The notes beneath the pieces are model-generated. The model saw nothing but the letters and a program-made list of their open reading frames with translations, did not search any database and was not told where the DNA came from. A stretch of DNA of 64,000 nucleotides, taken from positions 30,059 through 94,058 of the forward strand of contig CALVKK010000001.1 in the NCBI GenBank assembly GCA_944332645.1. Reading direction: 5' to 3'. The DNA is from an uncultured Bacilli bacterium (lineage in GTDB: Bacteria > Bacillota_I > Bacilli_A > RF39 > UBA660). Shown one piece after another: positions 1 to 64,000 of this stretch; the stretch's first letter is position 1, and the number at the start of each line of letters is the position of its first letter. A program made the position numbers and the translations under genes.

Positions 1-981
1 AGGATGTGAACTAAACGAAATTACTTGATTAGGTGCGTAAGTAGAATGCGTAGCAAGTGCATGAGCGATACTTGTTGCTTTAGAACATAAACTATTTGAA
101 TTATATAATCCACCCATTGAACCAGATGTATCTAAAACACAAATACAATTCAATGATAAACCACTTGTTTCTTGCTCTACAATTTTTTTACCAATAATAT
201 CAGCTACTTCTTCTATATTATCAGATTTCTTTACGGTTTTGTAAGCATCATGAACATTAGCTGTAGAAGTATTTACTTTTGCTTTATCTTCTTTTACTGC
301 AATAATATATTCGCTAAATCTTTCTTTTAAATCGCTTCTAGTTGAAAATGTATGCAAATATTTTGTCATTGCTAAACTTGGAACTTGTTCAAAATTTATT
401 TTTTCTACCAATGGATGAATGTATTTATTATTTTTGAAAATATCATCAAGAGGTGTGCCATCTTCTTTTAATTCAGCGTAAGACAATTTATATTCAACAG
501 TTGAATCGGTTTTAATTAATGCTCTATATTCCTTTTCAGATATATTCCACATTTCACATAATGCTTTTGCTATTTTTTTATCTTTACCAGTTAGTCTTGG
601 CATCCACTTTTTAGCTAATTCAATATGTTCTTGATCTGTATTGCCAGATAGTACCGCCAACAAATAAGATAAATTTTTATCAGTTGGGATATGCCATAAA
701 TCATCATACCTACCAGCTGTAATAACATTATTAGGTTCTACTTCAGATAATTGCATCAATTTTCTTCCTAAATCGCGTCTACCTTGACCAAATCTAGGAT
801 CTCTCATATACATTGAAAATATTTTTTCTTTCTCACTTTTTCCAATTCTCACTTGATCTAAATTTTTAGAGAAGAAATCAGCCATAAATAACAAGTCAAT
901 TAAATTATTACCGGTACTATTATATGCCTTATCCCCATTTTCAGTTAATTTTTCATTAAACATTTTTTCTATTTTATTCAT
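1..981 (-). CDS. DUF2828-type helical + vWA protein, N-terminal 327 codons only (3' end lies outside the window)
   Basis: Exact copy of 36166..37146, part of the full ORF 35758..37146. Confidence 0.7.
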   Translation of the reverse strand, partial: MNKIEKMFNEKLTENGDKAYNSTGNNLIDLLFMADFFSKNLDQVRIGKSEKEKIFSMYMRDPRFGQGRRDLGRKLMQLSEVEPNNVITAGRYDDLWHIPTDKNLSYLLAVLSGNTDQEHIELAKKWMPRLTGKDKKIAKALCEMWNISEKEYRALIKTDSTVEYKLSYAELKEDGTPLDDIFKNNKYIHPLVEKINFEQVPSLAMTKYLHTFSTRSDLKERFSEYIIAVKEDKAKVNTSTANVHDAYKTVKKSDNIEEVADIIGKKIVEQETSGLSLNCICVLDTSGSMGGLYNSNSLCSKATSIAHALATHSTYAPNQVISFSSHP

Positions 982-1402
982 AATCTTCCTCCTTAATCAT
1001 TTTTCTAATATCATTAATAAAATCGTATATTCTTCGTTTACTATAATTTGTTTTTATTGCAATATATCTTACTTTCATATTTTTAACATATTTTAATAGA
1101 TATATTTTATCTAACATGTTTGAACTATTATTTAATTCTATTTCTTTTAATTTCAATCTATACTCTAAAACATCTCTTAAATTTCGTCTTACATTTATCT
1201 CTTTGTCGATTTCTTCCATCTTTATAGTGTAATTTAAGAATTTATTACTCGAGCTACCTTTTAGTAACTCATTCTCAAAATTAGCCGATTTTGGTACTAC
1301 TGAATACAATAATTGCGACTTTTTAGCTAATGCTTTTTCAAATTCTTTTTTAGCTTCTTTATATTCTTCATTTAGTTTATAGTGTTCAATAAATAGTTCC
1401 AT
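974..1402 (-). CDS. Putative phage late-gene transcriptional activator (ArpU/RinA/sigma region-4-like)
   Basis: 142 aa with a C-terminal HTH-like segment (VRYIAIKTNYSKRRIYDFINDIRKMI). It is the last regulator-like gene before the packaging module. Its 3' end overlaps the downstream gene start by 8 nt. Confidence 0.45.
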   Translation of the reverse strand: MELFIEHYKLNEEYKEAKKEFEKALAKKSQLLYSVVPKSANFENELLKGSSSNKFLNYTIKMEEIDKEINVRRNLRDVLEYRLKLKEIELNNSSNMLDKIYLLKYVKNMKVRYIAIKTNYSKRRIYDFINDIRKMIKEEDYE

Positions 1403-1414
1403 ACTACCACCTCT

Positions 1415-2035
1415 TTATTCTCTATCGAAATGTTCTCTTAATTTGCCGTTTTTCATTCTTACATATTTTGAAATGATGTTATTATGATTTACTATAAATC
1501 CCTCGACATTTCTTTTTACTTTGTTACAGTATTTTTCATAAATACTATCTAAATATTCTTTATTTGGTAAAACATTTAATTCAGCTACATTAGGTACTAT
1601 ACCAATAAAATTAGGAATTGTTTGACTAGCAAATGGGTATATAAACAAATCGTGGTCATAAATTAAATTATATAAATTAAAATCATCATCTATATTGGCT
1701 TTAGCAAACATATACCATTTTTTATCGAACTCATCGATAGTATACTTTAATTGCCCCATTCCAAGCCATTCTCCACAAATAGCACTATTCTCGTGTAATT
1801 CGTTTTGTAGTACTTCTTTATTATCTAGCAACCATTGATACAATCCTTTATATAATATTTCTTTTTGTTCTTCAATTTCTTCAATACAAATAATATTATT
1901 TCTTTGTGCAATGTATAATTTCTCATTTTTCTTAAAAAAGACTAAATTACTACCATCTAATTTTTCAGTAACATAAATCTTATCTCCACTACATTTTACT
2001 CTTTTTGTTTTAGGATAAATTCCTTTTTTTATCAT
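1415..2035 (-). CDS. ATP-dependent RNA ligase-like nucleotidyltransferase (minimal NTase domain, Rnl2/DraRnl-type family)
   Basis: Motif I is EKLDGSN (KxDGxN). CGEW, VEGFIV (EGxV motif IV) and KYVRMK (motif V-like) are also present. At 206 aa it is too short to carry a DNA-ligase OB domain. Confidence 0.6.
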   Translation of the reverse strand: MIKKGIYPKTKRVKCSGDKIYVTEKLDGSNLVFFKKNEKLYIAQRNNIICIEEIEEQKEILYKGLYQWLLDNKEVLQNELHENSAICGEWLGMGQLKYTIDEFDKKWYMFAKANIDDDFNLYNLIYDHDLFIYPFASQTIPNFIGIVPNVAELNVLPNKEYLDSIYEKYCNKVKRNVEGFIVNHNNIISKYVRMKNGKLREHFDRE

Positions 2036-2424
2036 TCTTTCACCTCATAAGTCATACTTTCAAATTGTTCTTTCGTTACTATTGATTTAATAGGATAATG
2101 TTTTATATAAGGATTTATAGTTTTATATCCATGTTCCATTATTAATGTAAAATTAAAAATATCATCACCATTTGGGTTATATATTGCAGTTACTTTATAT
2201 CCATTAACATAATCTCCTTCTTCAATTAAATCGATTATGTTATAACTTGCTTTTAATACATCTTTTTTTTCTATATAATTAATTTCTTCTTTATCTATAA
2301 AAAATCCATCAATTTCAGGAAAAACGCCAATTCCTACATCAACACTATCTTCGTGAAATTCTCTATAAAGTTTACAAATACCATTGTTTTTAGTTCTAAC
2401 ATACATTCCTTCTTCTAATTTCAT
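2032..2424 (-). CDS. Hypothetical phage protein
   Basis: 130-aa ORF with 4-nt overlaps to both neighbours (operon packing). Confidence 0.6.
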   Translation of the reverse strand: MKLEEGMYVRTKNNGICKLYREFHEDSVDVGIGVFPEIDGFFIDKEEINYIEKKDVLKASYNIIDLIEEGDYVNGYKVTAIYNPNGDDIFNFTLIMEHGYKTINPYIKHYPIKSIVTKEQFESMTYEVKE

Positions 2425-2681
2425 ATTTTCCTCCCAAAAACATCATTAATGCCACAGTCTTTCACTTGGTCTTGTATATCTAATATTTGATTAAGTAATT
2501 TGCAATATTCTACTGGTTTATTATCGCTAGTGTATATTATTTTAAAGTATCTGCATGGTTTAGCGCACACGCCATATTTCTTAATTTTTTTAAATTTATG
2601 ATGACAGTACTGTGTGTTTTTAGGTATAAACAAGCTAGCCCATTTTTCTTTAATCTTCTTCATCTTCCACCTCAATATCAT
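2421..2681 (-). CDS. Hypothetical Cys-rich phage protein
   Basis: 86-aa ORF. The true start may be the internal MKKIKEKW (about 2663). Confidence 0.5.
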   Translation of the reverse strand: MILRWKMKKIKEKWASLFIPKNTQYCHHKFKKIKKYGVCAKPCRYFKIIYTSDNKPVEYCKLLNQILDIQDQVKDCGINDVFGRKI

Positions 2682-2731
2682 TACTCTCGTAAACTTGTCC
2701 GAATTTACTTTTGCATTCGTTACATATCATT

Positions 2732-3088
2732 TTAAGCATCTACTTTCTGTAAATTACTTATTATTCCGTTAATTAATTCGGCTAATTTATCGCCACATTC
2801 ATTATTCATTCTTAATTTTTCTTGAATATAACCACCTAATTTAATACTATCGGTCGAAAAACCATAACTCGTATGATCAATAATACTAACAAACAAATAG
2901 TTTGATTTGATACCTCTTTGAAATTGTCCGTATTTTATATCTAACCCTAATTTAAAAACTATATCTAAATGTGTTGATTTCTCATCAGTCCAACCTATTC
3001 CTACTGTACCTCCTGTTTTTATAATATTTGCTATGGTTTTATATGTATTTTCGCCATTTATTATTTCACCATAATTATCTACATTCAT
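2732..3088 (-). CDS. Hypothetical phage protein
   Basis: 118-aa ORF in the early operon. Confidence 0.55.
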   Translation of the reverse strand: MNVDNYGEIINGENTYKTIANIIKTGGTVGIGWTDEKSTHLDIVFKLGLDIKYGQFQRGIKSNYLFVSIIDHTSYGFSTDSIKLGGYIQEKLRMNNECGDKLAELINGIISNLQKVDA

Positions 3089-3104
3089 TATTTATCACTC
3101 CTAA

Positions 3105-3341
3105 TCATTTTTTAAAACTATAAGTATTACATCCCATTCCACCTGAAGCAAAAATATAATTTCCGTTTAATATTTTTCCTATGCAATCATCACATAAATT
3201 TAATTTTTCATTACAAAGATATGGTGGGCATTTTTTACCTTCATTCTGTTCAGTTGTAAATATGACTTGTATGTCGACTTCTTCATTTTTAGTCTCTTTC
3301 TTACATACATCACAATAAATTTTTGTTATTATTTGATTCAT
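3105..3341 (-). CDS. Hypothetical zinc-ribbon protein
   Basis: CxxC (CDVC) and CDDC pairs. Overlaps its neighbour by 4 nt. Confidence 0.55.
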   Translation of the reverse strand: MNQIITKIYCDVCKKETKNEEVDIQVIFTTEQNEGKKCPPYLCNEKLNLCDDCIGKILNGNYIFASGGMGCNTYSFKK

Positions 3342-3625
3342 TCTTTACCTCCTGTTATTTCTTTATATTTTGATAAAATCTTTTCCATTATAGCGATCCA
3401 ATTTTTAATAACAGGGTTCATCATCATATAATCGCCATTAATTTGAGAATATGTATTTTTTATAAAGCTTATTTCACTTTCTAACCATTGTATAAATTCT
3501 TTTTGTTGATTTTTTAATTTTTGATTTTCTTTTTTTAGTTCATCTATTTTAGGCTGTAATTCTAGTAAGACATTTGCTCTAGCTATTGCTATATCTAATT
3601 CTTCATCACTTGCACCACTTATCAT
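3338..3625 (-). CDS. Hypothetical coiled-coil phage protein
   Basis: 95-aa ORF, operon packing. Confidence 0.5.
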   Translation of the reverse strand: MISGASDEELDIAIARANVLLELQPKIDELKKENQKLKNQQKEFIQWLESEISFIKNTYSQINGDYMMMNPVIKNWIAIMEKILSKYKEITGGKE

Positions 3626-3639
3626 TTATTCCACCCCTT

Positions 3640-3903
3640 TTAATATGTTACTTTAATACCTTTTGCTTCTATATTGTCGTGATTTAAATTAATAATTCCT
3701 TTGTTTGCTAATTTATATATCAATGAAAATGACTCAAGTATTTCATCGTCTAAAATAAATTTTGTTTCTGGTCCCTGATATTTGATAAATATATTATTTA
3801 TATCAATCAAGATTGCCTTTATCGTATCTTCTTTTGAATATGCTTTATAATAACGGTCGTTTTTTAGCATATTATTAATTTCTGCTTTTATTTGTTCTAA
3901 CAT
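3640..3903 (-). CDS. Hypothetical phage protein
   Basis: 87-aa ORF. Its start overlaps the stop of the upstream gene by 1 nt. Confidence 0.5.
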   Translation of the reverse strand: MLEQIKAEINNMLKNDRYYKAYSKEDTIKAILIDINNIFIKYQGPETKFILDDEILESFSLIYKLANKGIINLNHDNIEAKGIKVTY

Positions 3904-4676
3904 TATTCCACCTCATTTAAAACTTTTTGCTTTTCTAATTTATCGAAATCTGTAAATATACTTGCTTGTCCCCACGCAGTAATTCCGTTTATTCTTTTAT
4001 TTGCTATTTCATAATATTCTTTATTTATTTCCATACCTATAAATCTTCTTCCCGTTTCTTGACAAGCCACACAAGTTGTACCACTTCCACAAAAACAATC
4101 TAATACTATATCATTTGGTTGCGTTGTATGTAATATATGTCTTTTAACAAGGTTAAGTGGTTTTATTGTTGGATGATTATAAAGAATTTTGTCATTTTGA
4201 TTTAAAGAACTTACATACCATTTACTTTTTAGTTCATAACCATTATTTAATTTTGTTCCTCTATTAAAATACAAACAATATTCTATATCACTTAACCAAT
4301 TACCATTACACATAGGAACAGGATTAGTTTTATTCCATGTTAATATTTGATATGTAGAATTAGTGTTTTTGTTAAACCAATCTAATATTGAAAATATTTG
4401 TTCCTTGCTACACCATATAAAACAATTTACATTTTTTAGGATTCTTACAAATTCATCAAAAATTTTATAATCAATACCATCGTAAATGTCTGCTTTTTTT
4501 AATTCTTTTTTCATTTTTTGAACCTGTAAAGCAATTCTCGAAGTTCCTGTTCCACCTTGTTGAAAAAGATAAGGAATATCTACATAAATGCAATCAACAC
4601 TTTTATCAGGTATATTTTTAATCATCTCATAGCAATCACAATTGATTATTTTGTTTATCATATCTTCAAATTTCAT
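3903..4676 (-). CDS. DNA methyltransferase (N6-adenine/N4-cytosine, beta class, PF01555-like)
   Basis: The motif IV-like VDIPY (DPPY-type) precedes the AdoMet motif FCGSGTT, which is the beta-class order. Confidence 0.85.
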   Translation of the reverse strand: MKFEDMINKIINCDCYEMIKNIPDKSVDCIYVDIPYLFQQGGTGTSRIALQVQKMKKELKKADIYDGIDYKIFDEFVRILKNVNCFIWCSKEQIFSILDWFNKNTNSTYQILTWNKTNPVPMCNGNWLSDIEYCLYFNRGTKLNNGYELKSKWYVSSLNQNDKILYNHPTIKPLNLVKRHILHTTQPNDIVLDCFCGSGTTCVACQETGRRFIGMEINKEYYEIANKRINGITAWGQASIFTDFDKLEKQKVLNEVE

Positions 4677-4678
4677 TT

Positions 4679-4864
4679 TTAATCTACCTCTACTAAATAT
4701 CTTCTTTTTTTACCTGTACCTCTTTTTTGGTAAGTTGGTGTATTATAAAAATCTAATGTCCTCTTTTTTACACCCATTTTTTTAGCAATTTCTTCTTTTG
4801 TACCAAATGCTAATTCAATATCGCCTTTATATAGTGAATAATAAACTTTTTTCATATCTTCCAA
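4679..4864 (-). CDS. Small hypothetical protein, possible HTH
   Basis: 61-aa ORF with a KEEIAKKMGVKKRTL segment. Confidence 0.45.
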   Translation of the reverse strand: MEDMKKVYYSLYKGDIELAFGTKEEIAKKMGVKKRTLDFYNTPTYQKRGTGKKRRYLVEVD

Positions 4865-5037
4865 ATTCCCAACTCCTTTAACAGCTTAATTTTTTCATTT
4901 TTCGTTAAATTCCAATTATTCCAAATGGTACTTTGCAATTCAATTAATGCGCATTTATCGTTCAATAGTTTTGCTTTAAACACAGCTCTTTTGTAGCTTG
5001 GCAGAAAATATTTTTTAAACGATTCTAGATATTTCAT
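4852..5037 (-). CDS. Small hypothetical phage protein
   Basis: 61-aa ORF with overlapping neighbours. Confidence 0.4.
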   Translation of the reverse strand: MKYLESFKKYFLPSYKRAVFKAKLLNDKCALIELQSTIWNNWNLTKNEKIKLLKELGIWKI

Positions 5038-5372
5038 AATTCTTTCAGCTCACAATCTTGATATATATACTCAAACATCTTCTTTTTCAATAAATAATCT
5101 TTTGTTTTATATCCTTTTGTATCTTCAATTATCATTTTTTTTAATTTATTATCATAGTACATAAAATCTGCTATATATTCTATCTTTCGATATGATTTAT
5201 TATTTTTCTTGAATTTTGGCTGTAGTTCGAATTTTGGTTGTAATGTTAAATCAGTTATTTCATTTGCTTTCAATAGTAAATCTAATTGATGAAATCTTTC
5301 ATGTTCTTTCTTACTGTCAAAAAATCGGTTAGCTTTATCACAATAAACTTTTTCATTACGATACTTATTCAT
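5034..5372 (-). CDS. DUF1064-family protein (putative Holliday-junction resolvase/nuclease)
   Basis: FDSKKEHERFHQL...ITDLTLQPKFELQP...YIADF...EDTKGYKTKDY matches my memory of the DUF1064 signature. Confidence 0.7.
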   Translation of the reverse strand: MNKYRNEKVYCDKANRFFDSKKEHERFHQLDLLLKANEITDLTLQPKFELQPKFKKNNKSYRKIEYIADFMYYDNKLKKMIIEDTKGYKTKDYLLKKKMFEYIYQDCELKEL

Positions 5373-5387
5373 CCAGTTACCCCATTT

Positions 5388-5807
5388 CTACCACTTAGTA
5401 AGTTCATTATTTTTTATAGCATTTGTTATTTCAAATACTTCTTCATTTGTATAATCTTTTTTTAAACCTACCAAAATTGATGGCGGTGTTGGTATTTCTT
5501 TGTTAATAGGTCGCCAAATATGCAAACAATATGGATGATTATTAACATAATCTTTTTTTGCTGGATGTAATTGCATACATACCTCATCATCTTTCCAAAA
5601 TAAATCTTTCATTGAACACATTTGTTCCCACGATGGACATCTAGTTGGCATCGATACCGAACAATGTTCAAATTCAGCTCCCCAACTCATTATAAAATTT
5701 AAATGACATCTACTTTTTTTATCGTAAAAAGTCCCACCAAAACCATCTCTACCTTCTTTTTTTATTTCTAAATATTTATTCTTTTTGATTTCTTCTAAAC
5801 TTTTCAT
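5388..5807 (-). CDS. Conserved hypothetical phage protein
   Basis: 139-aa ORF. The HCSVS...CPSWEQM...LHIW pattern recurs in phage early regions (recalled, family name uncertain). Confidence 0.55.
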   Translation of the reverse strand: MKSLEEIKKNKYLEIKKEGRDGFGGTFYDKKSRCHLNFIMSWGAEFEHCSVSMPTRCPSWEQMCSMKDLFWKDDEVCMQLHPAKKDYVNNHPYCLHIWRPINKEIPTPPSILVGLKKDYTNEEVFEITNAIKNNELTKW

Positions 5808-6157
5808 TTAGTACTCCATTTCTTATAAACTAAATTCGACTTATCCCAACTTGGATAAAGACTCTTTAAATAATTTTCCATTATTGATAACATTTCTTTT
5901 CGTAGACTTTGATTACCATTGTCCAGCAAATGATGATGATATCTACACCCCTCAACCCCGTTTTCTTCAATTCCTAAACCCATTTTTGACTTGGGTACAA
6001 AGTGCATAATATCGTGAATTATAAAATCCATTTTATTAGGATTAAATTCTTCACAATGATAACCAATTCTACAAAAAAGACACGAATAATTATCTCTTTG
6101 TTGTATGGTCCTTATTGTGTCTTTATTAAATTGTAATAATTTTGTATAATTTGGCAT
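5804..6157 (-). CDS. Putative HNH/zinc-binding nuclease-like protein
   Basis: Cys/His-rich (CLFC...H...CRYHHH). Lies next to the NinB-like gene. Confidence 0.35.
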   Translation of the reverse strand: MPNYTKLLQFNKDTIRTIQQRDNYSCLFCRIGYHCEEFNPNKMDFIIHDIMHFVPKSKMGLGIEENGVEGCRYHHHLLDNGNQSLRKEMLSIMENYLKSLYPSWDKSNLVYKKWSTK

Positions 6158-6625
6158 TTAAGCCACCCCCTGACTTTTAACATCTTCCTCTAATTCTTCT
6201 AACTCTTCCGGACTTAATGTTTCGATTCCTTGTTGTTTGCATTCTTCACAAAGTCCTTTCAATAAAATTGCAAATTCAGCTGTATTTAATTCGTGGCTAG
6301 GAGTGTACACGTGGTACACATAAAATTCCTTGCCATTTTTTAATATCTTTGATTTTTTTTCGTAATATTCGATACCTCTAATATTACTTTCATTAGGTAC
6401 TAAAATTTCATATCTAGGACTATAAGATTTAAGCATCTCAAAATGTAATTCTTCTATTCCTATTTTTGTCTTTAATGATAATTCTCCTAATAATTTCCAA
6501 TACTTTTTATTTTGTTTTTTATTTCTTTTTTCTTTGTATTCTTTTATTTCAAATAATTTATTTTTGTCTTGGTCATACAACCATTGAATTATTTTTAAGA
6601 CATTTCCTATCATTAATCTAACCAA
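6158..6625 (-). CDS. NinB/Orf-like recombination-associated protein (tentative)
   Basis: RNKKQNKKYWKLLGELS resembles the RSxxQNxxxW motif of NinB-type proteins. Confidence 0.35.
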   Translation of the reverse strand: MVRLMIGNVLKIIQWLYDQDKNKLFEIKEYKEKRNKKQNKKYWKLLGELSLKTKIGIEELHFEMLKSYSPRYEILVPNESNIRGIEYYEKKSKILKNGKEFYVYHVYTPSHELNTAEFAILLKGLCEECKQQGIETLSPEELEELEEDVKSQGVA

Positions 6626-7020
6626 TTATCATCAATAGACACACTTTCACCAAAATCAGCGAACACATCAGTATTGTCTTGTTTTTCTTCTTTAGTTTCT
6701 TCTTTTTTCTTGCTATTTAAGAACATTACTCTTTCAGCAACGACTAATGTTTTGTATCTATTTTCGCCGTCTTTAGTTGTAAATTTTTCAGTTTGTACTC
6801 TACCTTCTATAGCTACTAAACTACCTTTATCTAAATATTGGCAAATATTTTCAGCTTGCTTTCTCCACACTCTAATTTCAATAAAATCAGCCTCTTTTTT
6901 TCCGTCTTCACGAGGTGGTCTATCTACTGCTAAATTGAAACTCGTTACTGCTATGTTTGAACTTGTATATTTTAATTCAGGTTTGGCTGTTAACCGACCT
7001 ATAAGTATTGCTTTATTCAT
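6613..7020 (-). CDS. ssb: Single-stranded DNA-binding protein
   Basis: MNKAILIGRLTAKPELKYT...FIEIRVWRKQAEN...VAIEGRV is an OB-fold SSB signature, followed by an acidic C-terminal tail. The start at 7020 has an AAGGAG RBS. Confidence 0.85.
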   Translation of the reverse strand: MNKAILIGRLTAKPELKYTSSNIAVTSFNLAVDRPPREDGKKEADFIEIRVWRKQAENICQYLDKGSLVAIEGRVQTEKFTTKDGENRYKTLVVAERVMFLNSKKKEETKEEKQDNTDVFADFGESVSIDDNWLD

Positions 7021-7330
7021 TACTTTTCTCCTTACTATTTTTACTTTCAAAATAATTAATCGTACTTTTTATATATGATAGTGAATTATTTAATTTTTCT
7101 ATTGCGTAATCGGAATATATCCCTTTATGTTCTACATAAACTTCTAATACTGCTGATATGCCTATTAAACTATCAACTAAATCTTTTAAAAATGCACTAT
7201 CCCTAGAACCAGTAGAATAATATTCATCATAAATTTTCATATAATAATGTTCTATTTTGTTAAGTTCTCTATTTAATGAATCTTGAGTATTTTGTCTAAA
7301 GAAATCTCTATCTATATTGCTTCCAAACAT
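7013..7330 (-). CDS. Hypothetical phage protein
   Basis: 105-aa ORF, operon packing. Confidence 0.5.
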   Translation of the reverse strand: MFGSNIDRDFFRQNTQDSLNRELNKIEHYYMKIYDEYYSTGSRDSAFLKDLVDSLIGISAVLEVYVEHKGIYSDYAIEKLNNSLSYIKSTINYFESKNSKEKSNE

Positions 7331-8031
7331 TCTCTAAACTCTACCTCCAATTCTTCTCTTTCTTCATCATTATGAAGTTGATTTAAATACCTATTTGCTT
7401 CTTCTAATATTTCCATATATTTAACATTATTTTTTATAGCATTATTAACCGTATCATATCTTTCTTTGTCTTCCGCTGCTTTTGTATATACTAAATACAA
7501 ATCACTTAATACTTGATATTTTCTACCTTGAAGATAATTAGATAAGTAGGTATCTGTTTTTTTGTTGTTTGAGACATAATTATCTATATATACATCTCTT
7601 ATTTCTTTATTACTAACACCATTATCATCTAAAAAATCTTCTGCTATTTTTGTTAGCATATCTTCTTCTTCACTTTCGGCTGCTTGTATTAATTCATATC
7701 CTTTTTCTTTTCTTATGTAATATTTTTCACAAGAACATATTAAATCAAATATTGCACCGTTAATTTGTTTCTTTAGAATTTTTATATTGCTTTGATTAAT
7801 ATGATAAGTTATAAAATTATAATTGCTATAATCATTATTTTTTATATTAATTTCCAATACAATACTGTTGCTTTGTGTATTAATTTCGTATAGTTGTAAC
7901 GAAAATATAAAATCTTTATATACAAACAAATTCCATTTTTTATTCCAAAGTTCTCTATCTAAATAATTTTTTATTATAAAACTATAATCAATTTCATATT
8001 GCTTAATAATTAAGTTATTCATTACGTTCAC
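7312..8031 (-). CDS. Hypothetical phage protein
   Basis: 239-aa ORF. Confidence 0.55.
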   Translation of the reverse strand: MNVMNNLIIKQYEIDYSFIIKNYLDRELWNKKWNLFVYKDFIFSLQLYEINTQSNSIVLEINIKNNDYSNYNFITYHINQSNIKILKKQINGAIFDLICSCEKYYIRKEKGYELIQAAESEEEDMLTKIAEDFLDDNGVSNKEIRDVYIDNYVSNNKKTDTYLSNYLQGRKYQVLSDLYLVYTKAAEDKERYDTVNNAIKNNVKYMEILEEANRYLNQLHNDEEREELEVEFRECLEAI

Positions 8032-8035
8032 CCTT

Positions 8036-8611
8036 TTAATATTTACTTTCCCAATTTTCTTGATAAATCTTTAACAAGTCATATTTTTCTAGCCAATTCA
8101 TAAATTTATAAATTTCTTCTTTTAAATCCATTTTTAATTCTTCACGATAATATTCTTCTTTAAAAATTCGTAATTGTTTTTTATCTTCTTCCCAGTCGTT
8201 TACCATATCTTTTTTATCAAAATTATTACAAATTACATATTGCATTTTATATGCCTCTGGTACTAATTCCATATAAACTGCTGTTTGATAACTTCCGTAA
8301 AATTTACCGACATCATAATTGTTAGTGTGCTTATAATCAGTAATAACTCCAGCTTTTAAACAATCAATTTTTCCGTAGACAATGAAATTATCAATATTTT
8401 TATATACTTTAACTTGGTAACATCCATTTTTTGTTTCAGGATAATGAGCAACCATATACTCCTCAAACTCATTACCCTTAACAAATTTACTTTTATCTTC
8501 GACTTCTTCTTTTTTTAAAGTTTTAATAAAATCTTCCAAAGTGCCATATTGATTTTCGACACAATATTTCCAACTATTCAGCAATGTCGGTGTTATTAGA
8601 TACTTTTTCAT
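8036..8611 (-). CDS. PD-(D/E)XK (Cas4/RecB-like) nuclease, putative recombination exonuclease
   Basis: GKIDCL...ITDYKHT (D...DxK) followed by QTAVY (QxxxY). Lies next to the Sak4-like ATPase. Start taken at MKKYLITP. Confidence 0.5.
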   Translation of the reverse strand: MKKYLITPTLLNSWKYCVENQYGTLEDFIKTLKKEEVEDKSKFVKGNEFEEYMVAHYPETKNGCYQVKVYKNIDNFIVYGKIDCLKAGVITDYKHTNNYDVGKFYGSYQTAVYMELVPEAYKMQYVICNNFDKKDMVNDWEEDKKQLRIFKEEYYREELKMDLKEEIYKFMNWLEKYDLLKIYQENWESKY

Positions 8612-9527
8612 ATTCTTTCTTCTCACTATTCCATTGATAACCTAATTCTGCTACCTTTTCTTTAAATTTGTGTTTCAACTCTTTTTCACTTGTTAAAATA
8701 TGATTAGTTTCTTTAATTAATTTTGTCATACTTGTTAAATCTTCTTTGGTTTCCATTTTTTCAATTTGTGGTACTATTTCATTCATTAATTTTTCATATT
8801 CTTTCTTTTGTTCTTCAAAGAATACAGCTTCTTTTTTGATGTTGTTATTAGCTAATTGAAACAATTTTGTTAAAAAGTCATTTGGTTTTGTTCCGTCTAA
8901 TTCAGGTATTTTCATTACACCTTTAATTCCAAAACTTGCTTTAGCAAAATATCTTTCACAATTATCGAATCCGATAGTTTTCTTTTTACCGATAATTTCC
9001 ATAAAGCCACCAATTTCAACATTTTGCCATACTGTGTTTTTTGTAGATCCTTCTACTAAAATTCTTAACTTTGTTTGTTCCTCATCTTTTTCTTCAACTG
9101 CGTGAAAAACAATAACAATGTTTTTTCTTAAATTGTAGTAGCAATTATCCATAAATCTTGAAAATTCTCTTGCCACAGCTCCATAACCTTGTAATGATAA
9201 ACTACCGTCTTTTTTAGCATTTTTAACATCCTGTTTAATAACATAATTCTTCATTAATTCTAATAATTTTCCACCAGTATCAATTACTAAAGTTTCATAA
9301 TCACTTAAATCGCCTTTTAAATCTTCGATTAATTCTTCATAACTATTTGGTTGAATAAAGTCTTTTCTTGCACTAGCCATAACTCTATTGATACCTAAAT
9401 CTACATCTACCAATAATGGTTTTGGTGCAGATAAAGCTAAAGTCGTTTTACCTATTCCTGGATACCCAGCTATTAACATTCTTATTTTTTGATTTTCATT
9501 AATTAATTCATTTGGTTTTTTTATCAT
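8574..9527 (-). CDS. AAA_24/Sak4-like RecA-fold ATPase (ssDNA-annealing recombinase family)
   Basis: Walker A is GYPGIGKTT, Walker B-like is LVIDT. The genomic context is typical of phage recombination modules. Confidence 0.7.
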   Translation of the reverse strand: MIKKPNELINENQKIRMLIAGYPGIGKTTLALSAPKPLLVDVDLGINRVMASARKDFIQPNSYEELIEDLKGDLSDYETLVIDTGGKLLELMKNYVIKQDVKNAKKDGSLSLQGYGAVAREFSRFMDNCYYNLRKNIVIVFHAVEEKDEEQTKLRILVEGSTKNTVWQNVEIGGFMEIIGKKKTIGFDNCERYFAKASFGIKGVMKIPELDGTKPNDFLTKLFQLANNNIKKEAVFFEEQKKEYEKLMNEIVPQIEKMETKEDLTSMTKLIKETNHILTSEKELKHKFKEKVAELGYQWNSEKKEYEKVSNNTDIAE

Positions 9528-9844
9528 AAATTCATTCCTCCTATTTTACTTTTCCATTCCATAATTTTTGTCGTTCTAAACATTTGATTTGCACGATGTT
9601 TAGTATTGTTAATTGTTTCTTCTACCTCTTCTCGTGTTGTACAGATATAAAATCCACCACTAATACCCGATATACTTCCAATCAATTTTGGATACTGCTT
9701 GTCCTCTCTGATATTTTGAATGATCTTTCGCATTGTCTTATCACTATTCACATTGAATATTTGTCGTAAGTCTTTGTTTTTGATTAAATTAGCTTTTCCT
9801 AAATGATTTTTACAAAGGTATTCATAAACTAATTTTTCACGCAT
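9524..9844 (-). CDS. Hypothetical protein, possible winged-helix
   Basis: 106-aa ORF with a 4-nt overlap. Confidence 0.45.
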   Translation of the reverse strand: MREKLVYEYLCKNHLGKANLIKNKDLRQIFNVNSDKTMRKIIQNIREDKQYPKLIGSISGISGGFYICTTREEVEETINNTKHRANQMFRTTKIMEWKSKIGGMNL

Positions 9845-10014
9845 GGTATTAACCTCGCTTTTTTGTGTTTGAATCGCTCTTGTAGTTCTTTTGCTCTTTT
9901 AGGTGTAAATACTTTAGCCTCGTTTATATCTCTAACAATGTGGTACATTGGAATACTAGGCTTAGCCCACTTTAGATACACTTTTTCGTTTGAAACTTCT
10001 ATTTCTACAATCAT
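9829..10014 (-). CDS. Small hypothetical phage protein
   Basis: 61-aa ORF. Confidence 0.4.
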   Translation of the reverse strand: MIVEIEVSNEKVYLKWAKPSIPMYHIVRDINEAKVFTPKRAKELQERFKHKKARLIPCVKN

Positions 10015-10682
10015 TTTTCACCCCTTAATTCTTTTTCAAAAGCCTCTAATTCTTCATCAGTTAGTAAATCATCATCGACATTTTTATTGAACCAGTCAGG
10101 AACTTGTTCTATTGGCTTTTCGTTTTTTAAACGGTCAAAAATTATTCCTTTGTAATTATTTGCCATGCACTCATCGATTAAGTTAATAATTTTTTCTTCG
10201 CCATATTTTTTTGTGTTGTTTTCAATTTGCGTTAGTAAAGACTTTAATCCTGTTTCAGTATAATGTTCTTTTCGCTCTTTTTTGTACATGAGCCAATCTT
10301 CAATCTTTCCCCTTAACAATCCCCTATCTTTTAAAAACTCTAAATTAGAAACTAAAAACTTAAAACTTAAAACACTTGTTTTGTTTTCTTCCGGTTCCTC
10401 ATTCGGTTTCTTTCCGGTTTGCTTTCCGGTTTTTCTTTGGTTTGCCTTTCGGTTTTCTTCCGGTTCATTTTTTTTACTTCTTTTTGAATTGTTTTTTGAT
10501 AAATTTAACTGTGATTTCAAAGTGTTAAAGACTGCTTGATTGTGTCCTGTTAATATAGGTTCAATATCTTTAAATACATAATCAGTAATAGCTATTAATA
10601 AAATACTTTTATCTTCTATTGGTAATGTATCGATTAAGTTATAATAGTCATAATAAAATGTAAAACTATTTACTTTATTCAT
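10011..10682 (-). CDS. Putative replication initiator / replisome organiser (DUF6291-like N-terminus, DnaD-like C-terminus)
   Basis: The N-terminus (FTFYYDYYNLIDTLPIEDKSILLIAITDYV) and C-terminus (WLMYKKERKEHYTETGLKSLL...NNYKGI) match recalled phage replication-organiser patterns. The gene contains iterons. Confidence 0.5.
   Translation of the reverse strand: MNKVNSFTFYYDYYNLIDTLPIEDKSILLIAITDYVFKDIEPILTGHNQAVFNTLKSQLNLSKNNSKRSKKNEPEENRKANQRKTGKQTGKKPNEEPEENKTSVLSFKFLVSNLEFLKDRGLLRGKIEDWLMYKKERKEHYTETGLKSLLTQIENNTKKYGEEKIINLIDECMANNYKGIIFDRLKNEKPIEQVPDWFNKNVDDDLLTDEELEAFEKELRGEK
10388..10466. repeat. Seven phased (T)TYCGGTT(T)/TTTGGTT repeats, candidate origin iterons (second copy at 46553..46631)
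   Basis: The GG cores at 10393, 10405, 10416, 10428, 10439, 10451 and 10462 alternate in 12- and 11-bp spacing. Confidence 0.6.
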
Positions 10683-10685
10683 TCC

Positions 10686-10835
10686 TTAACACCTATCCTT
10701 TAGTTCTTTTTTAAAATCGTTTATTATGTCTTCAATTTGACATAATCTAATTTTTAAGATATACTTTAGTTGTAAATTTTTATTTACAACTTGATTGGAG
10801 CACCCCCGTGACCAATCTTTTTTTTGTACAGTCAT
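10686..10835 (-). CDS. Small hypothetical protein
   Basis: Start taken at MTVQKKDW, which has an AGGGGTGA RBS. Confidence 0.35.
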   Translation of the reverse strand: MTVQKKDWSRGCSNQVVNKNLQLKYILKIRLCQIEDIINDFKKELKDRC

Positions 10836-10852
10836 TTTTACATCACCCCTTT

Positions 10853-11086
10853 CTATAAATTCACTAAACAATAATCTCGATCATTATTTCGACTGCATTG
10901 TTCTAAAGCATTGTTCTGTAATAAATAGCCTAAATAGAACATACCTACTAACAATGCACCAACCACAACCATACCGATTATCATTCTGTGTTCTTTTTTC
11001 TTCTTTTCTTTTAAAAATTGTTTTCTCATTTTAATTTGATTTTCTTTTAATACTTCGTTTAATGTTTTTCCCTCTTTATTTTTCAT
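10853..11086 (-). CDS. Small membrane protein
   Basis: 77 aa with one clear TM segment (MIIGMVVVGALLVGMFYLGYLL). Confidence 0.5.
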   Translation of the reverse strand: MKNKEGKTLNEVLKENQIKMRKQFLKEKKKKEHRMIIGMVVVGALLVGMFYLGYLLQNNALEQCSRNNDRDYCLVNL

Positions 11087-11113
11087 ATAGCTTGTCCTTT
11101 CTTTTTTAGAAAA

Positions 11114-11230
11114 CTATGAATAATAATTTTCTTGAATAAATAATGTTAGATTTTTTATTATTTTTTCTAATCTTTCTTTATTAGGTGGATTAGAACTTTT
11201 TATTTTTAATGCAGACTTGTTTTTTTTCAT
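11114..11230 (-). CDS. Possible 38-aa basic peptide
   Basis: Hand-translated as MKKNKSALKIKSSNPPNKERLEKIIKNLTLFIQENYYS. A GGTGAG RBS lies upstream. Below the ORF-track cutoff. Confidence 0.25.
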   Translation of the reverse strand: MKKNKSALKIKSSNPPNKERLEKIIKNLTLFIQENYYS

Positions 11231-11289
11231 ATTCTCACCTACTAAATAATATTTTTTTAAGGTTTGTCCTTATTCTTTAAATTATTTTG

Positions 11290-11318
11290 TTGACTTGCTT
11301 TATGTTCTCCTTTACAAT
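11290..11318 (+). promoter_or_regulatory. Near-consensus sigma-A promoter TTGACT-17-TACAAT for the DUF2188 gene (copy at 47455..47483)
   Basis: The hexamers and 17-nt spacer were read directly. An AAGGAGG RBS and the ATG at 11338 follow. Confidence 0.6.
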
Positions 11319-11337
11319 GTTTTTGAAAGGAGGAATT

Positions 11338-11568
11338 ATGGCAAATCAACATACTGTTCCAAATCCAAATGGTGGTTGGGATGTAAAACGTGAAAACGCT
11401 AAACGCGCAACTAAACATTTTGATAATCAAAGCGATGCATATAAATATGCTCAATCAATCGCTAAAAATCAAAACAGTGAAGCGCTTTTACACGGTCGTG
11501 ACGGTAAGATTCGTGCTAGAGAAAGTTACGGAAACGACCCAAAACACATTAAGGATACGGAATATTAA
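11338..11568 (+). CDS. DUF2188-family small protein
   Basis: MANQHTVPNPNGGWDVKRENAKRATKHF...HGRDGKIR matches the recalled DUF2188 pattern. Start chosen at the RBS-preceded ATG. Confidence 0.65.
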   Translation: MANQHTVPNPNGGWDVKRENAKRATKHFDNQSDAYKYAQSIAKNQNSEALLHGRDGKIRARESYGNDPKHIKDTEY

Positions 11569-11574
11569 TATTTG

Positions 11575-11601
11575 CAGTTAGTTTTTTCTAACTGTTTTTT
11601 T
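11575..11601 (+). terminator. Intrinsic terminator after the DUF2188 gene (copy at 47740..47766)
   Basis: The cagttag/ctaactg stem is followed by a T7 tract. Confidence 0.65.
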
Positions 11602-11755
11602 CTTTTACTCTAACTATATAAGGTTTAATAATATCAACATATTCTTGAGTAAATTCAACTATTATTTCTTTAGTTTCTTCATTTTGAATAATTACATATT
11701 CTATATTTTTGTTTAAAATATTATTGCATTTTTCTTCTTTTTGACATTCTTTCAT
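11588..11755 (-). CDS. Possible 55-aa early protein downstream of cro
   Basis: Hand-translated as MKECQKEEKCNNILNKNIEYVIIQNEETKEIIVEFTQEYVDIIKPYIVRVKEKNS. An AGGAG RBS is present, 5 nt after the cro stop. Confidence 0.35.
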   Translation of the reverse strand: MKECQKEEKCNNILNKNIEYVIIQNEETKEIIVEFTQEYVDIIKPYIVRVKEKNS

Positions 11756-11760
11756 CTTAT

Positions 11761-12006
11761 CTACTCCTGTTCGTTGTTTTTCTGCTTATTCGCATATATT
11801 TTTCTAAAAAAAATGTCAAAATCTTCGTTATATACTAGCAAAATTTTTTCTAATATATCGATTTGCATAGAAACCTGATTATTCTCATATCTACAAAGTG
11901 TATCTTTATTAATACCAGCCTTTTCGGCTACAATTTCAATAGACATTTTTTCTTTAGCTCTAATAGAACGAAGTTCATCAGCTATTAATTCTCTAGTATT
12001 TTTCAA
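11761..12006 (-). CDS. Cro-like XRE-family HTH regulator
   Basis: Has an HTH_3 pattern (SIEIVAEKAGINKDTLCRYENN). It is divergent from the CI-like repressor. Confidence 0.75.
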   Translation of the reverse strand: MKNTRELIADELRSIRAKEKMSIEIVAEKAGINKDTLCRYENNQVSMQIDILEKILLVYNEDFDIFFRKIYANKQKNNEQE

Positions 12007-12029
12007 CTTTATCCCTCCTAACTACCTAC

Positions 12030-12058
12030 ATTATACTATGCTTATTTGCAGAAGTCAA
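12030..12058 (-). promoter_or_regulatory. Early lytic promoter, consensus TTGACT-17-TATAAT on the minus strand (copy at 48195..48223)
   Basis: Read directly. One operator half-site lies inside the spacer. Confidence 0.65.
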
Positions 12059-12080
12059 TACTTTTTATGCAAATAAGCAT
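12038..12080. promoter_or_regulatory. Operator: perfect 13-bp inverted repeat ATGCTTATTTGCA-N17-TGCAAATAAGCAT (copy at 48203..48245)
   Basis: Seen directly between the divergent cro and cI genes. Confidence 0.6.
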
Positions 12081-12088
12081 AATTTTTA

Positions 12089-12117
12089 TTGCTTTTTTAA
12101 AAAAAATAATATATAAT
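12089..12117 (+). promoter_or_regulatory. Repressor promoter TTGCTT-17-TATAAT (copy at 48254..48282)
   Basis: Read directly. An AAAGGAGG RBS and the ATG at 12140 follow. Confidence 0.55.
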
Positions 12118-12139
12118 CAATATGAAAGGAGGAATTACT

Positions 12140-12778
12140 ATGCCTAATTTCTTTTCTTCAAACCTTAAATTTTTAAGAGAAAAAAAAGGATTATCACAAA
12201 ATAAGTTGGCTGAAAAGGTAGGTGTAAATCAAACCACAATTGCAAGATGGGAAACAGAAGAAATTAAACCATCTATTGACAATGTAGAACAAATTGCTAA
12301 CGCATTAAATATTGGGCTACCTGAATTACTTATTTCAGACTTAAGGTTCGATAATGCTGATGTTGTAGACATACCATCAAATACTATAAAAATACCAGTT
12401 TTAGGTGTAATTAAGGCCGGAATACCTATAGAAGCCCAACAAGATATAATAGATTATGTTGAGATACCTAAAGATTGGACTAAAGGCGGTAAAGAATACT
12501 ACGGACTAAAAATTAGTGGTGATAGTATGTACCCCAAATATGATAATGATGATATAGTAATTTTCTTAAAAACAAATGAAGTCATAAGTGGTAAGGACTG
12601 CGCTGTTATGGTCAATGGATTTGATGCTACATTTAAAAAGGTATTATTTCAAAATGATAGTATAGTATTGCAGCCATACAATAGCAACTACCAAGTACAA
12701 ATATTTAATAAAGAACAAATAGAACAATTACCAGTTAAAATAATCGGAATAGCAAAAGAGAAAAGGACAAAATTATAA
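12140..12778 (+). CDS. CI/LexA-like phage repressor (XRE HTH + S24 peptidase domain)
   Basis: N-terminal HTH (LSQNKLAEKVGVNQTTIARWE) and a C-terminal S24 domain with GDSMYP and a downstream FKK lysine. Confidence 0.85.
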   Translation: MPNFFSSNLKFLREKKGLSQNKLAEKVGVNQTTIARWETEEIKPSIDNVEQIANALNIGLPELLISDLRFDNADVVDIPSNTIKIPVLGVIKAGIPIEAQQDIIDYVEIPKDWTKGGKEYYGLKISGDSMYPKYDNDDIVIFLKTNEVISGKDCAVMVNGFDATFKKVLFQNDSIVLQPYNSNYQVQIFNKEQIEQLPVKIIGIAKEKRTKL

Positions 12779-12835
12779 ACATGATGATGAAGCAAATAGA
12801 TATATTAAATTCCTATTAGAAAATAAAATTGATTA

Positions 12836-12891
12836 AAAATACGCTAGTACAGGTATTTTTAAAATAGATGTATGATTGGAGGTGTATTTTT
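12836..12891 (+). promoter_or_regulatory. Conserved about 55-nt leader, copy 1, upstream of the membrane-protein moron (also at 49001..49056)
   Basis: Hairpin AAAATAC-GCTAGTACAG-GTATTTT, then AAAATAGATGT and GGAGGTGTATT. Paralogous to 13353..13406. Confidence 0.4.
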
Positions 12892-13260
12892 ATGATATTT
12901 ATTTTGGATTTTTTTATTACAATGAGTTGTTATATGGTTTATCCTTTGGTAAAATTCGTTGTCTTAAACAAAGATGTGGAATTTACAACAAAAGATGTAA
13001 ACAAAACCTGTATTATAAATAGTATTGTATGGGCTATAATATTCTTAATTATAGGAATTAATATAATTCCAAATTACGAGCCTAACTTTGCACCTGCAAT
13101 GATATGGTATTGTATTAATTACAGCATTTATTATCTAAAATATCGCAATGAAGATAATGTAAAAATTTTCGATAATAGAACTAAAAAATTAGCAATTTTA
13201 GCACTTGTTTTGGTAATCATTGTTATACTAATATATGCATCTATATTTAAAAATATCTAA
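12892..13260 (+). CDS. Multi-pass membrane protein (lysogeny-module moron)
   Basis: Several hydrophobic segments. Start taken at the ATG after the GGAGG (MIFILDFF...). Confidence 0.55.
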   Translation: MIFILDFFITMSCYMVYPLVKFVVLNKDVEFTTKDVNKTCIINSIVWAIIFLIIGINIIPNYEPNFAPAMIWYCINYSIYYLKYRNEDNVKIFDNRTKKLAILALVLVIIVILIYASIFKNI

Positions 13261-13352
13261 TTGGCTTAGTAAACATTTTAACACATATATATAGTAGTGT
13301 CTCTAATAAGTATTATTATTTCAATATTTAATTACAATGATATAATTAGCTT

Positions 13353-13406
13353 AAAACTTGCTAGTACGGGAGTTTTAAAATAGATGTTAGATAGGAGGTG
13401 TATTAA
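13353..13406 (+). promoter_or_regulatory. Conserved leader, copy 2, upstream of the lipoprotein moron (also at 49518..49571)
   Basis: Hairpin AAAACT-TGCTAGTACGGG-AGTTTT, then AAAATAGATGT and GGAGGTGTATT. Confidence 0.4.
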
Positions 13407-13928
13407 GTGAAAAAATTACTAATGATTGGTTTAACTATGGTTTTACTTGCTGGAATTACAGGTTGTACAGAAACTGTTTCTCAAGATGAGTCTGGAAACG
13501 AAAAAAAAGAATTTACTTTAACAGAAACAGCTATAGTAAATGATACAAAAATAAAAATAAATTCTGTTACAAAATTAGAAAGAGAATGTTCTTGGGAGTA
13601 TGACGGAGAATGTCAAAGCTATACAGAGCCTGAAAATGATTATTTTTTAGTTATTGATTTAACAATAGAAAATAACGGTTCTGAAGAGTTAAACATATCT
13701 TCTATGATGAGTTTTGATTTAAAAGACTCAAACGGAGAAAGAGGAAAATATGCTTTATTAACTGAAGCTATTTCTAGCCAATTAGATGGCTCCATAATGT
13801 CTGGTGATTTATTAAAAGGGCAAATCGCTTATGATGTTAAAGATTCAGATACATTTAATTTTTACTATTTAGATAGTCTATTGGATGATCAAATTAAATT
13901 TGTTATCAATAAATCTGATATGCAATAA
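13407..13928 (+). CDS. Lipoprotein with a DUF4352-like Ig-fold domain (possible superinfection exclusion)
   Basis: Signal peptide with lipobox LLAGITGC. The YFLVIDLTIENNG pattern is typical of DUF4352. GTG start after a GGAGG. Confidence 0.7.
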   Translation: MKKLLMIGLTMVLLAGITGCTETVSQDESGNEKKEFTLTETAIVNDTKIKINSVTKLERECSWEYDGECQSYTEPENDYFLVIDLTIENNGSEELNISSMMSFDLKDSNGERGKYALLTEAISSQLDGSIMSGDLLKGQIAYDVKDSDTFNFYYLDSLLDDQIKFVINKSDMQ

Positions 13929-13979
13929 AATTGTATAAAAAAACTACCGCGGCAACGGTAGCAACGAAAACAAGTCTGC

Positions 13980-14009
13980 ATAATTGTACGTGTTTTCATG
14001 TACAATTAT
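13980..14009. promoter_or_regulatory. Perfect 10-bp inverted repeat ATAATTGTAC-N10-GTACAATTAT upstream of the integrase (copy at 50145..50174)
   Basis: Seen directly, 32 nt upstream of the int ATG. Confidence 0.45.
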
Positions 14010-14041
14010 AGCATAAAATTTAGTAAAAAGGAAGTGCTATA

Positions 14042-15559
14042 ATGAAGAATCAGGTTATAAATGAATTTAAAGAATGGCTTAAATCACAAAAATTTAATAA
14101 TACAATATATGAAAAAATTGCTGGAGCATATATAAGAATTTCAACTGATAAACAAGATGAATATTCTCCAATTTCGCAATTAAAAGCAATTTGGGAGTAT
14201 TGTGAAAGAAATAATATGTATTTAAATATTGATTATATTTTTATAGAAGATGAGGGAATATCGGGGAAAAACGCACTTAAACGAACTGAATTCCAAAATA
14301 TGATTGCTACTGCAAAAGCCGATAAAAAACCTTTTGACACAATTGTTTTATGGAAATTCAGCCGATTTGCTCGTAATCAAGAAGAAAGTATCGTATATAA
14401 ATCTCTATTAAGAAAGAAACACAATATAAATATTATATCAGTTTCTGAACCACTTCCTACAGGTCCATTTGGCGGGCTTATAGAGCGAATTATCGAATGG
14501 TTTGATGAATATTACCTTGTAAACCTTTCGGGCGAAGTAAAGCGTGGAATGACTGAAAAAGCACTAAAGGGAGGACTGCAATCAACTCCAGCTTTTGGAT
14601 ACGATGTTGATAAGCAAAATAACATTCTTGTAGTAAATGAAAGTGAATCTCAAATTGTAAAATTTATTTATGAAGAATTTACTATTAAAAACAAATCTAT
14701 GTTAGATATTGCAAAACAATTATATAAAATGAATATAAAGACAAAAAAAGGAAAAAGATTTGAAGCAAGAACAATTTATTATATTTTAGCTAATCCTGTT
14801 TATATAGGTAAATTAAGATGGACACCAACGGGTAAAACAAAATGGGATTTCAACAATGAAGAAAGTATAATAGTTAATGGAAAACATGAAGCTATAATTT
14901 CAAATGAATTATTTGAAAGAACACAAAATATTTTAAAAACTAGAATTAGAAAACCATATCAACGAATTGACAGTGAAGTTAATTATTGGTTGCGTGGTAT
15001 TATAAGATGTAAAGAATGTGGTCATACATTAATAAAACACAATAGAAAGAAATTAAGATGTAATGGATACAATCACGGACAATGTTCTAATCAAACTACA
15101 TTAGTAATGAGCGAAGTTGAAAATTTAGTTATACAACAAATAAAAAGAGATTTTAGTACTGGAATAATAAGTAATATTGTGGAAAAATCAAAAACCGAAA
15201 AAAAGGTAGACACAAAGTCAATAATTTTAAATCAAATTAAAATGAATGAATTAAAACTAAATAGAGCTAAAGAAGCTTACCAAAGTGGAGTTGACAGTTT
15301 AGAGGAATATAAAGAAAATAAAATAAAAATAGAAAAAGAACAACAATATTTAAAATCACAGCTAAATGAATTTTCGAATAATAACGAAAGTAATTTAGAC
15401 GATCATAAAAAAGAAATAATTGAAAATGGAAAAAAAGTTTACGAAATTCTATTAAATGAAAACATCTCAATAAGAGAAAAAAATGACATACTACATCAAC
15501 TAATTAATAAAATAGAATTTAACGAAAACACTTATGAATTAACGATTTTTTACAATTAG
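14042..15559 (+). CDS. Large serine recombinase (phage integrase)
   Basis: Resolvase-type N-terminus (AYIRISTDKQ catalytic Ser motif), a recombinase domain, a zinc ribbon (CKECGH...CNGYNHGQC) and a C-terminal coiled coil. 505 aa. Confidence 0.9.
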   Translation: MKNQVINEFKEWLKSQKFNNTIYEKIAGAYIRISTDKQDEYSPISQLKAIWEYCERNNMYLNIDYIFIEDEGISGKNALKRTEFQNMIATAKADKKPFDTIVLWKFSRFARNQEESIVYKSLLRKKHNINIISVSEPLPTGPFGGLIERIIEWFDEYYLVNLSGEVKRGMTEKALKGGLQSTPAFGYDVDKQNNILVVNESESQIVKFIYEEFTIKNKSMLDIAKQLYKMNIKTKKGKRFEARTIYYILANPVYIGKLRWTPTGKTKWDFNNEESIIVNGKHEAIISNELFERTQNILKTRIRKPYQRIDSEVNYWLRGIIRCKECGHTLIKHNRKKLRCNGYNHGQCSNQTTLVMSEVENLVIQQIKRDFSTGIISNIVEKSKTEKKVDTKSIILNQIKMNELKLNRAKEAYQSGVDSLEEYKENKIKIEKEQQYLKSQLNEFSNNNESNLDDHKKEIIENGKKVYEILLNENISIREKNDILHQLINKIEFNENTYELTIFYN

Positions 15560-15598
15560 TCTCTTTTGAAGTATGGTGGACCTTATCTCAAAAGAGAC
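15559..15598. other. attP (internal phage-phage junction of the tandem array)
   Basis: GTCTCTTTTGA-N18-TCAAAAGAGAC, perfect 11-bp inverted arms. Sequence identity with the phage-host junction at 51724.. ends at 15582. Confidence 0.7.
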
Positions 15599-15613
15599 AA
15601 ATTATTTTTCCCG

Positions 15614-15642
15614 CACAAAAAAAGAACCAGCACTAAGCTGGT
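15614..15642 (-). terminator. Intrinsic terminator at the end of the endolysin gene
   Basis: On the minus strand, ACCAGC-UUAGU-GCUGGU is followed by a U-rich tract. Overlaps the stop codon. Confidence 0.6.
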
Positions 15643-16442
15643 ATTTCTAATACTTGTCCTGTTATGATTACATCAGGATCCTTAATATTGTTTAACTTTA
15701 CTAATTCATCTACTGTTGTGTTGTATTTTTTTGCTATTTTATATAATGTGTCGCCTTTTTTGACTTTGTAAGTTGTATAATCTTGTTCAGCTGATATACA
15801 TTCATTACATAATACCCAGGAAAAAATCTCTTTTAATAACAAATTCCCTTTGCTATCAATTTCTTGAATAGTATAGGTTTTATTTTTAACGGAATCAGGT
15901 ATTTTTAAGCCTTTATTGTTCCCTTGATAAACAGTAGCACTACTCTTTAAAATAACCTTATTTCCTACCTCAAAATCGATTTTAGAAGGTATCTCAGTTT
16001 CTTCTTCTTCAAATTCAATAGGCAAATATATAAATCCTTGAAAATTTTTGTTATTTTTAGTGTCGTATCCTTTAGTCATATAAAAATTAGTTCCTTTGTA
16101 AGCACTATTCGAACATTCAAAACTATCTCCATTTATTTTTTCTACTATCGCCACATGACCTGCACCGTCACTGCTATTATGCGTTTTACCTGTTCTATAG
16201 CAAGCAATGGCTCCCAATTTTGGTGTTTGCCCCTTTTCTAAATTCTTTGTACCATCGTACCAATTTTCTGCATTGCCATAGTATAAACCGTTAGGTATAT
16301 ACTCCAATAATTCTAATATACGACCATATGTATATGCAGTGCAATTCGGCATACCATATCCATTTTTGTAATATTCGTTTTTGTTGCTATAATAATTTTC
16401 ATCGTTTTTGCTTGGTGCAGTTGTTCTTGGTATAAATTTCAT
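15633..16442 (-). CDS. Endolysin: CHAP/NlpC-P60-type amidase/peptidase + SH3-like spacer + C-terminal LysM
   Basis: Catalytic Cys context is [11 protein letters not shown] and His context is AGHVAIVE. The LysM is [29 protein letters not shown]. Confidence 0.8.
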
Positions 16443-16455
16443 AAAATCACTCTCC

Positions 16456-16662
16456 TTATTTATTTTTATTATAATTAACGCTAGACACCCCGATAATTGT
16501 ACCTAAAAATGTAATTACCGCTGTGCCAATAGTAATCACAGTGTCCGTAAAATTCCATTGTAATGTTGCCCCAATTACGCCAAATAATGTCAACAATGCA
16601 GGTAAAACAGTTATTACAATCCATTTTAAAATATCGTACATTTTATTACTCACCTTTTTCAC
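16456..16662 (-). CDS. Holin
   Basis: 68 aa with two TM segments and a charged C-terminus, immediately upstream of the endolysin. Confidence 0.7.
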
Positions 16663-16663
16663 C

Positions 16664-17284
16664 TCATTTCATTAATTTTTCTAATTGTTCTTCAACAAAA
16701 AATTTTAATTTTAACACTTCTTGCTTATTTTTTTCTGTGATGTTATATTTGTTTTTTAAGTATTGTACTGCCAAAAATCCGATTGGTTCGCCATTTTTAT
16801 TGTTTAGAATAACATCGTAAAACGAGTTTATTTCCATTTCTTTTTTCAACTGATATGTCGATGGCATTTCATCTTTAATTTCTTCAAGATTCCTAACTTC
16901 AAGAAACCCATCGTTCATTAGTTTACTAACAAATCTTGACAAGCAACTCAAAGGTATTGATTGTAAATAATTTTGTTTGTGGCTAACACCAGTTCGTATA
17001 ACTTCGTAACTACAGCTAGTCTTCAATGCACTTCTTCCATTCGCATAATGACCACCATTATGAAAATCGTAAACTTGTACTCTATCAGCATTTAAAAATT
17101 CTTTTAAATCTTCCATCTTTGAGATAATAGAATCATCAATATTAACTTGATTCTTTATTTTTTTTGGTAATGTATCTATTTCTTTTTTTGTGTTTTTATA
17201 AAGTTTTATAATAGCAACAATAATAGCACTAATTGCAAGGATTAAAAGTGAGAAATCATTTAAAAAATTTGCAATATTATTCAT
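16664..17284 (-). CDS. Membrane-anchored protein with a GAF-like cytoplasmic domain (unknown function) in the lysis cassette
   Basis: One N-terminal TM (FSLLILAISAIIVAIIKL). ADRVQVYDFHNGG...GFLAVQY resembles a GAF fold. Start at MNNIANF with an AGAGGTGAG RBS. Confidence 0.5.
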   Translation of the reverse strand: MNNIANFLNDFSLLILAISAIIVAIIKLYKNTKKEIDTLPKKIKNQVNIDDSIISKMEDLKEFLNADRVQVYDFHNGGHYANGRSALKTSCSYEVIRTGVSHKQNYLQSIPLSCLSRFVSKLMNDGFLEVRNLEEIKDEMPSTYQLKKEMEINSFYDVILNNKNGEPIGFLAVQYLKNKYNITEKNKQEVLKLKFFVEEQLEKLMK

Positions 17285-17298
17285 TAACTCACCTCTAT

Positions 17299-19164
17299 CT
17301 ATTTCCAATTTCCAATAGCCAGCCATTCTAGATGACGTTGGAAATTTGGTGCTGTCCCATCTGTTTTTACATTATAAATAAAACCTGATGAATTAGTTTG
17401 AATTTGTGGTGTCGTTAATGTTGTTAATTGTGCAGAACCACCATAACCAGCCCCACCAATATATCTAATTCCTGCTTGAATTCTAATATCGAGTATATCG
17501 CTATTTGAAAACGCCGTTGGAAAATTTAAATCGGCATAGGTTTGATCTGCCGGTGCTACTACAGTACCAAATTGTAACAAAAAGCCTTTTTTATATTTTA
17601 TATAATTTCCATTAGAATTTTTATTTTGTTCAATAATAAAATCATCTAATAATTCATCGTTTATATTTATATTCCCTTTAATTTTTATGTCTCCTAAAAT
17701 TCTAACATAAGTTTCAGCAACTCTTATAATTGATTCACCTTTTTCAAGATTAAATGTTGTTATAACGCTCATCAATTTATCTGTCAAAATAAACTCAAAA
17801 TCATATTGTTTTTGGTAATTAAATGAACTGCCTAAACTTCCGTTAAAGCTAAAATTGTTTTCATTTGTTGTTAAAGTAATTGTTTGATAATCTCCGTATT
17901 CTCCACCTTTTTCTTTATAGCGATATTTAAATTCTAATGTGTTTGAAGTAGCACCAAATGAAGAATTAAACCAAACACCAGTTAAATCAGCGTTTATCGT
18001 ATTAGATGTCGTTTCAGGTCGACTTAAAGTAAACTTACTGAAATTAGGCTTAATATACTCAATATATTTCCCTAGAGCATTTAAATCATATTCTTCCTCG
18101 CCTACCCAATTACGACTATCTTTTGCCGACACAGTTACGATATTACTATCTATACCACTGTTGAACGTTGTTTCTTGAGCTGTCGAACTTGAATTGCCCC
18201 AAACCGTAGAATAACTTGAAATATCGGCTTGCTGTTGAGCCTGAGCAGTTATTGTTACTTTTGGTTTTGAAATATATTTAATTATTTTGGAACCATCGCC
18301 AGTTAGTGCGATTGTAGTAGCATTAGTATCCACAACTGTTGCCGACACAATAGGTGGGGTCTCTTCTATGTTCAAAGTCAAATCATAGGATTTTTGACCA
18401 ATTTGTGTATTTCCAGAATATGTATACGCATATAAAATCCCTAAAACACTCGTAGACGTTTTATTTTTAGAAAGAATTGTTGTTAATTTTTCTGTTGAAA
18501 TTGTGTAACTTATATTTTTGTTGGCGGTTTTATTTGCGATTTCTTCTGTGGTTACTGTTCCATCGGTATTTACTGCATTATAAATTAATGTTGTTGTAAA
18601 AGAATCATCGGTTTTGTTGATCGCTATATTAATTGGATCGTCAATGTACGTTTTTGAAATAACAACCGTATTTGCTCTTGCTATAGCTGGTAATTCTAAA
18701 TCAATATCAACAACCCAATCTCTTCCTGAAGCACTATTGTGAAATGGTATTAAAGCATAAATTGGTATTGTTTTAGTACCATCGTCTTCATGTTTAATCG
18801 TAAAATCATAAACGTAAGCACCATCAACTAAGTAAGCACCATCAACTAAACTGCCACTACCACTACCACTTGCTCTTTTAAACGGATAATTATCAGTTAA
18901 ATAAAATTTATCATCAATAGTTGCTTGTCTAAAATCGTAAGAAGTTTTTGAAGTTTTTGTCGAATTGTCAGCTTTCACAGTTAAGGTCTGATTATTTAAA
19001 TTATAAGTACTACCAGATAATTTTAAACCCCACGGTCTAATTCTTACCAAAGATGTATTGTTGATTTGATTTTGGCTGACAACCATTACATCAATTCCTG
19101 ATTCATGAGAAAATGTAGACGTTTCTGGTGTCCCAGTATACGAATACCATTCACCTATATTCAT
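17299..19164 (-). CDS. Tail fibre / receptor-binding protein
   Basis: 621 aa, beta-rich and Ser/Thr/Asn-rich. It is the last structural gene before the lysis cassette. Confidence 0.5.
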   Translation of the reverse strand: MNIGEWYSYTGTPETSTFSHESGIDVMVVSQNQINNTSLVRIRPWGLKLSGSTYNLNNQTLTVKADNSTKTSKTSYDFRQATIDDKFYLTDNYPFKRASGSGSGSLVDGAYLVDGAYVYDFTIKHEDDGTKTIPIYALIPFHNSASGRDWVVDIDLELPAIARANTVVISKTYIDDPINIAINKTDDSFTTTLIYNAVNTDGTVTTEEIANKTANKNISYTISTEKLTTILSKNKTSTSVLGILYAYTYSGNTQIGQKSYDLTLNIEETPPIVSATVVDTNATTIALTGDGSKIIKYISKPKVTITAQAQQQADISSYSTVWGNSSSTAQETTFNSGIDSNIVTVSAKDSRNWVGEEEYDLNALGKYIEYIKPNFSKFTLSRPETTSNTINADLTGVWFNSSFGATSNTLEFKYRYKEKGGEYGDYQTITLTTNENNFSFNGSLGSSFNYQKQYDFEFILTDKLMSVITTFNLEKGESIIRVAETYVRILGDIKIKGNININDELLDDFIIEQNKNSNGNYIKYKKGFLLQFGTVVAPADQTYADLNFPTAFSNSDILDIRIQAGIRYIGGAGYGGSAQLTTLTTPQIQTNSSGFIYNVKTDGTAPNFQRHLEWLAIGNWK

Positions 19165-19174
19165 AATTCACCTC

Positions 19175-20407
19175 CTACAATAAATCCTCTACTGTTTGAA
19201 TGTTAGAAACCAAATGGTGTATATCTGTTACTGGTTCTCCATCTTCATCAGTAGCTTTTACAAATTTTAAATAAGCAATTTGAGCTGTATTTGTAACGAT
19301 TAAATCGTCAAAACCACTACCTTTATCATTTAAGACTGATTTTAATGTCGTGTAATTATAAACTCTAATACCCTGGTTGTCCAAAGCTGAATTAATAGGA
19401 TCATTGGCTGACTGTATCTTTAATTCATCAGTTGTAAATGTGTATTTCATTTCATTTATTGTACTGTTAGCCGTAGATAAATCATTTTTTACTTGATTTA
19501 ATTCATCATTTGTATTTGATAGGTTAGCATTTAAATTTGAAATGTCGTCTTGCTGACTAGCTATGTTGTTTTGGTTTTCAACAACTGCGTTATTTAATTC
19601 ACTAACGTTTTGGGATGTTTGTCCGACAGTTATACCAAGTTCAGATGTTGTTTGTTGAACTTCAGTATACTGTTGACCTAATACGCCAATTTGCTCCCCT
19701 TGTTCATTTACTAATTCTTGAGTTTGAGTTATTTTTGTTGTATGTTCGTCAACATCGCTTTTAATTTCTAATACACTACCGGATAATACAGTCAAATCTT
19801 GTCCAACTTGAATTGCATATGTATCATCAGTATATTTTAAATTATTTATAAAATCATTTTCAGCAAATGTTTGCCCTGCTGGTTTGCTTATTTGACATAT
19901 ATAAATTTCATTATTTTTAATCCACATATCGCCATTGTCATAAGGTGGTGTTGGTTGTTCTAAAAACACTCGTCTTTTACTGTCAGCTGTATCTTTTGCT
20001 GAATTAGCTAATGCTAAAGCTTCAGTTAAATCTGAATCAGTTAATTTTAGCCAACTATATATACTATTTTCTAAAGAAAAACGATAAGCATAACCAGTTT
20101 CCTTATCATAGTATAAATCGCCTAAATGGTTGTTTTTTTCTTCGTCAGTAGACCAACTACTAGCTGGTTCATTTTGCAATGTCGGAACTCCAGAATAAAA
20201 CCAGGTTGTAATGTTTCCATCAACCTGGTCTTGAAGTTCTTGGATTGTTTCAGTAACTGAACTAACAAAATCCTTTAATTCATTATTTACTTCCTTTATT
20301 TCTTGATTTTGCGAATTATAATCTTGCTTTAATTTTTCAATTCCAGCCAGATCATATTTTCTTTCCAAATCTTGAGCTGTTCTAACACCGTTCATATCTT
20401 GTTTCAT
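19175..20407 (-). CDS. Tail fibre-associated structural protein
   Basis: The TWFYSGVPTLQNEPASSW...HLGDLYYDKETGYAYRF motif is recalled from Firmicute phage tail and minor structural proteins. A coiled-coil C-terminal half follows. Confidence 0.5.
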   Translation of the reverse strand: MKQDMNGVRTAQDLERKYDLAGIEKLKQDYNSQNQEIKEVNNELKDFVSSVTETIQELQDQVDGNITTWFYSGVPTLQNEPASSWSTDEEKNNHLGDLYYDKETGYAYRFSLENSIYSWLKLTDSDLTEALALANSAKDTADSKRRVFLEQPTPPYDNGDMWIKNNEIYICQISKPAGQTFAENDFINNLKYTDDTYAIQVGQDLTVLSGSVLEIKSDVDEHTTKITQTQELVNEQGEQIGVLGQQYTEVQQTTSELGITVGQTSQNVSELNNAVVENQNNIASQQDDISNLNANLSNTNDELNQVKNDLSTANSTINEMKYTFTTDELKIQSANDPINSALDNQGIRVYNYTTLKSVLNDKGSGFDDLIVTNTAQIAYLKFVKATDEDGEPVTDIHHLVSNIQTVEDLL

Positions 20408-23400
20408 TAGCTATACACCCTACCATTTCTAACTGTAAATCCTAATTGCTCTAGTATAGTCTTTTTTTCAGCAATAGTCATATTTTGTGAATTAATATAT
20501 TCTATAATTTGGTTATCATAGTCTTTAAAAGAACTATAGTTCAATTTAATCAACATCGCTTTTTGTGGTATTGATAAATTCAAACCATTAACATAATTAA
20601 TAACAGCATATTTTCTTTGATTACTATCTTCATATTGCTCTTTTATATCCTTAATCGCATCGTTATAATTTTGATATTTTGAATAAGTCGTTATTTGAGC
20701 TATTGTTGAATATTTAGCTGGATTTTCATATGAATAATCAATTTCTTCTTTATTAATATAGTAATCACTAGGCGTTCCACCGTCGCTAATGTACATATTA
20801 ATTTTATTGTACTCATCACTCATAGGAATATTTAAAACCTCTTCACGAGCTTTATTATAAGAAAAATTAACTATCTTATTGATAATTTCAGCTTTATTTT
20901 CGTCACTCATAGCATTATAGATTTCATTGTCCAATAAATCTTTAACATTGTCCTCTATAATTTGACCCGATATACTTTGATATTCAGCTTTTTCACTAGC
21001 GGATAAAGTGATTTTATTTCCGTCTTGATTAATATAATAAGGTGCTACTCTAGGCATTATAGTTTTATCGCCAGTTTCTTTATAAAGTCTATAAATTTCA
21101 CTCGCACTTTCACTTATATTTTCTGTACTAACATTAGCCGGGTTAAAGAATACATTGAATATATTATTATTTCCACCATATTTTTGTATATCCCTACCCA
21201 ATGTGTCTACACTTGGAGATAAAGTTTGACTTAAAAAAGGAATTTTCGCTTTTACTTTGTTAATCGCGGTTTCCAATGGTTTATCGTATTCAAAGCTTGT
21301 CCTTTGCGTGCCATCAACCATATCAGTTATTTGTTTGAAAAATGTTGGAATTGCGCGAGAAGGTAATCCTAACACTTCTTCCCATAATTTTTCAGGTACA
21401 GATCCTGTGTCGCTGAAAACATTATTTATACTTTCAAAAAACGACTGTTCTAAAACAACATTGAAGCCTTCGTCTAAAGATGATGTTATATTTTCTAATA
21501 AACTAGCTCCTTCTTTTTCTTTTTGAACCATGTTAGCAGTAATTGCTAATGGTGCAGCCAAAGGCTGAGCCCAATCATATGTGAAAGTTTTATCGCCTAT
21601 TTTTATTGAATAAGAATTAACCCCTAAAGTATTTTTTAAAAAATTAGATACATCTTTATCGTCGTCACTTTCACCACTTGTAATACCAGCTTTTGCCAAA
21701 GCATAACCCAATATATACAACATAGTTCCCGCTGTTGCTTTACCTAATGTCTGAACAAAATCGTGTTGTAATTGCGGAGTAAATTGTCCATTAGTTAAAC
21801 TTCTTTTAAATCTTATTCCTTTATTTATGCTGTTTATTAAGCCAACTGGAGAATAATCAACAATAGCTTTAGTTAAATTAGCTGGCGTTTTAGCAAACGG
21901 TATTAAAATATCTCCTAATCCGTATTCTTTACCCATATTCATCATTCTTCTTATATTCATAACAAAGCGAGTGTAATTATTATTATCTTGCCATGTTCTT
22001 TGTAATGCTTCAGAAGTGGCAATATCAATCATATCTTGTGTTACTTCAGTAGTATTGTTTAAAACCATTTGATTGTTTATTGAGTTAACAAAAGAAGCTT
22101 CATAAAATCCCCTATCTCCAGCATCCAACATAAAACTCAAAAAATTGTCTACTCTATTTAAAGCTTTACCTATCTTTGTATTATCATTAAAGGACTTACC
22201 CTGACTGATCTCAAAACGATTACCTTCGATATTTCTTGTGTTAATGCCTTTTTTTAAATCATTGTAACTTTCAAATAATCCTTTCTTAAACCCTTTACCA
22301 TAATTTTTCAATGATGTTGTTCCTGTAGTTCTAACGTTAGTTGATTTCGCTAATCTTTTATCTACTATACTACCAATCAAATCACTAAATGAATTTACTG
22401 GAGCAATTAAAGCATTACCTACTACATTTCTAACTTGTGTTTTAGGATTGAATAACATAGATATACGCATCCAAGCTTTAATTCCGGCTCCTTTTTGAGG
22501 TGGTAACTTGTCTGTCATTACTTTTTGAATTTCAGCTAATTTTACTCTTTTATCATATCCGTCTTGCATTTGAGATACTTCTTGCATTGTATCTAAAATA
22601 AACTGTGTTTCTTGTGGTGTTAATTCAAAATCGCTTTTATATTTATTTATCCAATTTTGACTCTTGTTCTTTACCATACGCTGAAATGCTTCATCTAATT
22701 CTGACTGAGCATAATATACCATACCTTCTGGAGTTAAACGATTTAAAATATTAAATGCTTGAACGGTTTGACCAGCTTTGGTACCCATATCACGCAATTT
22801 TTTTGCAACTTGTACCATAGAATGATTTAATTCATTTTTTGTGTTTAAATCAGTTGTTTTAGAAATTTGATCTTGATATTGTTTTAACAAAATCCATCCT
22901 TCTGCCACATCAATACTATCTGCATTTTCAGATTCTTGTCTAAACCATCTTTCTACTTCACTTTTACCATTAGTGTTTAATCTTTCAAATGCTTGATTTA
23001 AGCTTTCTTCATTTGTGACTTCTCTATAATAACTAACATCCTCATCAGATAATATAGCATTTTTACTATCTTCATTTAACATATTAGTTTTATTTCTAAT
23101 ATTACTAGCAAACTTACTCTTACCATTACCAGTTGAAACGTTAGCATTTTGTAATATTGGTGTTGTATTTGCATCTTCTTTTGTTAAATTAGATATTTCA
23201 GCAGGATTTAATGTTTTTCTAGTTGGTAATTTAGTATTTTTCAATTCCATTTTTCTTATATCTTCTTGAGTTGGAACTTTTATATCTCGTGTATTATTTG
23301 ATTGATTTTGCATATTAATATTATTAGATGATTGCATAATTTGACTATTGTCTAAATTTGTGCTATCATTTACATATAAAGAACTCGTATCGCTGTCCGT

Positions 23401-24987
23401 TTCGGACGTTAGACTTTGGGGCATTAATGCATCAGAAGCAGTGGCAGAGTTCTTTTTTTGTGCTTTAATTTTCCACATAGTTTTAACTTCCAAATTATGA
23501 TTTTTGTTAGACACATAACTAACTAAATAATAATTATCTCCTATTCTTTTTTCAAAAACTATTGCCGAATTATTATTTTCTGTCGTGCCTGATAATCTTA
23601 CATTATCATAATTTGTTACAATTTGCGGTATCAATTTAAAATCGTCGGATGTTATGGGAACTTGTCCACGATTATTCTCATATTCTAACTTTCCATGATT
23701 TTTATATGTATGTCGTACGGCATTAGTTGATAATGAAATATTATAATTTTCTAAATTAATTCCAAGAGTTTGTTTTATTTTGTTAGCAATTTTTTTCCCC
23801 AACTTACCAAAATATAACTTGGCATTACTCGGAACTTTAGATGCCGTATCTACAAAAGATGATATGTCGCTTTCATTTTGAACTACTTTTACTTTACCAT
23901 TCTTAAAATTTTCTATTTCATGTTGAGTATACGGAACAATATCGTTTTGACTATTATCTATTATTGGTAAATTAGCATTATTTTGACTATTTTGTTCTTG
24001 TTGTACTAAATCATATACTGTTTTTGGGGTGTTTTGAGTAATATTTGTATTTGATGTATTCTTTACATTACTTATAGTATTTGGAGCATCTAAAATACCA
24101 CCAACTGCAGATCCTACTATTCCGCTTTCTAATACTTCTTTCCAATAATCTGATGTCCTATATTGATTTAAAGCATCTTTACCTTTATATGTTGTTTGTA
24201 ATATAGGATTTACTAAAGATGAAACAACTTCTTCTACACCTTCCCCTAAAGCATTTTTTAAATAGTTTTTTGCGATTTCTTTTCTAGTAGTCCCTCCTAT
24301 TTGCTTTAATCCTGGAATTCCTCCACTTATTTTTTCTGTTAGCAGTTCAGTGCCTGCACTTCCTAAACCATATAACATAGATTTACCTAAATTTCCAGAT
24401 TCTCTATATGCTTCATTAGTGCCTCCAGAAAAAGCCTTTGTTCCAAGTAAAACATTCGAACCAATATGTTTAGCTTTTAATCCACCACTCATGGAACTCC
24501 CAATAGCAATGGTTGGCAACATTTCACCAACTGCGGTCATAACTTTTCCACCTAAATTATTTTCTTTGATATAGCTATTTTTATCAACTTCTTTATTCCA
24601 CAAGTTTTGGTTATCGTTTTTGTATGGATTTGTTTCTTCACCAGCGGCTTTATTAACAAGCATGTTAGTTAAGCTTACGTCCGATGCTTCCATCAATCCT
24701 TTAGCTCCTTCGTCATCACCGAATATTTTTTTTATCCCAGCAGCAATTTGTAATGGAGTATCAACAAAAGTCGCTTCTAGGCCTTTCAAAGCCCCCTGAC
24801 CTAAATATTGTACTCCTGCAGAAACAGTTTTTAATAACGACTTGTCTTCTTTTTCATTATTTAAATTATTTTGTTGATTAGGTTGATTAATATAATTATT
24901 TAACCTATTTCTTATATTACTCGTACTGTTCACGGTAAGATTTGTGTTACCTGTATATTTACTTAAACGATCGCGAATATTGGACAT
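20407..24987 (-). CDS. 1526-aa polyvalent virion (probable internal/ejected) protein with an embedded Barnase-EndoU-ColicinE5/D-RelE-like (PBECR-type) nuclease-like domain
   Basis: Gly-rich and hydrophobic N-terminal region. Residues about 351-512 contain NAVRHTYKNHG...VPITSDDFKLIPQIV. A long helical C-terminal region follows. No canonical tape-measure features. Confidence 0.55.
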   Translation of the reverse strand: MSNIRDRLSKYTGNTNLTVNSTSNIRNRLNNYINQPNQQNNLNNEKEDKSLLKTVSAGVQYLGQGALKGLEATFVDTPLQIAAGIKKIFGDDEGAKGLMEASDVSLTNMLVNKAAGEETNPYKNDNQNLWNKEVDKNSYIKENNLGGKVMTAVGEMLPTIAIGSSMSGGLKAKHIGSNVLLGTKAFSGGTNEAYRESGNLGKSMLYGLGSAGTELLTEKISGGIPGLKQIGGTTRKEIAKNYLKNALGEGVEEVVSSLVNPILQTTYKGKDALNQYRTSDYWKEVLESGIVGSAVGGILDAPNTISNVKNTSNTNITQNTPKTVYDLVQQEQNSQNNANLPIIDNSQNDIVPYTQHEIENFKNGKVKVVQNESDISSFVDTASKVPSNAKLYFGKLGKKIANKIKQTLGINLENYNISLSTNAVRHTYKNHGKLEYENNRGQVPITSDDFKLIPQIVTNYDNVRLSGTTENNNSAIVFEKRIGDNYYLVSYVSNKNHNLEVKTMWKIKAQKKNSATASDALMPQSLTSETDSDTSSLYVNDSTNLDNSQIMQSSNNINMQNQSNNTRDIKVPTQEDIRKMELKNTKLPTRKTLNPAEISNLTKEDANTTPILQNANVSTGNGKSKFASNIRNKTNMLNEDSKNAILSDEDVSYYREVTNEESLNQAFERLNTNGKSEVERWFRQESENADSIDVAEGWILLKQYQDQISKTTDLNTKNELNHSMVQVAKKLRDMGTKAGQTVQAFNILNRLTPEGMVYYAQSELDEAFQRMVKNKSQNWINKYKSDFELTPQETQFILDTMQEVSQMQDGYDKRVKLAEIQKVMTDKLPPQKGAGIKAWMRISMLFNPKTQVRNVVGNALIAPVNSFSDLIGSIVDKRLAKSTNVRTTGTTSLKNYGKGFKKGLFESYNDLKKGINTRNIEGNRFEISQGKSFNDNTKIGKALNRVDNFLSFMLDAGDRGFYEASFVNSINNQMVLNNTTEVTQDMIDIATSEALQRTWQDNNNYTRFVMNIRRMMNMGKEYGLGDILIPFAKTPANLTKAIVDYSPVGLINSINKGIRFKRSLTNGQFTPQLQHDFVQTLGKATAGTMLYILGYALAKAGITSGESDDDKDVSNFLKNTLGVNSYSIKIGDKTFTYDWAQPLAAPLAITANMVQKEKEGASLLENITSSLDEGFNVVLEQSFFESINNVFSDTGSVPEKLWEEVLGLPSRAIPTFFKQITDMVDGTQRTSFEYDKPLETAINKVKAKIPFLSQTLSPSVDTLGRDIQKYGGNNNIFNVFFNPANVSTENISESASEIYRLYKETGDKTIMPRVAPYYINQDGNKITLSASEKAEYQSISGQIIEDNVKDLLDNEIYNAMSDENKAEIINKIVNFSYNKAREEVLNIPMSDEYNKINMYISDGGTPSDYYINKEEIDYSYENPAKYSTIAQITTYSKYQNYNDAIKDIKEQYEDSNQRKYAVINYVNGLNLSIPQKAMLIKLNYSSFKDYDNQIIEYINSQNMTIAEKKTILEQLGFTVRNGRVYS

Positions 24988-25002
24988 AATTCACCTCTCT
25001 TT

Positions 25003-26121
25003 TTAACGGGTTCCGCCTCCACCACTTCCATAGCTTTGAGTTCCACCGCCATTGCTTACATTTGACTTTAAAGTACCGTTCCAAGCAGAAATCATTTTGC
25101 TTTCCAATTCTTCAGCCTGTTTTTCGGTAATTTTACCACTATTTAACGCATTTAATATACCCTGAGCTATTGTGCTTTTCATATTATATTGATCACTTCT
25201 ATAAGCTGGATTGCTTGCACACTTTAAGATAACATCATTGATTGTATTGTAATCAGGAGCATTAGTTGAACTGTTATTATTATTGCTGTTATTATTTTCT
25301 AATGTACCATCTATCAAACCTGTTCCACCACTGCCACCCGAACCAGATTGACTTTTAGCTAAAGCGTATTCTTTTTCCCACTGTTGTTGCGCAATTCTAT
25401 CTTGTTCTTTTTGATATTCTAGTTGTTCTCTTTGCAAAGCCATTTGTTCGTTATATTGTCTTATTTGCTCTGCTATTTCATTTTCATAATTGATTTGATT
25501 TAGAACACCTTGATAACGATTGTAATAATCACTATTTATTTGTTGTTGCCAATTCAATTTATTTTGTGTAGCTGTGTCTTTGTAATTAAATGCTTCTAAT
25601 GAAATTTGTAATTTTTGTTGTAATGCTGTTAAAGCATTTTCAGCTTTAGTTACATCATTAGTTAATTGAGCTTCTCTAATTGCATTATCAAATTCTAAAT
25701 ATGCTTTATCCATCCTTTCTTTTGCAGTAGCTAATCTATTTTGATAAGTATTATACATACTCACCTTTGAACTTTCGCTATAACCAGCACTTCCTAATCC
25801 GTTAGCGACTTGCTGTTCTCTTGATACACCATATCTGTCAATTTCTTTTTGGTAATTAGTATAAGCCGATTTTGCTTCTTTTTCATATGCTTTTTCAGTT
25901 TCAGCTTTTTGTTGATTGATTAAATCTTGTTGAAATTGAAGTTGCTTATCAAGATTTTCATTTTGTGTTTGTTGCCATTGGTCAACTAATCCCTGTTGTT
26001 GATTTGTTAAATCTTCTCTTTCCGTTATTAAATTATCATATGTTTGATTATATTGATTCAACTGCTCTTGTTTTTCATCTTCAACTTGTTGAAATCGCTC
26101 ATCATTATAATTTACTGCCAT
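25003..26121 (-). CDS. Gln-rich coiled-coil virion protein with a Gly-rich C-terminus
   Basis: 372-aa ORF in the structural block. Function unknown. Confidence 0.4.
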   Translation of the reverse strand: MAVNYNDERFQQVEDEKQEQLNQYNQTYDNLITEREDLTNQQQGLVDQWQQTQNENLDKQLQFQQDLINQQKAETEKAYEKEAKSAYTNYQKEIDRYGVSREQQVANGLGSAGYSESSKVSMYNTYQNRLATAKERMDKAYLEFDNAIREAQLTNDVTKAENALTALQQKLQISLEAFNYKDTATQNKLNWQQQINSDYYNRYQGVLNQINYENEIAEQIRQYNEQMALQREQLEYQKEQDRIAQQQWEKEYALAKSQSGSGGSGGTGLIDGTLENNNSNNNNSSTNAPDYNTINDVILKCASNPAYRSDQYNMKSTIAQGILNALNSGKITEKQAEELESKMISAWNGTLKSNVSNGGGTQSYGSGGGGTR

Positions 26122-26130
26122 ATTTTCCTC

Positions 26131-27828
26131 CTATCGTTTTACGTATCCGCCAACAAAAGCTTCTATAGTACAACTATAAAGTTTCATTGGCGAATTCGAA
26201 CTAAATTCTATTTGTAAATCTTTAAATTTCTTTTGTTTTATTCTATAAACGATATATCCCTTTGACTCTTCATAAGTATCAATGGTAACATAATCTTCGC
26301 TATCCTTTTTTACCCTTACAGTAATTTCACCCTCACAAACAGACGTACCACCTCTCTTATTAGTGGTTTTTAAAAATTGGGGCGCATTAAAATCATATTT
26401 AGGTAATCTCCATATTGAGATTATATTACTATTTGTCTTGGTTAAAGTATAAATTTGATTATTCATACCTAGATAAAGTGTTCCATCTTTTACACGAGTA
26501 CAAGTAACATCGTAAGGTAATTCCCAATAATACCATTCATATTCAATACTAACTCCCTGATATTTTTGTCTTGAATCGGCTAAATAAACATGTTTATCAA
26601 TAAACACAAGTAAATAACCTTCCCATTCTTCTAATAACATATTTTTATAATTTGTTTCTGATAACAACTTACTATCAACCATTGAACTTCTATGACTTAA
26701 TACCTGTTCAGTAGTTACATCACTACTTATAGCTTCCATTCCCCTATCGCTAAAAAAACATATATCATCATTAAAATTAATCCCAGTTGCTATACAACCA
26801 GTAGAAATACTAGAATGCGTACTAGGATAAATTTTACCGTAAGTATTGTCTATTACTGGATTATGATAATAAATAGTCGTATTAGATTGAGAAGGTTCTT
26901 TAAATACCCATAAAGCATTGTTACCTGCTACCATTGATTTGACTGGAGAAACATCTAATCCTTCGTTATAATAATCTAAATCGCTAACATACTCCGGATC
27001 TTCTAGTGAACTATGAAAGACAATATTAGGATAGTTTTGATTACCACTAAAGAATATACGATTGTCAAATTCAGTTAATAAAGTACATTTTAAAATTCTA
27101 TCTCTATAACCCTGTATTGTTTTACTAAATGTAATTACTACATTGTCCTGTCCTGTCGTAATTGGTTCGGCTGGTGCCGTACTAAATGTTACTTTACCAG
27201 CTGTTCTATCCACTGTTAAACCCATACCTTCTACTATTGTTATGTCGTTCACAACCGCAGTAACAGTATAATTAGTATCTAAATTATCCGTGTCTAGCTG
27301 ATAAACCGTACTTGTCCCATCGGCTACAAAAGAATTTTTTCTAACGCCAGTTAACAAATTAACGTCTTGATATGTCGTTCCAGCTCCGCTAGGCGATTTT
27401 CCAGTTGAGGTAATAGGAATAGTGCCCTCAACACTTTTTACCTCTGTACCGTCGTATTTTAGGTAATTTATTCCATCCTTTATATATAAAATTTCATTAA
27501 ATACGAAATATTGGCTTTTAGCAATATTCATACCTACAAATATTTGTTCACTATTATCATATAATTTGGTACCACAATGTACGATTTTATGAAGAGTATC
27601 ACTTTTAGTATAAAAAAACATACCGTAAATAACATTGTCATACGTTTCTTTTAATTCGATATCCGGTCTGGTTTCTACACAGCGAGCATTTTCTTTATAA
27701 TTTTTCCACATATTCAAAGAAAAAGGACTTCTTGAAGCGACAATTTCTCCATCGTTGAAATCTACACCTCCAAAGTCCTTGTATTCTTTTCTTACTAAAT
27801 CGCCACTAGAAGCCATAATCATCACCAC
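26131..27828 (-). CDS. Large structural protein, possible tail hub/nozzle (beta-propeller-like)
   Basis: 565 aa, beta-rich, three genes downstream of the capsid gene in the structural block. Start codon uncertain. Confidence 0.35.
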   Translation of the reverse strand: MVMIMASSGDLVRKEYKDFGGVDFNDGEIVASRSPFSLNMWKNYKENARCVETRPDIELKETYDNVIYGMFFYTKSDTLHKIVHCGTKLYDNSEQIFVGMNIAKSQYFVFNEILYIKDGINYLKYDGTEVKSVEGTIPITSTGKSPSGAGTTYQDVNLLTGVRKNSFVADGTSTVYQLDTDNLDTNYTVTAVVNDITIVEGMGLTVDRTAGKVTFSTAPAEPITTGQDNVVITFSKTIQGYRDRILKCTLLTEFDNRIFFSGNQNYPNIVFHSSLEDPEYVSDLDYYNEGLDVSPVKSMVAGNNALWVFKEPSQSNTTIYYHNPVIDNTYGKIYPSTHSSISTGCIATGINFNDDICFFSDRGMEAISSDVTTEQVLSHRSSMVDSKLLSETNYKNMLLEEWEGYLLVFIDKHVYLADSRQKYQGVSIEYEWYYWELPYDVTCTRVKDGTLYLGMNNQIYTLTKTNSNIISIWRLPKYDFNAPQFLKTTNKRGGTSVCEGEITVRVKKDSEDYVTIDTYEESKGYIVYRIKQKKFKDLQIEFSSNSPMKLYSCTIEAFVGGYVKR

Positions 27829-28360
27829 TTATATAAAATGACCCAGTTGAATATCTTGGGTCTATTCTTTGTATCATACTTTCATATCTATTTGCATAAA
27901 CTTGACCGTAATTTGCTGAAATATCCGATTTTAATAAATCGCCAGCTACTCCATAAGGTAAAATTTGCATTAAATCCATAGGTAATTCAAATTCATATGT
28001 ACTAGCATTTTCATCAGTTATTAAAGTTGGATATTTGTAATAAAAAACATTAGCTGTACCATCTTCTTCAAATATAACAGTGTTATCCACAATATTATGT
28101 TTAACTCCTCGAATCATATTTAATTGAAATAAATCATCAGCTAGCTCTGTAAATGATTTTACTTCATTTTCTTTTACTTCTGTTGTTTTATTAGCTGGTA
28201 ACTTCTTTAATCTTACTAATTCAATCATAATTTGATTGATAACATAATTAATTTTAGCTGATATATCAGGATCATCAGTCAACAATTCGCTTTCTGGGTT
28301 CAACTCTTCTATCATTGCTAAAATTTGTTTTTTTACATCAGTTAAAGTCATTTTTATCAC
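27806..28360 (-). CDS. Structural protein, possible head-tail adaptor
   Basis: 184-aa ORF. Assigned by position only. Confidence 0.35.
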   Translation of the reverse strand: MIKMTLTDVKKQILAMIEELNPESELLTDDPDISAKINYVINQIMIELVRLKKLPANKTTEVKENEVKSFTELADDLFQLNMIRGVKHNIVDNTVIFEEDGTANVFYYKYPTLITDENASTYEFELPMDLMQILPYGVAGDLLKSDISANYGQVYANRYESMIQRIDPRYSTGSFYISGDDYGF

Positions 28361-28712
28361 CTTTATATGCTTCTTTCATTGCTTTAAGTTCTATCTCGAT
28401 TTCTTCTAATGTAGCCATTTGATACTGTGGAATAATATATCCTTGAAATTCATCCCAAATTAAAATTACACCAGTTGGAATTTTTTGTACAATCGTACTT
28501 TCTTCTTGGGATTCTATTTCAGTTTCTTTACCATCAGCTAATAGTTTTATTTTTCTTGTATCTTTAATTATTGTAGTAAGAATTCCATTTTCCATAATTT
28601 GATGTACTTTTTTGTCTTCTGTCCATTCGTCAAATTTTAAAGATTGATTAACCTTTCTCCCAAAATATTGTTTTAAACTAGGTTTTAATGTATAGTACTC
28701 TACCTTTTCCAT
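28338..28712 (-). CDS. Hypothetical structural-module protein
   Basis: 124-aa ORF downstream of the capsid gene. Confidence 0.45.
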   Translation of the reverse strand: MEKVEYYTLKPSLKQYFGRKVNQSLKFDEWTEDKKVHQIMENGILTTIIKDTRKIKLLADGKETEIESQEESTIVQKIPTGVILIWDEFQGYIIPQYQMATLEEIEIELKAMKEAYKGDKNDFN

Positions 28713-28775
28713 CTTTATCCATCCTTTCTTGGTCGTGTTTGTTAGAATTGCACTAACATAATCACTAGAAACACG

Positions 28776-28796
28776 AAAAAAGGAGACTAAGCTCCT
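28776..28796 (-). terminator. Probable leaky intrinsic terminator after the major capsid gene
   Basis: On the minus strand, AGGAG-CUUAGU-CUCCU is followed by U5. Confidence 0.5.
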
Positions 28797-28798
28797 AA

Positions 28799-29764
28799 TT
28801 AAAGACTTGTTTTAATACAAACAACCTCTTTTGGTCTAACTAATAAACCACCATAAACATACAAACCTTTTTGAGCAGTTTCAAAACCATCTTGAACTTC
28901 ATAATTAACAACTTTTTCAATTTGCTCAGCAAAAGCCACAGCTTTACCAGTTCTTAAGAAGTTAAGAACCTTAGCATATTTAGTAATTTCATAATAAGTA
29001 GAAATTGATGTTTTAACAGGATTAGTAACTTCAGTATAAACATATGACCCTTCATTACCACTTCTTGTATAGTAAGTTTTACCCTCTACTACATCTTCGT
29101 CACTTGTTAAAGTATAAGTTGGTTCTAATTTAGGTAATAAGTTTTCAATAGAAATTAAAGCATTTCCATATTTGCCTAAAAATCCTTTCTTAGCCATTTC
29201 AACATTGTTAGTATATAACTCTGTTAAATTTTGACGAATTTTAGTGAAAAATCCTGGGTCAGTTTCTAAATATAATTCTTCTTTTTGTTTTACATTATTT
29301 CTATATAAAACAGTAAATCCGTCTTCTACTTTTTCAATAGCAGTAGTTTTATTAACTGAAGTACCATCAATAACTTCTACATTGCCAGCATCGACACCAT
29401 CATTAACCATTTTTGCAACATATTTGTCACCTTCTTCAGTTAATGCAATAGCACCTTCTTGGCAAATAGCTTCTAAAGCTCCTGGCACACTTTGTGCTTT
29501 ATATACATGGTCAATTCCTACATTGAAATAATACATTTGATCAAGTTCAAATTCTTGTTTTGTTACACTAGCAGGGTCTCTTTTAATAGCTTGTCCTGGT
29601 GTATATTTTCTTACTAAAGGTTTGTCTGCATTTAAAATAATTACTTTTCTTGCATTTTTAGTATCACGTTCATATTTAAAATTACAGTGATTTCTTAATG
29701 AAGTGATAGTTCTTAAGGCTCTTTCGTAGCCTTGATGCCACATTGTTTGAAGTGCAGCGTTCAT
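28799..29764 (-). CDS. Major capsid protein (HK97 fold, P22-coat-like family, tentative)
   Basis: Portal-scaffold-capsid synteny. The N-terminus is MNAALQTMWHQGYERAL. The ORF-track start is a TTG; the ATG at 29764 follows a GGAAGGGA RBS. Confidence 0.7.
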   Translation of the reverse strand: MNAALQTMWHQGYERALRTITSLRNHCNFKYERDTKNARKVIILNADKPLVRKYTPGQAIKRDPASVTKQEFELDQMYYFNVGIDHVYKAQSVPGALEAICQEGAIALTEEGDKYVAKMVNDGVDAGNVEVIDGTSVNKTTAIEKVEDGFTVLYRNNVKQKEELYLETDPGFFTKIRQNLTELYTNNVEMAKKGFLGKYGNALISIENLLPKLEPTYTLTSDEDVVEGKTYYTRSGNEGSYVYTEVTNPVKTSISTYYEITKYAKVLNFLRTGKAVAFAEQIEKVVNYEVQDGFETAQKGLYVYGGLLVRPKEVVCIKTSL

Positions 29765-29782
29765 AAAATCATTCCCTTCCAA

Positions 29783-30661
29783 TTAATTTTTCCATTTCTT
29801 CATCGATGCTAAAGCTTTTTCCCAAACGCCTGGTTTTTCCCAATCATCATCAGTTAAATTTTCAACATCTTTAGGAGAATAGAAATCCTTTATTTCTTTT
29901 TGAGCTGTAGTGTCTTGCATACTACTCATAACAGCAGGTTTTGATTTACTATCCTGTGTTTTTAAATAGAGATTATAAATATCTCCAATAGGTGTTTTAG
30001 AATTAAATTGATTTTTAAAATCTATAAAATTTTTATCATTCAAAATATCTTCTGTAGCACCCAGCTTTAAAAGATCACGCTTATTATTTTCTTTTGTTAA
30101 CTCTTGAGCTAATGAATTAAAAATAATACGCTCTCTTTCATTTAAATTTTCATATTTTTTGCTAGCCAAACGATTTGCCTCATTTAACATTGAATCGTAA
30201 CCCTCATCAATGAAATCTTGTGCATCGGCTTTTGCAAGAACTTCAATTTCCCTAGAACTTAATCCAGGTTTATAAACCTCAGGTAATTTAACACCCTCGG
30301 ATTCGTAATATTCACGAAGTTTTTTGTTTGCTTCATCAATATCACTTGCACCTAATGTGCTTTTAAGAACATTTTCGGTGTCTTTATACTTAGAGATTTC
30401 TTTTTGATATTCTCTTTCCATTCTATTTTCAACTTTACGAATTCGTGGTTTAATAATAGTTTCATTCAATTCCTCTTGATAGTCAGGATTTTCTTTTAAA
30501 AGTTCTCTAAGTGTTTTTTTAACTTCTTTTTTTTCTAATTCTTCTTCATTTGAATTAGAGGTATCAGTTAATTCTATACCTTCATCCACCATTTCTTCTG
30601 TAGTTTGTGTTTCTACATTTTCAGTTTCGTTAGTTCGTTCTAACATTTCTTCGTTTTCCAT
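29783..30661 (-). CDS. Scaffolding protein
   Basis: Acidic, helical, 292 aa, between the portal and capsid genes. Confidence 0.6.
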   Translation of the reverse strand: MENEEMLERTNETENVETQTTEEMVDEGIELTDTSNSNEEELEKKEVKKTLRELLKENPDYQEELNETIIKPRIRKVENRMEREYQKEISKYKDTENVLKSTLGASDIDEANKKLREYYESEGVKLPEVYKPGLSSREIEVLAKADAQDFIDEGYDSMLNEANRLASKKYENLNERERIIFNSLAQELTKENNKRDLLKLGATEDILNDKNFIDFKNQFNSKTPIGDIYNLYLKTQDSKSKPAVMSSMQDTTAQKEIKDFYSPKDVENLTDDDWEKPGVWEKALASMKKWKN

Positions 30662-30745
30662 TTATTCCTCCCATTTAAAGTCTGTCGACTATATATTCCA
30701 TACATTTTTGATAAGGTCGATATGTTAGACCAATAAAAAAAGCGA

Positions 30746-32470
30746 CTACATTGTTTGAGTTGCTTCATTTACCATTTGTGTACCAATTTGGGATATGTTC
30801 ATTATATCCTGTTGTCCTGCTAGTAATTGTTGAGTTCTAACTTGCATTTGTTCAGCCTGCATTTGCATCTGTTGTATTACTTGAGAACGTTCTTTTCTGC
30901 GTTTTAAAAGTTCTATTAATTTACTTCTTGGCATTGTTGAATCATCATCTAATAAACTAACATAATCCTCTAATAATTGTTGATTTTGAGGTAAGAATAA
31001 TTGTGATTGAGTTAAATTTTCTATTGATACCTCTTGTGCATATTTATCATATGCTGATTTTGGTGTAACATCAATTTTAATATTAAGTTTTAGTCTTTCT
31101 AAAACTGATTTAGGTATAATTATTAATTCTTCTACCGTTTCACCTGTCATTACATCAGTTGTCTCATTTAAAACAGTCAAATTATCAGAATATGTCTTTA
31201 ACATGTCAAAAATAATTACACCTATATCTTCAATGAATTGTAGTACATTAGCACTTTGTTCATTTAGTGGTTGTTCGCTTGCTCTTTGAACTGCCAAAAT
31301 TGCTTTACCACTAGCTTCATCAGGCTTTATTTGCCCTGTTGCCATATCTCCAGCTCCAGCTAATTCTCTTGATACCGTGATAAGCTCATTTTGTAAATTA
31401 GCAATATCTGGGCTTATTGTACCTGGGCTAGTAATTTTAAAGTACTTATCAATATCATCTGCATTAACATCGCTAACCCAAATAGTGGCACCGACCTTAT
31501 TTACAGCTTCTGGATTTTGAATTTTATCTTCATTAACAACCTTATATGGATAAGCGATATTTTTGGCAATAAATGCTCTTCTTGTGGCAGTTTTGTTGAC
31601 TTCAATTTGATTTGCTATATGTTGTTCTACCTCTCCTACTCCACGGGCACTTCCTTCGCAATCTTCCCAATTTAAATGTGCTACTGGGTAATATGTAAGT
31701 CCAGTATCTTCATCTTTTTGAATTGTGACATACTTGACTGATTCAGAGAAATGAACAGTACCTCCTTTTTTATATAAAAAGGTAACAATAGTAACCATAT
31801 CATCTACTTCTTCTCTTGAGTCGTCTCCCGATTCATCTTGAGTATAGTTATCTCCATGAATATTTAAAATTTCTTCGTCACTAACACCTTTACTTTTTGC
31901 ATATTCACGTGCATTAATAACATTAGAACGTCTTTTTATGAGTATATATGGTTGATTTTGTATTTCATCATCATTTTCATTTCCATACATGACATCAACT
32001 TTAGATTTTAATTCGATTTTTGGAACACCATCTTTTTCATTCCAATACCAATAAGCTATTATTTCGCCATTTATAGCTGACTTTCTAACCGCTTTTTTTA
32101 ATCTATAATCTAACTTATTAATTTCCCATATTTTAGAAGCCTTTTTTGTAAGCATCTCACTTGCCTTTTTAGCAACACTCCTAAATTCTTGAGACTCAAA
32201 GTTATCACTATTATAAATAATTGCATAATTTGTACTTGTAACTACGCCAACCTTATATTTGACTATCGGCTTAATATAATTAATTGAAATTAATTCTACA
32301 TTTTTATCAACGATTGCACCTTCCCATTGATCACGATTGAAAAATCTAAAATTTCGGTTAGTGTTTTCGTAATATCCTTTATTTCGCATATACATTGCAT
32401 GTTTTTCATATAATTGCCATATATCAGTTTCCATAAGTTTTGTTAAATCATCTGTTCCCATTAGTTTCAC
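30746..32470 (-). CDS. Portal protein
   Basis: 574 aa, two genes downstream of the terminase large subunit. Has an N-terminal NFRFFNRDQWEG motif and a Gln-rich C-terminus. Confidence 0.75.
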   Translation of the reverse strand: MKLMGTDDLTKLMETDIWQLYEKHAMYMRNKGYYENTNRNFRFFNRDQWEGAIVDKNVELISINYIKPIVKYKVGVVTSTNYAIIYNSDNFESQEFRSVAKKASEMLTKKASKIWEINKLDYRLKKAVRKSAINGEIIAYWYWNEKDGVPKIELKSKVDVMYGNENDDEIQNQPYILIKRRSNVINAREYAKSKGVSDEEILNIHGDNYTQDESGDDSREEVDDMVTIVTFLYKKGGTVHFSESVKYVTIQKDEDTGLTYYPVAHLNWEDCEGSARGVGEVEQHIANQIEVNKTATRRAFIAKNIAYPYKVVNEDKIQNPEAVNKVGATIWVSDVNADDIDKYFKITSPGTISPDIANLQNELITVSRELAGAGDMATGQIKPDEASGKAILAVQRASEQPLNEQSANVLQFIEDIGVIIFDMLKTYSDNLTVLNETTDVMTGETVEELIIIPKSVLERLKLNIKIDVTPKSAYDKYAQEVSIENLTQSQLFLPQNQQLLEDYVSLLDDDSTMPRSKLIELLKRRKERSQVIQQMQMQAEQMQVRTQQLLAGQQDIMNISQIGTQMVNEATQTM

Positions 32471-32724
32471 CTACTTTCAATCGATTTTTGACTTTCTTTA
32501 GTTCCATCATAATTGTTAATATTTTGCCAACTTATCTGTTCTCCTTTAGATAAACTATCTTCAAAGTTTTTGTCTTTGTTAAATATCTCTTTAACTGTTT
32601 CAGTTATTTTAGGTAATTCTATTGTTTTATTTTCTTTTAATCTTTGACCATTTTTGAGACCTAAAGTATAAGCTATTAAAATAAAAACACCCAATATGGT
32701 GCATAGTACAATAGTTTCAAACAT
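32467..32724 (-). CDS. Small membrane protein
   Basis: 85 aa with an N-terminal TM. Overlaps the portal start by 4 nt. Confidence 0.5.
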   Translation of the reverse strand: MFETIVLCTILGVFILIAYTLGLKNGQRLKENKTIELPKITETVKEIFNKDKNFEDSLSKGEQISWQNINNYDGTKESQKSIESR

Positions 32725-32873
32725 TATTTATCACTCTTTTTCTTATTCTTCTTTTTTGGATTTGTTTCTTTCAAAACTCTTTTTACTGTACTTTTGATTA
32801 CTTTATTGGTCTCTTCTTCCCCTAAAAATTCATTAGACATTGCTCTTAATTTGCGTAGCATTGCTTTTTTCAT
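32724..32873 (-). CDS. Possible 49-aa basic protein
   Basis: Hand-translated as MKKAMLRKLRAMSNEFLGEEETNKVIKSTVKRVLKETNPKKKNKKKSDK. ATGA overlap with the terL stop and TAATG overlap with the next start. Confidence 0.35.
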   Translation of the reverse strand: MKKAMLRKLRAMSNEFLGEEETNKVIKSTVKRVLKETNPKKKNKKKSDK

Positions 32874-34240
32874 ATTATAACTATCTCCTCTCCCCAATCT
32901 TTTCGTATCGGTTTCTCAAAATCTAAATCAAATGTTTTCTCAACATTTTTTATTTCTTTAGTAGGTGCTACTCTACTTACACAAAAATACCTTAATGCAT
33001 CTGTAATATGTGTTGGTTCGTGTGGCTCGGTAGCTACATCATTAGGCTCTTTTTCGTCATGTTGTAACTGTGGCAAATATTTAATTAAATTAATACAATT
33101 ATTAAATATCTTCAAATCACTATCTTCATATATTTCTCCTGTTTGTTCACTTCTTAATTTTCTTACCTTTAACCATTCTTTAACATTTAACCATCCGGCT
33201 ATTCGATTGTTACTAGCTTTAGCTAAATCAATACCCCCCTCATAAAACAATTCAGCTGTACTTTTACCAGTATCTCTATTACGATTCCATAAATCAGGTG
33301 GTGCATATATATATTTATATCTAGCCTTTCTCATATAACTTTTTAATACTTGTCTTGCTTCGCTTACTATTAAATTACTTTTATGTATTTCGTTATAAAC
33401 ATAAGCTTTTCCTTTAGTATCTATAGCAACAAAAAGGACTGCAAACATATCTAATCCATAGTCCATAGCAATATATCTATTCCAATTATCTGGTATTTCA
33501 AATGGCTCTATCACATGTATTCGCCTTTTAAATTCTGGAAAGAACATTCCATCATAAATATCCCAATCACCATATTTTAGTGCCTTTCTTTCTTTTTCTG
33601 GTAAAGCATCTAGTCTTTTTATATAGTCAGGGTCATATTCTAGCATGAATTTATTATCAGTAACTAAACTTGGAATAAATATTCTAGTTACTTCTTCTCC
33701 GGTTTCTAATTTACAGTTATGAATTACATTAGGTTCGCCTATATCTATAAATCTTTCTTTTACCCATACATGCCCAACACCACCTGGATTAGTAGAACTT
33801 TTCATTCCCTTTGGATAAGGATTAGCACCACGACATCTTGAAATCATATATGTATACATAAATTCGGTGAAATGAGTTAATTCGTCAAATCGAATTACAT
33901 CATATTCAGCTGATTGGTATTGATAAACGTCTTTTTCATATTGAATATAACCAAAATCTATAATACTGCCATTATCAAATTTCCATGTATGCTTAGAGTT
34001 ATTATAACTCGCTATTGATAATGGATAGAAATCTAAACTTACACGAATTAATGATTTTTCTAAATCAGCAAATGTGCTTCTAAATATTATCTGTTTACTT
34101 TTAGGATATTTCAAAGCATAAAGTAAAGCATCAACTAATTGTCCATAAGATTTACCACCACCAGCAGCACCACCAAATAATGTCTCAAACGCTTCTGAAT
34201 TAATAAATTTTTTTTGTTTTTTAGTAATCGATATATCCAT
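32870..34240 (-). CDS. Terminase large subunit
   Basis: Walker A is GGAAGGGKS. ATPase and nuclease halves are present. 456 aa. Confidence 0.9.
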   Translation of the reverse strand: MDISITKKQKKFINSEAFETLFGGAAGGGKSYGQLVDALLYALKYPKSKQIIFRSTFADLEKSLIRVSLDFYPLSIASYNNSKHTWKFDNGSIIDFGYIQYEKDVYQYQSAEYDVIRFDELTHFTEFMYTYMISRCRGANPYPKGMKSSTNPGGVGHVWVKERFIDIGEPNVIHNCKLETGEEVTRIFIPSLVTDNKFMLEYDPDYIKRLDALPEKERKALKYGDWDIYDGMFFPEFKRRIHVIEPFEIPDNWNRYIAMDYGLDMFAVLFVAIDTKGKAYVYNEIHKSNLIVSEARQVLKSYMRKARYKYIYAPPDLWNRNRDTGKSTAELFYEGGIDLAKASNNRIAGWLNVKEWLKVRKLRSEQTGEIYEDSDLKIFNNCINLIKYLPQLQHDEKEPNDVATEPHEPTHITDALRYFCVSRVAPTKEIKNVEKTFDLDFEKPIRKDWGEEIVII

Positions 34241-34596
34241 TACTCAACAACCTTTATATTGACTTCAAACTTATTGTTTTCTGTGCTTTCTCCATTCGCC
34301 AATCTCATCTTGTCATATAAAGTTCCAATAACTGTTGTTAAATTATTTATAGGTATATCGTTTTTATTTAATTCTTTGTCTAATTTACCTAATGCCTTAT
34401 AAATTAGTCTATCGCAATAATCAGAAAACTTTTCTTTTTTCTTTTCGTATTCTTTCGGATTGTTCGATATTATTTTTTTTACCGTCTTATCAGATATACC
34501 ACATTCTTTAGCCGTAGCATTGTAACTATTAGTAAGTGCATAACTAGCTATTACTTCTGCTATTTTCTTGTTGTCAATTTTTGTTCCTTTCGCCAT
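34240..34596 (-). CDS. Terminase small subunit
   Basis: N-terminal HTH (NATAKECGISDKTVKKII). Overlaps the terL start by 1 nt. Start taken at MAKGTK. Confidence 0.65.
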   Translation of the reverse strand: MAKGTKIDNKKIAEVIASYALTNSYNATAKECGISDKTVKKIISNNPKEYEKKKEKFSDYCDRLIYKALGKLDKELNKNDIPINNLTTVIGTLYDKMRLANGESTENNKFEVNIKVVE

Positions 34597-34805
34597 ATTA
34601 TCACTTCTTTCTAAATCTATAATATCTATACACAATATAAATTAATAACAAAATAAAAATGACTTTGAAACCATCGTCATATGTCATATTTATCACCTCT
34701 AATTATAGATACTGTACTAATGATATATCTTATACATTTTCGGCTTGTACTTCGCACCTGTCTAATTGTATAAGTAACCATTTTTATATATCATCAGTGC
34801 ACTAA

Positions 34806-35222
34806 CTACAATTTAACTCTTTTTAAATAACTATCTTTTATTAATAATTTTCCTTTTTTACCTCTATCGCTACAATGCTCTCTTTCAAACGCAGTCAATA
34901 GGTCGTTTATTCTTCTTAAATTTTCTAGATCTAAATAACCTTTTACATTTTCATCTATCATTTCACTTGTTATAGCAAGAAATATTTCGTAATCTTTAGC
35001 TTCTATTAAATGTAGATAATCGTGTGATGTATCTTGTCTTAATATCGCACCGTTCCAAAATAGATATCCCTCTCCTATTCCATATTCTTTGCTATTTCTT
35101 CTTGGCACTATAAGATGATGGTAGCTCAAGCTATTCTTTTTATCCACAGTAAAGCCCATAAAATCAAAACCTAGTTTCATTATCTTAAATTGGTTTATCA
35201 TTATCTTTGTTATTTCTCGCAT
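34806..35222 (-). CDS. HNH-like endonuclease (packaging-associated, tentative)
   Basis: YHHL...WNGAIL...HDYLH is an HH-N-H spacing. Lies upstream of terS, as in HNH-dependent cos phages. Confidence 0.4.
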   Translation of the reverse strand: MREITKIMINQFKIMKLGFDFMGFTVDKKNSLSYHHLIVPRRNSKEYGIGEGYLFWNGAILRQDTSHDYLHLIEAKDYEIFLAITSEMIDENVKGYLDLENLRRINDLLTAFEREHCSDRGKKGKLLIKDSYLKRVKL

Positions 35223-35247
35223 ATAATCACCACATTTTGGTTCTCGA

Positions 35248-35322
35248 GGCTAGAATCGAACTAGCACATTATAGGTTCAAAGCCTATTGCCTTACCGTTT
35301 GGCTACTCGAGAATATAAAAAA
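35248..35322 (-). tRNA. tRNA-Gln (anticodon UUG) with encoded CCA
   Basis: Hand-folded. Acceptor TCTCGAG/CTCGAGA (7 bp), D stem GCC/GGC, anticodon arm ATAGG-CTTTGAA-CCTAT, T arm GCTAG-TTCGATT-CTAGC, discriminator A + CCA. Confidence 0.8.
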
Positions 35323-35444
35323 GAAAAGAGGTAAACTTTTCTTAACAACCCACCTTACATACATTCGTACATGGAGTGGGCAAATATAAAAGGGGTTTTA
35401 CAATGAGATGTCTTTTAAACTATCTCACAGTATCATTATATAAC

Positions 35445-35478
35445 AAGTTTTGTGCAATTTTGTGCAATCTTTATTTTT
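35445..35478 (-). promoter_or_regulatory. Putative activator-dependent late promoter: tandem 10-bp repeats (minus strand ATTGCACAAA x2) 8 nt upstream of a TATAAT
   Basis: Repeats at 35459..35468 and 35469..35478. The -10 is at 35445..35450. No -35-like hexamer at the correct spacing. Confidence 0.4.
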
Positions 35479-35494
35479 TAACACAAAAAAAGAG

Positions 35495-35525
35495 CCTATC
35501 AATAACGATAGGCTCAACAAAGGTC
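35495..35525 (-). terminator. Strong intrinsic terminator ending the DUF2828 / tRNA-like RNA transcript
   Basis: On the minus strand, GAGCCUAUC-GUUAUU-GAUAGGCUC is followed by U7. Confidence 0.75.
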
Positions 35526-35528
35526 TTA

Positions 35529-35596
35529 TTTCTATCTTAACTGGATAGCGTCCTTAACAAACTTTTTATATTGCTGTATGACCTTTTATTTTTTAC
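35529..35596 (-). ncRNA. Stem-loop domain closed by AAAGGUC/GACCUUU, with an inner CUAUC-CAGUUAA-GAUAG hairpin
   Basis: Complementarity read directly. No family assignment. Confidence 0.3.
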
Positions 35597-35619
35597 TAAC
35601 AAATTTAACAAAGCCATTT

Positions 35620-35723
35620 TTTTATTTAGGTTGGAATCGAACCAACTACATTTTCGTTACTAGCGAAACGCTCTACCAAATGAGCTACTAATTCTTTTTG
35701 CAGTAATGGCTTTTAATATATGA
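35620..35723 (-). ncRNA. tRNA-like RNA (anticodon-position AGU) enclosed by a 9-bp outer helix; alternatively an atypical tRNA-Thr(AGU)
   Basis: D arm GCTC-ATTTGGTA-GAGC, anticodon arm TTTCG-CTAGTAA-CGAAA, T arm GTTGG-TTCGATT-CCAAC. The acceptor GAATTAG/CTAAATA has 2 mismatches. No CCA. The flanks AAAGCCATT and AATGGCTTT are complementary. Confidence 0.55.
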
Positions 35724-35757
35724 TATAACAATTCCCTATATTTCCATTATATCATAT

Positions 35758-37146
35758 TTACCCTTTAAAATCAATCTTTTTCTTGTAATTTTCAATAATT
35801 CTATCGATATATTCGTCCATATTCATAATGCCAGGTAATAGTAATAAAGATTGTAAATCGTAACCTGACATATAGATATTTCCATATTCGTCGTATTCTG
35901 GACTTGTACGATTTCTATTATTAAAATTCCACCAAATTATTTTTGTTTGTGCTCCGGCTTCTTTAAATATTTTCATAGTTTCTTCTTTAGATTGACGAGA
36001 ACCATAATCAAACTCCATATCAGACATAACAATTAAATAATCAGGAAATTTTTTCAATCCTTTCAAAATTTTCATTACAGCACCAAAATCTGTATTAGAG
36101 CAATCACCCGTATACATAGATTGATATTGTTCTTTTAATGTCTTACCTCTTATTGTCATCAATTTAGGATGTGAACTAAACGAAATTACTTGATTAGGTG
36201 CGTAAGTAGAATGCGTAGCAAGTGCATGAGCGATACTTGTTGCTTTAGAACATAAACTATTTGAATTATATAATCCACCCATTGAACCAGATGTATCTAA
36301 AACACAAATACAATTCAATGATAAACCACTTGTTTCTTGCTCTACAATTTTTTTACCAATAATATCAGCTACTTCTTCTATATTATCAGATTTCTTTACG
36401 GTTTTGTAAGCATCATGAACATTAGCTGTAGAAGTATTTACTTTTGCTTTATCTTCTTTTACTGCAATAATATATTCGCTAAATCTTTCTTTTAAATCGC
36501 TTCTAGTTGAAAATGTATGCAAATATTTTGTCATTGCTAAACTTGGAACTTGTTCAAAATTTATTTTTTCTACCAATGGATGAATGTATTTATTATTTTT
36601 GAAAATATCATCAAGAGGTGTGCCATCTTCTTTTAATTCAGCGTAAGACAATTTATATTCAACAGTTGAATCGGTTTTAATTAATGCTCTATATTCCTTT
36701 TCAGATATATTCCACATTTCACATAATGCTTTTGCTATTTTTTTATCTTTACCAGTTAGTCTTGGCATCCACTTTTTAGCTAATTCAATATGTTCTTGAT
36801 CTGTATTGCCAGATAGTACCGCCAACAAATAAGATAAATTTTTATCAGTTGGGATATGCCATAAATCATCATACCTACCAGCTGTAATAACATTATTAGG
36901 TTCTACTTCAGATAATTGCATCAATTTTCTTCCTAAATCGCGTCTACCTTGACCAAATCTAGGATCTCTCATATACATTGAAAATATTTTTTCTTTCTCA
37001 CTTTTTCCAATTCTCACTTGATCTAAATTTTTAGAGAAGAAATCAGCCATAAATAACAAGTCAATTAAATTATTACCGGTACTATTATATGCCTTATCCC
37101 CATTTTCAGTTAATTTTTCATTAAACATTTTTTCTATTTTATTCAT
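35758..37146 (-). CDS. DUF2828-type protein: helical N-terminal domain + C-terminal vWA domain with MIDAS (Ro60-like bipartite architecture)
   Basis: The N-terminal signature LTENGDKAYNSTGNNLIDLLF matches recalled DUF2828/UCP015417 proteins. The vWA MIDAS is VLDTSGSMGG, with downstream NTDF and SDMEF. Confidence 0.75.
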   Translation of the reverse strand: MNKIEKMFNEKLTENGDKAYNSTGNNLIDLLFMADFFSKNLDQVRIGKSEKEKIFSMYMRDPRFGQGRRDLGRKLMQLSEVEPNNVITAGRYDDLWHIPTDKNLSYLLAVLSGNTDQEHIELAKKWMPRLTGKDKKIAKALCEMWNISEKEYRALIKTDSTVEYKLSYAELKEDGTPLDDIFKNNKYIHPLVEKINFEQVPSLAMTKYLHTFSTRSDLKERFSEYIIAVKEDKAKVNTSTANVHDAYKTVKKSDNIEEVADIIGKKIVEQETSGLSLNCICVLDTSGSMGGLYNSNSLCSKATSIAHALATHSTYAPNQVISFSSHPKLMTIRGKTLKEQYQSMYTGDCSNTDFGAVMKILKGLKKFPDYLIVMSDMEFDYGSRQSKEETMKIFKEAGAQTKIIWWNFNNRNRTSPEYDEYGNIYMSGYDLQSLLLLPGIMNMDEYIDRIIENYKKKIDFKG

Positions 37147-37567
37147 AATCTTCCTCCTTAATCATTTTTCTAATATCATTAATAAAATCGTATATTCTTC
37201 GTTTACTATAATTTGTTTTTATTGCAATATATCTTACTTTCATATTTTTAACATATTTTAATAGATATATTTTATCTAACATGTTTGAACTATTATTTAA
37301 TTCTATTTCTTTTAATTTCAATCTATACTCTAAAACATCTCTTAAATTTCGTCTTACATTTATCTCTTTGTCGATTTCTTCCATCTTTATAGTGTAATTT
37401 AAGAATTTATTACTCGAGCTACCTTTTAGTAACTCATTCTCAAAATTAGCCGATTTTGGTACTACTGAATACAATAATTGCGACTTTTTAGCTAATGCTT
37501 TTTCAAATTCTTTTTTAGCTTCTTTATATTCTTCATTTAGTTTATAGTGTTCAATAAATAGTTCCAT
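37139..37567 (-). CDS. Putative late-gene transcriptional activator
   Basis: Exact copy of 974..1402 (+36165). Confidence 0.45.
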   Translation of the reverse strand: MELFIEHYKLNEEYKEAKKEFEKALAKKSQLLYSVVPKSANFENELLKGSSSNKFLNYTIKMEEIDKEINVRRNLRDVLEYRLKLKEIELNNSSNMLDKIYLLKYVKNMKVRYIAIKTNYSKRRIYDFINDIRKMIKEEDYE

Positions 37568-37579
37568 ACTACCACCTCT

Positions 37580-38200
37580 TTATTCTCTATCGAAATGTTC
37601 TCTTAATTTGCCGTTTTTCATTCTTACATATTTTGAAATGATGTTATTATGATTTACTATAAATCCCTCGACATTTCTTTTTACTTTGTTACAGTATTTT
37701 TCATAAATACTATCTAAATATTCTTTATTTGGTAAAACATTTAATTCAGCTACATTAGGTACTATACCAATAAAATTAGGAATTGTTTGACTAGCAAATG
37801 GGTATATAAACAAATCGTGGTCATAAATTAAATTATATAAATTAAAATCATCATCTATATTGGCTTTAGCAAACATATACCATTTTTTATCGAACTCATC
37901 GATAGTATACTTTAATTGCCCCATTCCAAGCCATTCTCCACAAATAGCACTATTCTCGTGTAATTCGTTTTGTAGTACTTCTTTATTATCTAGCAACCAT
38001 TGATACAATCCTTTATATAATATTTCTTTTTGTTCTTCAATTTCTTCAATACAAATAATATTATTTCTTTGTGCAATGTATAATTTCTCATTTTTCTTAA
38101 AAAAGACTAAATTACTACCATCTAATTTTTCAGTAACATAAATCTTATCTCCACTACATTTTACTCTTTTTGTTTTAGGATAAATTCCTTTTTTTATCAT
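37580..38200 (-). CDS. RNA ligase-like nucleotidyltransferase
   Basis: Exact copy of 1415..2035. Confidence 0.6.
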   Translation of the reverse strand: MIKKGIYPKTKRVKCSGDKIYVTEKLDGSNLVFFKKNEKLYIAQRNNIICIEEIEEQKEILYKGLYQWLLDNKEVLQNELHENSAICGEWLGMGQLKYTIDEFDKKWYMFAKANIDDDFNLYNLIYDHDLFIYPFASQTIPNFIGIVPNVAELNVLPNKEYLDSIYEKYCNKVKRNVEGFIVNHNNIISKYVRMKNGKLREHFDRE

Positions 38201-38589
38201 TCTTTCACCTCATAAGTCATACTTTCAAATTGTTCTTTCGTTACTATTGATTTAATAGGATAATGTTTTATATAAGGATTTATAGTTTTATATCCATGTT
38301 CCATTATTAATGTAAAATTAAAAATATCATCACCATTTGGGTTATATATTGCAGTTACTTTATATCCATTAACATAATCTCCTTCTTCAATTAAATCGAT
38401 TATGTTATAACTTGCTTTTAATACATCTTTTTTTTCTATATAATTAATTTCTTCTTTATCTATAAAAAATCCATCAATTTCAGGAAAAACGCCAATTCCT
38501 ACATCAACACTATCTTCGTGAAATTCTCTATAAAGTTTACAAATACCATTGTTTTTAGTTCTAACATACATTCCTTCTTCTAATTTCAT
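38197..38589 (-). CDS. Hypothetical phage protein
   Basis: Exact copy of 2032..2424. Confidence 0.6.
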   Translation of the reverse strand: MKLEEGMYVRTKNNGICKLYREFHEDSVDVGIGVFPEIDGFFIDKEEINYIEKKDVLKASYNIIDLIEEGDYVNGYKVTAIYNPNGDDIFNFTLIMEHGYKTINPYIKHYPIKSIVTKEQFESMTYEVKE

Positions 38590-38846
38590 ATTTTCCTCCC
38601 AAAAACATCATTAATGCCACAGTCTTTCACTTGGTCTTGTATATCTAATATTTGATTAAGTAATTTGCAATATTCTACTGGTTTATTATCGCTAGTGTAT
38701 ATTATTTTAAAGTATCTGCATGGTTTAGCGCACACGCCATATTTCTTAATTTTTTTAAATTTATGATGACAGTACTGTGTGTTTTTAGGTATAAACAAGC
38801 TAGCCCATTTTTCTTTAATCTTCTTCATCTTCCACCTCAATATCAT
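38586..38846 (-). CDS. Hypothetical Cys-rich phage protein
   Basis: Exact copy of 2421..2681. Confidence 0.5.
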   Translation of the reverse strand: MILRWKMKKIKEKWASLFIPKNTQYCHHKFKKIKKYGVCAKPCRYFKIIYTSDNKPVEYCKLLNQILDIQDQVKDCGINDVFGRKI

Positions 38847-38896
38847 TACTCTCGTAAACTTGTCCGAATTTACTTTTGCATTCGTTACATATCATT

Positions 38897-39253
38897 TTAA
38901 GCATCTACTTTCTGTAAATTACTTATTATTCCGTTAATTAATTCGGCTAATTTATCGCCACATTCATTATTCATTCTTAATTTTTCTTGAATATAACCAC
39001 CTAATTTAATACTATCGGTCGAAAAACCATAACTCGTATGATCAATAATACTAACAAACAAATAGTTTGATTTGATACCTCTTTGAAATTGTCCGTATTT
39101 TATATCTAACCCTAATTTAAAAACTATATCTAAATGTGTTGATTTCTCATCAGTCCAACCTATTCCTACTGTACCTCCTGTTTTTATAATATTTGCTATG
39201 GTTTTATATGTATTTTCGCCATTTATTATTTCACCATAATTATCTACATTCAT
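38897..39253 (-). CDS. Hypothetical phage protein
   Basis: Exact copy of 2732..3088. Confidence 0.55.
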   Translation of the reverse strand: MNVDNYGEIINGENTYKTIANIIKTGGTVGIGWTDEKSTHLDIVFKLGLDIKYGQFQRGIKSNYLFVSIIDHTSYGFSTDSIKLGGYIQEKLRMNNECGDKLAELINGIISNLQKVDA

Positions 39254-39269
39254 TATTTATCACTCCTAA

Positions 39270-39506
39270 TCATTTTTTAAAACTATAAGTATTACATCCC
39301 ATTCCACCTGAAGCAAAAATATAATTTCCGTTTAATATTTTTCCTATGCAATCATCACATAAATTTAATTTTTCATTACAAAGATATGGTGGGCATTTTT
39401 TACCTTCATTCTGTTCAGTTGTAAATATGACTTGTATGTCGACTTCTTCATTTTTAGTCTCTTTCTTACATACATCACAATAAATTTTTGTTATTATTTG
39501 ATTCAT
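39270..39506 (-). CDS. Hypothetical zinc-ribbon protein
   Basis: Exact copy of 3105..3341. Confidence 0.55.
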   Translation of the reverse strand: MNQIITKIYCDVCKKETKNEEVDIQVIFTTEQNEGKKCPPYLCNEKLNLCDDCIGKILNGNYIFASGGMGCNTYSFKK

Positions 39507-39790
39507 TCTTTACCTCCTGTTATTTCTTTATATTTTGATAAAATCTTTTCCATTATAGCGATCCAATTTTTAATAACAGGGTTCATCATCATATAATCGC
39601 CATTAATTTGAGAATATGTATTTTTTATAAAGCTTATTTCACTTTCTAACCATTGTATAAATTCTTTTTGTTGATTTTTTAATTTTTGATTTTCTTTTTT
39701 TAGTTCATCTATTTTAGGCTGTAATTCTAGTAAGACATTTGCTCTAGCTATTGCTATATCTAATTCTTCATCACTTGCACCACTTATCAT
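39503..39790 (-). CDS. Hypothetical coiled-coil phage protein
   Basis: Exact copy of 3338..3625. Confidence 0.5.
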   Translation of the reverse strand: MISGASDEELDIAIARANVLLELQPKIDELKKENQKLKNQQKEFIQWLESEISFIKNTYSQINGDYMMMNPVIKNWIAIMEKILSKYKEITGGKE

Positions 39791-39804
39791 TTATTCCACC
39801 CCTT

Positions 39805-40068
39805 TTAATATGTTACTTTAATACCTTTTGCTTCTATATTGTCGTGATTTAAATTAATAATTCCTTTGTTTGCTAATTTATATATCAATGAAAATGACTC
39901 AAGTATTTCATCGTCTAAAATAAATTTTGTTTCTGGTCCCTGATATTTGATAAATATATTATTTATATCAATCAAGATTGCCTTTATCGTATCTTCTTTT
40001 GAATATGCTTTATAATAACGGTCGTTTTTTAGCATATTATTAATTTCTGCTTTTATTTGTTCTAACAT
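39805..40068 (-). CDS. Hypothetical phage protein
   Basis: Exact copy of 3640..3903. Confidence 0.5.
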   Translation of the reverse strand: MLEQIKAEINNMLKNDRYYKAYSKEDTIKAILIDINNIFIKYQGPETKFILDDEILESFSLIYKLANKGIINLNHDNIEAKGIKVTY

Positions 40069-40841
40069 TATTCCACCTCATTTAAAACTTTTTGCTTTTC
40101 TAATTTATCGAAATCTGTAAATATACTTGCTTGTCCCCACGCAGTAATTCCGTTTATTCTTTTATTTGCTATTTCATAATATTCTTTATTTATTTCCATA
40201 CCTATAAATCTTCTTCCCGTTTCTTGACAAGCCACACAAGTTGTACCACTTCCACAAAAACAATCTAATACTATATCATTTGGTTGCGTTGTATGTAATA
40301 TATGTCTTTTAACAAGGTTAAGTGGTTTTATTGTTGGATGATTATAAAGAATTTTGTCATTTTGATTTAAAGAACTTACATACCATTTACTTTTTAGTTC
40401 ATAACCATTATTTAATTTTGTTCCTCTATTAAAATACAAACAATATTCTATATCACTTAACCAATTACCATTACACATAGGAACAGGATTAGTTTTATTC
40501 CATGTTAATATTTGATATGTAGAATTAGTGTTTTTGTTAAACCAATCTAATATTGAAAATATTTGTTCCTTGCTACACCATATAAAACAATTTACATTTT
40601 TTAGGATTCTTACAAATTCATCAAAAATTTTATAATCAATACCATCGTAAATGTCTGCTTTTTTTAATTCTTTTTTCATTTTTTGAACCTGTAAAGCAAT
40701 TCTCGAAGTTCCTGTTCCACCTTGTTGAAAAAGATAAGGAATATCTACATAAATGCAATCAACACTTTTATCAGGTATATTTTTAATCATCTCATAGCAA
40801 TCACAATTGATTATTTTGTTTATCATATCTTCAAATTTCAT
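40068..40841 (-). CDS. DNA methyltransferase (N6A/N4C, beta class)
   Basis: Exact copy of 3903..4676. Confidence 0.85.
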   Translation of the reverse strand: MKFEDMINKIINCDCYEMIKNIPDKSVDCIYVDIPYLFQQGGTGTSRIALQVQKMKKELKKADIYDGIDYKIFDEFVRILKNVNCFIWCSKEQIFSILDWFNKNTNSTYQILTWNKTNPVPMCNGNWLSDIEYCLYFNRGTKLNNGYELKSKWYVSSLNQNDKILYNHPTIKPLNLVKRHILHTTQPNDIVLDCFCGSGTTCVACQETGRRFIGMEINKEYYEIANKRINGITAWGQASIFTDFDKLEKQKVLNEVE

Positions 40842-40843
40842 TT

Positions 40844-41029
40844 TTAATCTACCTCTACTAAATATCTTCTTTTTTTACCTGTACCTCTTTTTTGGTAAGT
40901 TGGTGTATTATAAAAATCTAATGTCCTCTTTTTTACACCCATTTTTTTAGCAATTTCTTCTTTTGTACCAAATGCTAATTCAATATCGCCTTTATATAGT
41001 GAATAATAAACTTTTTTCATATCTTCCAA
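40844..41029 (-). CDS. Small hypothetical protein, possible HTH
   Basis: Exact copy of 4679..4864. Confidence 0.45.
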   Translation of the reverse strand: MEDMKKVYYSLYKGDIELAFGTKEEIAKKMGVKKRTLDFYNTPTYQKRGTGKKRRYLVEVD

Positions 41030-41202
41030 ATTCCCAACTCCTTTAACAGCTTAATTTTTTCATTTTTCGTTAAATTCCAATTATTCCAAATGGTACTTTG
41101 CAATTCAATTAATGCGCATTTATCGTTCAATAGTTTTGCTTTAAACACAGCTCTTTTGTAGCTTGGCAGAAAATATTTTTTAAACGATTCTAGATATTTC
41201 AT
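41017..41202 (-). CDS. Small hypothetical phage protein
   Basis: Exact copy of 4852..5037. Confidence 0.4.
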   Translation of the reverse strand: MKYLESFKKYFLPSYKRAVFKAKLLNDKCALIELQSTIWNNWNLTKNEKIKLLKELGIWKI

Positions 41203-41537
41203 AATTCTTTCAGCTCACAATCTTGATATATATACTCAAACATCTTCTTTTTCAATAAATAATCTTTTGTTTTATATCCTTTTGTATCTTCAATTATCAT
41301 TTTTTTTAATTTATTATCATAGTACATAAAATCTGCTATATATTCTATCTTTCGATATGATTTATTATTTTTCTTGAATTTTGGCTGTAGTTCGAATTTT
41401 GGTTGTAATGTTAAATCAGTTATTTCATTTGCTTTCAATAGTAAATCTAATTGATGAAATCTTTCATGTTCTTTCTTACTGTCAAAAAATCGGTTAGCTT
41501 TATCACAATAAACTTTTTCATTACGATACTTATTCAT
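41199..41537 (-). CDS. DUF1064-family putative resolvase/nuclease
   Basis: Exact copy of 5034..5372. Confidence 0.7.
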   Translation of the reverse strand: MNKYRNEKVYCDKANRFFDSKKEHERFHQLDLLLKANEITDLTLQPKFELQPKFKKNNKSYRKIEYIADFMYYDNKLKKMIIEDTKGYKTKDYLLKKKMFEYIYQDCELKEL

Positions 41538-41552
41538 CCAGTTACCCCATTT

Positions 41553-41972
41553 CTACCACTTAGTAAGTTCATTATTTTTTATAGCATTTGTTATTTCAAA
41601 TACTTCTTCATTTGTATAATCTTTTTTTAAACCTACCAAAATTGATGGCGGTGTTGGTATTTCTTTGTTAATAGGTCGCCAAATATGCAAACAATATGGA
41701 TGATTATTAACATAATCTTTTTTTGCTGGATGTAATTGCATACATACCTCATCATCTTTCCAAAATAAATCTTTCATTGAACACATTTGTTCCCACGATG
41801 GACATCTAGTTGGCATCGATACCGAACAATGTTCAAATTCAGCTCCCCAACTCATTATAAAATTTAAATGACATCTACTTTTTTTATCGTAAAAAGTCCC
41901 ACCAAAACCATCTCTACCTTCTTTTTTTATTTCTAAATATTTATTCTTTTTGATTTCTTCTAAACTTTTCAT
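41553..41972 (-). CDS. Conserved hypothetical phage protein
   Basis: Exact copy of 5388..5807. Confidence 0.55.
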   Translation of the reverse strand: MKSLEEIKKNKYLEIKKEGRDGFGGTFYDKKSRCHLNFIMSWGAEFEHCSVSMPTRCPSWEQMCSMKDLFWKDDEVCMQLHPAKKDYVNNHPYCLHIWRPINKEIPTPPSILVGLKKDYTNEEVFEITNAIKNNELTKW

Positions 41973-42322
41973 TTAGTACTCCATTTCTTATAAACTAAAT
42001 TCGACTTATCCCAACTTGGATAAAGACTCTTTAAATAATTTTCCATTATTGATAACATTTCTTTTCGTAGACTTTGATTACCATTGTCCAGCAAATGATG
42101 ATGATATCTACACCCCTCAACCCCGTTTTCTTCAATTCCTAAACCCATTTTTGACTTGGGTACAAAGTGCATAATATCGTGAATTATAAAATCCATTTTA
42201 TTAGGATTAAATTCTTCACAATGATAACCAATTCTACAAAAAAGACACGAATAATTATCTCTTTGTTGTATGGTCCTTATTGTGTCTTTATTAAATTGTA
42301 ATAATTTTGTATAATTTGGCAT
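41969..42322 (-). CDS. Putative HNH/zinc-binding nuclease-like protein
   Basis: Exact copy of 5804..6157. Confidence 0.35.
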   Translation of the reverse strand: MPNYTKLLQFNKDTIRTIQQRDNYSCLFCRIGYHCEEFNPNKMDFIIHDIMHFVPKSKMGLGIEENGVEGCRYHHHLLDNGNQSLRKEMLSIMENYLKSLYPSWDKSNLVYKKWSTK

Positions 42323-42790
42323 TTAAGCCACCCCCTGACTTTTAACATCTTCCTCTAATTCTTCTAACTCTTCCGGACTTAATGTTTCGATTCCTTGTTG
42401 TTTGCATTCTTCACAAAGTCCTTTCAATAAAATTGCAAATTCAGCTGTATTTAATTCGTGGCTAGGAGTGTACACGTGGTACACATAAAATTCCTTGCCA
42501 TTTTTTAATATCTTTGATTTTTTTTCGTAATATTCGATACCTCTAATATTACTTTCATTAGGTACTAAAATTTCATATCTAGGACTATAAGATTTAAGCA
42601 TCTCAAAATGTAATTCTTCTATTCCTATTTTTGTCTTTAATGATAATTCTCCTAATAATTTCCAATACTTTTTATTTTGTTTTTTATTTCTTTTTTCTTT
42701 GTATTCTTTTATTTCAAATAATTTATTTTTGTCTTGGTCATACAACCATTGAATTATTTTTAAGACATTTCCTATCATTAATCTAACCAA
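42323..42790 (-). CDS. NinB/Orf-like protein (tentative)
   Basis: Exact copy of 6158..6625. Confidence 0.35.
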   Translation of the reverse strand: MVRLMIGNVLKIIQWLYDQDKNKLFEIKEYKEKRNKKQNKKYWKLLGELSLKTKIGIEELHFEMLKSYSPRYEILVPNESNIRGIEYYEKKSKILKNGKEFYVYHVYTPSHELNTAEFAILLKGLCEECKQQGIETLSPEELEELEEDVKSQGVA

Positions 42791-43185
42791 TTATCATCAA
42801 TAGACACACTTTCACCAAAATCAGCGAACACATCAGTATTGTCTTGTTTTTCTTCTTTAGTTTCTTCTTTTTTCTTGCTATTTAAGAACATTACTCTTTC
42901 AGCAACGACTAATGTTTTGTATCTATTTTCGCCGTCTTTAGTTGTAAATTTTTCAGTTTGTACTCTACCTTCTATAGCTACTAAACTACCTTTATCTAAA
43001 TATTGGCAAATATTTTCAGCTTGCTTTCTCCACACTCTAATTTCAATAAAATCAGCCTCTTTTTTTCCGTCTTCACGAGGTGGTCTATCTACTGCTAAAT
43101 TGAAACTCGTTACTGCTATGTTTGAACTTGTATATTTTAATTCAGGTTTGGCTGTTAACCGACCTATAAGTATTGCTTTATTCAT
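42778..43185 (-). CDS. ssb: Single-stranded DNA-binding protein
   Basis: Exact copy of 6613..7020. Confidence 0.85.
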   Translation of the reverse strand: MNKAILIGRLTAKPELKYTSSNIAVTSFNLAVDRPPREDGKKEADFIEIRVWRKQAENICQYLDKGSLVAIEGRVQTEKFTTKDGENRYKTLVVAERVMFLNSKKKEETKEEKQDNTDVFADFGESVSIDDNWLD

Positions 43186-43495
43186 TACTTTTCTCCTTAC
43201 TATTTTTACTTTCAAAATAATTAATCGTACTTTTTATATATGATAGTGAATTATTTAATTTTTCTATTGCGTAATCGGAATATATCCCTTTATGTTCTAC
43301 ATAAACTTCTAATACTGCTGATATGCCTATTAAACTATCAACTAAATCTTTTAAAAATGCACTATCCCTAGAACCAGTAGAATAATATTCATCATAAATT
43401 TTCATATAATAATGTTCTATTTTGTTAAGTTCTCTATTTAATGAATCTTGAGTATTTTGTCTAAAGAAATCTCTATCTATATTGCTTCCAAACAT
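43178..43495 (-). CDS. Hypothetical phage protein
   Basis: Exact copy of 7013..7330. Confidence 0.5.
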   Translation of the reverse strand: MFGSNIDRDFFRQNTQDSLNRELNKIEHYYMKIYDEYYSTGSRDSAFLKDLVDSLIGISAVLEVYVEHKGIYSDYAIEKLNNSLSYIKSTINYFESKNSKEKSNE

Positions 43496-44196
43496 TCTCT
43501 AAACTCTACCTCCAATTCTTCTCTTTCTTCATCATTATGAAGTTGATTTAAATACCTATTTGCTTCTTCTAATATTTCCATATATTTAACATTATTTTTT
43601 ATAGCATTATTAACCGTATCATATCTTTCTTTGTCTTCCGCTGCTTTTGTATATACTAAATACAAATCACTTAATACTTGATATTTTCTACCTTGAAGAT
43701 AATTAGATAAGTAGGTATCTGTTTTTTTGTTGTTTGAGACATAATTATCTATATATACATCTCTTATTTCTTTATTACTAACACCATTATCATCTAAAAA
43801 ATCTTCTGCTATTTTTGTTAGCATATCTTCTTCTTCACTTTCGGCTGCTTGTATTAATTCATATCCTTTTTCTTTTCTTATGTAATATTTTTCACAAGAA
43901 CATATTAAATCAAATATTGCACCGTTAATTTGTTTCTTTAGAATTTTTATATTGCTTTGATTAATATGATAAGTTATAAAATTATAATTGCTATAATCAT
44001 TATTTTTTATATTAATTTCCAATACAATACTGTTGCTTTGTGTATTAATTTCGTATAGTTGTAACGAAAATATAAAATCTTTATATACAAACAAATTCCA
44101 TTTTTTATTCCAAAGTTCTCTATCTAAATAATTTTTTATTATAAAACTATAATCAATTTCATATTGCTTAATAATTAAGTTATTCATTACGTTCAC
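43477..44196 (-). CDS. Hypothetical phage protein
   Basis: Exact copy of 7312..8031. Confidence 0.55.
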   Translation of the reverse strand: MNVMNNLIIKQYEIDYSFIIKNYLDRELWNKKWNLFVYKDFIFSLQLYEINTQSNSIVLEINIKNNDYSNYNFITYHINQSNIKILKKQINGAIFDLICSCEKYYIRKEKGYELIQAAESEEEDMLTKIAEDFLDDNGVSNKEIRDVYIDNYVSNNKKTDTYLSNYLQGRKYQVLSDLYLVYTKAAEDKERYDTVNNAIKNNVKYMEILEEANRYLNQLHNDEEREELEVEFRECLEAI

Positions 44197-44200
44197 CCTT

Positions 44201-44776
44201 TTAATATTTACTTTCCCAATTTTCTTGATAAATCTTTAACAAGTCATATTTTTCTAGCCAATTCATAAATTTATAAATTTCTTCTTTTAAATCCATTTTT
44301 AATTCTTCACGATAATATTCTTCTTTAAAAATTCGTAATTGTTTTTTATCTTCTTCCCAGTCGTTTACCATATCTTTTTTATCAAAATTATTACAAATTA
44401 CATATTGCATTTTATATGCCTCTGGTACTAATTCCATATAAACTGCTGTTTGATAACTTCCGTAAAATTTACCGACATCATAATTGTTAGTGTGCTTATA
44501 ATCAGTAATAACTCCAGCTTTTAAACAATCAATTTTTCCGTAGACAATGAAATTATCAATATTTTTATATACTTTAACTTGGTAACATCCATTTTTTGTT
44601 TCAGGATAATGAGCAACCATATACTCCTCAAACTCATTACCCTTAACAAATTTACTTTTATCTTCGACTTCTTCTTTTTTTAAAGTTTTAATAAAATCTT
44701 CCAAAGTGCCATATTGATTTTCGACACAATATTTCCAACTATTCAGCAATGTCGGTGTTATTAGATACTTTTTCAT
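44201..44776 (-). CDS. PD-(D/E)XK nuclease
   Basis: Exact copy of 8036..8611. Confidence 0.5.
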   Translation of the reverse strand: MKKYLITPTLLNSWKYCVENQYGTLEDFIKTLKKEEVEDKSKFVKGNEFEEYMVAHYPETKNGCYQVKVYKNIDNFIVYGKIDCLKAGVITDYKHTNNYDVGKFYGSYQTAVYMELVPEAYKMQYVICNNFDKKDMVNDWEEDKKQLRIFKEEYYREELKMDLKEEIYKFMNWLEKYDLLKIYQENWESKY

Positions 44777-45692
44777 ATTCTTTCTTCTCACTATTCCATT
44801 GATAACCTAATTCTGCTACCTTTTCTTTAAATTTGTGTTTCAACTCTTTTTCACTTGTTAAAATATGATTAGTTTCTTTAATTAATTTTGTCATACTTGT
44901 TAAATCTTCTTTGGTTTCCATTTTTTCAATTTGTGGTACTATTTCATTCATTAATTTTTCATATTCTTTCTTTTGTTCTTCAAAGAATACAGCTTCTTTT
45001 TTGATGTTGTTATTAGCTAATTGAAACAATTTTGTTAAAAAGTCATTTGGTTTTGTTCCGTCTAATTCAGGTATTTTCATTACACCTTTAATTCCAAAAC
45101 TTGCTTTAGCAAAATATCTTTCACAATTATCGAATCCGATAGTTTTCTTTTTACCGATAATTTCCATAAAGCCACCAATTTCAACATTTTGCCATACTGT
45201 GTTTTTTGTAGATCCTTCTACTAAAATTCTTAACTTTGTTTGTTCCTCATCTTTTTCTTCAACTGCGTGAAAAACAATAACAATGTTTTTTCTTAAATTG
45301 TAGTAGCAATTATCCATAAATCTTGAAAATTCTCTTGCCACAGCTCCATAACCTTGTAATGATAAACTACCGTCTTTTTTAGCATTTTTAACATCCTGTT
45401 TAATAACATAATTCTTCATTAATTCTAATAATTTTCCACCAGTATCAATTACTAAAGTTTCATAATCACTTAAATCGCCTTTTAAATCTTCGATTAATTC
45501 TTCATAACTATTTGGTTGAATAAAGTCTTTTCTTGCACTAGCCATAACTCTATTGATACCTAAATCTACATCTACCAATAATGGTTTTGGTGCAGATAAA
45601 GCTAAAGTCGTTTTACCTATTCCTGGATACCCAGCTATTAACATTCTTATTTTTTGATTTTCATTAATTAATTCATTTGGTTTTTTTATCAT
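44739..45692 (-). CDS. AAA_24/Sak4-like ATPase
   Basis: Exact copy of 8574..9527. Confidence 0.7.
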   Translation of the reverse strand: MIKKPNELINENQKIRMLIAGYPGIGKTTLALSAPKPLLVDVDLGINRVMASARKDFIQPNSYEELIEDLKGDLSDYETLVIDTGGKLLELMKNYVIKQDVKNAKKDGSLSLQGYGAVAREFSRFMDNCYYNLRKNIVIVFHAVEEKDEEQTKLRILVEGSTKNTVWQNVEIGGFMEIIGKKKTIGFDNCERYFAKASFGIKGVMKIPELDGTKPNDFLTKLFQLANNNIKKEAVFFEEQKKEYEKLMNEIVPQIEKMETKEDLTSMTKLIKETNHILTSEKELKHKFKEKVAELGYQWNSEKKEYEKVSNNTDIAE

Positions 45693-46009
45693 AAATTCAT
45701 TCCTCCTATTTTACTTTTCCATTCCATAATTTTTGTCGTTCTAAACATTTGATTTGCACGATGTTTAGTATTGTTAATTGTTTCTTCTACCTCTTCTCGT
45801 GTTGTACAGATATAAAATCCACCACTAATACCCGATATACTTCCAATCAATTTTGGATACTGCTTGTCCTCTCTGATATTTTGAATGATCTTTCGCATTG
45901 TCTTATCACTATTCACATTGAATATTTGTCGTAAGTCTTTGTTTTTGATTAAATTAGCTTTTCCTAAATGATTTTTACAAAGGTATTCATAAACTAATTT
46001 TTCACGCAT
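45689..46009 (-). CDS. Hypothetical protein, possible winged-helix
   Basis: Exact copy of 9524..9844. Confidence 0.45.
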   Translation of the reverse strand: MREKLVYEYLCKNHLGKANLIKNKDLRQIFNVNSDKTMRKIIQNIREDKQYPKLIGSISGISGGFYICTTREEVEETINNTKHRANQMFRTTKIMEWKSKIGGMNL

Positions 46010-46179
46010 GGTATTAACCTCGCTTTTTTGTGTTTGAATCGCTCTTGTAGTTCTTTTGCTCTTTTAGGTGTAAATACTTTAGCCTCGTTTATATCTCTAA
46101 CAATGTGGTACATTGGAATACTAGGCTTAGCCCACTTTAGATACACTTTTTCGTTTGAAACTTCTATTTCTACAATCAT
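45994..46179 (-). CDS. Small hypothetical phage protein
   Basis: Exact copy of 9829..10014. Confidence 0.4.
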   Translation of the reverse strand: MIVEIEVSNEKVYLKWAKPSIPMYHIVRDINEAKVFTPKRAKELQERFKHKKARLIPCVKN

Positions 46180-46847
46180 TTTTCACCCCTTAATTCTTTT
46201 TCAAAAGCCTCTAATTCTTCATCAGTTAGTAAATCATCATCGACATTTTTATTGAACCAGTCAGGAACTTGTTCTATTGGCTTTTCGTTTTTTAAACGGT
46301 CAAAAATTATTCCTTTGTAATTATTTGCCATGCACTCATCGATTAAGTTAATAATTTTTTCTTCGCCATATTTTTTTGTGTTGTTTTCAATTTGCGTTAG
46401 TAAAGACTTTAATCCTGTTTCAGTATAATGTTCTTTTCGCTCTTTTTTGTACATGAGCCAATCTTCAATCTTTCCCCTTAACAATCCCCTATCTTTTAAA
46501 AACTCTAAATTAGAAACTAAAAACTTAAAACTTAAAACACTTGTTTTGTTTTCTTCCGGTTCCTCATTCGGTTTCTTTCCGGTTTGCTTTCCGGTTTTTC
46601 TTTGGTTTGCCTTTCGGTTTTCTTCCGGTTCATTTTTTTTACTTCTTTTTGAATTGTTTTTTGATAAATTTAACTGTGATTTCAAAGTGTTAAAGACTGC
46701 TTGATTGTGTCCTGTTAATATAGGTTCAATATCTTTAAATACATAATCAGTAATAGCTATTAATAAAATACTTTTATCTTCTATTGGTAATGTATCGATT
46801 AAGTTATAATAGTCATAATAAAATGTAAAACTATTTACTTTATTCAT
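46176..46847 (-). CDS. Putative replication initiator / replisome organiser (contains iterons at 46553..46631)
   Basis: Exact copy of 10011..10682. Confidence 0.5.
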   Translation of the reverse strand: MNKVNSFTFYYDYYNLIDTLPIEDKSILLIAITDYVFKDIEPILTGHNQAVFNTLKSQLNLSKNNSKRSKKNEPEENRKANQRKTGKQTGKKPNEEPEENKTSVLSFKFLVSNLEFLKDRGLLRGKIEDWLMYKKERKEHYTETGLKSLLTQIENNTKKYGEEKIINLIDECMANNYKGIIFDRLKNEKPIEQVPDWFNKNVDDDLLTDEELEAFEKELRGEK

Positions 46848-46850
46848 TCC

Positions 46851-47000
46851 TTAACACCTATCCTTTAGTTCTTTTTTAAAATCGTTTATTATGTCTTCAA
46901 TTTGACATAATCTAATTTTTAAGATATACTTTAGTTGTAAATTTTTATTTACAACTTGATTGGAGCACCCCCGTGACCAATCTTTTTTTTGTACAGTCAT
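46851..47000 (-). CDS. Small hypothetical protein
   Basis: Exact copy of 10686..10835. Confidence 0.35.
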   Translation of the reverse strand: MTVQKKDWSRGCSNQVVNKNLQLKYILKIRLCQIEDIINDFKKELKDRC

Positions 47001-47017
47001 TTTTACATCACCCCTTT

Positions 47018-47251
47018 CTATAAATTCACTAAACAATAATCTCGATCATTATTTCGACTGCATTGTTCTAAAGCATTGTTCTGTAATAAATAGCCTAAAT
47101 AGAACATACCTACTAACAATGCACCAACCACAACCATACCGATTATCATTCTGTGTTCTTTTTTCTTCTTTTCTTTTAAAAATTGTTTTCTCATTTTAAT
47201 TTGATTTTCTTTTAATACTTCGTTTAATGTTTTTCCCTCTTTATTTTTCAT
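47018..47251 (-). CDS. Small membrane protein
   Basis: Exact copy of 10853..11086. Confidence 0.5.
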   Translation of the reverse strand: MKNKEGKTLNEVLKENQIKMRKQFLKEKKKKEHRMIIGMVVVGALLVGMFYLGYLLQNNALEQCSRNNDRDYCLVNL

Positions 47252-47278
47252 ATAGCTTGTCCTTTCTTTTTTAGAAAA

Positions 47279-47395
47279 CTATGAATAATAATTTTCTTGA
47301 ATAAATAATGTTAGATTTTTTATTATTTTTTCTAATCTTTCTTTATTAGGTGGATTAGAACTTTTTATTTTTAATGCAGACTTGTTTTTTTTCAT
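47279..47395 (-). CDS. Possible 38-aa basic peptide
   Basis: Exact copy of 11114..11230. Confidence 0.25.
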   Translation of the reverse strand: MKKNKSALKIKSSNPPNKERLEKIIKNLTLFIQENYYS

Positions 47396-47502
47396 ATTCT
47401 CACCTACTAAATAATATTTTTTTAAGGTTTGTCCTTATTCTTTAAATTATTTTGTTGACTTGCTTTATGTTCTCCTTTACAATGTTTTTGAAAGGAGGAA
47501 TT

Positions 47503-47733
47503 ATGGCAAATCAACATACTGTTCCAAATCCAAATGGTGGTTGGGATGTAAAACGTGAAAACGCTAAACGCGCAACTAAACATTTTGATAATCAAAGCGA
47601 TGCATATAAATATGCTCAATCAATCGCTAAAAATCAAAACAGTGAAGCGCTTTTACACGGTCGTGACGGTAAGATTCGTGCTAGAGAAAGTTACGGAAAC
47701 GACCCAAAACACATTAAGGATACGGAATATTAA
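47503..47733 (+). CDS. DUF2188-family small protein
   Basis: Exact copy of 11338..11568. Confidence 0.65.
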   Translation: MANQHTVPNPNGGWDVKRENAKRATKHFDNQSDAYKYAQSIAKNQNSEALLHGRDGKIRARESYGNDPKHIKDTEY

Positions 47734-47752
47734 TATTTGCAGTTAGTTTTTT

Positions 47753-47920
47753 CTAACTGTTTTTTTCTTTTACTCTAACTATATAAGGTTTAATAATATC
47801 AACATATTCTTGAGTAAATTCAACTATTATTTCTTTAGTTTCTTCATTTTGAATAATTACATATTCTATATTTTTGTTTAAAATATTATTGCATTTTTCT
47901 TCTTTTTGACATTCTTTCAT
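47753..47920 (-). CDS. Possible 55-aa early protein
   Basis: Exact copy of 11588..11755. Confidence 0.35.
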   Translation of the reverse strand: MKECQKEEKCNNILNKNIEYVIIQNEETKEIIVEFTQEYVDIIKPYIVRVKEKNS

Positions 47921-47925
47921 CTTAT

Positions 47926-48171
47926 CTACTCCTGTTCGTTGTTTTTCTGCTTATTCGCATATATTTTTCTAAAAAAAATGTCAAAATCTTCGTTATATAC
48001 TAGCAAAATTTTTTCTAATATATCGATTTGCATAGAAACCTGATTATTCTCATATCTACAAAGTGTATCTTTATTAATACCAGCCTTTTCGGCTACAATT
48101 TCAATAGACATTTTTTCTTTAGCTCTAATAGAACGAAGTTCATCAGCTATTAATTCTCTAGTATTTTTCAA
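47926..48171 (-). CDS. Cro-like XRE-family regulator
   Basis: Exact copy of 11761..12006. Confidence 0.75.
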   Translation of the reverse strand: MKNTRELIADELRSIRAKEKMSIEIVAEKAGINKDTLCRYENNQVSMQIDILEKILLVYNEDFDIFFRKIYANKQKNNEQE

Positions 48172-48304
48172 CTTTATCCCTCCTAACTACCTACATTATA
48201 CTATGCTTATTTGCAGAAGTCAATACTTTTTATGCAAATAAGCATAATTTTTATTGCTTTTTTAAAAAAAATAATATATAATCAATATGAAAGGAGGAAT
48301 TACT

Positions 48305-48943
48305 ATGCCTAATTTCTTTTCTTCAAACCTTAAATTTTTAAGAGAAAAAAAAGGATTATCACAAAATAAGTTGGCTGAAAAGGTAGGTGTAAATCAAACC
48401 ACAATTGCAAGATGGGAAACAGAAGAAATTAAACCATCTATTGACAATGTAGAACAAATTGCTAACGCATTAAATATTGGGCTACCTGAATTACTTATTT
48501 CAGACTTAAGGTTCGATAATGCTGATGTTGTAGACATACCATCAAATACTATAAAAATACCAGTTTTAGGTGTAATTAAGGCCGGAATACCTATAGAAGC
48601 CCAACAAGATATAATAGATTATGTTGAGATACCTAAAGATTGGACTAAAGGCGGTAAAGAATACTACGGACTAAAAATTAGTGGTGATAGTATGTACCCC
48701 AAATATGATAATGATGATATAGTAATTTTCTTAAAAACAAATGAAGTCATAAGTGGTAAGGACTGCGCTGTTATGGTCAATGGATTTGATGCTACATTTA
48801 AAAAGGTATTATTTCAAAATGATAGTATAGTATTGCAGCCATACAATAGCAACTACCAAGTACAAATATTTAATAAAGAACAAATAGAACAATTACCAGT
48901 TAAAATAATCGGAATAGCAAAAGAGAAAAGGACAAAATTATAA
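48305..48943 (+). CDS. CI/LexA-like repressor (HTH + S24 peptidase)
   Basis: Exact copy of 12140..12778. Confidence 0.85.
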   Translation: MPNFFSSNLKFLREKKGLSQNKLAEKVGVNQTTIARWETEEIKPSIDNVEQIANALNIGLPELLISDLRFDNADVVDIPSNTIKIPVLGVIKAGIPIEAQQDIIDYVEIPKDWTKGGKEYYGLKISGDSMYPKYDNDDIVIFLKTNEVISGKDCAVMVNGFDATFKKVLFQNDSIVLQPYNSNYQVQIFNKEQIEQLPVKIIGIAKEKRTKL

Positions 48944-49056
48944 ACATGATGATGAAGCAAATAGATATATTAAATTCCTATTAGAAAATAAAATTGATTA
49001 AAAATACGCTAGTACAGGTATTTTTAAAATAGATGTATGATTGGAGGTGTATTTTT

Positions 49057-49425
49057 ATGATATTTATTTTGGATTTTTTTATTACAATGAGTTGTTATAT
49101 GGTTTATCCTTTGGTAAAATTCGTTGTCTTAAACAAAGATGTGGAATTTACAACAAAAGATGTAAACAAAACCTGTATTATAAATAGTATTGTATGGGCT
49201 ATAATATTCTTAATTATAGGAATTAATATAATTCCAAATTACGAGCCTAACTTTGCACCTGCAATGATATGGTATTGTATTAATTACAGCATTTATTATC
49301 TAAAATATCGCAATGAAGATAATGTAAAAATTTTCGATAATAGAACTAAAAAATTAGCAATTTTAGCACTTGTTTTGGTAATCATTGTTATACTAATATA
49401 TGCATCTATATTTAAAAATATCTAA
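49057..49425 (+). CDS. Multi-pass membrane protein (moron)
   Basis: Exact copy of 12892..13260. Confidence 0.55.
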   Translation: MIFILDFFITMSCYMVYPLVKFVVLNKDVEFTTKDVNKTCIINSIVWAIIFLIIGINIIPNYEPNFAPAMIWYCINYSIYYLKYRNEDNVKIFDNRTKKLAILALVLVIIVILIYASIFKNI

Positions 49426-49571
49426 TTGGCTTAGTAAACATTTTAACACATATATATAGTAGTGTCTCTAATAAGTATTATTATTTCAATATTTAATTAC
49501 AATGATATAATTAGCTTAAAACTTGCTAGTACGGGAGTTTTAAAATAGATGTTAGATAGGAGGTGTATTAA

Positions 49572-50093
49572 GTGAAAAAATTACTAATGATTGGTTTAAC
49601 TATGGTTTTACTTGCTGGAATTACAGGTTGTACAGAAACTGTTTCTCAAGATGAGTCTGGAAACGAAAAAAAAGAATTTACTTTAACAGAAACAGCTATA
49701 GTAAATGATACAAAAATAAAAATAAATTCTGTTACAAAATTAGAAAGAGAATGTTCTTGGGAGTATGACGGAGAATGTCAAAGCTATACAGAGCCTGAAA
49801 ATGATTATTTTTTAGTTATTGATTTAACAATAGAAAATAACGGTTCTGAAGAGTTAAACATATCTTCTATGATGAGTTTTGATTTAAAAGACTCAAACGG
49901 AGAAAGAGGAAAATATGCTTTATTAACTGAAGCTATTTCTAGCCAATTAGATGGCTCCATAATGTCTGGTGATTTATTAAAAGGGCAAATCGCTTATGAT
50001 GTTAAAGATTCAGATACATTTAATTTTTACTATTTAGATAGTCTATTGGATGATCAAATTAAATTTGTTATCAATAAATCTGATATGCAATAA
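49572..50093 (+). CDS. DUF4352-like lipoprotein (moron)
   Basis: Exact copy of 13407..13928. Confidence 0.7.
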   Translation: MKKLLMIGLTMVLLAGITGCTETVSQDESGNEKKEFTLTETAIVNDTKIKINSVTKLERECSWEYDGECQSYTEPENDYFLVIDLTIENNGSEELNISSMMSFDLKDSNGERGKYALLTEAISSQLDGSIMSGDLLKGQIAYDVKDSDTFNFYYLDSLLDDQIKFVINKSDMQ

Positions 50094-50206
50094 AATTGTA
50101 TAAAAAAACTACCGCGGCAACGGTAGCAACGAAAACAAGTCTGCATAATTGTACGTGTTTTCATGTACAATTATAGCATAAAATTTAGTAAAAAGGAAGT
50201 GCTATA

Positions 50207-51724
50207 ATGAAGAATCAGGTTATAAATGAATTTAAAGAATGGCTTAAATCACAAAAATTTAATAATACAATATATGAAAAAATTGCTGGAGCATATATAA
50301 GAATTTCAACTGATAAACAAGATGAATATTCTCCAATTTCGCAATTAAAAGCAATTTGGGAGTATTGTGAAAGAAATAATATGTATTTAAATATTGATTA
50401 TATTTTTATAGAAGATGAGGGAATATCGGGGAAAAACGCACTTAAACGAACTGAATTCCAAAATATGATTGCTACTGCAAAAGCCGATAAAAAACCTTTT
50501 GACACAATTGTTTTATGGAAATTCAGCCGATTTGCTCGTAATCAAGAAGAAAGTATCGTATATAAATCTCTATTAAGAAAGAAACACAATATAAATATTA
50601 TATCAGTTTCTGAACCACTTCCTACAGGTCCATTTGGCGGGCTTATAGAGCGAATTATCGAATGGTTTGATGAATATTACCTTGTAAACCTTTCGGGCGA
50701 AGTAAAGCGTGGAATGACTGAAAAAGCACTAAAGGGAGGACTGCAATCAACTCCAGCTTTTGGATACGATGTTGATAAGCAAAATAACATTCTTGTAGTA
50801 AATGAAAGTGAATCTCAAATTGTAAAATTTATTTATGAAGAATTTACTATTAAAAACAAATCTATGTTAGATATTGCAAAACAATTATATAAAATGAATA
50901 TAAAGACAAAAAAAGGAAAAAGATTTGAAGCAAGAACAATTTATTATATTTTAGCTAATCCTGTTTATATAGGTAAATTAAGATGGACACCAACGGGTAA
51001 AACAAAATGGGATTTCAACAATGAAGAAAGTATAATAGTTAATGGAAAACATGAAGCTATAATTTCAAATGAATTATTTGAAAGAACACAAAATATTTTA
51101 AAAACTAGAATTAGAAAACCATATCAACGAATTGACAGTGAAGTTAATTATTGGTTGCGTGGTATTATAAGATGTAAAGAATGTGGTCATACATTAATAA
51201 AACACAATAGAAAGAAATTAAGATGTAATGGATACAATCACGGACAATGTTCTAATCAAACTACATTAGTAATGAGCGAAGTTGAAAATTTAGTTATACA
51301 ACAAATAAAAAGAGATTTTAGTACTGGAATAATAAGTAATATTGTGGAAAAATCAAAAACCGAAAAAAAGGTAGACACAAAGTCAATAATTTTAAATCAA
51401 ATTAAAATGAATGAATTAAAACTAAATAGAGCTAAAGAAGCTTACCAAAGTGGAGTTGACAGTTTAGAGGAATATAAAGAAAATAAAATAAAAATAGAAA
51501 AAGAACAACAATATTTAAAATCACAGCTAAATGAATTTTCGAATAATAACGAAAGTAATTTAGACGATCATAAAAAAGAAATAATTGAAAATGGAAAAAA
51601 AGTTTACGAAATTCTATTAAATGAAAACATCTCAATAAGAGAAAAAAATGACATACTACATCAACTAATTAATAAAATAGAATTTAACGAAAACACTTAT
51701 GAATTAACGATTTTTTACAATTAG
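50207..51724 (+). CDS. Large serine recombinase (integrase)
   Basis: Exact copy of 14042..15559. This copy abuts host DNA. Confidence 0.9.
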   Translation: MKNQVINEFKEWLKSQKFNNTIYEKIAGAYIRISTDKQDEYSPISQLKAIWEYCERNNMYLNIDYIFIEDEGISGKNALKRTEFQNMIATAKADKKPFDTIVLWKFSRFARNQEESIVYKSLLRKKHNINIISVSEPLPTGPFGGLIERIIEWFDEYYLVNLSGEVKRGMTEKALKGGLQSTPAFGYDVDKQNNILVVNESESQIVKFIYEEFTIKNKSMLDIAKQLYKMNIKTKKGKRFEARTIYYILANPVYIGKLRWTPTGKTKWDFNNEESIIVNGKHEAIISNELFERTQNILKTRIRKPYQRIDSEVNYWLRGIIRCKECGHTLIKHNRKKLRCNGYNHGQCSNQTTLVMSEVENLVIQQIKRDFSTGIISNIVEKSKTEKKVDTKSIILNQIKMNELKLNRAKEAYQSGVDSLEEYKENKIKIEKEQQYLKSQLNEFSNNNESNLDDHKKEIIENGKKVYEILLNENISIREKNDILHQLINKIEFNENTYELTIFYN

Positions 51725-51763
51725 TCTCTTTTGAAGTATGGTGGACCCGATTCAGAACTAGGA
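51724..51763. other. attR hybrid site (phage left arm + host cotJC right arm)
   Basis: Identical to attP through 51747 (GTCTCTTTTGAAGTATGGTGGACC), then diverges into the cotJC reading frame. The right inverted arm of attP is absent. Confidence 0.7.
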
Positions 51764-52213
51764 GCATCTTTAAGATACTTAAATCAAAGATATACTATGC
51801 CAGATGAAAGAGGATTTGCCCTTTTAACTGACATAGGAACGGAGGAAATGGCACATTGGGAAATGATAGCCACTATGATTCAACAATTAATGAAAAATTC
51901 AACCATAGAGGAATTAAAAGAACATGGATTAAATGGTTATTACACACAACATGACCATGCTAACTTTCCCGTTGATGCAAGTGGTGTACCATTCACGACA
52001 GCTTACATTGAGTCAACTGGGGATTACTGGGCTGATTTAGAAAGTGATATGGCCGCGGAACAAAGAGCACGCGTAACTTATGAAAAGCTAATTAATCAAA
52101 CTAAAGATCCTGATGTTATAGCTCCTCTTACTTTTTTAAGGCAAAGAGAAATAGTTCATTACAATCGTTTTAAAGAACTAAGAGATTATTATTTAAACAA
52201 ATATAAAAACTAA
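51731..52213 (+). pseudogene. cotJC: 3' portion of a cotJC-like spore-coat / Mn-catalase-family gene, split by prophage insertion
   Basis: YGGPDSELGASLRYLNQRYTMPD...LLTDIGTEEMAHWEMIA...AAEQRARVTYE...FLRQREIVHYNRF matches my memory of B. subtilis CotJC from about residue 28 on. The N-terminal roughly 30 codons are absent. The first codons (TTG AAG TAT GGT GGA CC) lie in sequence shared with attP. Confidence 0.8.
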
Positions 52214-52222
52214 GGTATTAAT

Positions 52223-53143
52223 ATGAAAAAAGTATTATTAATATATGGTGGATCCTCACCAGAACATAATATTTCTTGCGAATCTGCTAAATGTATAATA
52301 GAAAATATTGATAAAAATAAATACTTAATCGATTGTGTTTATATAACACAAAATAACATATGGCTATATCAAAACAAGCCAATAACAAATATAATTAATT
52401 ATTTGAAAAATTTTGACGTTGTTTTTCCAATTACCCACGGAACTAACGGCGAAGATGGAAGATTACAAGGCATGTTAGATTTATTTAATATCAAATACAT
52501 AGGTTCAAAATGTGGAACTAGTTATATTTGTATGGACAAAGAGAGAACTAAACAAATTTTAAACTATTATAAAATTCCCCAAGTCCCTTTTCAAATTTAT
52601 AATAAAAAAGAAAAAGTCATTATTCCTTTTCCAGTTATAGTTAAACCAGCATGTAGTGGATCATCCATAGGAATTGGAATTGCTAAGAATAACAAGCAAC
52701 TAAAAGATGCTATTAAAAATGCTCTAAAATATGACCAAAAAATAATTATTGAAAAATTTATCGATGCTCAAGAGTTAGAATGTGCTATTTTAGAGGACAA
52801 AAAATTAATTATTTCAGACGTAGGAGAAATAATTATTAATAATGATTTTTATGATTATGAAACAAAATATCAAAATAACAAAGCAAAAATAAAAACAGAA
52901 GCAAATATTCCAAAAACAGTAAAAAAACAAATAAAAGAATATGCTAAAAATGTATTTAATATTTTAAATATCAAAGGTTTAGCACGAATAGACTTTTTGT
53001 ACGACAAAAACACTAAAAAACTTTACTTAAATGAAATTAATACTTTACCAGGTTTTACAACTATGAGTATGTACCCAAAATTAATAATGAATAAGGGTTT
53101 AAGTTACGAAAATATAATCACTAAATTAATTGAAAATGCTTAA
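52223..53143 (+). CDS. ddl: D-alanine--D-alanine ligase
   Basis: LLIYGGSSPEHNISCESA N-terminus and an ATP-grasp body. 306 aa. Confidence 0.85.
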   Translation: MKKVLLIYGGSSPEHNISCESAKCIIENIDKNKYLIDCVYITQNNIWLYQNKPITNIINYLKNFDVVFPITHGTNGEDGRLQGMLDLFNIKYIGSKCGTSYICMDKERTKQILNYYKIPQVPFQIYNKKEKVIIPFPVIVKPACSGSSIGIGIAKNNKQLKDAIKNALKYDQKIIIEKFIDAQELECAILEDKKLIISDVGEIIINNDFYDYETKYQNNKAKIKTEANIPKTVKKQIKEYAKNVFNILNIKGLARIDFLYDKNTKKLYLNEINTLPGFTTMSMYPKLIMNKGLSYENIITKLIENA

Positions 53144-53176
53144 AAATCTTAACAATATATATTCTATTTTAAAAAA

Positions 53177-53207
53177 GTAGCATGTTTTTAAAACATGCTA
53201 CTTTTTT
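53177..53207. terminator. Bidirectional intrinsic terminator between ddl and the convergent gene
   Basis: The GTAGCATGTTT/AAACATGCTAC stem is flanked by A6 and T6. Confidence 0.75.
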
Positions 53208-53242
53208 AAAAAGACTATTGAAAAAATCAATTTGCCAATAGC

Positions 53243-54301
53243 CTATATCTCTTTATTATTTCTATTTTTTTCTTTTTTAAAGTATGCTGTTTCAATGTCA
53301 TAGTATGGATTTAATTTTTTTAACAACTTGACATTTCCTTTTTTCTTAAATTCATTTCGTCTTTCAAATAATTCCCCAAAATAAACATCATTATTATAAA
53401 TTAAAAAGAAATTGATGACTTCTGCGAAAAACTTTATATCTTCTGAATACTTTTTATATAAAAATTCAAAATTAACATCACCTACTTCAAAGGCTTTTAT
53501 AAGGGAATTATAATTGCTTTGCATATATTTTTTGTCAAGACTATAATATAGAACTAAATTTTCATATACATTAGAAAATATATAACTATAAAATTTTTTT
53601 ATTTTTTCTTTGTTACCTTTATATTTATGAATGATTTGTTGATTAATTGTGGCTCTTAAATATTCCGTTACATTCTTATAAAAAATTGAATTTCCTTTTT
53701 CATCTGTCTTAATAATATAGTCTGAACTTCGATAAATATCAATAAAATCTTGAATTAATCTTTCAGTTACTAGCATTGATTCAGTATCAACATAGTTGGC
53801 ATAATTTAAAACCTCAAGCGGATTAATTTTCATAATCTTATCCAACTTATTGTTACCTAAAACTAATTCTTGACACTTATTAATAAATAAATCGCCATTA
53901 TCAACAAACTCGACATAATCACTAATATAATCAAAGACATGGATGTTATCTTCCCAATTTAGATATTCATTTATAATATCTTGATAATTTTTCTTTTCTA
54001 GTTCATCAATATGTTCATAATAATATTCTTCCTCGATTTTGTTATCAATATTATATAAAGCAAAATAATATGAACCGCTTGTGATAATAAGCATCATCAA
54101 TTTTTTATATAATGATTTGTTTTCTGTTAAATCAATATAAGCTACCTCTGATAGCAAATTATCATATTTGCTATTTTCGTCTGTTAAAAAACGTAAAACT
54201 TCAGCACCATAAGTCATCGAATCAGAATCACTGTCAAGCATATTTAAAAGAAGTCCTAAGGACTCGACGCACGCGCCATAAAGTGTATTAATTTTCTCCA
54301 T
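53243..54301 (-). CDS. Hypothetical protein (no recognisable domain)
   Basis: 352-aa ORF. Confidence 0.55.
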   Translation of the reverse strand: MEKINTLYGACVESLGLLLNMLDSDSDSMTYGAEVLRFLTDENSKYDNLLSEVAYIDLTENKSLYKKLMMLIITSGSYYFALYNIDNKIEEEYYYEHIDELEKKNYQDIINEYLNWEDNIHVFDYISDYVEFVDNGDLFINKCQELVLGNNKLDKIMKINPLEVLNYANYVDTESMLVTERLIQDFIDIYRSSDYIIKTDEKGNSIFYKNVTEYLRATINQQIIHKYKGNKEKIKKFYSYIFSNVYENLVLYYSLDKKYMQSNYNSLIKAFEVGDVNFEFLYKKYSEDIKFFAEVINFFLIYNNDVYFGELFERRNEFKKKGNVKLLKKLNPYYDIETAYFKKEKNRNNKEI

Positions 54302-54316
54302 CCCCCTAAAAACCTC

Positions 54317-54748
54317 CTACTTAAGTATATTATTTAGAATATAGTTAAAACTAATTTTGATATCAGGAAAAACTTCAATCTCATCTAATTGTTCGTAAGA
54401 AAACCAATCATATCGATCAATTTCTTCATCTTCAATAACATCATCCTGGCTTAAAGGTATTCCAACATATGTAATGTCAATGTGTAACGATCCATCCTTA
54501 CCTCTATTCCTTTGAATGCCCAAAGGTCTAATAAAATCATCTTCACGAGGAAATCTTTCGCCAATCAACTTAACTCTAACTCCTGTTTCTTCATATGTTT
54601 CTCTTAAAGCTGTTTCTTCTGGTGTTTCATTTTTTTCTATATGTCCCCCTGGCTGAACCCAACAATTAAATTTTCGATGATGGCATAGTAAAATTTTATA
54701 ATTATTAGGATCTACTACAAAAACAGAAGCGCAAAATTCTTTGTTCAT
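54317..54748 (-). CDS. NUDIX hydrolase
   Basis: Nudix box GGHIEKNETPEETALRETYEETGV. Start taken at MNKEF (the ORF extends to 54787). Confidence 0.8.
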   Translation of the reverse strand: MNKEFCASVFVVDPNNYKILLCHHRKFNCWVQPGGHIEKNETPEETALRETYEETGVRVKLIGERFPREDDFIRPLGIQRNRGKDGSLHIDITYVGIPLSQDDVIEDEEIDRYDWFSYEQLDEIEVFPDIKISFNYILNNILK

Positions 54749-54904
54749 TAAAACACATCCCATAAATATTATAACATATTTTACCAAAGTTTAAAAATTT
54801 TATTTAGATTCTTCGCAACACCTATATGCTAACACAAATTATTGTGTTAGATAATATATTTAAGCTTATTTATGATATTTTTATTATGAAAATGGAGGTA
54901 GTAT

Positions 54905-55114
54905 ATGTATTTTAAAAGATTGAAAGATTTGCGTGTAGATAACGATTATTTACAAAAAGATATAGCTAAATTTCTAGGAATTACTCAACAATATTATTCA
55001 AAATATGAATTAGGTCAATATACAATCCCACTAGAATTTGTGATTAAATTATCTAAATTTTACAATGTTAGTGTTGATTACATAGTTGGTTTAACTGATG
55101 ACAAAAAAAAATAA
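54905..55114 (+). CDS. XRE-family HTH transcriptional regulator
   Basis: 69 aa with an HTH_3 pattern (LQKDIAKFLGITQQYYSKYELG). Confidence 0.75.
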   Translation: MYFKRLKDLRVDNDYLQKDIAKFLGITQQYYSKYELGQYTIPLEFVIKLSKFYNVSVDYIVGLTDDKKK

Positions 55115-55135
55115 AACACGTAAATAACGTGTTTT
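55103..55135. terminator. Bidirectional terminator between the XRE gene and mbl
   Basis: The AAAACACG/CGTGTTTT stem has an A-tract upstream. Confidence 0.6.
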
Positions 55136-56123
55136 ATTTATCAATTAAATGGATATTATCCAATAAAATTCCGGTTCCCTCTACAACACATGTAAGAGGA
55201 CTTTCAGCAATAAAAACAGGAACTTTCAATTCATGAGATAAAAGTTGATCAAATCCATCAATTAAAGCACCACCACCAGTAATTACAATACCTTTATCGA
55301 TAATATCAGCGGCTAATTCTGGAGGAGTTTGTTCTAAAACATTTTTTGCTTTATTGATTATTATATATACACTTTCTCGTAATGCTTCTTCTACTTCATC
55401 TGAACACAAAGTAATAGTATGAGGTAACCCTGTCACCAGATCACGACCTCTAACCTCCATTTTGTCTTTTTTATTTCCACTATAAACTGTTCCAATGCTT
55501 ATTTTAATTTCCTCTGCTGTACGATCACCAATCAAAAGTTTATACTTATCCTTAATGTATTTCATAATATCAGCATCGAAAATATTACCAGCAATTTTTA
55601 TAGATGAACTGGTAACTATTCCTCCTAATGATAAAATTGCAATATCCGTGGTTCCACCACCAATATCAATTACCATATTACCACTTGGTTTAGAAATATC
55701 CATCCCTGCACCCACTGCAGCCACTTTAGGTTCTTCTTCAATAAATACTTTTTTTGCACCAGTCCTTTCCGCAGCTTCCTTAATCGCATTTTTTTCAACT
55801 TGCGTTATATTAGAAGGACAACAGATTAAAATTCTAGGACGTGACAAAAAACTCTTTCCATTTATTTTGCGGATAAAATGATTTAACATTACTTCGGTAA
55901 TTTCAAAATCGGCAATTACTCCATCTTTCATCGGTCTAATTGCTATAACCGAACCAGGAGTACGTCCTAACATTTCTCTTGCTTCACTACCAACGGCTAA
56001 AGGTTTTTTTGTTTCAGCGTCAATCGCTACAACACTAGGCTCATTTAATACTATTCCTTGTCCTTTAACATAAATTAATACATTAGCCGTTCCCAAATCG
56101 ATTCCGATATCTTTTGCAAACAT
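55134..56123 (-). CDS. mbl: MreB-family rod-shape protein, Mbl-like
   Basis: Close match along its whole length to my memory of B. subtilis Mbl (MFAxDIGIDLGTANVLI...). spoIIID is adjacent, as in Bacillus. Confidence 0.85.
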   Translation of the reverse strand: MFAKDIGIDLGTANVLIYVKGQGIVLNEPSVVAIDAETKKPLAVGSEAREMLGRTPGSVIAIRPMKDGVIADFEITEVMLNHFIRKINGKSFLSRPRILICCPSNITQVEKNAIKEAAERTGAKKVFIEEEPKVAAVGAGMDISKPSGNMVIDIGGGTTDIAILSLGGIVTSSSIKIAGNIFDADIMKYIKDKYKLLIGDRTAEEIKISIGTVYSGNKKDKMEVRGRDLVTGLPHTITLCSDEVEEALRESVYIIINKAKNVLEQTPPELAADIIDKGIVITGGGALIDGFDQLLSHELKVPVFIAESPLTCVVEGTGILLDNIHLIDK

Positions 56124-56178
56124 TTTATCACTCTCATTCCTTTAAATATTATACCATATCTTTTACCATTTTTTTACA

Positions 56179-56433
56179 TTAACTATTTAAATTTAAATAC
56201 TTTCTTTTGGTCGATTCTCCTCCTCTTATATGCCTTACATCAGTGTGAAATTTAAGAATTTTTTCGACCTTTAAAAAAATATCATAATCTATGTCATTTA
56301 ATCGCTCATGCAAATCTTTATGAACAGTACTTTTACTAACGTTAAAAACTTTAGCAATCTCTCTTACTGTTCTGTTAGTTTTAATAATGTATTTAGATTC
56401 TTCCAACACTCTTTTTACGATGCTTTTATTCAT
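56179..56433 (-). CDS. spoIIID: Stage III sporulation transcription factor SpoIIID
   Basis: TVREIAKVFNVSKSTVHKDLHERL...HIRGGESTKRKY matches SpoIIID. Confidence 0.85.
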   Translation of the reverse strand: MNKSIVKRVLEESKYIIKTNRTVREIAKVFNVSKSTVHKDLHERLNDIDYDIFLKVEKILKFHTDVRHIRGGESTKRKYLNLNS

Positions 56434-56500
56434 ATAACACCTCTTAATTAAATATATCTTTCAAATTGATAAATATACCTAAAAAAGAGTATTAAAACTC

Positions 56501-57127
56501 TTATAAATCATTCAATTGTTTATCATAATAATTTTCTGGATTTACATTAACACCATTATGAATTAGTTCAAAGTGTAGATGATTACCTAAATCCTTAGAA
56601 ATATTAGCCTCTCCGCTTTTACCAATTACTTGTCCTTGCAACACAGAATCCCCCTCATTTACTAGCACCTCTCCTAAACTTTGATAGACACTTACCAGAT
56701 TATCTGCATGAGTAATTTCTACTATCTTACCCAATAAATTATTTTCCATAACTTTAGTAACTTGTCCATCTAAAACAGAAACAACATCAAATGCTTCTTT
56801 ACCTTGATAATCTATTCCACTATTTGGAATATAAGTATTCTCGTAATAGATCAATGAATCTTTTTGCTCGTCTTCTGTTCCTTTATAGTCATAAAAATGT
56901 CTTACAATAACTATTTCATCTTCTAAATAAGGTCTAGTTATAATATTTTTTGCATTTACAACTGGCAATTCTTCCTCAATTATAACATCATTTACATAAG
57001 TTGAATTATCTTGAAGTTTAGATTGTGATGAAATCGATTCAAGTAAATACACTGTTCCAATTACAGTGACAAATGATAAAGCATAAAATACATAAACAAC
57101 AGCTTTTTTTAATCTACGTTTTTTCAT
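56501..57127 (-). CDS. M23/LytM-domain membrane protein, SpoIIQ-like by position
   Basis: N-terminal TM, then an M23 domain (HADNLVSVY...GNHLHFEL). Lies between spoIID and spoIIID. Confidence 0.6.
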   Translation of the reverse strand: MKKRRLKKAVVYVFYALSFVTVIGTVYLLESISSQSKLQDNSTYVNDVIIEEELPVVNAKNIITRPYLEDEIVIVRHFYDYKGTEDEQKDSLIYYENTYIPNSGIDYQGKEAFDVVSVLDGQVTKVMENNLLGKIVEITHADNLVSVYQSLGEVLVNEGDSVLQGQVIGKSGEANISKDLGNHLHFELIHNGVNVNPENYYDKQLNDL

Positions 57128-57178
57128 ATTTCACCTCTATATTAAGTTTGAGCAAATATGAAAATTTTATACATTTTT

Positions 57179-58090
57179 TTAAATTTTTTTTATTGTTGTA
57201 CCTTGATAATAATACTTTAATATTTCATCATATTTATAACCTTTTAACGCCATAGCTTGAGCTCCATATTGACTCATTCCAACGCCATGACCATAACCTT
57301 TAGTAGTTATATATACATTTTGATCGTCTTGTCGAATTGTAAAATAATTAGATTTTAGATTTAGTTTATTAACCACTGTATTCCCATCAAAAAAAACATC
57401 ATTAATTTTAATTTTTTTTGTTCTTCCTGTACTAGTAGTTTCAATCGTTTCCAACTTAATTGTCGGTTGATATGATATACCTAACTTACTATAAAAATCC
57501 TCAAGACTAAAAGTATAATTTACTTCATAAACTGGTGAAATTTCATCCCATGTTGAACTCACACTTTGTAAATAAGGCAATTTGTTTGTAAATACCTCTT
57601 CACTATTTTCTGTATATCCAACACTAGTTGAAAAAAACATAGCATCGATTACTTCACCATCATATTCTAAATATTCGTTATGTGTTTCTAAAACTGCTTT
57701 CTTAATTTTGTTGATATTATCAATATAATCATCTTTCCACACACTCTTTAAATATTCATCATCTAAATACACTTGATTCATTACTGTATCAACTACATCA
57801 TATTCTTTATTTTTGTTATATTCCATTTTTTTCATAACATAACTGCGAGCAGCTACTGCTTGTGCCTTCAAAGCTTCAATATTAAAAGATATTGGCATTT
57901 CACCAGCCAAGACACCAACTATATATTCTTCAAAAGGTACTTTAATAATTTCATCAGTTTCTTCTTGTTTAACACGAACAACCATATTAGATGTATATTT
58001 AAATTTAATTTCATTATCTTTTATAAAAAAATTGACAACTAAATATGGTATCAATATAATTAAACAAGTTAAAAGCAGTATTCTTTTCAT
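57179..58090 (-). CDS. spoIID: Stage II sporulation protein D (lytic transglycosylase)
   Basis: SpoIID domain with EALKAQAVAARSY and GYGHGVGMSQYGA. Confidence 0.85.
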   Translation of the reverse strand: MKRILLLTCLIILIPYLVVNFFIKDNEIKFKYTSNMVVRVKQEETDEIIKVPFEEYIVGVLAGEMPISFNIEALKAQAVAARSYVMKKMEYNKNKEYDVVDTVMNQVYLDDEYLKSVWKDDYIDNINKIKKAVLETHNEYLEYDGEVIDAMFFSTSVGYTENSEEVFTNKLPYLQSVSSTWDEISPVYEVNYTFSLEDFYSKLGISYQPTIKLETIETTSTGRTKKIKINDVFFDGNTVVNKLNLKSNYFTIRQDDQNVYITTKGYGHGVGMSQYGAQAMALKGYKYDEILKYYYQGTTIKKI

Positions 58091-58126
58091 AATATCATCC
58101 CCAATATTAAAATACTGCTATCTATA

Positions 58127-58333
58127 CTAAATTATACGCGTTGTCATAAAAAAATCATAAAAAAAGTTAACGACTAAATACGACAAACTCATTGCTAAAA
58201 ACACAAATAAAATTCTGGCTTGATAATAACGATTTTTCTTAAACACATTTTGAATATTTATACTGTCTAAAGCAAGAAGAGAAAAAGGAAACACAATCAA
58301 ATACAAAATTGTTTTAATTGTCATAGTTATCAA
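58127..58333 (-). CDS. Small membrane protein
   Basis: 68-aa ORF with two TM segments. Confidence 0.4.
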   Translation of the reverse strand: MITMTIKTILYLIVFPFSLLALDSINIQNVFKKNRYYQARILFVFLAMSLSYLVVNFFYDFFMTTRII

Positions 58334-58742
58334 TCATTTCTACTCGTCTTTTGTGTTTTTCTTCATTTGAAAAATTTGTAGTTAAAAAAGCTTTTATAAT
58401 TTCCTTATAATTTTGTGTTTTCTCTCCTAATGCTATAACATTAATATTATTATGACTTCTAGCTAATATTGCTTCTTCTAATTCATTAATTTTAGCACAT
58501 CTTATTCCACGAACTTTATTACATGCAATACTCATTCCAATTCCTGTACCACAAATCAAAATACCTCGATCTATTTTTTTATCTTTGATTGCTTCACCAA
58601 TTTTATAAGCATATTGTGGATAATCGACACTTTCAATCGAATTGGTTCCATAATCGATTACTTGGTAATCAGCATTTAAATATTTTTTTATTTTTTCTTT
58701 TAAAATCACGCCACGGTGATCACTTGCTATTCCTATTTTCAT
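58314..58742 (-). CDS. rpiB: Ribose-5-phosphate isomerase B
   Basis: MKIGIASDHRG...LICGTGIGMSIACNK signature. Confidence 0.85.
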   Translation of the reverse strand: MKIGIASDHRGVILKEKIKKYLNADYQVIDYGTNSIESVDYPQYAYKIGEAIKDKKIDRGILICGTGIGMSIACNKVRGIRCAKINELEEAILARSHNNINVIALGEKTQNYKEIIKAFLTTNFSNEEKHKRRVEMIDNYDN

Positions 58743-58890
58743 TCTATCACCTCTTCAAATTTATAATTTAAATTACTTTAGTGACAACTGGTAACAATTT
58801 GTCACAGTTTTATTTTCAAAATTATCTCCTTTCTAATATCTATATTTTAATTATAACACGATAATGCAATTAAAAAGAAAAAAACTGCAA

Positions 58891-59106
58891 TTAAGCAGTT
58901 TTATCTTGATTAAGTCCATACTTGCGATTGAATTTTTCAACACGTCCAGTTTTTGTAGCAGTTCCTTGTTTTCCAGTAAAGAATGGATGACACTTATCGC
59001 AAACCTCTAGGTGCACTTCTTTTTTATTAGAGTTTACTGTAAAACTATTGCCACAAGCACAAGTAACTTTCGTTTCCATATATTCTGGATGAATTCCCTT
59101 TTTCAT
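58891..59106 (-). CDS. rpmE: 50S ribosomal protein L31
   Basis: MKKGIHPEY...CxC...[10 protein letters not shown]. Start trimmed from the ORF-track start. Confidence 0.9.
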
Positions 59107-59213
59107 AATTATATCTCCTTCCGCCATGACAAAATTAAGTCATAGAAATTTAATGCTCCTATATTATAACAAATATAAATAATAAAAAGCAAGTATTTTT
59201 TATAATTTCTTCT

Positions 59214-59927
59214 TTAATTATAAATTTCTTTTTTAATTGTTTCTATTATCTTTTGTGAAATCAATTCATACCCTTGTTTGTTTGGAAAATAAGTATTTGC
59301 ACTGTCAAAATATTTTATATTCTTAAAATCTTCATAAATGTCTATATATTTTATATTATAATTTTGCGCTATGTTTTTCATTCTCACATTAGCATAGTCA
59401 AAAAATTCGTTTAATTCTTCTTCACCCAAATAATTATGAATACCAATATACATTACTTCTTTCTTACAATAATCTCTAATTAACTTAAACAATTTTTCAA
59501 TATCTGCTGTTACTTCATCAAATTTGTCATATAAATCATTTATCCCAAAATCATTGTTAAAAGTAATGTTACTAAACAAATCGTTCATCCCTATCGAAAT
59601 CGTGACAACATCTGCTTTAATCAAAGCATTTTGCAATGTTCTTTCTTTTCCTTCAACAGTTATTTTTATATTCTCTTCAATTTCTTTAATTATATCGATA
59701 CTGCGATTATTATTTTTGGCCAAATTAACAAAGTTATCTAATTTTCCTTCACTTTTTAGAAAGTCTATTACATAATCAGTATAACCGTAATCATTAGTAC
59801 CATAAGTATTCATACCATTCGCTAAAGAATCGCCTAAAGATAAGTAATATATGTCTTTGTCCTTAAAACCTAAATAAATTAAAAATACTGATAAAGCAAT
59901 AATAATTATAGTTAATATTTTTTTCAT
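59214..59927 (-). CDS. SGNH/GDSL-family hydrolase with signal/TM anchor
   Basis: GDS block (LSLGDSLANG) and an N-terminal hydrophobic segment. Confidence 0.7.
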   Translation of the reverse strand: MKKILTIIIIALSVFLIYLGFKDKDIYYLSLGDSLANGMNTYGTNDYGYTDYVIDFLKSEGKLDNFVNLAKNNNRSIDIIKEIEENIKITVEGKERTLQNALIKADVVTISIGMNDLFSNITFNNDFGINDLYDKFDEVTADIEKLFKLIRDYCKKEVMYIGIHNYLGEEELNEFFDYANVRMKNIAQNYNIKYIDIYEDFKNIKYFDSANTYFPNKQGYELISQKIIETIKKEIYN

Positions 59928-59983
59928 ATTTCCCCCTAAAAAAAGTAGATTATTCTACTTAATTATATTATATATTAACCAAA

Positions 59984-61237
59984 TTATTCATCGAGTAAAC
60001 TAATATCAGCACCAACATTTTTAAGTTTATTAATTATATTTTCATATCCTCTTAAAATATGATCAACTTCGTTTATAACAGTAGTACCACTGGCTTTTAA
60101 TCCTGCTAAAACCAAACAAGCGCCTGCCCTTAAGTCAGTAGCTGTCACTTCTTTACCAATTAAGTTTTTCGGTCCATTAATGTATATTTTTGATTCATCA
60201 ATAATTATATCAGCACCCATTTCATTCAAGTATTTTACATTTTGAAATCTATTTTCATATATAGTTTCTTCTAACACTGAAACACCATTACAGCCAACTA
60301 ATAAAGTCGTTATGGGCTGTTGGAGGTCAGTGGGAAAACCCGGATATCCTAATGTTTTGATATCTACAGGTTTTATATTTTTAGCTGTAGATATTATCAT
60401 GTAATCATCATATACTTCTAAAGGTATTCTCATTTCCTTTAATTTTAAAATTAAAGACTCTATATGCTCTGGAATTATATTATCTATTCTTAATTTGTTA
60501 CCCACCAATGCTCCAGCAATAGCATAAGTTCCTGCTTCAATTCGATCAGGAATAACTTCAGTAAAACCACCATTAAGACGTGATACTCCCGTTATTCTTA
60601 TTTCACTAGTTCCTGCTCCTGTTATTTTAGCTCCTATATTATTCAAAAAAGTTGCAACATTGACAATCTCTGGTTCTTTGGCAGCATTGTCGATTACAGT
60701 TTGACCTTTCGCTTTTACTGCAGCTAACATTATATTGATAGTAGCTCCGACACTTGGAACATCCAAATATATATTATTTCCTTTCAAATTTTCAGCCGTT
60801 ATTAAGTATTTATTTCCATCTTCTTCAATCTTAGCACCTAAAGCTTCAAAACCTTTTAAATGTAAATTTATTGGTCTATCACCAATCGAGCAACCACCTG
60901 GAAAATAAATTTCTGCTTTTTTATACTTTCCTAACAAAGCTCCCATAAAATAATATGAAGCTCGCAATTTTTTTGCCTTTGCTTCAGGTATCTCTTTGTT
61001 TTCTAAGTTTATTTGATCTATAATAATTCTTTCATTATCTCTTGAAACTTTTGCACCTAGATATTCTAATATTTCACTTAAGGCATCAATATCAGAAATA
61101 TTAGGAACATTATCGATTGTTACGATTCCATCAGATAACAAAGAAGCAGGAATTAACGCAACAGCGCTATTTTTAGCACCACTTATTTTAATTGTTCCAC
61201 TTAATTCCTTTGCTCCATTTATCTTTATTTTTTTCAT
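59984..61237 (-). CDS. murA: UDP-N-acetylglucosamine 1-carboxyvinyltransferase
   Basis: KISGAKNSAVALIPASLL and full-length EPSP-synthase-fold similarity. Confidence 0.9.
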   Translation of the reverse strand: MKKIKINGAKELSGTIKISGAKNSAVALIPASLLSDGIVTIDNVPNISDIDALSEILEYLGAKVSRDNERIIIDQINLENKEIPEAKAKKLRASYYFMGALLGKYKKAEIYFPGGCSIGDRPINLHLKGFEALGAKIEEDGNKYLITAENLKGNNIYLDVPSVGATINIMLAAVKAKGQTVIDNAAKEPEIVNVATFLNNIGAKITGAGTSEIRITGVSRLNGGFTEVIPDRIEAGTYAIAGALVGNKLRIDNIIPEHIESLILKLKEMRIPLEVYDDYMIISTAKNIKPVDIKTLGYPGFPTDLQQPITTLLVGCNGVSVLEETIYENRFQNVKYLNEMGADIIIDESKIYINGPKNLIGKEVTATDLRAGACLVLAGLKASGTTVINEVDHILRGYENIINKLKNVGADISLLDE

Positions 61238-61277
61238 AAACATCCTCCACTACTATATTTGTATGTATTTTTCTCAT

Positions 61278-62129
61278 TTATGCCCTATCATTACTACCAA
61301 ATAGAATAACTTTTTCTTTGATCATTTCTTTCATTGCCTTTTCACCAGCTTTTATAATTTTGCGTGGGTCATACACTTTTTGATTTACTTGTAAAAATTG
61401 TCTTACACCTTGACTCCAAGCAATTTGCAATTCAGTATTAATGTTGATTTTGCATATACCACAACTAATTGCTTTCTGTATCAAATCATCTGGTATGCCT
61501 GAACCACCATGTAAAACTAAGGGTATATTAACTAATTTATGGATTTTTTCCATTCTTATAAAATCTAGTTTTGGTTTTCCTTTATAAATTCCATGAACAC
61601 TACCTAAAGCTGGAGCTAGAAAATCAATATTAGTGCTATCAACTAATTTTACTGCATCTTCTATTTTGGCATAGGCTAGTTCATTAGCAACACCATCTTC
61701 TTCTCCACCAACTGCTCCTACTTCTGCTTCAACTGTTACATTTTTATCTTTAGCATATAAAACAACTTGTTTAGTTATATTTATGTTTTCTTCTAAAGGA
61801 TATTTTGATGCATCGATCATAACTGAAGTAAATCCATTATCAATAGCTTTAACGCAACTTTCATAACTACTTCCATGATCTAAATGCAAAGCAACAGGAA
61901 TTGTTATGTTTAAATCACTAATTAAAGATTTAACTAGATTAGAAACTGTCTTATATCCACCCATATATTTAATAGCACCTTCACTAACTCCTAATATAAC
62001 TGGGCTATTTAATTCTTGACATTCTTCTAAAATAAACCTTGTCCATTCTAAATTATTTATATTAAATTGTGGTACGGCATATTTCCCACTATCGGCTTTA
62101 TTAAGCATTTCTTTCATATTAACTAACAT
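61278..62129 (-). CDS. fba: Class II fructose-1,6-bisphosphate aldolase
   Basis: VNMKEMLNKA...VPQFNINN...HLDHG...HGGSG motifs. Confidence 0.9.
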   Translation of the reverse strand: MLVNMKEMLNKADSGKYAVPQFNINNLEWTRFILEECQELNSPVILGVSEGAIKYMGGYKTVSNLVKSLISDLNITIPVALHLDHGSSYESCVKAIDNGFTSVMIDASKYPLEENINITKQVVLYAKDKNVTVEAEVGAVGGEEDGVANELAYAKIEDAVKLVDSTNIDFLAPALGSVHGIYKGKPKLDFIRMEKIHKLVNIPLVLHGGSGIPDDLIQKAISCGICKININTELQIAWSQGVRQFLQVNQKVYDPRKIIKAGEKAMKEMIKEKVILFGSNDRA

Positions 62130-62234
62130 TCTATCACCAATTTAATTATATATATTTTTTATTATAAAATCAATAATTTTAATATTATGTATGTCAAAAA
62201 TGTGTTATATTATACGGACAGAAAGGAGATATTT

Positions 62235-62546
62235 ATGGCAAAAATTCCAATGAAAATATGGATAAAATATAGTCTTGGACTTAAAACGGAACTAACAGAA
62301 GATGAAAAAAAAGAGATACAAGTATGTGAATTTGCAATGCATCTTTTAGTTCCAACTGAAAGTATTAATAGATATATAAACTTAATGGGAGGAATTGATA
62401 ATGTTATAAATGATATTTTTAAAATAGAATATTTAGCTGATTTATATAAAGTACCTACAATAATAATTAAATTAAAATTAGATTATTTATCAAATAAAAA
62501 CATTGAAGAAATTTCTAAAACTAAAGAATTTAAATTAAATACATAA
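62235..62546 (+). CDS. Hypothetical protein (weak ImmA/IrrE-like remnant)
   Basis: Start at the RBS-preceded MAKIPMK. EFAMHLLVP resembles the C-terminal part of ImmA-type peptidases, but no HExxH is present. Confidence 0.4.
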   Translation: MAKIPMKIWIKYSLGLKTELTEDEKKEIQVCEFAMHLLVPTESINRYINLMGGIDNVINDIFKIEYLADLYKVPTIIIKLKLDYLSNKNIEEISKTKEFKLNT

Positions 62547-63048
62547 ATGCAATAATTATTAATATTAAGCCACCAATTATGGTAGATGTTTTACCTATAA
62601 TATTATTTATTTTTTTACCTAGTATTAATCCTAAATAAGTAAAAGATAAGCTAAATAAAGAAAATATTGTAGAACAATATAAATAATTCTTACTAATAAC
62701 ATTTAAGCCAATACCTACTGAGAAACTATCAACGCTTACAGCTAAACCAAATAATAACATTTGTTTAAAACTAACAATATTTTTAATATCTTCTTCTTTA
62801 AATGTTTCATAAATCATTTGAATACCAATGATAAATAAAATAATAAAAACTATTATATTAGGGTTATTTATATATTTTAATATAATATTACCTAAAAACA
62901 AACCTAATAATGGCATAATAAAATGATAAACTCCAACTGTTAAAGACAATTTATATATGTCTTTTTTATTTAAATTTAAAGTACCATACGCCAAAGCTAA
63001 AGAAAAAGCATCCATACTAAGACTAATCGCAATTATAATTACTAGCAT
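62530..63048 (-). CDS. mntP: Manganese efflux pump MntP
   Basis: Duplicated DUF204 halves (SMDAFSLAL / SVDSFSVGI). About 6 TM segments. Confidence 0.8.
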   Translation of the reverse strand: MLVIIIAISLSMDAFSLALAYGTLNLNKKDIYKLSLTVGVYHFIMPLLGLFLGNIILKYINNPNIIVFIILFIIGIQMIYETFKEEDIKNIVSFKQMLLFGLAVSVDSFSVGIGLNVISKNYLYCSTIFSLFSLSFTYLGLILGKKINNIIGKTSTIIGGLILIIIAFMYLI

Positions 63049-63094
63049 TAAAAAATCCTCCTACAAAAATATATTTGTAAAAGAATTTTTTAGA

Positions 63095-63751
63095 CTACTT
63101 ACTCCAATCAATCGGTATAATATTTTTACTTATTAAAAAATTATTTGTTTTAGAAAAAGGACAACTACCAAAAAAGCCATTATAAGCTGATAGAGGTGAA
63201 GGATGAACTGATTCAACAATATAGTGATTTTTATTAGTTATTAATTTTTTCTTACTCCTTGCATATCCACCCCATAAAATAAACACAATTGGTTCTTCTC
63301 TTTCGTTTAATAGTTTTATAATATTATCTGTAAATATTTCCCAACCTTTTTCTTTATGAGATAAAGGAGTATCCTTTACAACGCTCATAATACTATTTAA
63401 TAATAATACACCTTGTTTAGCCCAATTAGTTAAATCATTGTTCATTTTTTTTATACCTAAATCATTTTCTAATTCTTTAAATATATTTGCTAATGAAGGT
63501 GGACGTTTAACATTATCTCTAACTGAAAATGATAATCCATGTGCTTCATTTTCTCCATGATAAGGATCTTGACCTAATATTACTACTTTTACCCCATCAT
63601 AATCTGTATATCTTAAAGCATTAAAAATATCTTTATACTGTGGATAACATATTTTATTTTTATATTCATTTTTTACAAATACGCCTAATTTTTTAAAATA
63701 ATCTTTTTTTAATTCATCTTTTAAAATTATATCCCAATTCTTATTAATCAT
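63095..63751 (-). CDS. ung: Uracil-DNA glycosylase
   Basis: GQDPYHG and HPSPLSA motifs. Start at the ATG with an AGGTG RBS. Confidence 0.9.
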   Translation of the reverse strand: MINKNWDIILKDELKKDYFKKLGVFVKNEYKNKICYPQYKDIFNALRYTDYDGVKVVILGQDPYHGENEAHGLSFSVRDNVKRPPSLANIFKELENDLGIKKMNNDLTNWAKQGVLLLNSIMSVVKDTPLSHKEKGWEIFTDNIIKLLNEREEPIVFILWGGYARSKKKLITNKNHYIVESVHPSPLSAYNGFFGSCPFSKTNNFLISKNIIPIDWSK

Positions 63752-63760
63752 AACTAACAC

Positions 63761-64000
63761 CTACTTCATTTTATCACATTCCTTATATCTTCTCAATTCG
63801 AATATTACATCTTTTTTCAATTTCATAATCGCATATATATTGATAATAGCTAAAATCGCAGTTAATATATTTACCACTTGCCAGATAAGATTCGCCGATA
63901 TGATAGAACTCATTAATAATACAACGCAACTAATGAATTTTAATAAAAAACTTTTTTTATTATTAACTTTAGTTAAAAATTTTAAATTTGATTGAGCATC
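63761..64000 (-). CDS. C-terminal fragment of a membrane transporter (possibly alanine/sodium symporter family); 5' end outside the window
   Basis: Hand-translated tail ...SANLIWQVVNILTAILAIINIYAIMKLKKDVIFELRRYKECDKMK. Family guess from memory only. Confidence 0.35.
   Translation of the reverse strand, partial: DAQSNLKFLTKVNNKKSFLLKFISCVVLLMSSIISANLIWQVVNILTAILAIINIYAIMKLKKDVIFELRRYKECDKMK

What the first reader, a model, noticed from the sequence alone, without database searches (positions are those of the whole stretch)
35620..35723. Atypical tRNA-like element: AGU at the anticodon position, mismatched acceptor, no CCA, clamped by a 9-bp outer helix
On the minus strand a near-perfect cloverleaf can be drawn, with D arm GCTC/GAGC, anticodon stem TTTCG/CGAAA around loop CTAGTAA, and T arm GTTGG-TTCGATT-CCAAC. 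The acceptor pairing GAATTAG/CTAAATA has two mismatches (1:72 G/A and 3:70 A/A). The 3' end runs into an A-tract instead of CCA. The sequences 10 nt upstream (AAAGCCATT) and 4 nt downstream (AATGGCTTT) are perfectly complementary, which extends the acceptor into a long helix. An A34 anticodon (AGU) is unusual for bacterial systems outside tRNA-Arg(ACG). The neighbouring tRNA-Gln (35248..35322) is canonical and encodes CCA, so the contrast is notable.
Basis: seen in the sequence. Interest (0 to 1): 0.7.

Follow-up and report, generated by a model that had tools for sequence, protein, structure and literature searches.

The report
Phage Y-RNA-like tRNA mimic beside Ro60-like gene
The odd "tRNA-Thr(AGU)" is most likely not a decoding tRNA but a prophage non-coding RNA of the Y-RNA kind: a tRNA-shaped domain held in a conserved clamp, encoded right after a Ro60-like RNA-binding protein gene, and one member of a large, apparently undescribed family in gut Bacillota phages.

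Summary
A cloverleaf lies at 35694..35622 (-). ARAGORN calls it Thr(agt), and it scores 54 bits on Rfam tRNA with 1:72 and 3:70 unpaired. A perfect 9-bp clamp (35713-35705 / 35618-35610) flanks it.

The context explains it. The gene ending 44 nt upstream of the clamp (35758..37146) is a DUF2828/DUF7788 protein with a predicted Ro60 fold. It is homologous to mycobacteriophage "Ro-like RNA binding proteins".

In about 80 related loci I found 104 modules with the same frame, AAG-helix / (U)UWCWGCAAA / ... / helix-CUUG. All lie downstream of that gene on its strand, against 1 in roughly 780 kb of control sequence.

In 29 unpermuted tRNA-like modules:
- The clamp is 100% paired, and 5 of its 7 pairs covary.
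- The D, anticodon and T arms covary.
- Acceptor pairs 1-4 are near random.
- CCA is never encoded, whereas 170 of 190 ordinary tRNAs in the same loci encode it.
- The "anticodon" is not conserved: AGU here, AGG in relatives at 94-97% protein identity.

Best reading: a Y-RNA-like partner of the Ro60-like protein with an unpermuted tRNA-mimic domain. It is not a member of Rfam YrlA. Protein binding and function are inferred, not shown.

The parts
35746..35774 (-). Sigma-70-type promoter of the ncRNA unit: -35 TTGATT (35774..35769), 17-nt spacer, extended -10 TGaTATAAT (35754..35746). It overlaps the last codons and the stop codon of the Ro60-like gene.
   Evidence: 10 of 12 consensus matches, with TG; coordinates. 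Equivalent TTGAYT-17-TAnAAT sites sit at the same place in L001-L007, L067 and L072. Transcription itself is not shown.
35705..35713 (-). 5' strand of the clamp (closing helix), AAAGCCATT. The outer AAG is conserved in sequence across the family.
   Evidence: In 29 homologous modules the helix is 100% paired and 5 of its 7 pairs show changes on both sides.
35695..35704 (-). Conserved single-stranded motif ACTGCAA plus an A-run. This is the 5' side of the internal loop and the proposed recognition site for the Ro60-like protein.
   Evidence: In alignment A5, C, G, C, A, A are invariant in 29 of 29 modules and the next A in 28 of 29. The motif is present in all module types, with or without a tRNA-like interior. 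Its role as a binding site is inferred by analogy with GGUCCGA / GNCGAAN0-1G of known Y RNAs.
35622..35694 (-). tRNA-like domain in normal D-anticodon-T order. It has complete D, anticodon and T arms and the tertiary-contact nucleotides (U8, A14, G18, G19, U54, U55, C56, A58). The acceptor is weak (5 of 7 pairs; 1:72 G/A and 3:70 A/A), there is no CCA, and the loop is CUAGUAA.
   Evidence: (ARAGORN Thr(agt); Rfam tRNA 54.1 bits), 48, 58, 59, 76.
35610..35618 (-). 3' strand of the clamp, AATGGCTTT, followed by a conserved G(TT).
35519..35586 (-). Second module with the same frame: AAAGGTC - AT - ACAGCAA ... GACCTTT G. It has no tRNA-like domain. Its interior contains a hairpin with a 5-bp stem and a 7-nt loop (35548..35532).
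   Evidence: The inner hairpin shows a compensatory change in L196 and L072 (CTATC/GATAG to CTAAC/GTTAG).
35485..35515 (-). Intrinsic terminator (10-bp stem, 5 G-C pairs, T7) that closes the two-module unit.
   Evidence: conserved in L067, L072 and L196.
35758..37146 (-). Gene for a 462-aa Ro60-like protein (DUF2828 + DUF7788/vWA), the proposed protein partner.
   Evidence: Pfam and PHROG. AF2 model with pLDDT 81.8. The top 13 Foldseek PDB hits are all Ro60. tblastn hits mycobacteriophage 'Ro-like RNA binding protein' at E 1e-23 to 1e-28.
37580..38200 (-). 206-aa RNA ligase-family gene two genes upstream. Its association with the system is possible but not obligatory.
   Evidence: PF09414 at 1.4e-12 and phrog_548. 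Present in L067 and L068 but absent in L072.
35238..35312 (-). Ordinary prophage tRNA-Gln(UUG), listed for contrast: fully paired acceptor (no non-pairs flagged), encoded CCA, no frame.
   Evidence: 69.5 bits. L067 and L072 carry an Ile(UAU)-type tRNA with CCA in the same slot.

Best explanation
The element is the tRNA-mimic module of a prophage-encoded, Y-RNA-like non-coding RNA.

A strong promoter overlapping the end of the Ro60-like gene would drive a transcript of roughly 250 nt that stops at the terminator at 35515..35485. This transcript carries two modules built on one frame: a 7-10-bp closing helix with a conserved outer AAG/CUU(G), and a conserved single-stranded (U)UWCWGCAAA motif just inside its 5' strand.

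By analogy with Ro60-Y RNA complexes, this frame would be the docking site for the Ro60-like DUF2828 protein encoded immediately upstream. In module 1 the frame holds a complete, unpermuted tRNA-shaped domain joined through a degenerate 3-4-bp 'acceptor'. That domain would serve as the effector or bait end, presenting a tRNA shape to some tRNA-binding factor. It would not be aminoacylated and would not decode.

Shown here: the structure; its conservation and covariation; its exclusive position downstream of the Ro60-like gene; the lack of tRNA hallmarks (acceptor, CCA, conserved anticodon); and the Ro60 fold of the neighbouring protein.

Inferred: transcription and RNA ends; binding by the protein; the identity of the factor that meets the tRNA-like domain.
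For: 1. Neighbour. The gene ending 44 nt upstream of the clamp has Pfam DUF2828, DUF7788 and a weak vWA_Ro60 hit, and matches phrog_850 'RNA-binding protein' at 1e-50. The best 13 PDB matches of its AF2 model are all Ro60 proteins over about 500 columns, E 9e-8 to 4e-5. It aligns over more than 90% of its length with mycobacteriophage 'Ro-like RNA binding protein'. That is the protein group next to which phage YrlA RNAs were reported.

2. Family and position. The frame finder gives 104 modules in 190.5 kb downstream on the gene's strand. Controls give 1 in 186 kb upstream, 0 in 108 kb of gene sequence and 0 in 485 kb of the opposite strand. A search that started from the RNA found 9 framed copies. 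All 8 with enough flanking sequence have the gene upstream.

3. Structure. In 29 modules, 96.7% of cells are paired against 68.5% in shuffles, and the covariation score is 0.708 against 0.163 (0 of 500 shuffles reach it). The clamp is 100% paired with 5 of 7 pairs covarying. The anticodon stem is 100% paired with 5 of 5 covarying.

4. Not a decoding tRNA.
- Acceptor pairing from 1:72 to 7:66 is 0.34, 0.45, 0.52, 0.59, 0.83, 0.86, 1.0.
- Of ARAGORN-called tRNAs in these loci, 0 of 15 framed ones encode CCA and 1 of 15 has a 7/7 acceptor. Among 190 unframed ones, 170 encode CCA and 160 have 7/7.
- There are 16 different triplets among 24 seven-nt loops, and 5 loops have 6, 8 or 9 nt.
- Orthologues at 94-97% protein identity read CTAGGAA, CTAGGGA and TTAGGGA where the window reads CTAGTAA, while the frame is unchanged.

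5. Same frame, other interiors. The frame also surrounds permuted YrlA-type interiors, which Rfam YrlA hits at 38-48 bits, and small hairpin-only interiors. So the frame, not the tRNA part, is the common denominator.

6. tRNA mimicry. U8, A14, G18, G19, U54-U55-C56 and A58 are conserved.
Against: - No RNA data: transcription, RNA ends and processing are predicted only.
- No binding data. The protein-RNA link rests on synteny and on analogy with Ro60/Y RNA.
- The conserved motif (ACWGCAA) differs from the published Ro-binding motifs (GGUCCGA, GNCGAAN0-1G).
- The protein is not detected as TROVE or Ro60 by sequence profiles against PDB. Foldseek TM-scores are moderate (0.37-0.51).
- The anticodon loop keeps tRNA-like context (U33 in 26 of 29, a purine at 37 in all). 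Real tRNA function, or recent descent from real tRNAs, would also produce this.
- The covariation counts were made on a model-fitted alignment, which leans towards the structure.
- The single-sequence fold is not significantly more stable than shuffles (z = -1.5).
Confidence: 0.78

Rival explanations
1. It is a genuine decoding tRNA-Thr(AGU), perhaps read as IGU after deamination. The clamp would be only a precursor-processing helix removed by RNase P and RNase Z, CCA would be added after transcription, and the mismatched acceptor would be tolerated or repaired.
For: ARAGORN and Rfam both call it a tRNA above threshold. All tertiary-contact nucleotides, U33 and A37 are present. Many Bacillota tRNA genes lack an encoded CCA (my own knowledge). 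M. smegmatis YrlA is cut by RNase P and receives CCA.
Against: - Relatives at 94-97% protein identity carry AGG with the same body. That would change the decoded amino-acid family without any change in the acceptor.
- Pairs 1-4 of the acceptor are at chance level across the family. L067, L072 and L196 have only 4 acceptor pairs.
- Ordinary tRNAs in the same phages nearly always encode CCA and a perfect acceptor.
- The same clamp and motif enclose RNAs with no tRNA part at all.
- Some family members have 6-, 8- or 9-nt loops or lack U33.
- G1:C72 and C2:G71, which are ThrRS identity elements in E. coli (my own knowledge), are absent.
Confidence: 0.05
2. The frame (clamp plus ACWGCAA) is real and functional but is not a Ro60-like docking site. 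It could be a nuclease-protection or processing cassette, or the binding site of a different protein, that merely travels with the DUF2828 gene.
For: The motif differs from known Ro-binding motifs. The link to the protein is synteny only. Modules lie in tandem arrays that must be separated or stabilised somehow.
Against: The frame is strictly placed downstream of this one gene family across loci whose other neighbours differ. The precedent that Y RNAs lie within 4 kb of Ro60 on the same strand is exactly this pattern. Sequence-invariant single-stranded bases next to a terminal helix match how Ro60 reads Y RNA.
Confidence: 0.12
3. It is a decaying tRNA pseudogene, and the 9-bp flanking complementarity is a coincidence or a remnant of an insertion event.
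For: The acceptor is mismatched, there is no CCA, and the Rfam score is lower than that of the neighbouring tRNA. A clamp of at least 9 bp arises by chance in 0.3% of random placements.
Against: The D, anticodon and T stems and the clamp are maintained by compensatory changes in 29 homologues. The motif is invariant. A consensus promoter and a terminator are conserved. Module density downstream of the gene is more than 100-fold that of the controls.
Confidence: 0.02

Closest known systems
YrlA (Y RNA-like A; Rfam RF02553), the tRNA-mimicking Y RNAs of bacteria and mycobacteriophages (Chen et al. 2014, PMC4201824; Wang et al. 2018, bioRxiv 10.1101/312249)
   Same: It is encoded next to a Ro60-type gene on the same strand. 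A terminal stem is formed by the 5' and 3' ends, with a short conserved motif near the 5' end. The interior mimics tRNA, with near-canonical D and T arms: the window's D arm GCUCAUUUGGUAGAGC equals the YrlA consensus shown. There is no free CCA end. It is accompanied by a second, smaller Y-like RNA, as YrlA is by YrlB. True YrlA-type (permuted) modules sit in the same arrays in relatives such as L001, L003, L007 and L074.
   Different: The topology differs. YrlA is a circularly permuted tRNA, with the Ro stem at the anticodon-stem position, a closed acceptor hairpin and no anticodon loop. Here the order is D-anticodon-T with a complete anticodon arm, and the frame joins at the acceptor end. 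The motif is ACWGCAA, not GNCGAAN0-1G. There is no RF02553 hit in the window even at E <= 10. The partner protein belongs to DUF2828/DUF7788 rather than being an annotated TROVE protein.
Deinococcus radiodurans Yrn1 (Y RNA)
   Same: According to Chen et al., the T and D arms lie in the opposite orientation to YrlA, and the stem-loop between them occupies the anticodon-arm position. This is an unpermuted layout in which the Ro-binding stem is formed by the RNA ends.
   Different: Yrn1 has only partial D-loop features, a 6-nt 'anticodon' loop and no variable region, and no dihydrouridine was detected in it. The window element is a complete cloverleaf that passes tRNA detectors. Yrn1 keeps both strands of the metazoan-type Ro-binding helix, whereas here the motif is different.
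Thermus phage phiLo phiRo60 with Yrl1 and Yrl2 (NAR 2025, PMC12135203)
   Same: A phage-encoded Ro60 homologue with two Y-like RNAs encoded beside the gene. The phage protein structure (9kop, 9l5y) is among the best Foldseek matches, with the highest TM-score at 0.51.
   Different: Those Yrls lie upstream of the gene and were picked by a CGAA motif. One search found 'tRNA' only twice in the main text, and the one passage shown was a reference title. Sequence identity to the window protein is about 12%.
Ordinary phage-encoded tRNAs
   Same: Cloverleaf structure, a location in the tRNA/moron region near the terminase gene, and a call by ARAGORN and Rfam tRNA.
   Different: Ordinary tRNAs in these same loci have 7/7 acceptors (160 of 190) and encode CCA (170 of 190), and most lack a flanking helix of 7 bp or more (11 of 190 have one).

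Membership tests
Canonical elongator tRNA (tRNA-Thr) | Cloverleaf that scores above the threshold of tRNA detectors | tested here: met
   ARAGORN Thr(agt); Rfam RF00005 at 54.1 bits, gathering score 29.
Canonical elongator tRNA (tRNA-Thr) | Seven-base-pair acceptor stem ending in a free N73-CCA | tested here: not met
   1:72 G/A and 3:70 A/A are unpaired, and an A-run follows instead of CCA. Family-wide pairing at positions 1-4 is 0.34-0.59, and 0 of 15 framed calls encode CCA against 170 of 190 unframed. Addition of CCA after transcription cannot be excluded.
Canonical elongator tRNA (tRNA-Thr) | Anticodon conserved among orthologues | tested here: not met
   AGT in the window against AGG in L196, L072 and L067 (94-97% protein identity). 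The same D and T body carries TGT, GAA, GAT, CGG and TGG elsewhere.
Canonical elongator tRNA (tRNA-Thr) | Aminoacylation and use in translation | not testable with these tools
   Needs an acid gel or tRNA-seq.
YrlA (Rfam RF02553) | Encoded within about 4 kb of a Ro60-type gene on the same strand | tested here: met
   The clamp starts 44 nt after the stop codon of the Ro60-like gene, on the same strand. The same holds across the family.
YrlA (Rfam RF02553) | Reaches the family's covariance-model score | tested here: not met
   No RF02553 hit in 35100..35900 at E <= 10. Permuted modules in relatives reach only 38-48 bits against a gathering score of 69.
YrlA (Rfam RF02553) | GNCGAAN0-1G motif near the 5' end | tested here: not met
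   The conserved motif here is (U)UWCWGCAAA; the published definition is.
YrlA (Rfam RF02553) | Permuted order: Ro stem at the anticodon-stem position, T arm, closed acceptor hairpin, D arm, and no anticodon loop | tested here: not met
   The order is acceptor-D-anticodon arm-T-acceptor, with a 7-nt anticodon loop; the definition is.
YrlA (Rfam RF02553) | tRNA-like D and T arms with the tertiary-contact nucleotides | tested here: met
Y RNA in the broad sense (ncRNA partner of a Ro60 protein) | Terminal stem formed by the two ends, with conserved bases that a Ro60 protein reads | tested here: inconclusive
   A covarying terminal helix and an invariant adjacent motif are shown. Whether the protein reads them is inference.
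Y RNA in the broad sense (ncRNA partner of a Ro60 protein) | Physically bound by, and stabilised by, the Ro60 protein | not testable with these tools
   Needs RIP, EMSA or a gene deletion.
Ro60/TROVE protein family (the neighbouring gene) | Ring of HEAT-like helical repeats followed by a vWA domain | tested here: met
   The AF2 model has a helical N-terminal part and an alpha/beta C-terminal part. The top 13 Foldseek hits are Ro60 over about 500 columns, followed by vWA/MIDAS domains only.
Ro60/TROVE protein family (the neighbouring gene) | Detectable by sequence as TROVE (PF05731) or as related to solved Ro60 structures | tested here: not met
   Pfam gives DUF2828, DUF7788 and a vWA_Ro60 hit below its cut-off (24.2 against 27.7 bits), with no TROVE hit. 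The profile search against PDB sequences found nothing at E <= 0.01. Homology to the mycobacteriophage 'Ro-like' proteins is clear.

The most novel reading that the evidence does not exclude
The Ro60-like ring carries an exchangeable set of tRNA look-alikes whose anticodon stem-loops imitate particular host or phage tRNAs. The loop contexts resemble, from my memory of those tRNAs' anticodon loops, those of Asp, Pro, Ile, Phe and Thr. The loops evolve fast: three of seven loop positions differ among relatives at 94-97% protein identity, while the frame is invariant.

On this reading the RNP is a counter-defence device. It would work as a decoy or sensor for anticodon-loop-targeting nucleases or other tRNA-directed immunity, possibly coupled to repair by the nearby RNA ligase. 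It would not be a general RNA-decay adaptor. This would give the long-unexplained tRNA-like domain of bacterial Y RNAs a concrete role.
Probability: 0.15. Interest if true: 0.85.

Novelty: new variant of a known kind. Interest (0 to 1): 0.6.

Why it matters
Ro60-Y RNA particles are conserved from bacteria to humans, where Ro60 is a lupus and Sjogren autoantigen. What the tRNA-like domain of bacterial Y RNAs is for remains unknown.

This locus extends the picture in five ways:
- The same Ro-type docking frame can carry a tRNA mimic in either topology: permuted, as in YrlA, or normal, as here.
- A large phage protein family filed as DUF2828, or simply 'RNA-binding protein', has the Ro60 fold and is accompanied by arrays of such RNAs.
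- The family is abundant in gut Bacillota phages and prophages: 2045 protein relatives and 679 phage records.
- The mimic keeps a full anticodon arm whose triplet drifts freely. That is a testable clue to what the domain interacts with.
- In practice, these elements are miscalled as tRNAs with odd anticodons (AGU, AUC, AGG, ACA, AUA, even 'Stop'). This inflates phage tRNA inventories and suggests false A34 decoding.

Tried and rejected
1. Nucleotide search of INPHARED with the locus found only unrelated tRNA hits. There is no close cultured phage.
2. A sequence-profile search of PDB with the Ro60-like alignment found nothing. The fold had to be tested by AF2 plus Foldseek.
I redid it with database proteins.
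It was uninformative, so I replaced it with a body-specific pattern.
5. The MAFFT alignment A3 put the clamp out of register, and RNAalifold recovered only the anticodon and T stems. I solved this by building a covariance model with a hand-written structure and re-aligning.
6. The single-sequence fold energy is not significant (z = -1.5). An AT-rich sequence gives energy little power here.
7. NCBIfam gave nothing beyond weak RNA-ligase hits for the neighbouring genes.
8. Two Y-RNA reviews (PMC10870794, PMC6047535) are not held. No paper in the library links DUF2828 to Ro60 or Y RNA. The novelty claim is therefore limited to what I could search.
10. I considered RNase III processing of the clamp and rejected it. 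Nine base pairs is too short for RNase III (my own knowledge), and tRNA-less modules have the same frame.
11. I considered 5'-editing repair of acceptor positions 1-3, as in mitochondrial and Thg1-like systems. I judged it unlikely because both strands are simply A/T-rich and unpaired across the family.
Full report
**1. The observation.**

On the minus strand the sequence reads: AAAGCCATT ACTGCAAAAA GAATTAG TA GCTCATTTGGTAGAGC G TTTCG CTAGTAA CGAAA ATGTA GTTGG TTCGATT CCAAC CTAAATA AAAA AATGGCTTT G.

- ARAGORN calls tRNA-Thr(agt) at 35622..35694.
- Rfam tRNA gives 54.1 bits and marks 1:72 and 3:70 as non-pairs. The neighbouring tRNA-Gln(UUG) scores 69.5 bits with a clean acceptor and encoded CCA.
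- Exact coordinates: clamp 35713-35705 / 35618-35610; motif 35704-35698; 'anticodon' 35661-35659.
- A perfect clamp of at least 9 bp occurs around 0.3% of random 73-nt segments of this window.
- RNAfold forms the clamp and the D, anticodon and T arms but not a stable acceptor. The energy z-score is unremarkable.

**2. The context.**

All nearby genes are on the minus strand.

- *The upstream gene.* The ORF at 35758..37146 (462 aa) ends 44 nt before the clamp. It matches DUF2828, DUF7788 and, weakly, vWA_Ro60, and it matches phrog_850 'RNA-binding protein' at 1e-50.
- *Other neighbours.* An RNA-ligase-family gene lies at 37580..38200. The large terminase lies at 32870..34240.
- *Predicted transcription unit.* A near-consensus promoter with an extended -10 (35774..35746) and an intrinsic terminator (35515..35485) bracket the element. 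Between the tRNA-like element and the terminator lies a second RNA with the same ends: AAAGGTC..ACAGCAA...GACCTTTG.

**3. The protein.**

- It has 2045 relatives in the protein collection. Those listed all carry DUF2828 + DUF7788, and the only informative name given is 'DUF2828 family protein [Bacilli bacterium]'.
- A profile search of PDB sequences found nothing.
- An AlphaFold2 model (pLDDT 81.8) matches Ro60 structures as its 13 best PDB hits. These are Xenopus and human Ro60, Thermus phage phiLo Ro60 and D. radiodurans Rsr, with E 9e-8 to 4e-5 over about 500 aligned columns and TM-scores of 0.37-0.51. Only isolated vWA domains follow.
- tblastn finds homologues in 679 phage records. Among them are 95 Mycobacterium-phage records; those listed are almost all annotated 'Ro-like RNA binding protein' (26-28% identity, E down to 1e-28). 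Lak megaphages match at 43%.
- I therefore treat the protein as a divergent Ro60-like protein. It does not meet the sequence-level TROVE definition.

**4. The RNA family.**

*Loci and modules.* I fetched 7 + 59 IMG/VR loci, 29 genome loci and several metagenome contigs that carry relatives of the gene. Downstream of the gene these loci hold arrays of 1-5 modules that share one frame: AAG + variable helix, a conserved (U)UWCWGCAAA, an interior, the complementary strand + CUU, then G.

*Position.* A frame finder gives 104 modules in 190.5 kb of downstream same-strand sequence. The controls give 1 in 186 kb upstream, 0 inside the gene and 0 on the opposite strand. The frame was found in 46 of 80 loci, which are most of those with at least 59% protein identity.

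*Interior types.* There are three:
- small hairpins only;
- the permuted T arm / closed hairpin / D arm layout of YrlA, which Rfam YrlA detects at 38-48 bits, below its threshold;
- the unpermuted full cloverleaf seen in the window, sometimes with an extra 5' hairpin.

*RNA-first search.* A search using the window's own D and T body returned 11 matches. Nine are framed. All 8 with enough flanking sequence have the gene upstream. The two unframed matches look like ordinary tRNAs with well-paired acceptors.

**5. Structure test.**

I built a covariance model from 18 unpermuted modules and used it to re-align 29 modules. On that alignment:
- 96.7% of cells are paired, against 68.5% in shuffles and at most 46% when partners are slid.
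- The covariation score is 0.708 against 0.163 (0 of 500 shuffles reach it).
- The clamp is 100% paired, with changes on both sides in 5 of 7 pairs. One pair, for example, reads UA:10, AU:8, CG:8, GC:3.
- The anticodon stem is 100% paired, and all 5 pairs covary.
- The D and T stems covary.
- The inner acceptor is 84.8% paired.

Caveat: this alignment was fitted to the model.

Conserved unpaired positions include the motif (C, G, C, A, A invariant) and the tRNA tertiary positions U8, A14, G18, G19, U54, U55, C56 and A58.

**6. It is not a decoding tRNA.**

- *Acceptor.* Pairing falls from 1.0 at 7:66 to 0.34 at 1:72. This is about chance level for an A/T-rich sequence (my estimate, about 0.35-0.4).
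- *Comparison with ordinary tRNAs in the same loci*:

| ARAGORN-called tRNAs | Number | Encode CCA | 7/7 acceptor | Flanking helix >= 7 bp |
|---|---|---|---|---|
| Unframed | 190 | 170 | 160 | 11 |
| Framed | 15 | 0 | 1 (a trivial T6G/CA6) | 13 |

- *Anticodon.* The triplet is unconstrained: there are 16 different triplets among 24 seven-nt loops, and 5 loops have 6, 8 or 9 nt.
- *Closest relatives.* The loop differs between near relatives while the clamp, motif, D arm and T arm stay identical:

| Source | Protein identity to window | Loop |
|---|---|---|
| window | - | CTAGTAA |
| L196 | 94% | CTAGGAA |
| L072 | 95% | CTAGGGA |
| L067 | 97% | TTAGGGA |

- *Same body, other loops.* The same D and T body carries TGT, GAA, GAT, CGG and TGG loops in other loci.
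- *What is retained.* U33 (26 of 29) and a purine at 37 (all) are kept. The loop is therefore kept tRNA-shaped even though its 'codon' meaning is not.
- *A34.* A34 is frequent (7 of 29) and C34 is almost absent. This fits G34-to-A drift in a 29% GC genome.

**7. Comparison with what is known.**

- Chen et al. 2014 showed that likely Y RNAs lie within 4 kb of Ro60 on the same strand in more than 250 bacteria and 22 phages. They also showed that YrlA contains a tRNA-like domain modified by TruB and DusA.
- YrlA is a circularly permuted mimic. The Ro-binding stem replaces the anticodon stem, the acceptor is a closed hairpin and there is no anticodon loop.
- The same paper notes that D. radiodurans Yrn1 has the opposite arm orientation, with an 'anticodon arm' between the arms. 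However, its D arm is incomplete and its loop has 6 nt.
- The window element therefore works like a Y RNA of the tRNA-mimic type. It fails four defining features of YrlA: model score, motif, topology and absence of an anticodon loop. It is far more tRNA-like than Yrn1.
- Phage Ro60-Y-like RNA pairs are known from mycobacteriophages and from Thermus phage phiLo, where they bind PNPase in vitro.
- Rating: new variant of a known kind.

**8. Mechanism, with what is shown and what is inferred.**

*Shown:*
- a conserved promoter-to-terminator unit;
- two framed modules;
- a covarying clamp and an invariant motif;
- a tRNA-shaped interior that lacks tRNA function marks;
- obligatory synteny with a gene for a protein of Ro60 fold.

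*Inferred:*
- The protein docks on the clamp and motif, as Ro60 reads the conserved 5' strand of the Y RNA stem.
- The tRNA-like domain projects as the effector end and engages a tRNA-binding factor.
- By analogy with the Rsr-Y RNA-PNPase complex, and given the nearby RNA ligase and ordinary tRNA genes, the particle probably acts in RNA turnover, repair or counter-defence during infection or induction.

Which factor it engages is unknown.

**9. Where the window comes from.**

- Positions 1..15582 are identical to 36166..51747.
- Each copy ends with a 505-aa large serine recombinase.
- Positions 51748..64000 are host chromosome, carrying a truncated Mn-catalase-family (PF05067) gene, Ddl, MreB, SpoIID, MurA, a class-II fructose-bisphosphate aldolase and UDG.
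- The element therefore sits in a 36,165-bp prophage present in tandem in a probably spore-forming (it encodes a SpoIID-domain protein), low-GC Bacillota genome.
- Relatives come from human and animal gut metagenomes and MAGs.

Noticed in passing
window 1..15582 and 36166..51747; joints at 15582/15583 and 51747/51748: A 15,582-bp exact direct repeat. The window holds a 36,165-bp prophage (GC 28.9%) in tandem: one partial copy, one full copy, then host DNA. Each copy ends with a 505-aa large serine recombinase (14042..15559 and 50207..51724). Tandem lysogeny and an assembly artefact cannot be told apart here.
   Followed up: partly
window 51731..52213 and 52223..64000: The host flank starts with a 160-aa Mn-catalase-family (PF05067) ORF that matches only profile positions 29-189 of 284. 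The prophage may therefore have inserted into this gene. Ddl, MreB, SpoIID, MurA, a class-II fructose-bisphosphate aldolase and UDG follow, which points to a probably spore-forming Bacillota host.
   Followed up: partly
window 35519..35586 (-): The second framed module has no tRNA-like domain. Its interior includes a hairpin with a 5-bp stem and a 7-nt loop (35548..35532), the dimensions of an anticodon arm. It shows a compensatory change in L196 and L072 and a different loop in L067.
   Followed up: partly
window 35747..35757 and 35718..35728 (-): A perfect 11-bp inverted repeat, ATATGATATAA / TTATATCATAT. Its left arm contains the -10 box of the ncRNA promoter. It is conserved in L067, with one mismatch in L072 and L196. 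It could be an operator or a leader hairpin.
   Followed up: no
window 35313..35470 (-); L067 4818..4893, L072 4321..4397: A second promoter-like site (TTGCAC..TATAAT) is followed by a structured leader of about 130 nt that ends in an A/T-rich hairpin and a T-run. Then comes an ordinary CCA-encoding tRNA. This slot holds Gln(UUG) in the window but Ile(UAU) in relatives at 95-97% identity, so tRNA cassettes are exchanged here.
   Followed up: partly
L001, L003, L005, L007 (for example L003 about 3590-3790; L001 about 4500-4720): Another recurrent RNA-like motif lies between the Y-like modules of relatives: a hairpin GCTACC-TTAnTn-GGTAGC followed by nnAGTAGAT, with a distal ATCTATT...GGTGCT. I did not see it when reading the window's Ro60-like locus (35200..35800), and no Rfam family matched it at E <= 1.
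   Followed up: no
alignment A5, column 77 (position 34): Among 29 framed tRNA-like modules, position 34 is A in 7 and C in at most 2. Loops such as CTATCAC, CTAGTAA, CTAGGGA and CTATAAC look to me like G34 loops of Asp, Thr, Pro and Tyr tRNAs with G34 changed to A. ARAGORN therefore reports odd anticodons (atc, agt, agg, aca, ata, and a 'Stop' tta).
   Followed up: partly
L197 3745..3830 and L069 3826..3908: Relatives at 86-87% protein identity keep exactly the window's clamp and motif (AAAGCCATT ACTGCAA ... AATGGCTTT). Their interior is shortened, apparently to a T arm plus one hairpin, with no obvious D arm. The interior is remodelled while the frame is retained.
   Followed up: partly
window 37139..37567 and 37580..38200 (-): A 142-aa ORF of unknown family overlaps the start of the Ro60-like gene by 8 nt, which suggests translational coupling. 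It is conserved in L067, L068, L072 and L073. The RNA-ligase gene beyond it is present in L067 and L068 but is replaced by other genes in L072.
   Followed up: partly
L074 4001..6250: A 125-kb gut contig carries the Ro60-like gene followed by framed modules interleaved with more than 10 ordinary CCA-encoding tRNAs. Y-like modules and true tRNAs appear to be co-transcribed in one array, as reported for Yrn2-tRNAAsp-Yrn1 in D. radiodurans.
   Followed up: no

Follow-up and report, generated by a model that had tools for sequence, protein, structure and literature searches.

Results

The integrase gene and its junction with cotJC

In the window, that is, the whole 64,000-nucleotide stretch of DNA analysed here, a predicted serine integrase gene adjoins the 3′ part of a spore coat gene of the CotJC type. 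The junction comprises the following features.

50207..51724, plus strand: large serine recombinase (LSR), copy B; 505 aa, TAG stop at 51722-51724
51721..51768, plus strand: attR; phage left arm TCTCTTTTGAAG, then core TATGGTGGACC (51737-51747), then cotJC sequence
51737..52213, plus strand: cotJC 3′ fragment; residues 29-186 of CotJC/Mn-catalase, then stop codon

Based on Pfam searches, the N-terminal part of the LSR is a resolvase domain (PF00239, Resolvase, E=1.1e-22, residues 29-178), and the C-terminal part matches PF07508 (Recombinase, E=2e-23) and PF13408 (Zn_ribbon_recom, E=2.4e-8). Additionally, the catalytic motif YIRISTDKQ is visible in the translation. With resolvase, recombinase, and zinc-ribbon domains all present, the 505-aa protein is, as judged from its sequence, a phage serine integrase; it is predicted to catalyse attP x attB recombination and, depending on a recombination directionality factor (RDF), attL x attR recombination.

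The downstream ORF at 51731-52213 (TTG start, 160 aa) matches PF05067 (Mn_catalase, E=5.8e-42, profile positions 29-189). It shares 94% identity with the full-length 186-aa protein P0001, the alignment beginning at Tyr29 (51737), and its product is identical to P0139. More broadly, the fragment is 75-94% identical to proteins of 186-190 aa, one of which is named spore coat protein JC by JGI. Its Mn_catalase signature, together with the linkage of intact loci to cotJB, assigns it by homology to the CotJC family; mother-cell (sigmaE) expression and coat localisation of its product are putative. Because homology begins only at Tyr29, 28 cotJC codons (M1-Q28) are absent; the preliminary description had put the start of the match at about residue 28, and this agrees with our alignment.

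The gene is thus split, with the element inserted between cotJC codons 28 and 32 and its own site-specific recombinase beside one junction of the interrupted gene. The gap between the integrase stop and the start of the cotJC and att core (51737) is 12 nt, and the TTG lies 9 nt from the integrase stop, so that both are in the same frame, as had been described. We set attR against attB in L003 and attL and attP in L087-L091. Using the attL/attP/attR triplet of L082 and the dyad centre of attP, we infer that the crossover dinucleotide is the GG at 51743-51744, with which the Gly31 codon begins.

The preliminary description had also raised the idea that an N-truncated CotJC could be made from the TTG in the phage arm (51731); read-through from the integrase gene, or translational coupling to it, would be a further route, as the two share a frame. 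The 160-codon ORF does begin within the phage arm, in the frame of the integrase stop codon, and on many contigs gene callers give a product of 160 aa. Several related elements also have a TTG or ATG in frame in the arm; the recurrence of the TTG is, however, sufficiently explained by its being part of the conserved recombinase-binding arm TTTTG, and other elements, such as L038, carry an in-frame stop codon at this position. Furthermore, the fragment is cut off from the cotJB-linked promoter. Because the TTG is preceded by no Shine-Dalgarno sequence and lies inside the recombinase-binding arm, we regard a functional truncated product as very improbable.

The phage and its tandem copies

Positions 1-15582 are 100% identical to 36166-51747, and the match between the attR and attP copies stops after 51747. 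The window therefore spans no fewer than 1.43 copies of a 36,165-bp phage, arranged in tandem, identical in sequence, and separated by an attP junction. The attP-identical sequence after the integrase had been recognised previously, and the tandem arrangement had not been stressed. The phage features are as follows.

15579..51744: complete prophage unit, attP to attR, 36,165 bp; repeat offset 36165
1..15578: partial upstream prophage copy, 100% identity to 36166-51743
14042-15559: second integrase copy, within the partial upstream copy
15554..15603, plus strand: attP junction between the tandem copies, TCTCTTTTG-N9-GG-N9-CAAAAGAGA, dyad around GG at 15578-15579
15633-16442, minus strand: endolysin (CHAP+LysM), phage unit
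16456-16641, minus strand: holin, phage unit
47926-48171, minus strand: Cro-like HTH, phage unit
48287-48943: CI/LexA-like S24 repressor, phage unit
Phage unit, further genes: tail proteins, major head protein, portal, large terminase, Sak4-like annealing protein, DUF4352 lipoprotein

Phage genes were assigned by PHROG and Pfam matches plus gene calls on an identical scaffold. By this gene content the element is a temperate tailed phage (a Caudoviricetes prophage), and with packaging, head, tail, lysis, and lysogeny modules all present, it looks intact and inducible. The description of the locus as a serine recombinase prophage inside a cotJC-like gene holds.

Among deposited phages, no close relative was found in nucleotide or integrase protein searches: a megablast search with 11.7 kb of phage sequence returned zero matches among 50,697 deposited phages, and the sole full-length relative of the integrase is 40% identical. 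An exact look-up of the integrase protein in a contig index recorded nothing. Between two lysogens, the integrase region is 97.6% identical and the host flanks are only 85.3% identical; with the integrase region far more alike than the flanks, the phage behaves as mobile rather than resident.

Assembling two perfectly identical copies that lie 36 kb apart is difficult, and short-read scaffolds from the same sample end precisely at the att core; hence a chimeric join could in principle have produced the phage-cotJC junction or the tandem repeat. The attR junction, however, recurs in independent assemblies and samples (L001, L010, and L094-L099), and attL and attP are found in others, with attP junctions also present in L090/L091. 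An artefact could accordingly concern only the tandem arrangement, as a walk round an attP loop, and even this would need attP molecules in the sample. We consider an assembly origin of these features highly unlikely.

Intact cotJC, attachment sites, and host flank

In related organisms, cotJC is an intact 186-aa gene with the same synteny, cotJB-cotJC-ddl-...-spoIIID-spoIID. The uninterrupted alleles whose existence the preliminary description had asked about are thus present at orthologous loci, and since these carry the intact 186-aa gene, the locus is not a naturally short gene. CotJB (PF12652) lies immediately upstream of cotJC in L004-L006, where the locus is intact, and in L089, the contig with attL; in the genome studied here, this position falls outside the window. 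A sigmaE-like sequence, ATAAA-N14-CATACA, assigned by consensus match only, precedes cotJB in L089, L004, and L011. The host side of the junction comprises the following features.

52223..58090: host flank, syntenic with uninterrupted loci; L001 is 100% identical to the window
52223-53143, plus strand: ddl, followed by a 352-aa ORF, NUDIX, and HTH genes
55134-56123, minus strand: mreB/mbl
56179-56433, minus strand: spoIIID
56501-57127, minus strand: M23 peptidase gene
57179-58090, minus strand: spoIID (SpoID family)

The spoIIID, M23 peptidase, and spoIID genes were assigned from the gene calls of a scaffold 100% identical to 51693-63143, and they bear out spoIID and spoIIID as reported for the flank.

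The attP of the window, CTCTTTTG-N9-GG-N9-CAAAAGAG, is a short, imperfect dyad about a non-palindromic central dinucleotide, and attL and attR are simple hybrids. The attB sequence in cotJC reads ..CA[AG]TATGGTGGACCCGATTC. All four site types, attB, attP, attL, and attR, share TATGGTGGACC, and all are consistent with one single crossover. Metagenome contigs contain both the attB and the attP form for the same phage group. Similarly, attL, with the cotJC 5′ end joined to the lysin arm, exists in public gut metagenome contigs of closely related phage; the attP/attL pattern gave no match in IMG/VR. For the genome studied here, attL falls beyond the window. The earlier expectation that roughly 30 codons are missing and lie at attL therefore holds as to the 28 absent codons, and the far end has been seen for the closely related phage only.

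An integrase clade dedicated to one cotJC site

Relatives of the integrase, at 34-98% identity, are encoded at 77 genomic loci, and in at least 72 of them a cotJC fragment adjoins the integrase stop, the break always falling at Tyr29-Gly-Gly-Pro. Target specificity is thus a property of the whole family. The arm sequences are also kept across relatives (CTGTTTTTG-N9-GG-N9-CAAAAACAG), and the attP-type dyad design recurs in related elements, at about 60 attL junctions and about 50 attR junctions.

The elements inserted in cotJC span from 2.5-kb mini-elements up to phages. The mini-elements of 2.5-7 kb, some of only 2.5-3 kb, retain an intact integrase with a dN/dS of 0.05-0.14, values involving L082 being disregarded owing to a wrong frame start for that locus. 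Cultured carriers include Lacrimispora amygdalina DSM 12857, L. xylanisolvens DSM 3808, Hungatella hathewayi DSM 13479, and Clostridium sp. Marseille-P2415. In silico joining at the GG yielded an intact CotJC of 190-217 aa in eight relatives. Moreover, some cotJC genes are split by two or three LSR elements, with every piece still in frame. In Lacrimispora strains with elements, the reconstituted split cotJC is intact and has a dN/dS of about 0.02 at a dS of 0.17-0.57, a test that concerns distant relatives (34-37% integrase identity) and assumes that the elements were present throughout the divergence. The split cotJC of Lacrimispora is under strong purifying selection. The cotJC fragment of the window is intact as well, but its insertion looks recent, which leaves the selection test without power there. 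Collectively, these comparisons indicate an integrase clade dedicated to a single cotJC site, which holds both active phages and 2.5-7 kb mini-elements long kept in cotJC.

A candidate excision factor and sporulation promoter

In about 47 loci of distant relatives, among them most mini-elements, the region upstream of the integrase encodes a conserved ORF of ~50 aa, in opposite orientation to it. In front of this ORF stands AACAaGTACAA-N9-CATACAtTTTACC, with a CATA-type -10 as in sigmaE/sigmaK promoters, the promoter assignment being a consensus match only. Pfam and PHROGs gave no family for this ORF. The ORF thus presents a candidate for the directionality factor, and the motif before it one for a mother-cell promoter.

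The preliminary description had proposed a search of the phage for a sigmaE- or sigmaK-dependent promoter or an RDF, and neither emerged in the window. Two HMM rounds (--max, E<=50) for a homologue of the ~50-aa ORF returned noise only, and no RDF was identified. The patterns GTACAA-N8-11-CATA, AC-N17-CATACANT, and ATA-N16-CATACANT gave 0 window matches against 0.5-0.7 expected by chance, and a looser sigmaE-like scan of the phage gave 6 matches against 6.7 expected, without excess. The upstream regions of host spoIID and spoIIID offered no clear lineage-specific mother-cell promoter usable as a template.

These results also fit a passive explanation, in which cotJC serves as a safe harbour: the integrase clade would use it only for its highly conserved coding site (Q-Y-G-G-P-D) and because vegetative cells can dispense with the gene, with no sporulation-specific control. 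In a lysogen, cotJC would then simply be knocked out and would return only upon phage induction or loss. The phage is intact, has SOS-type regulation, and moves between diverged hosts; the prophage is polymorphic, truncated cotJC alleles being a minority and most contigs having the intact 186-aa gene. In addition, C. difficile without CotJC paralogues shows little coat defect (PMC11222575). A passive harbour leaves unexplained, however, the 2.5-3 kb integrase-only elements with intact integrases, the split cotJC at a dN/dS of about 0.02, and the genes with two or three LSR elements and all pieces in frame. We regard it as a serious possibility, if a somewhat less than even one.

The earlier proposal of a sporulation-gene intervening element is strongly supported at the level of the integrase family, by the shared codons, the mini-elements, the selection, and the small ORF; the window phage itself has no such ORF, motif, or promoter excess.

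Discussion

We propose that the window contains the attR junction of a temperate phage in cotJC, that this phage comes from a site-dedicated integrase clade, and that it represents an active-phage stage resembling SPbeta, a reading to which we give about even probability. The LSR would recombine the dyad-symmetric attP, located directly after its own stop codon, with an attB of ~40 bp in cotJC whose centre is the GG of Gly31, an invariant codon (Q-Y-G-G-P-D). A lysogen has its cotJC cut into codons 1-28 (attL, outside the window) and 29-186 (attR); because the gene is cut and codons 29-186 have no promoter or start of their own, full-length CotJC cannot be made. Recombination of attL with attR by the integrase would restore the reading frame exactly, and we infer that a directionality factor is needed for this excision. 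The LexA-like repressor would allow phage excision upon SOS induction. Excision would probably also occur in the terminally differentiating mother cell, where cotJC would be rebuilt while the prophage is kept in the spore genome, the phage thus working like SPbeta in spsM. Because the window phage is without the ~50-aa ORF, the motif, and a promoter excess, and is mobile and polymorphic, we put forward its sporulation-specific excision from cotJC in the mother cell as plausible, at just under an even chance.

The phage-split cotJC is real, but it falls within an already known type of sporulation-gene interruption. SPbeta in spsM of Bacillus subtilis (integrase SprA, with SprB) is, like the window phage, an active inducible LSR phage in a mother-cell sporulation gene. 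The two differ in target gene, integrase lineage, att sites, and size (134 kb versus 36 kb). Precise excision of SPbeta rebuilds spsM, and a sporulation promoter of SprB has been demonstrated experimentally (PMC4191935, PMC5499854), whereas the window phage yielded neither a directionality factor nor such a promoter. SPbeta/SprB and skinCd/CD1234 are precedents for the same logic (PMC4191935, PMC5025042). The skin elements in sigK (SpoIVCA in B. subtilis; CD1231/CD1234 in C. difficile) differ in size, with the recombinase alone in common. In C. difficile, the cell-type specificity of skin comes from a small factor controlled by sigmaE and SpoIIID (PMC5025042; bioRxiv 10.1101/2022.02.25.481979). 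The skin elements are defective, whereas the window element looks like a complete phage; moreover, skin interrupts a regulator and thereby gates a whole regulon, while cotJC encodes a structural or enzymatic coat protein. In Bacillus cereus ATCC 10987, the sporulation gene gerE contains the gin element, which is minimal and not a phage and has a recombinase and a small partner gene (PMC5595907). It resembles the 2.5-3 kb cotJC mini-elements rather than the window phage, and its proteins and target are different.

The interruption of cotJC has itself been recorded by Abe et al. 2013, as cited in bioRxiv 10.1101/2021.11.22.469490, and a Laceyella sacchari cotJC interruption is mentioned in bioRxiv 10.1101/2022.02.25.481979. 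In these passing mentions, cotJC appears as a target of phage-like or skin-like elements with SpoIVCA-like recombinases; the mentions themselves describe no site, dedicated integrase clade, multiple sites, or excision. The phi027/CDR20291_1465 case in C. difficile shows only a prophage adjacent to a CotJC-like gene, not a split. Outside sporulation, the A118 integrase is only about 25% identical to the window integrase. The Listeria phages A118 and phi10403S in comK are, like the window phage, serine-integrase phages splitting a host gene, and they form a reversible switch ("active lysogeny") triggered by intracellular growth, not sporulation. To our knowledge, developmental excision from sporulation genes has been shown experimentally only for sigK, spsM, spoVFB, spoVR, gerE, and yabG.

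Taken jointly, the data may be read more widely, as a large uncharacterised serine recombinase clade on the Gly31 GG of cotJC, present in active gut phages (the window phage, the L091 contig, and Bajarodcaudo virus 3) and in domesticated mini-elements of 2.5-7 kb that occur in Lachnospiraceae, Oscillospiraceae, Paenibacillaceae-labelled MAGs, and gut Bacilli. Two more recombinase lineages would act at codons ~65 and ~130, and the multiply interrupted cotJC would be rebuilt in the mother cell through the ~50-aa directionality factor, expressed from a sigmaE/K-type promoter, with the window phage as the SPbeta-like infectious member. We hold this combined reading tentatively, at well under even probability.

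The present data turn cotJC, so far a name in a list, into a defined and testable system: the crossover maps to a single site, within a glycine codon that does not vary; the layout of attP is conserved; and the integrase clade dedicated to this site occurs in common human-gut spore-formers. If the proposal is not true, what we describe is an ordinary prophage, inserted in a gene that the host can do without. If it is true, one integrase lineage would display the path from an infectious phage to a domesticated switch, orthogonal serine integrases whose att sites are known would become available as a set, and the finding would bear on lysogeny-driven change in the spore-coat properties of gut bacteria.

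Results

Interruption of cotJC by the prophage

The host-side end of the phage is occupied by the integrase, directly followed by the cotJC fragment:

50207–51724, + strand, large serine recombinase, 505 aa (Pfam Resolvase, Recombinase, Zn_ribbon_recom)

Seven bases past the integrase TAG, an ORF of 160 codons begins with the TTG at 51731 and ends at 52213; it matches PF05067 (Mn_catalase; E=5.8e-42) only from profile position 29 on. Among 5.8 billion proteins searched, CotJC-type proteins of 186–195 aa numbered in the thousands (top identity 94%), and in the alignment with the nearest relative, homology extends from Tyr29 (51737) through the C-terminus; residues 1–28, MWKYEKKLEYPINITRKDLNLAKSMMAQ in that relative, are absent from the window. 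Domain matches and alignment thus bear out the preliminary description of this junction in every detail, including the frame shared by the integrase stop and the TTG. Its suggestion that an N-truncated CotJC could be made from this TTG is unlikely from the sequence, because no ribosome-binding site precedes 51731 and the TTG is part of the conserved TTTTG arm.

A naturally short gene was the alternative to a split one. Exact look-ups of the closest full-length proteins led to contigs with the order cotJB, cotJC (186 aa), ddl, a 356-aa ORF, NUDIX, HTH and mreB/mbl, continuing with spoIIID, M23 peptidase, spoIID, rpiB, rpmE, GDSL, murA and fba. The window has the identical order from 52223 on, as read from a scaffold 100% identical to 51693–63143. 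The intact 186-aa gene in the same gene order indicates that the window cotJC is split rather than short. The sites compare as follows:

Intact cotJC site, nearest relative: ...ATGATGGCCCAA TATGGTGGACC TGATTCTGAA...
Window attR: ...TCTCTTTTGAAG TATGGTGGACC CGATTCAGAA...
Window attP: ...TCTCTTTTGAAG TATGGTGGACC TTATCTCAAAAGAGAC...

The attL of this exact genome lies beyond the window limits. When metagenome contigs were scanned for the lysin-side arm, five matched, all from a phage 88–96% identical to that of the window. Three have the attL form, in which cotJB is followed by cotJC codons 1–32 fused at TATGGTGGACC to the lysin-side arm (fusion ORF, 58 aa), so the 5′ fragment is present at the far prophage end in this related group; the other two have the attP form, in one case on a contig of 38.7 kb with 110x coverage.

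In the host lineage, a sigmaE-like ATAAA-N14-CATACA lies upstream of cotJB (loci L089 200–282, L004 7240–7327 and L011 2990–3054), which fits mother-cell expression of the phage-interrupted operon. Additionally, L004 (6061–6975) and a further locus, L005 (3212–4126), carry a different element (tyrosine integrase and Zot-like gene) directly upstream of cotJB with cotJC intact; hence, the cotJ neighbourhood draws further mobile elements.

Content and arrangement of the window phage

The phage unit encodes the large terminase, portal, major head and tail proteins, and for lysis a holin and a CHAP-LysM endolysin. Sak4-like and Cro-like HTH proteins are also encoded, together with a CI-type repressor whose S24 domain is of the self-cleavage kind. 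By gene content the phage looks complete and SOS-inducible, and no deposited phage is closely related to it. A 1526-aa ORF between the tail genes (20407–24987, − strand) has no PHROG match; on an identical scaffold it shows a PF18812 PBECR3 (nuclease-toxin-like) domain.

In the window self-comparison, 1–15582 equals 36166–51747 base for base. The layout is a partial phage copy, attP, a full 36,165-bp copy, attR and host, so the window contains 1.43 or more perfectly identical copies in tandem, separated by an attP junction. Two short-read scaffolds, both from ENA sample ERZ28614592, match the window at 100% identity and end exactly at the att core, and one of the two starts with 55 nt common to attP; such breaks are typical of an assembly graph that branches three ways. 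The tandem could reflect a true polylysogen or an attP loop that the assembler walked through, and in both cases attP-junction molecules were present in the sample. Mini-elements of four relatives (L082, L083, L052 and L062) are arranged in tandem as well, again with 100% identity between copies and with attP inside.

Target site of the integrase family

A scan with the window integrase against one genome per GTDB species gave 77 loci at 34–98% identity in gut Bacilli MAGs, Lachnospiraceae (Lacrimispora, Hungatella, Enterocloster, Blautia and Roseburia), Oscillospiraceae/Ruminococcaceae and others. In 70 of the 77, tblastn with CotJC placed a cotJC fragment no more than ~250 nt from the end of the integrase gene, and inspection added two cut by contig ends (L025 and L076); only two loci with enough downstream sequence showed nothing of the kind. 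On a Lacrimispora MAG contig (L044, ~7450–7500), the integrase is followed by an attP-type site with both arms element-like and no cotJC sequence, which suggests an excised or tandem form.

The integrase either is co-directional with cotJC and abuts its 3′ part, as in the window, or converges on the 5′ part. All junctions fall at the same cotJC codons: attL reads cotJC...CAG TAYGGNGGNCC, then nnAnTGCAAAAACAGATAAT, and attR reads TTATCTGTTTTTGAnn TnnGGNGGNCC GAYGG... The arms form a dyad, nine bases either side of a central GG, and the window attP matches this design (CTCTTTTG-N9-GG-N9-CAAAAGAG). L082 has all three sites (attL, an internal attP and attR), and its bases to the left of the central GG follow the left partner, which would put the crossover at the GG in codon Gly31 (51743–51744). 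This GG is unchangeable without loss of an invariant glycine. Bajarodcaudo virus 3 (L092; PQ006094.1), deposited as a circular phage genome of 32 kb from woodrat faeces, has an integrase 40% identical to that of the window. Downstream of this integrase (2960–3030) lies an attP that follows the family design but is reversed in orientation, and the phage is thus predicted to integrate into cotJC.

Probable reversibility of the cotJC interruption in relatives

Where one locus has both cotJC halves, the elements measure 2.5–6.9 kb, and the smallest contain the integrase, a PdaC/DUF3298 protein and small ORFs. A 4.9-kb remnant with LysM and S24 stubs in a rabbit-gut Bacilli MAG (L011) looks like a decayed phage of the window type. 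Joined at GG, the halves yield intact 190–217-aa proteins. Between element-bearing Lacrimispora genomes, rebuilt cotJC has a dN/dS of ~0.02 at dS 0.17–0.57; integrase dN/dS is 0.05–0.14, leaving out the artefactual L082 values, and integrase dS climbs with cotJC dS. Presuming that the elements were in place throughout the divergence, such conservation would not be expected of a permanently dead gene.

Two further cotJC insertion sites were observed. One, at ~codon 65 (G-T-E-E | x-A-H), is seen in L020 (494–3720), where another element of 2.8 kb, encoding a large serine recombinase of its own (525 aa; 2007–3584), leaves cotJC in three pieces, and in L013, L029, L047, L053, L059, L062, L064, L078, L081, L083 and L084. 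The other, at ~codons 124–136, is found in L037 (7818–13218), L022, L032 and L041; the 5.4-kb L037 element has a 539-aa serine recombinase adjoining the 3′ piece and a TctABC tricarboxylate transporter as cargo.

Candidate directionality factor

An all-against-all comparison of element ORFs in relatives revealed one small protein common to 18 of 20 elements, and an HMM search extended it to ~47 loci. It has ~50 aa (e.g., L075 5713–5958, − strand), belongs to no Pfam or PHROG family, and has the consensus M-x-K-x-P-x-I-E-N-Y-I-E-I-(D/N)-G-x-x-V-x-M-D-S-L-P-E-E-K-R-K-E-I-...-Q-D-x-M-M-E-x-x-G-Y-x-R. The ORF and the integrase invariably lie on opposite strands, with the ORF usually immediately upstream. 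Its start is preceded by AACAaGTACAA-N9-CATACAtTTTACC-aGGAAGGgg, and GTACAA-N8-11-CATA occupies this place in >40 loci, against ~0.7 chance matches per 64 kb. A CATA-type −10 is the hallmark of sigmaE/sigmaK promoters, and the GTACAA resembles SpoIIID boxes. The C. difficile SpoIIID consensus is KRTAACARK (PMC5025042). The ORF may encode a recombination directionality factor and has a putative mother-cell-type promoter. By consensus match, its arrangement with the integrase is like that proven for skinCd (CD1231/CD1234) and SPbeta (SprA/SprB).

Discussion

Between the window phage and a second lysogen (L010), the integrase regions share 97.6% identity but the host flanks only 85.3%; moreover, in the protein collection at least three host lineages have truncated 160-aa alleles (MKYGGPD...) alongside commoner intact ones of 186 aa. 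These patterns mark it as an infectious phage that re-integrates repeatedly at the cotJC site rather than a resident element. The preliminary description had proposed a sporulation-gene intervening element and a search for sigma-E or sigma-K promoters or a directionality factor. Its observation stands, and the interpretation is supported in part: the prophage splits cotJC, and sequence evidence from relatives points to a reversible interruption. In the window phage itself, that search found neither the ~50-aa ORF nor GTACAA-N8-11-CATA, and sigmaE/K-like patterns there are no more than chance level. SPbeta-like excision in the mother cell as well is therefore tentative, somewhat short of an even chance; the main rival, a mere knock-out of a dispensable coat gene, is a serious possibility that likewise falls below even.

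Established elements of this kind are skin/sigK, SPbeta/spsM, vfbin, vrin, gin/gerE and yin/yabG (PMC4191935, PMC5025042, PMC5595907, PMC10747680). cotJC is already named as a target (Abe 2013, cited in bioRxiv 10.1101/2021.11.22.469490), and a skin-like element is placed in Laceyella sacchari cotJC (bioRxiv 10.1101/2022.02.25.481979). The literature searched yielded no description of the cotJC insertion site, a dedicated integrase clade, the candidate factor or any cotJC excision experiment. Both the kind of element and cotJC as its target are already known, and the window phage joins them; the family-level cotJC pattern merits experiment.
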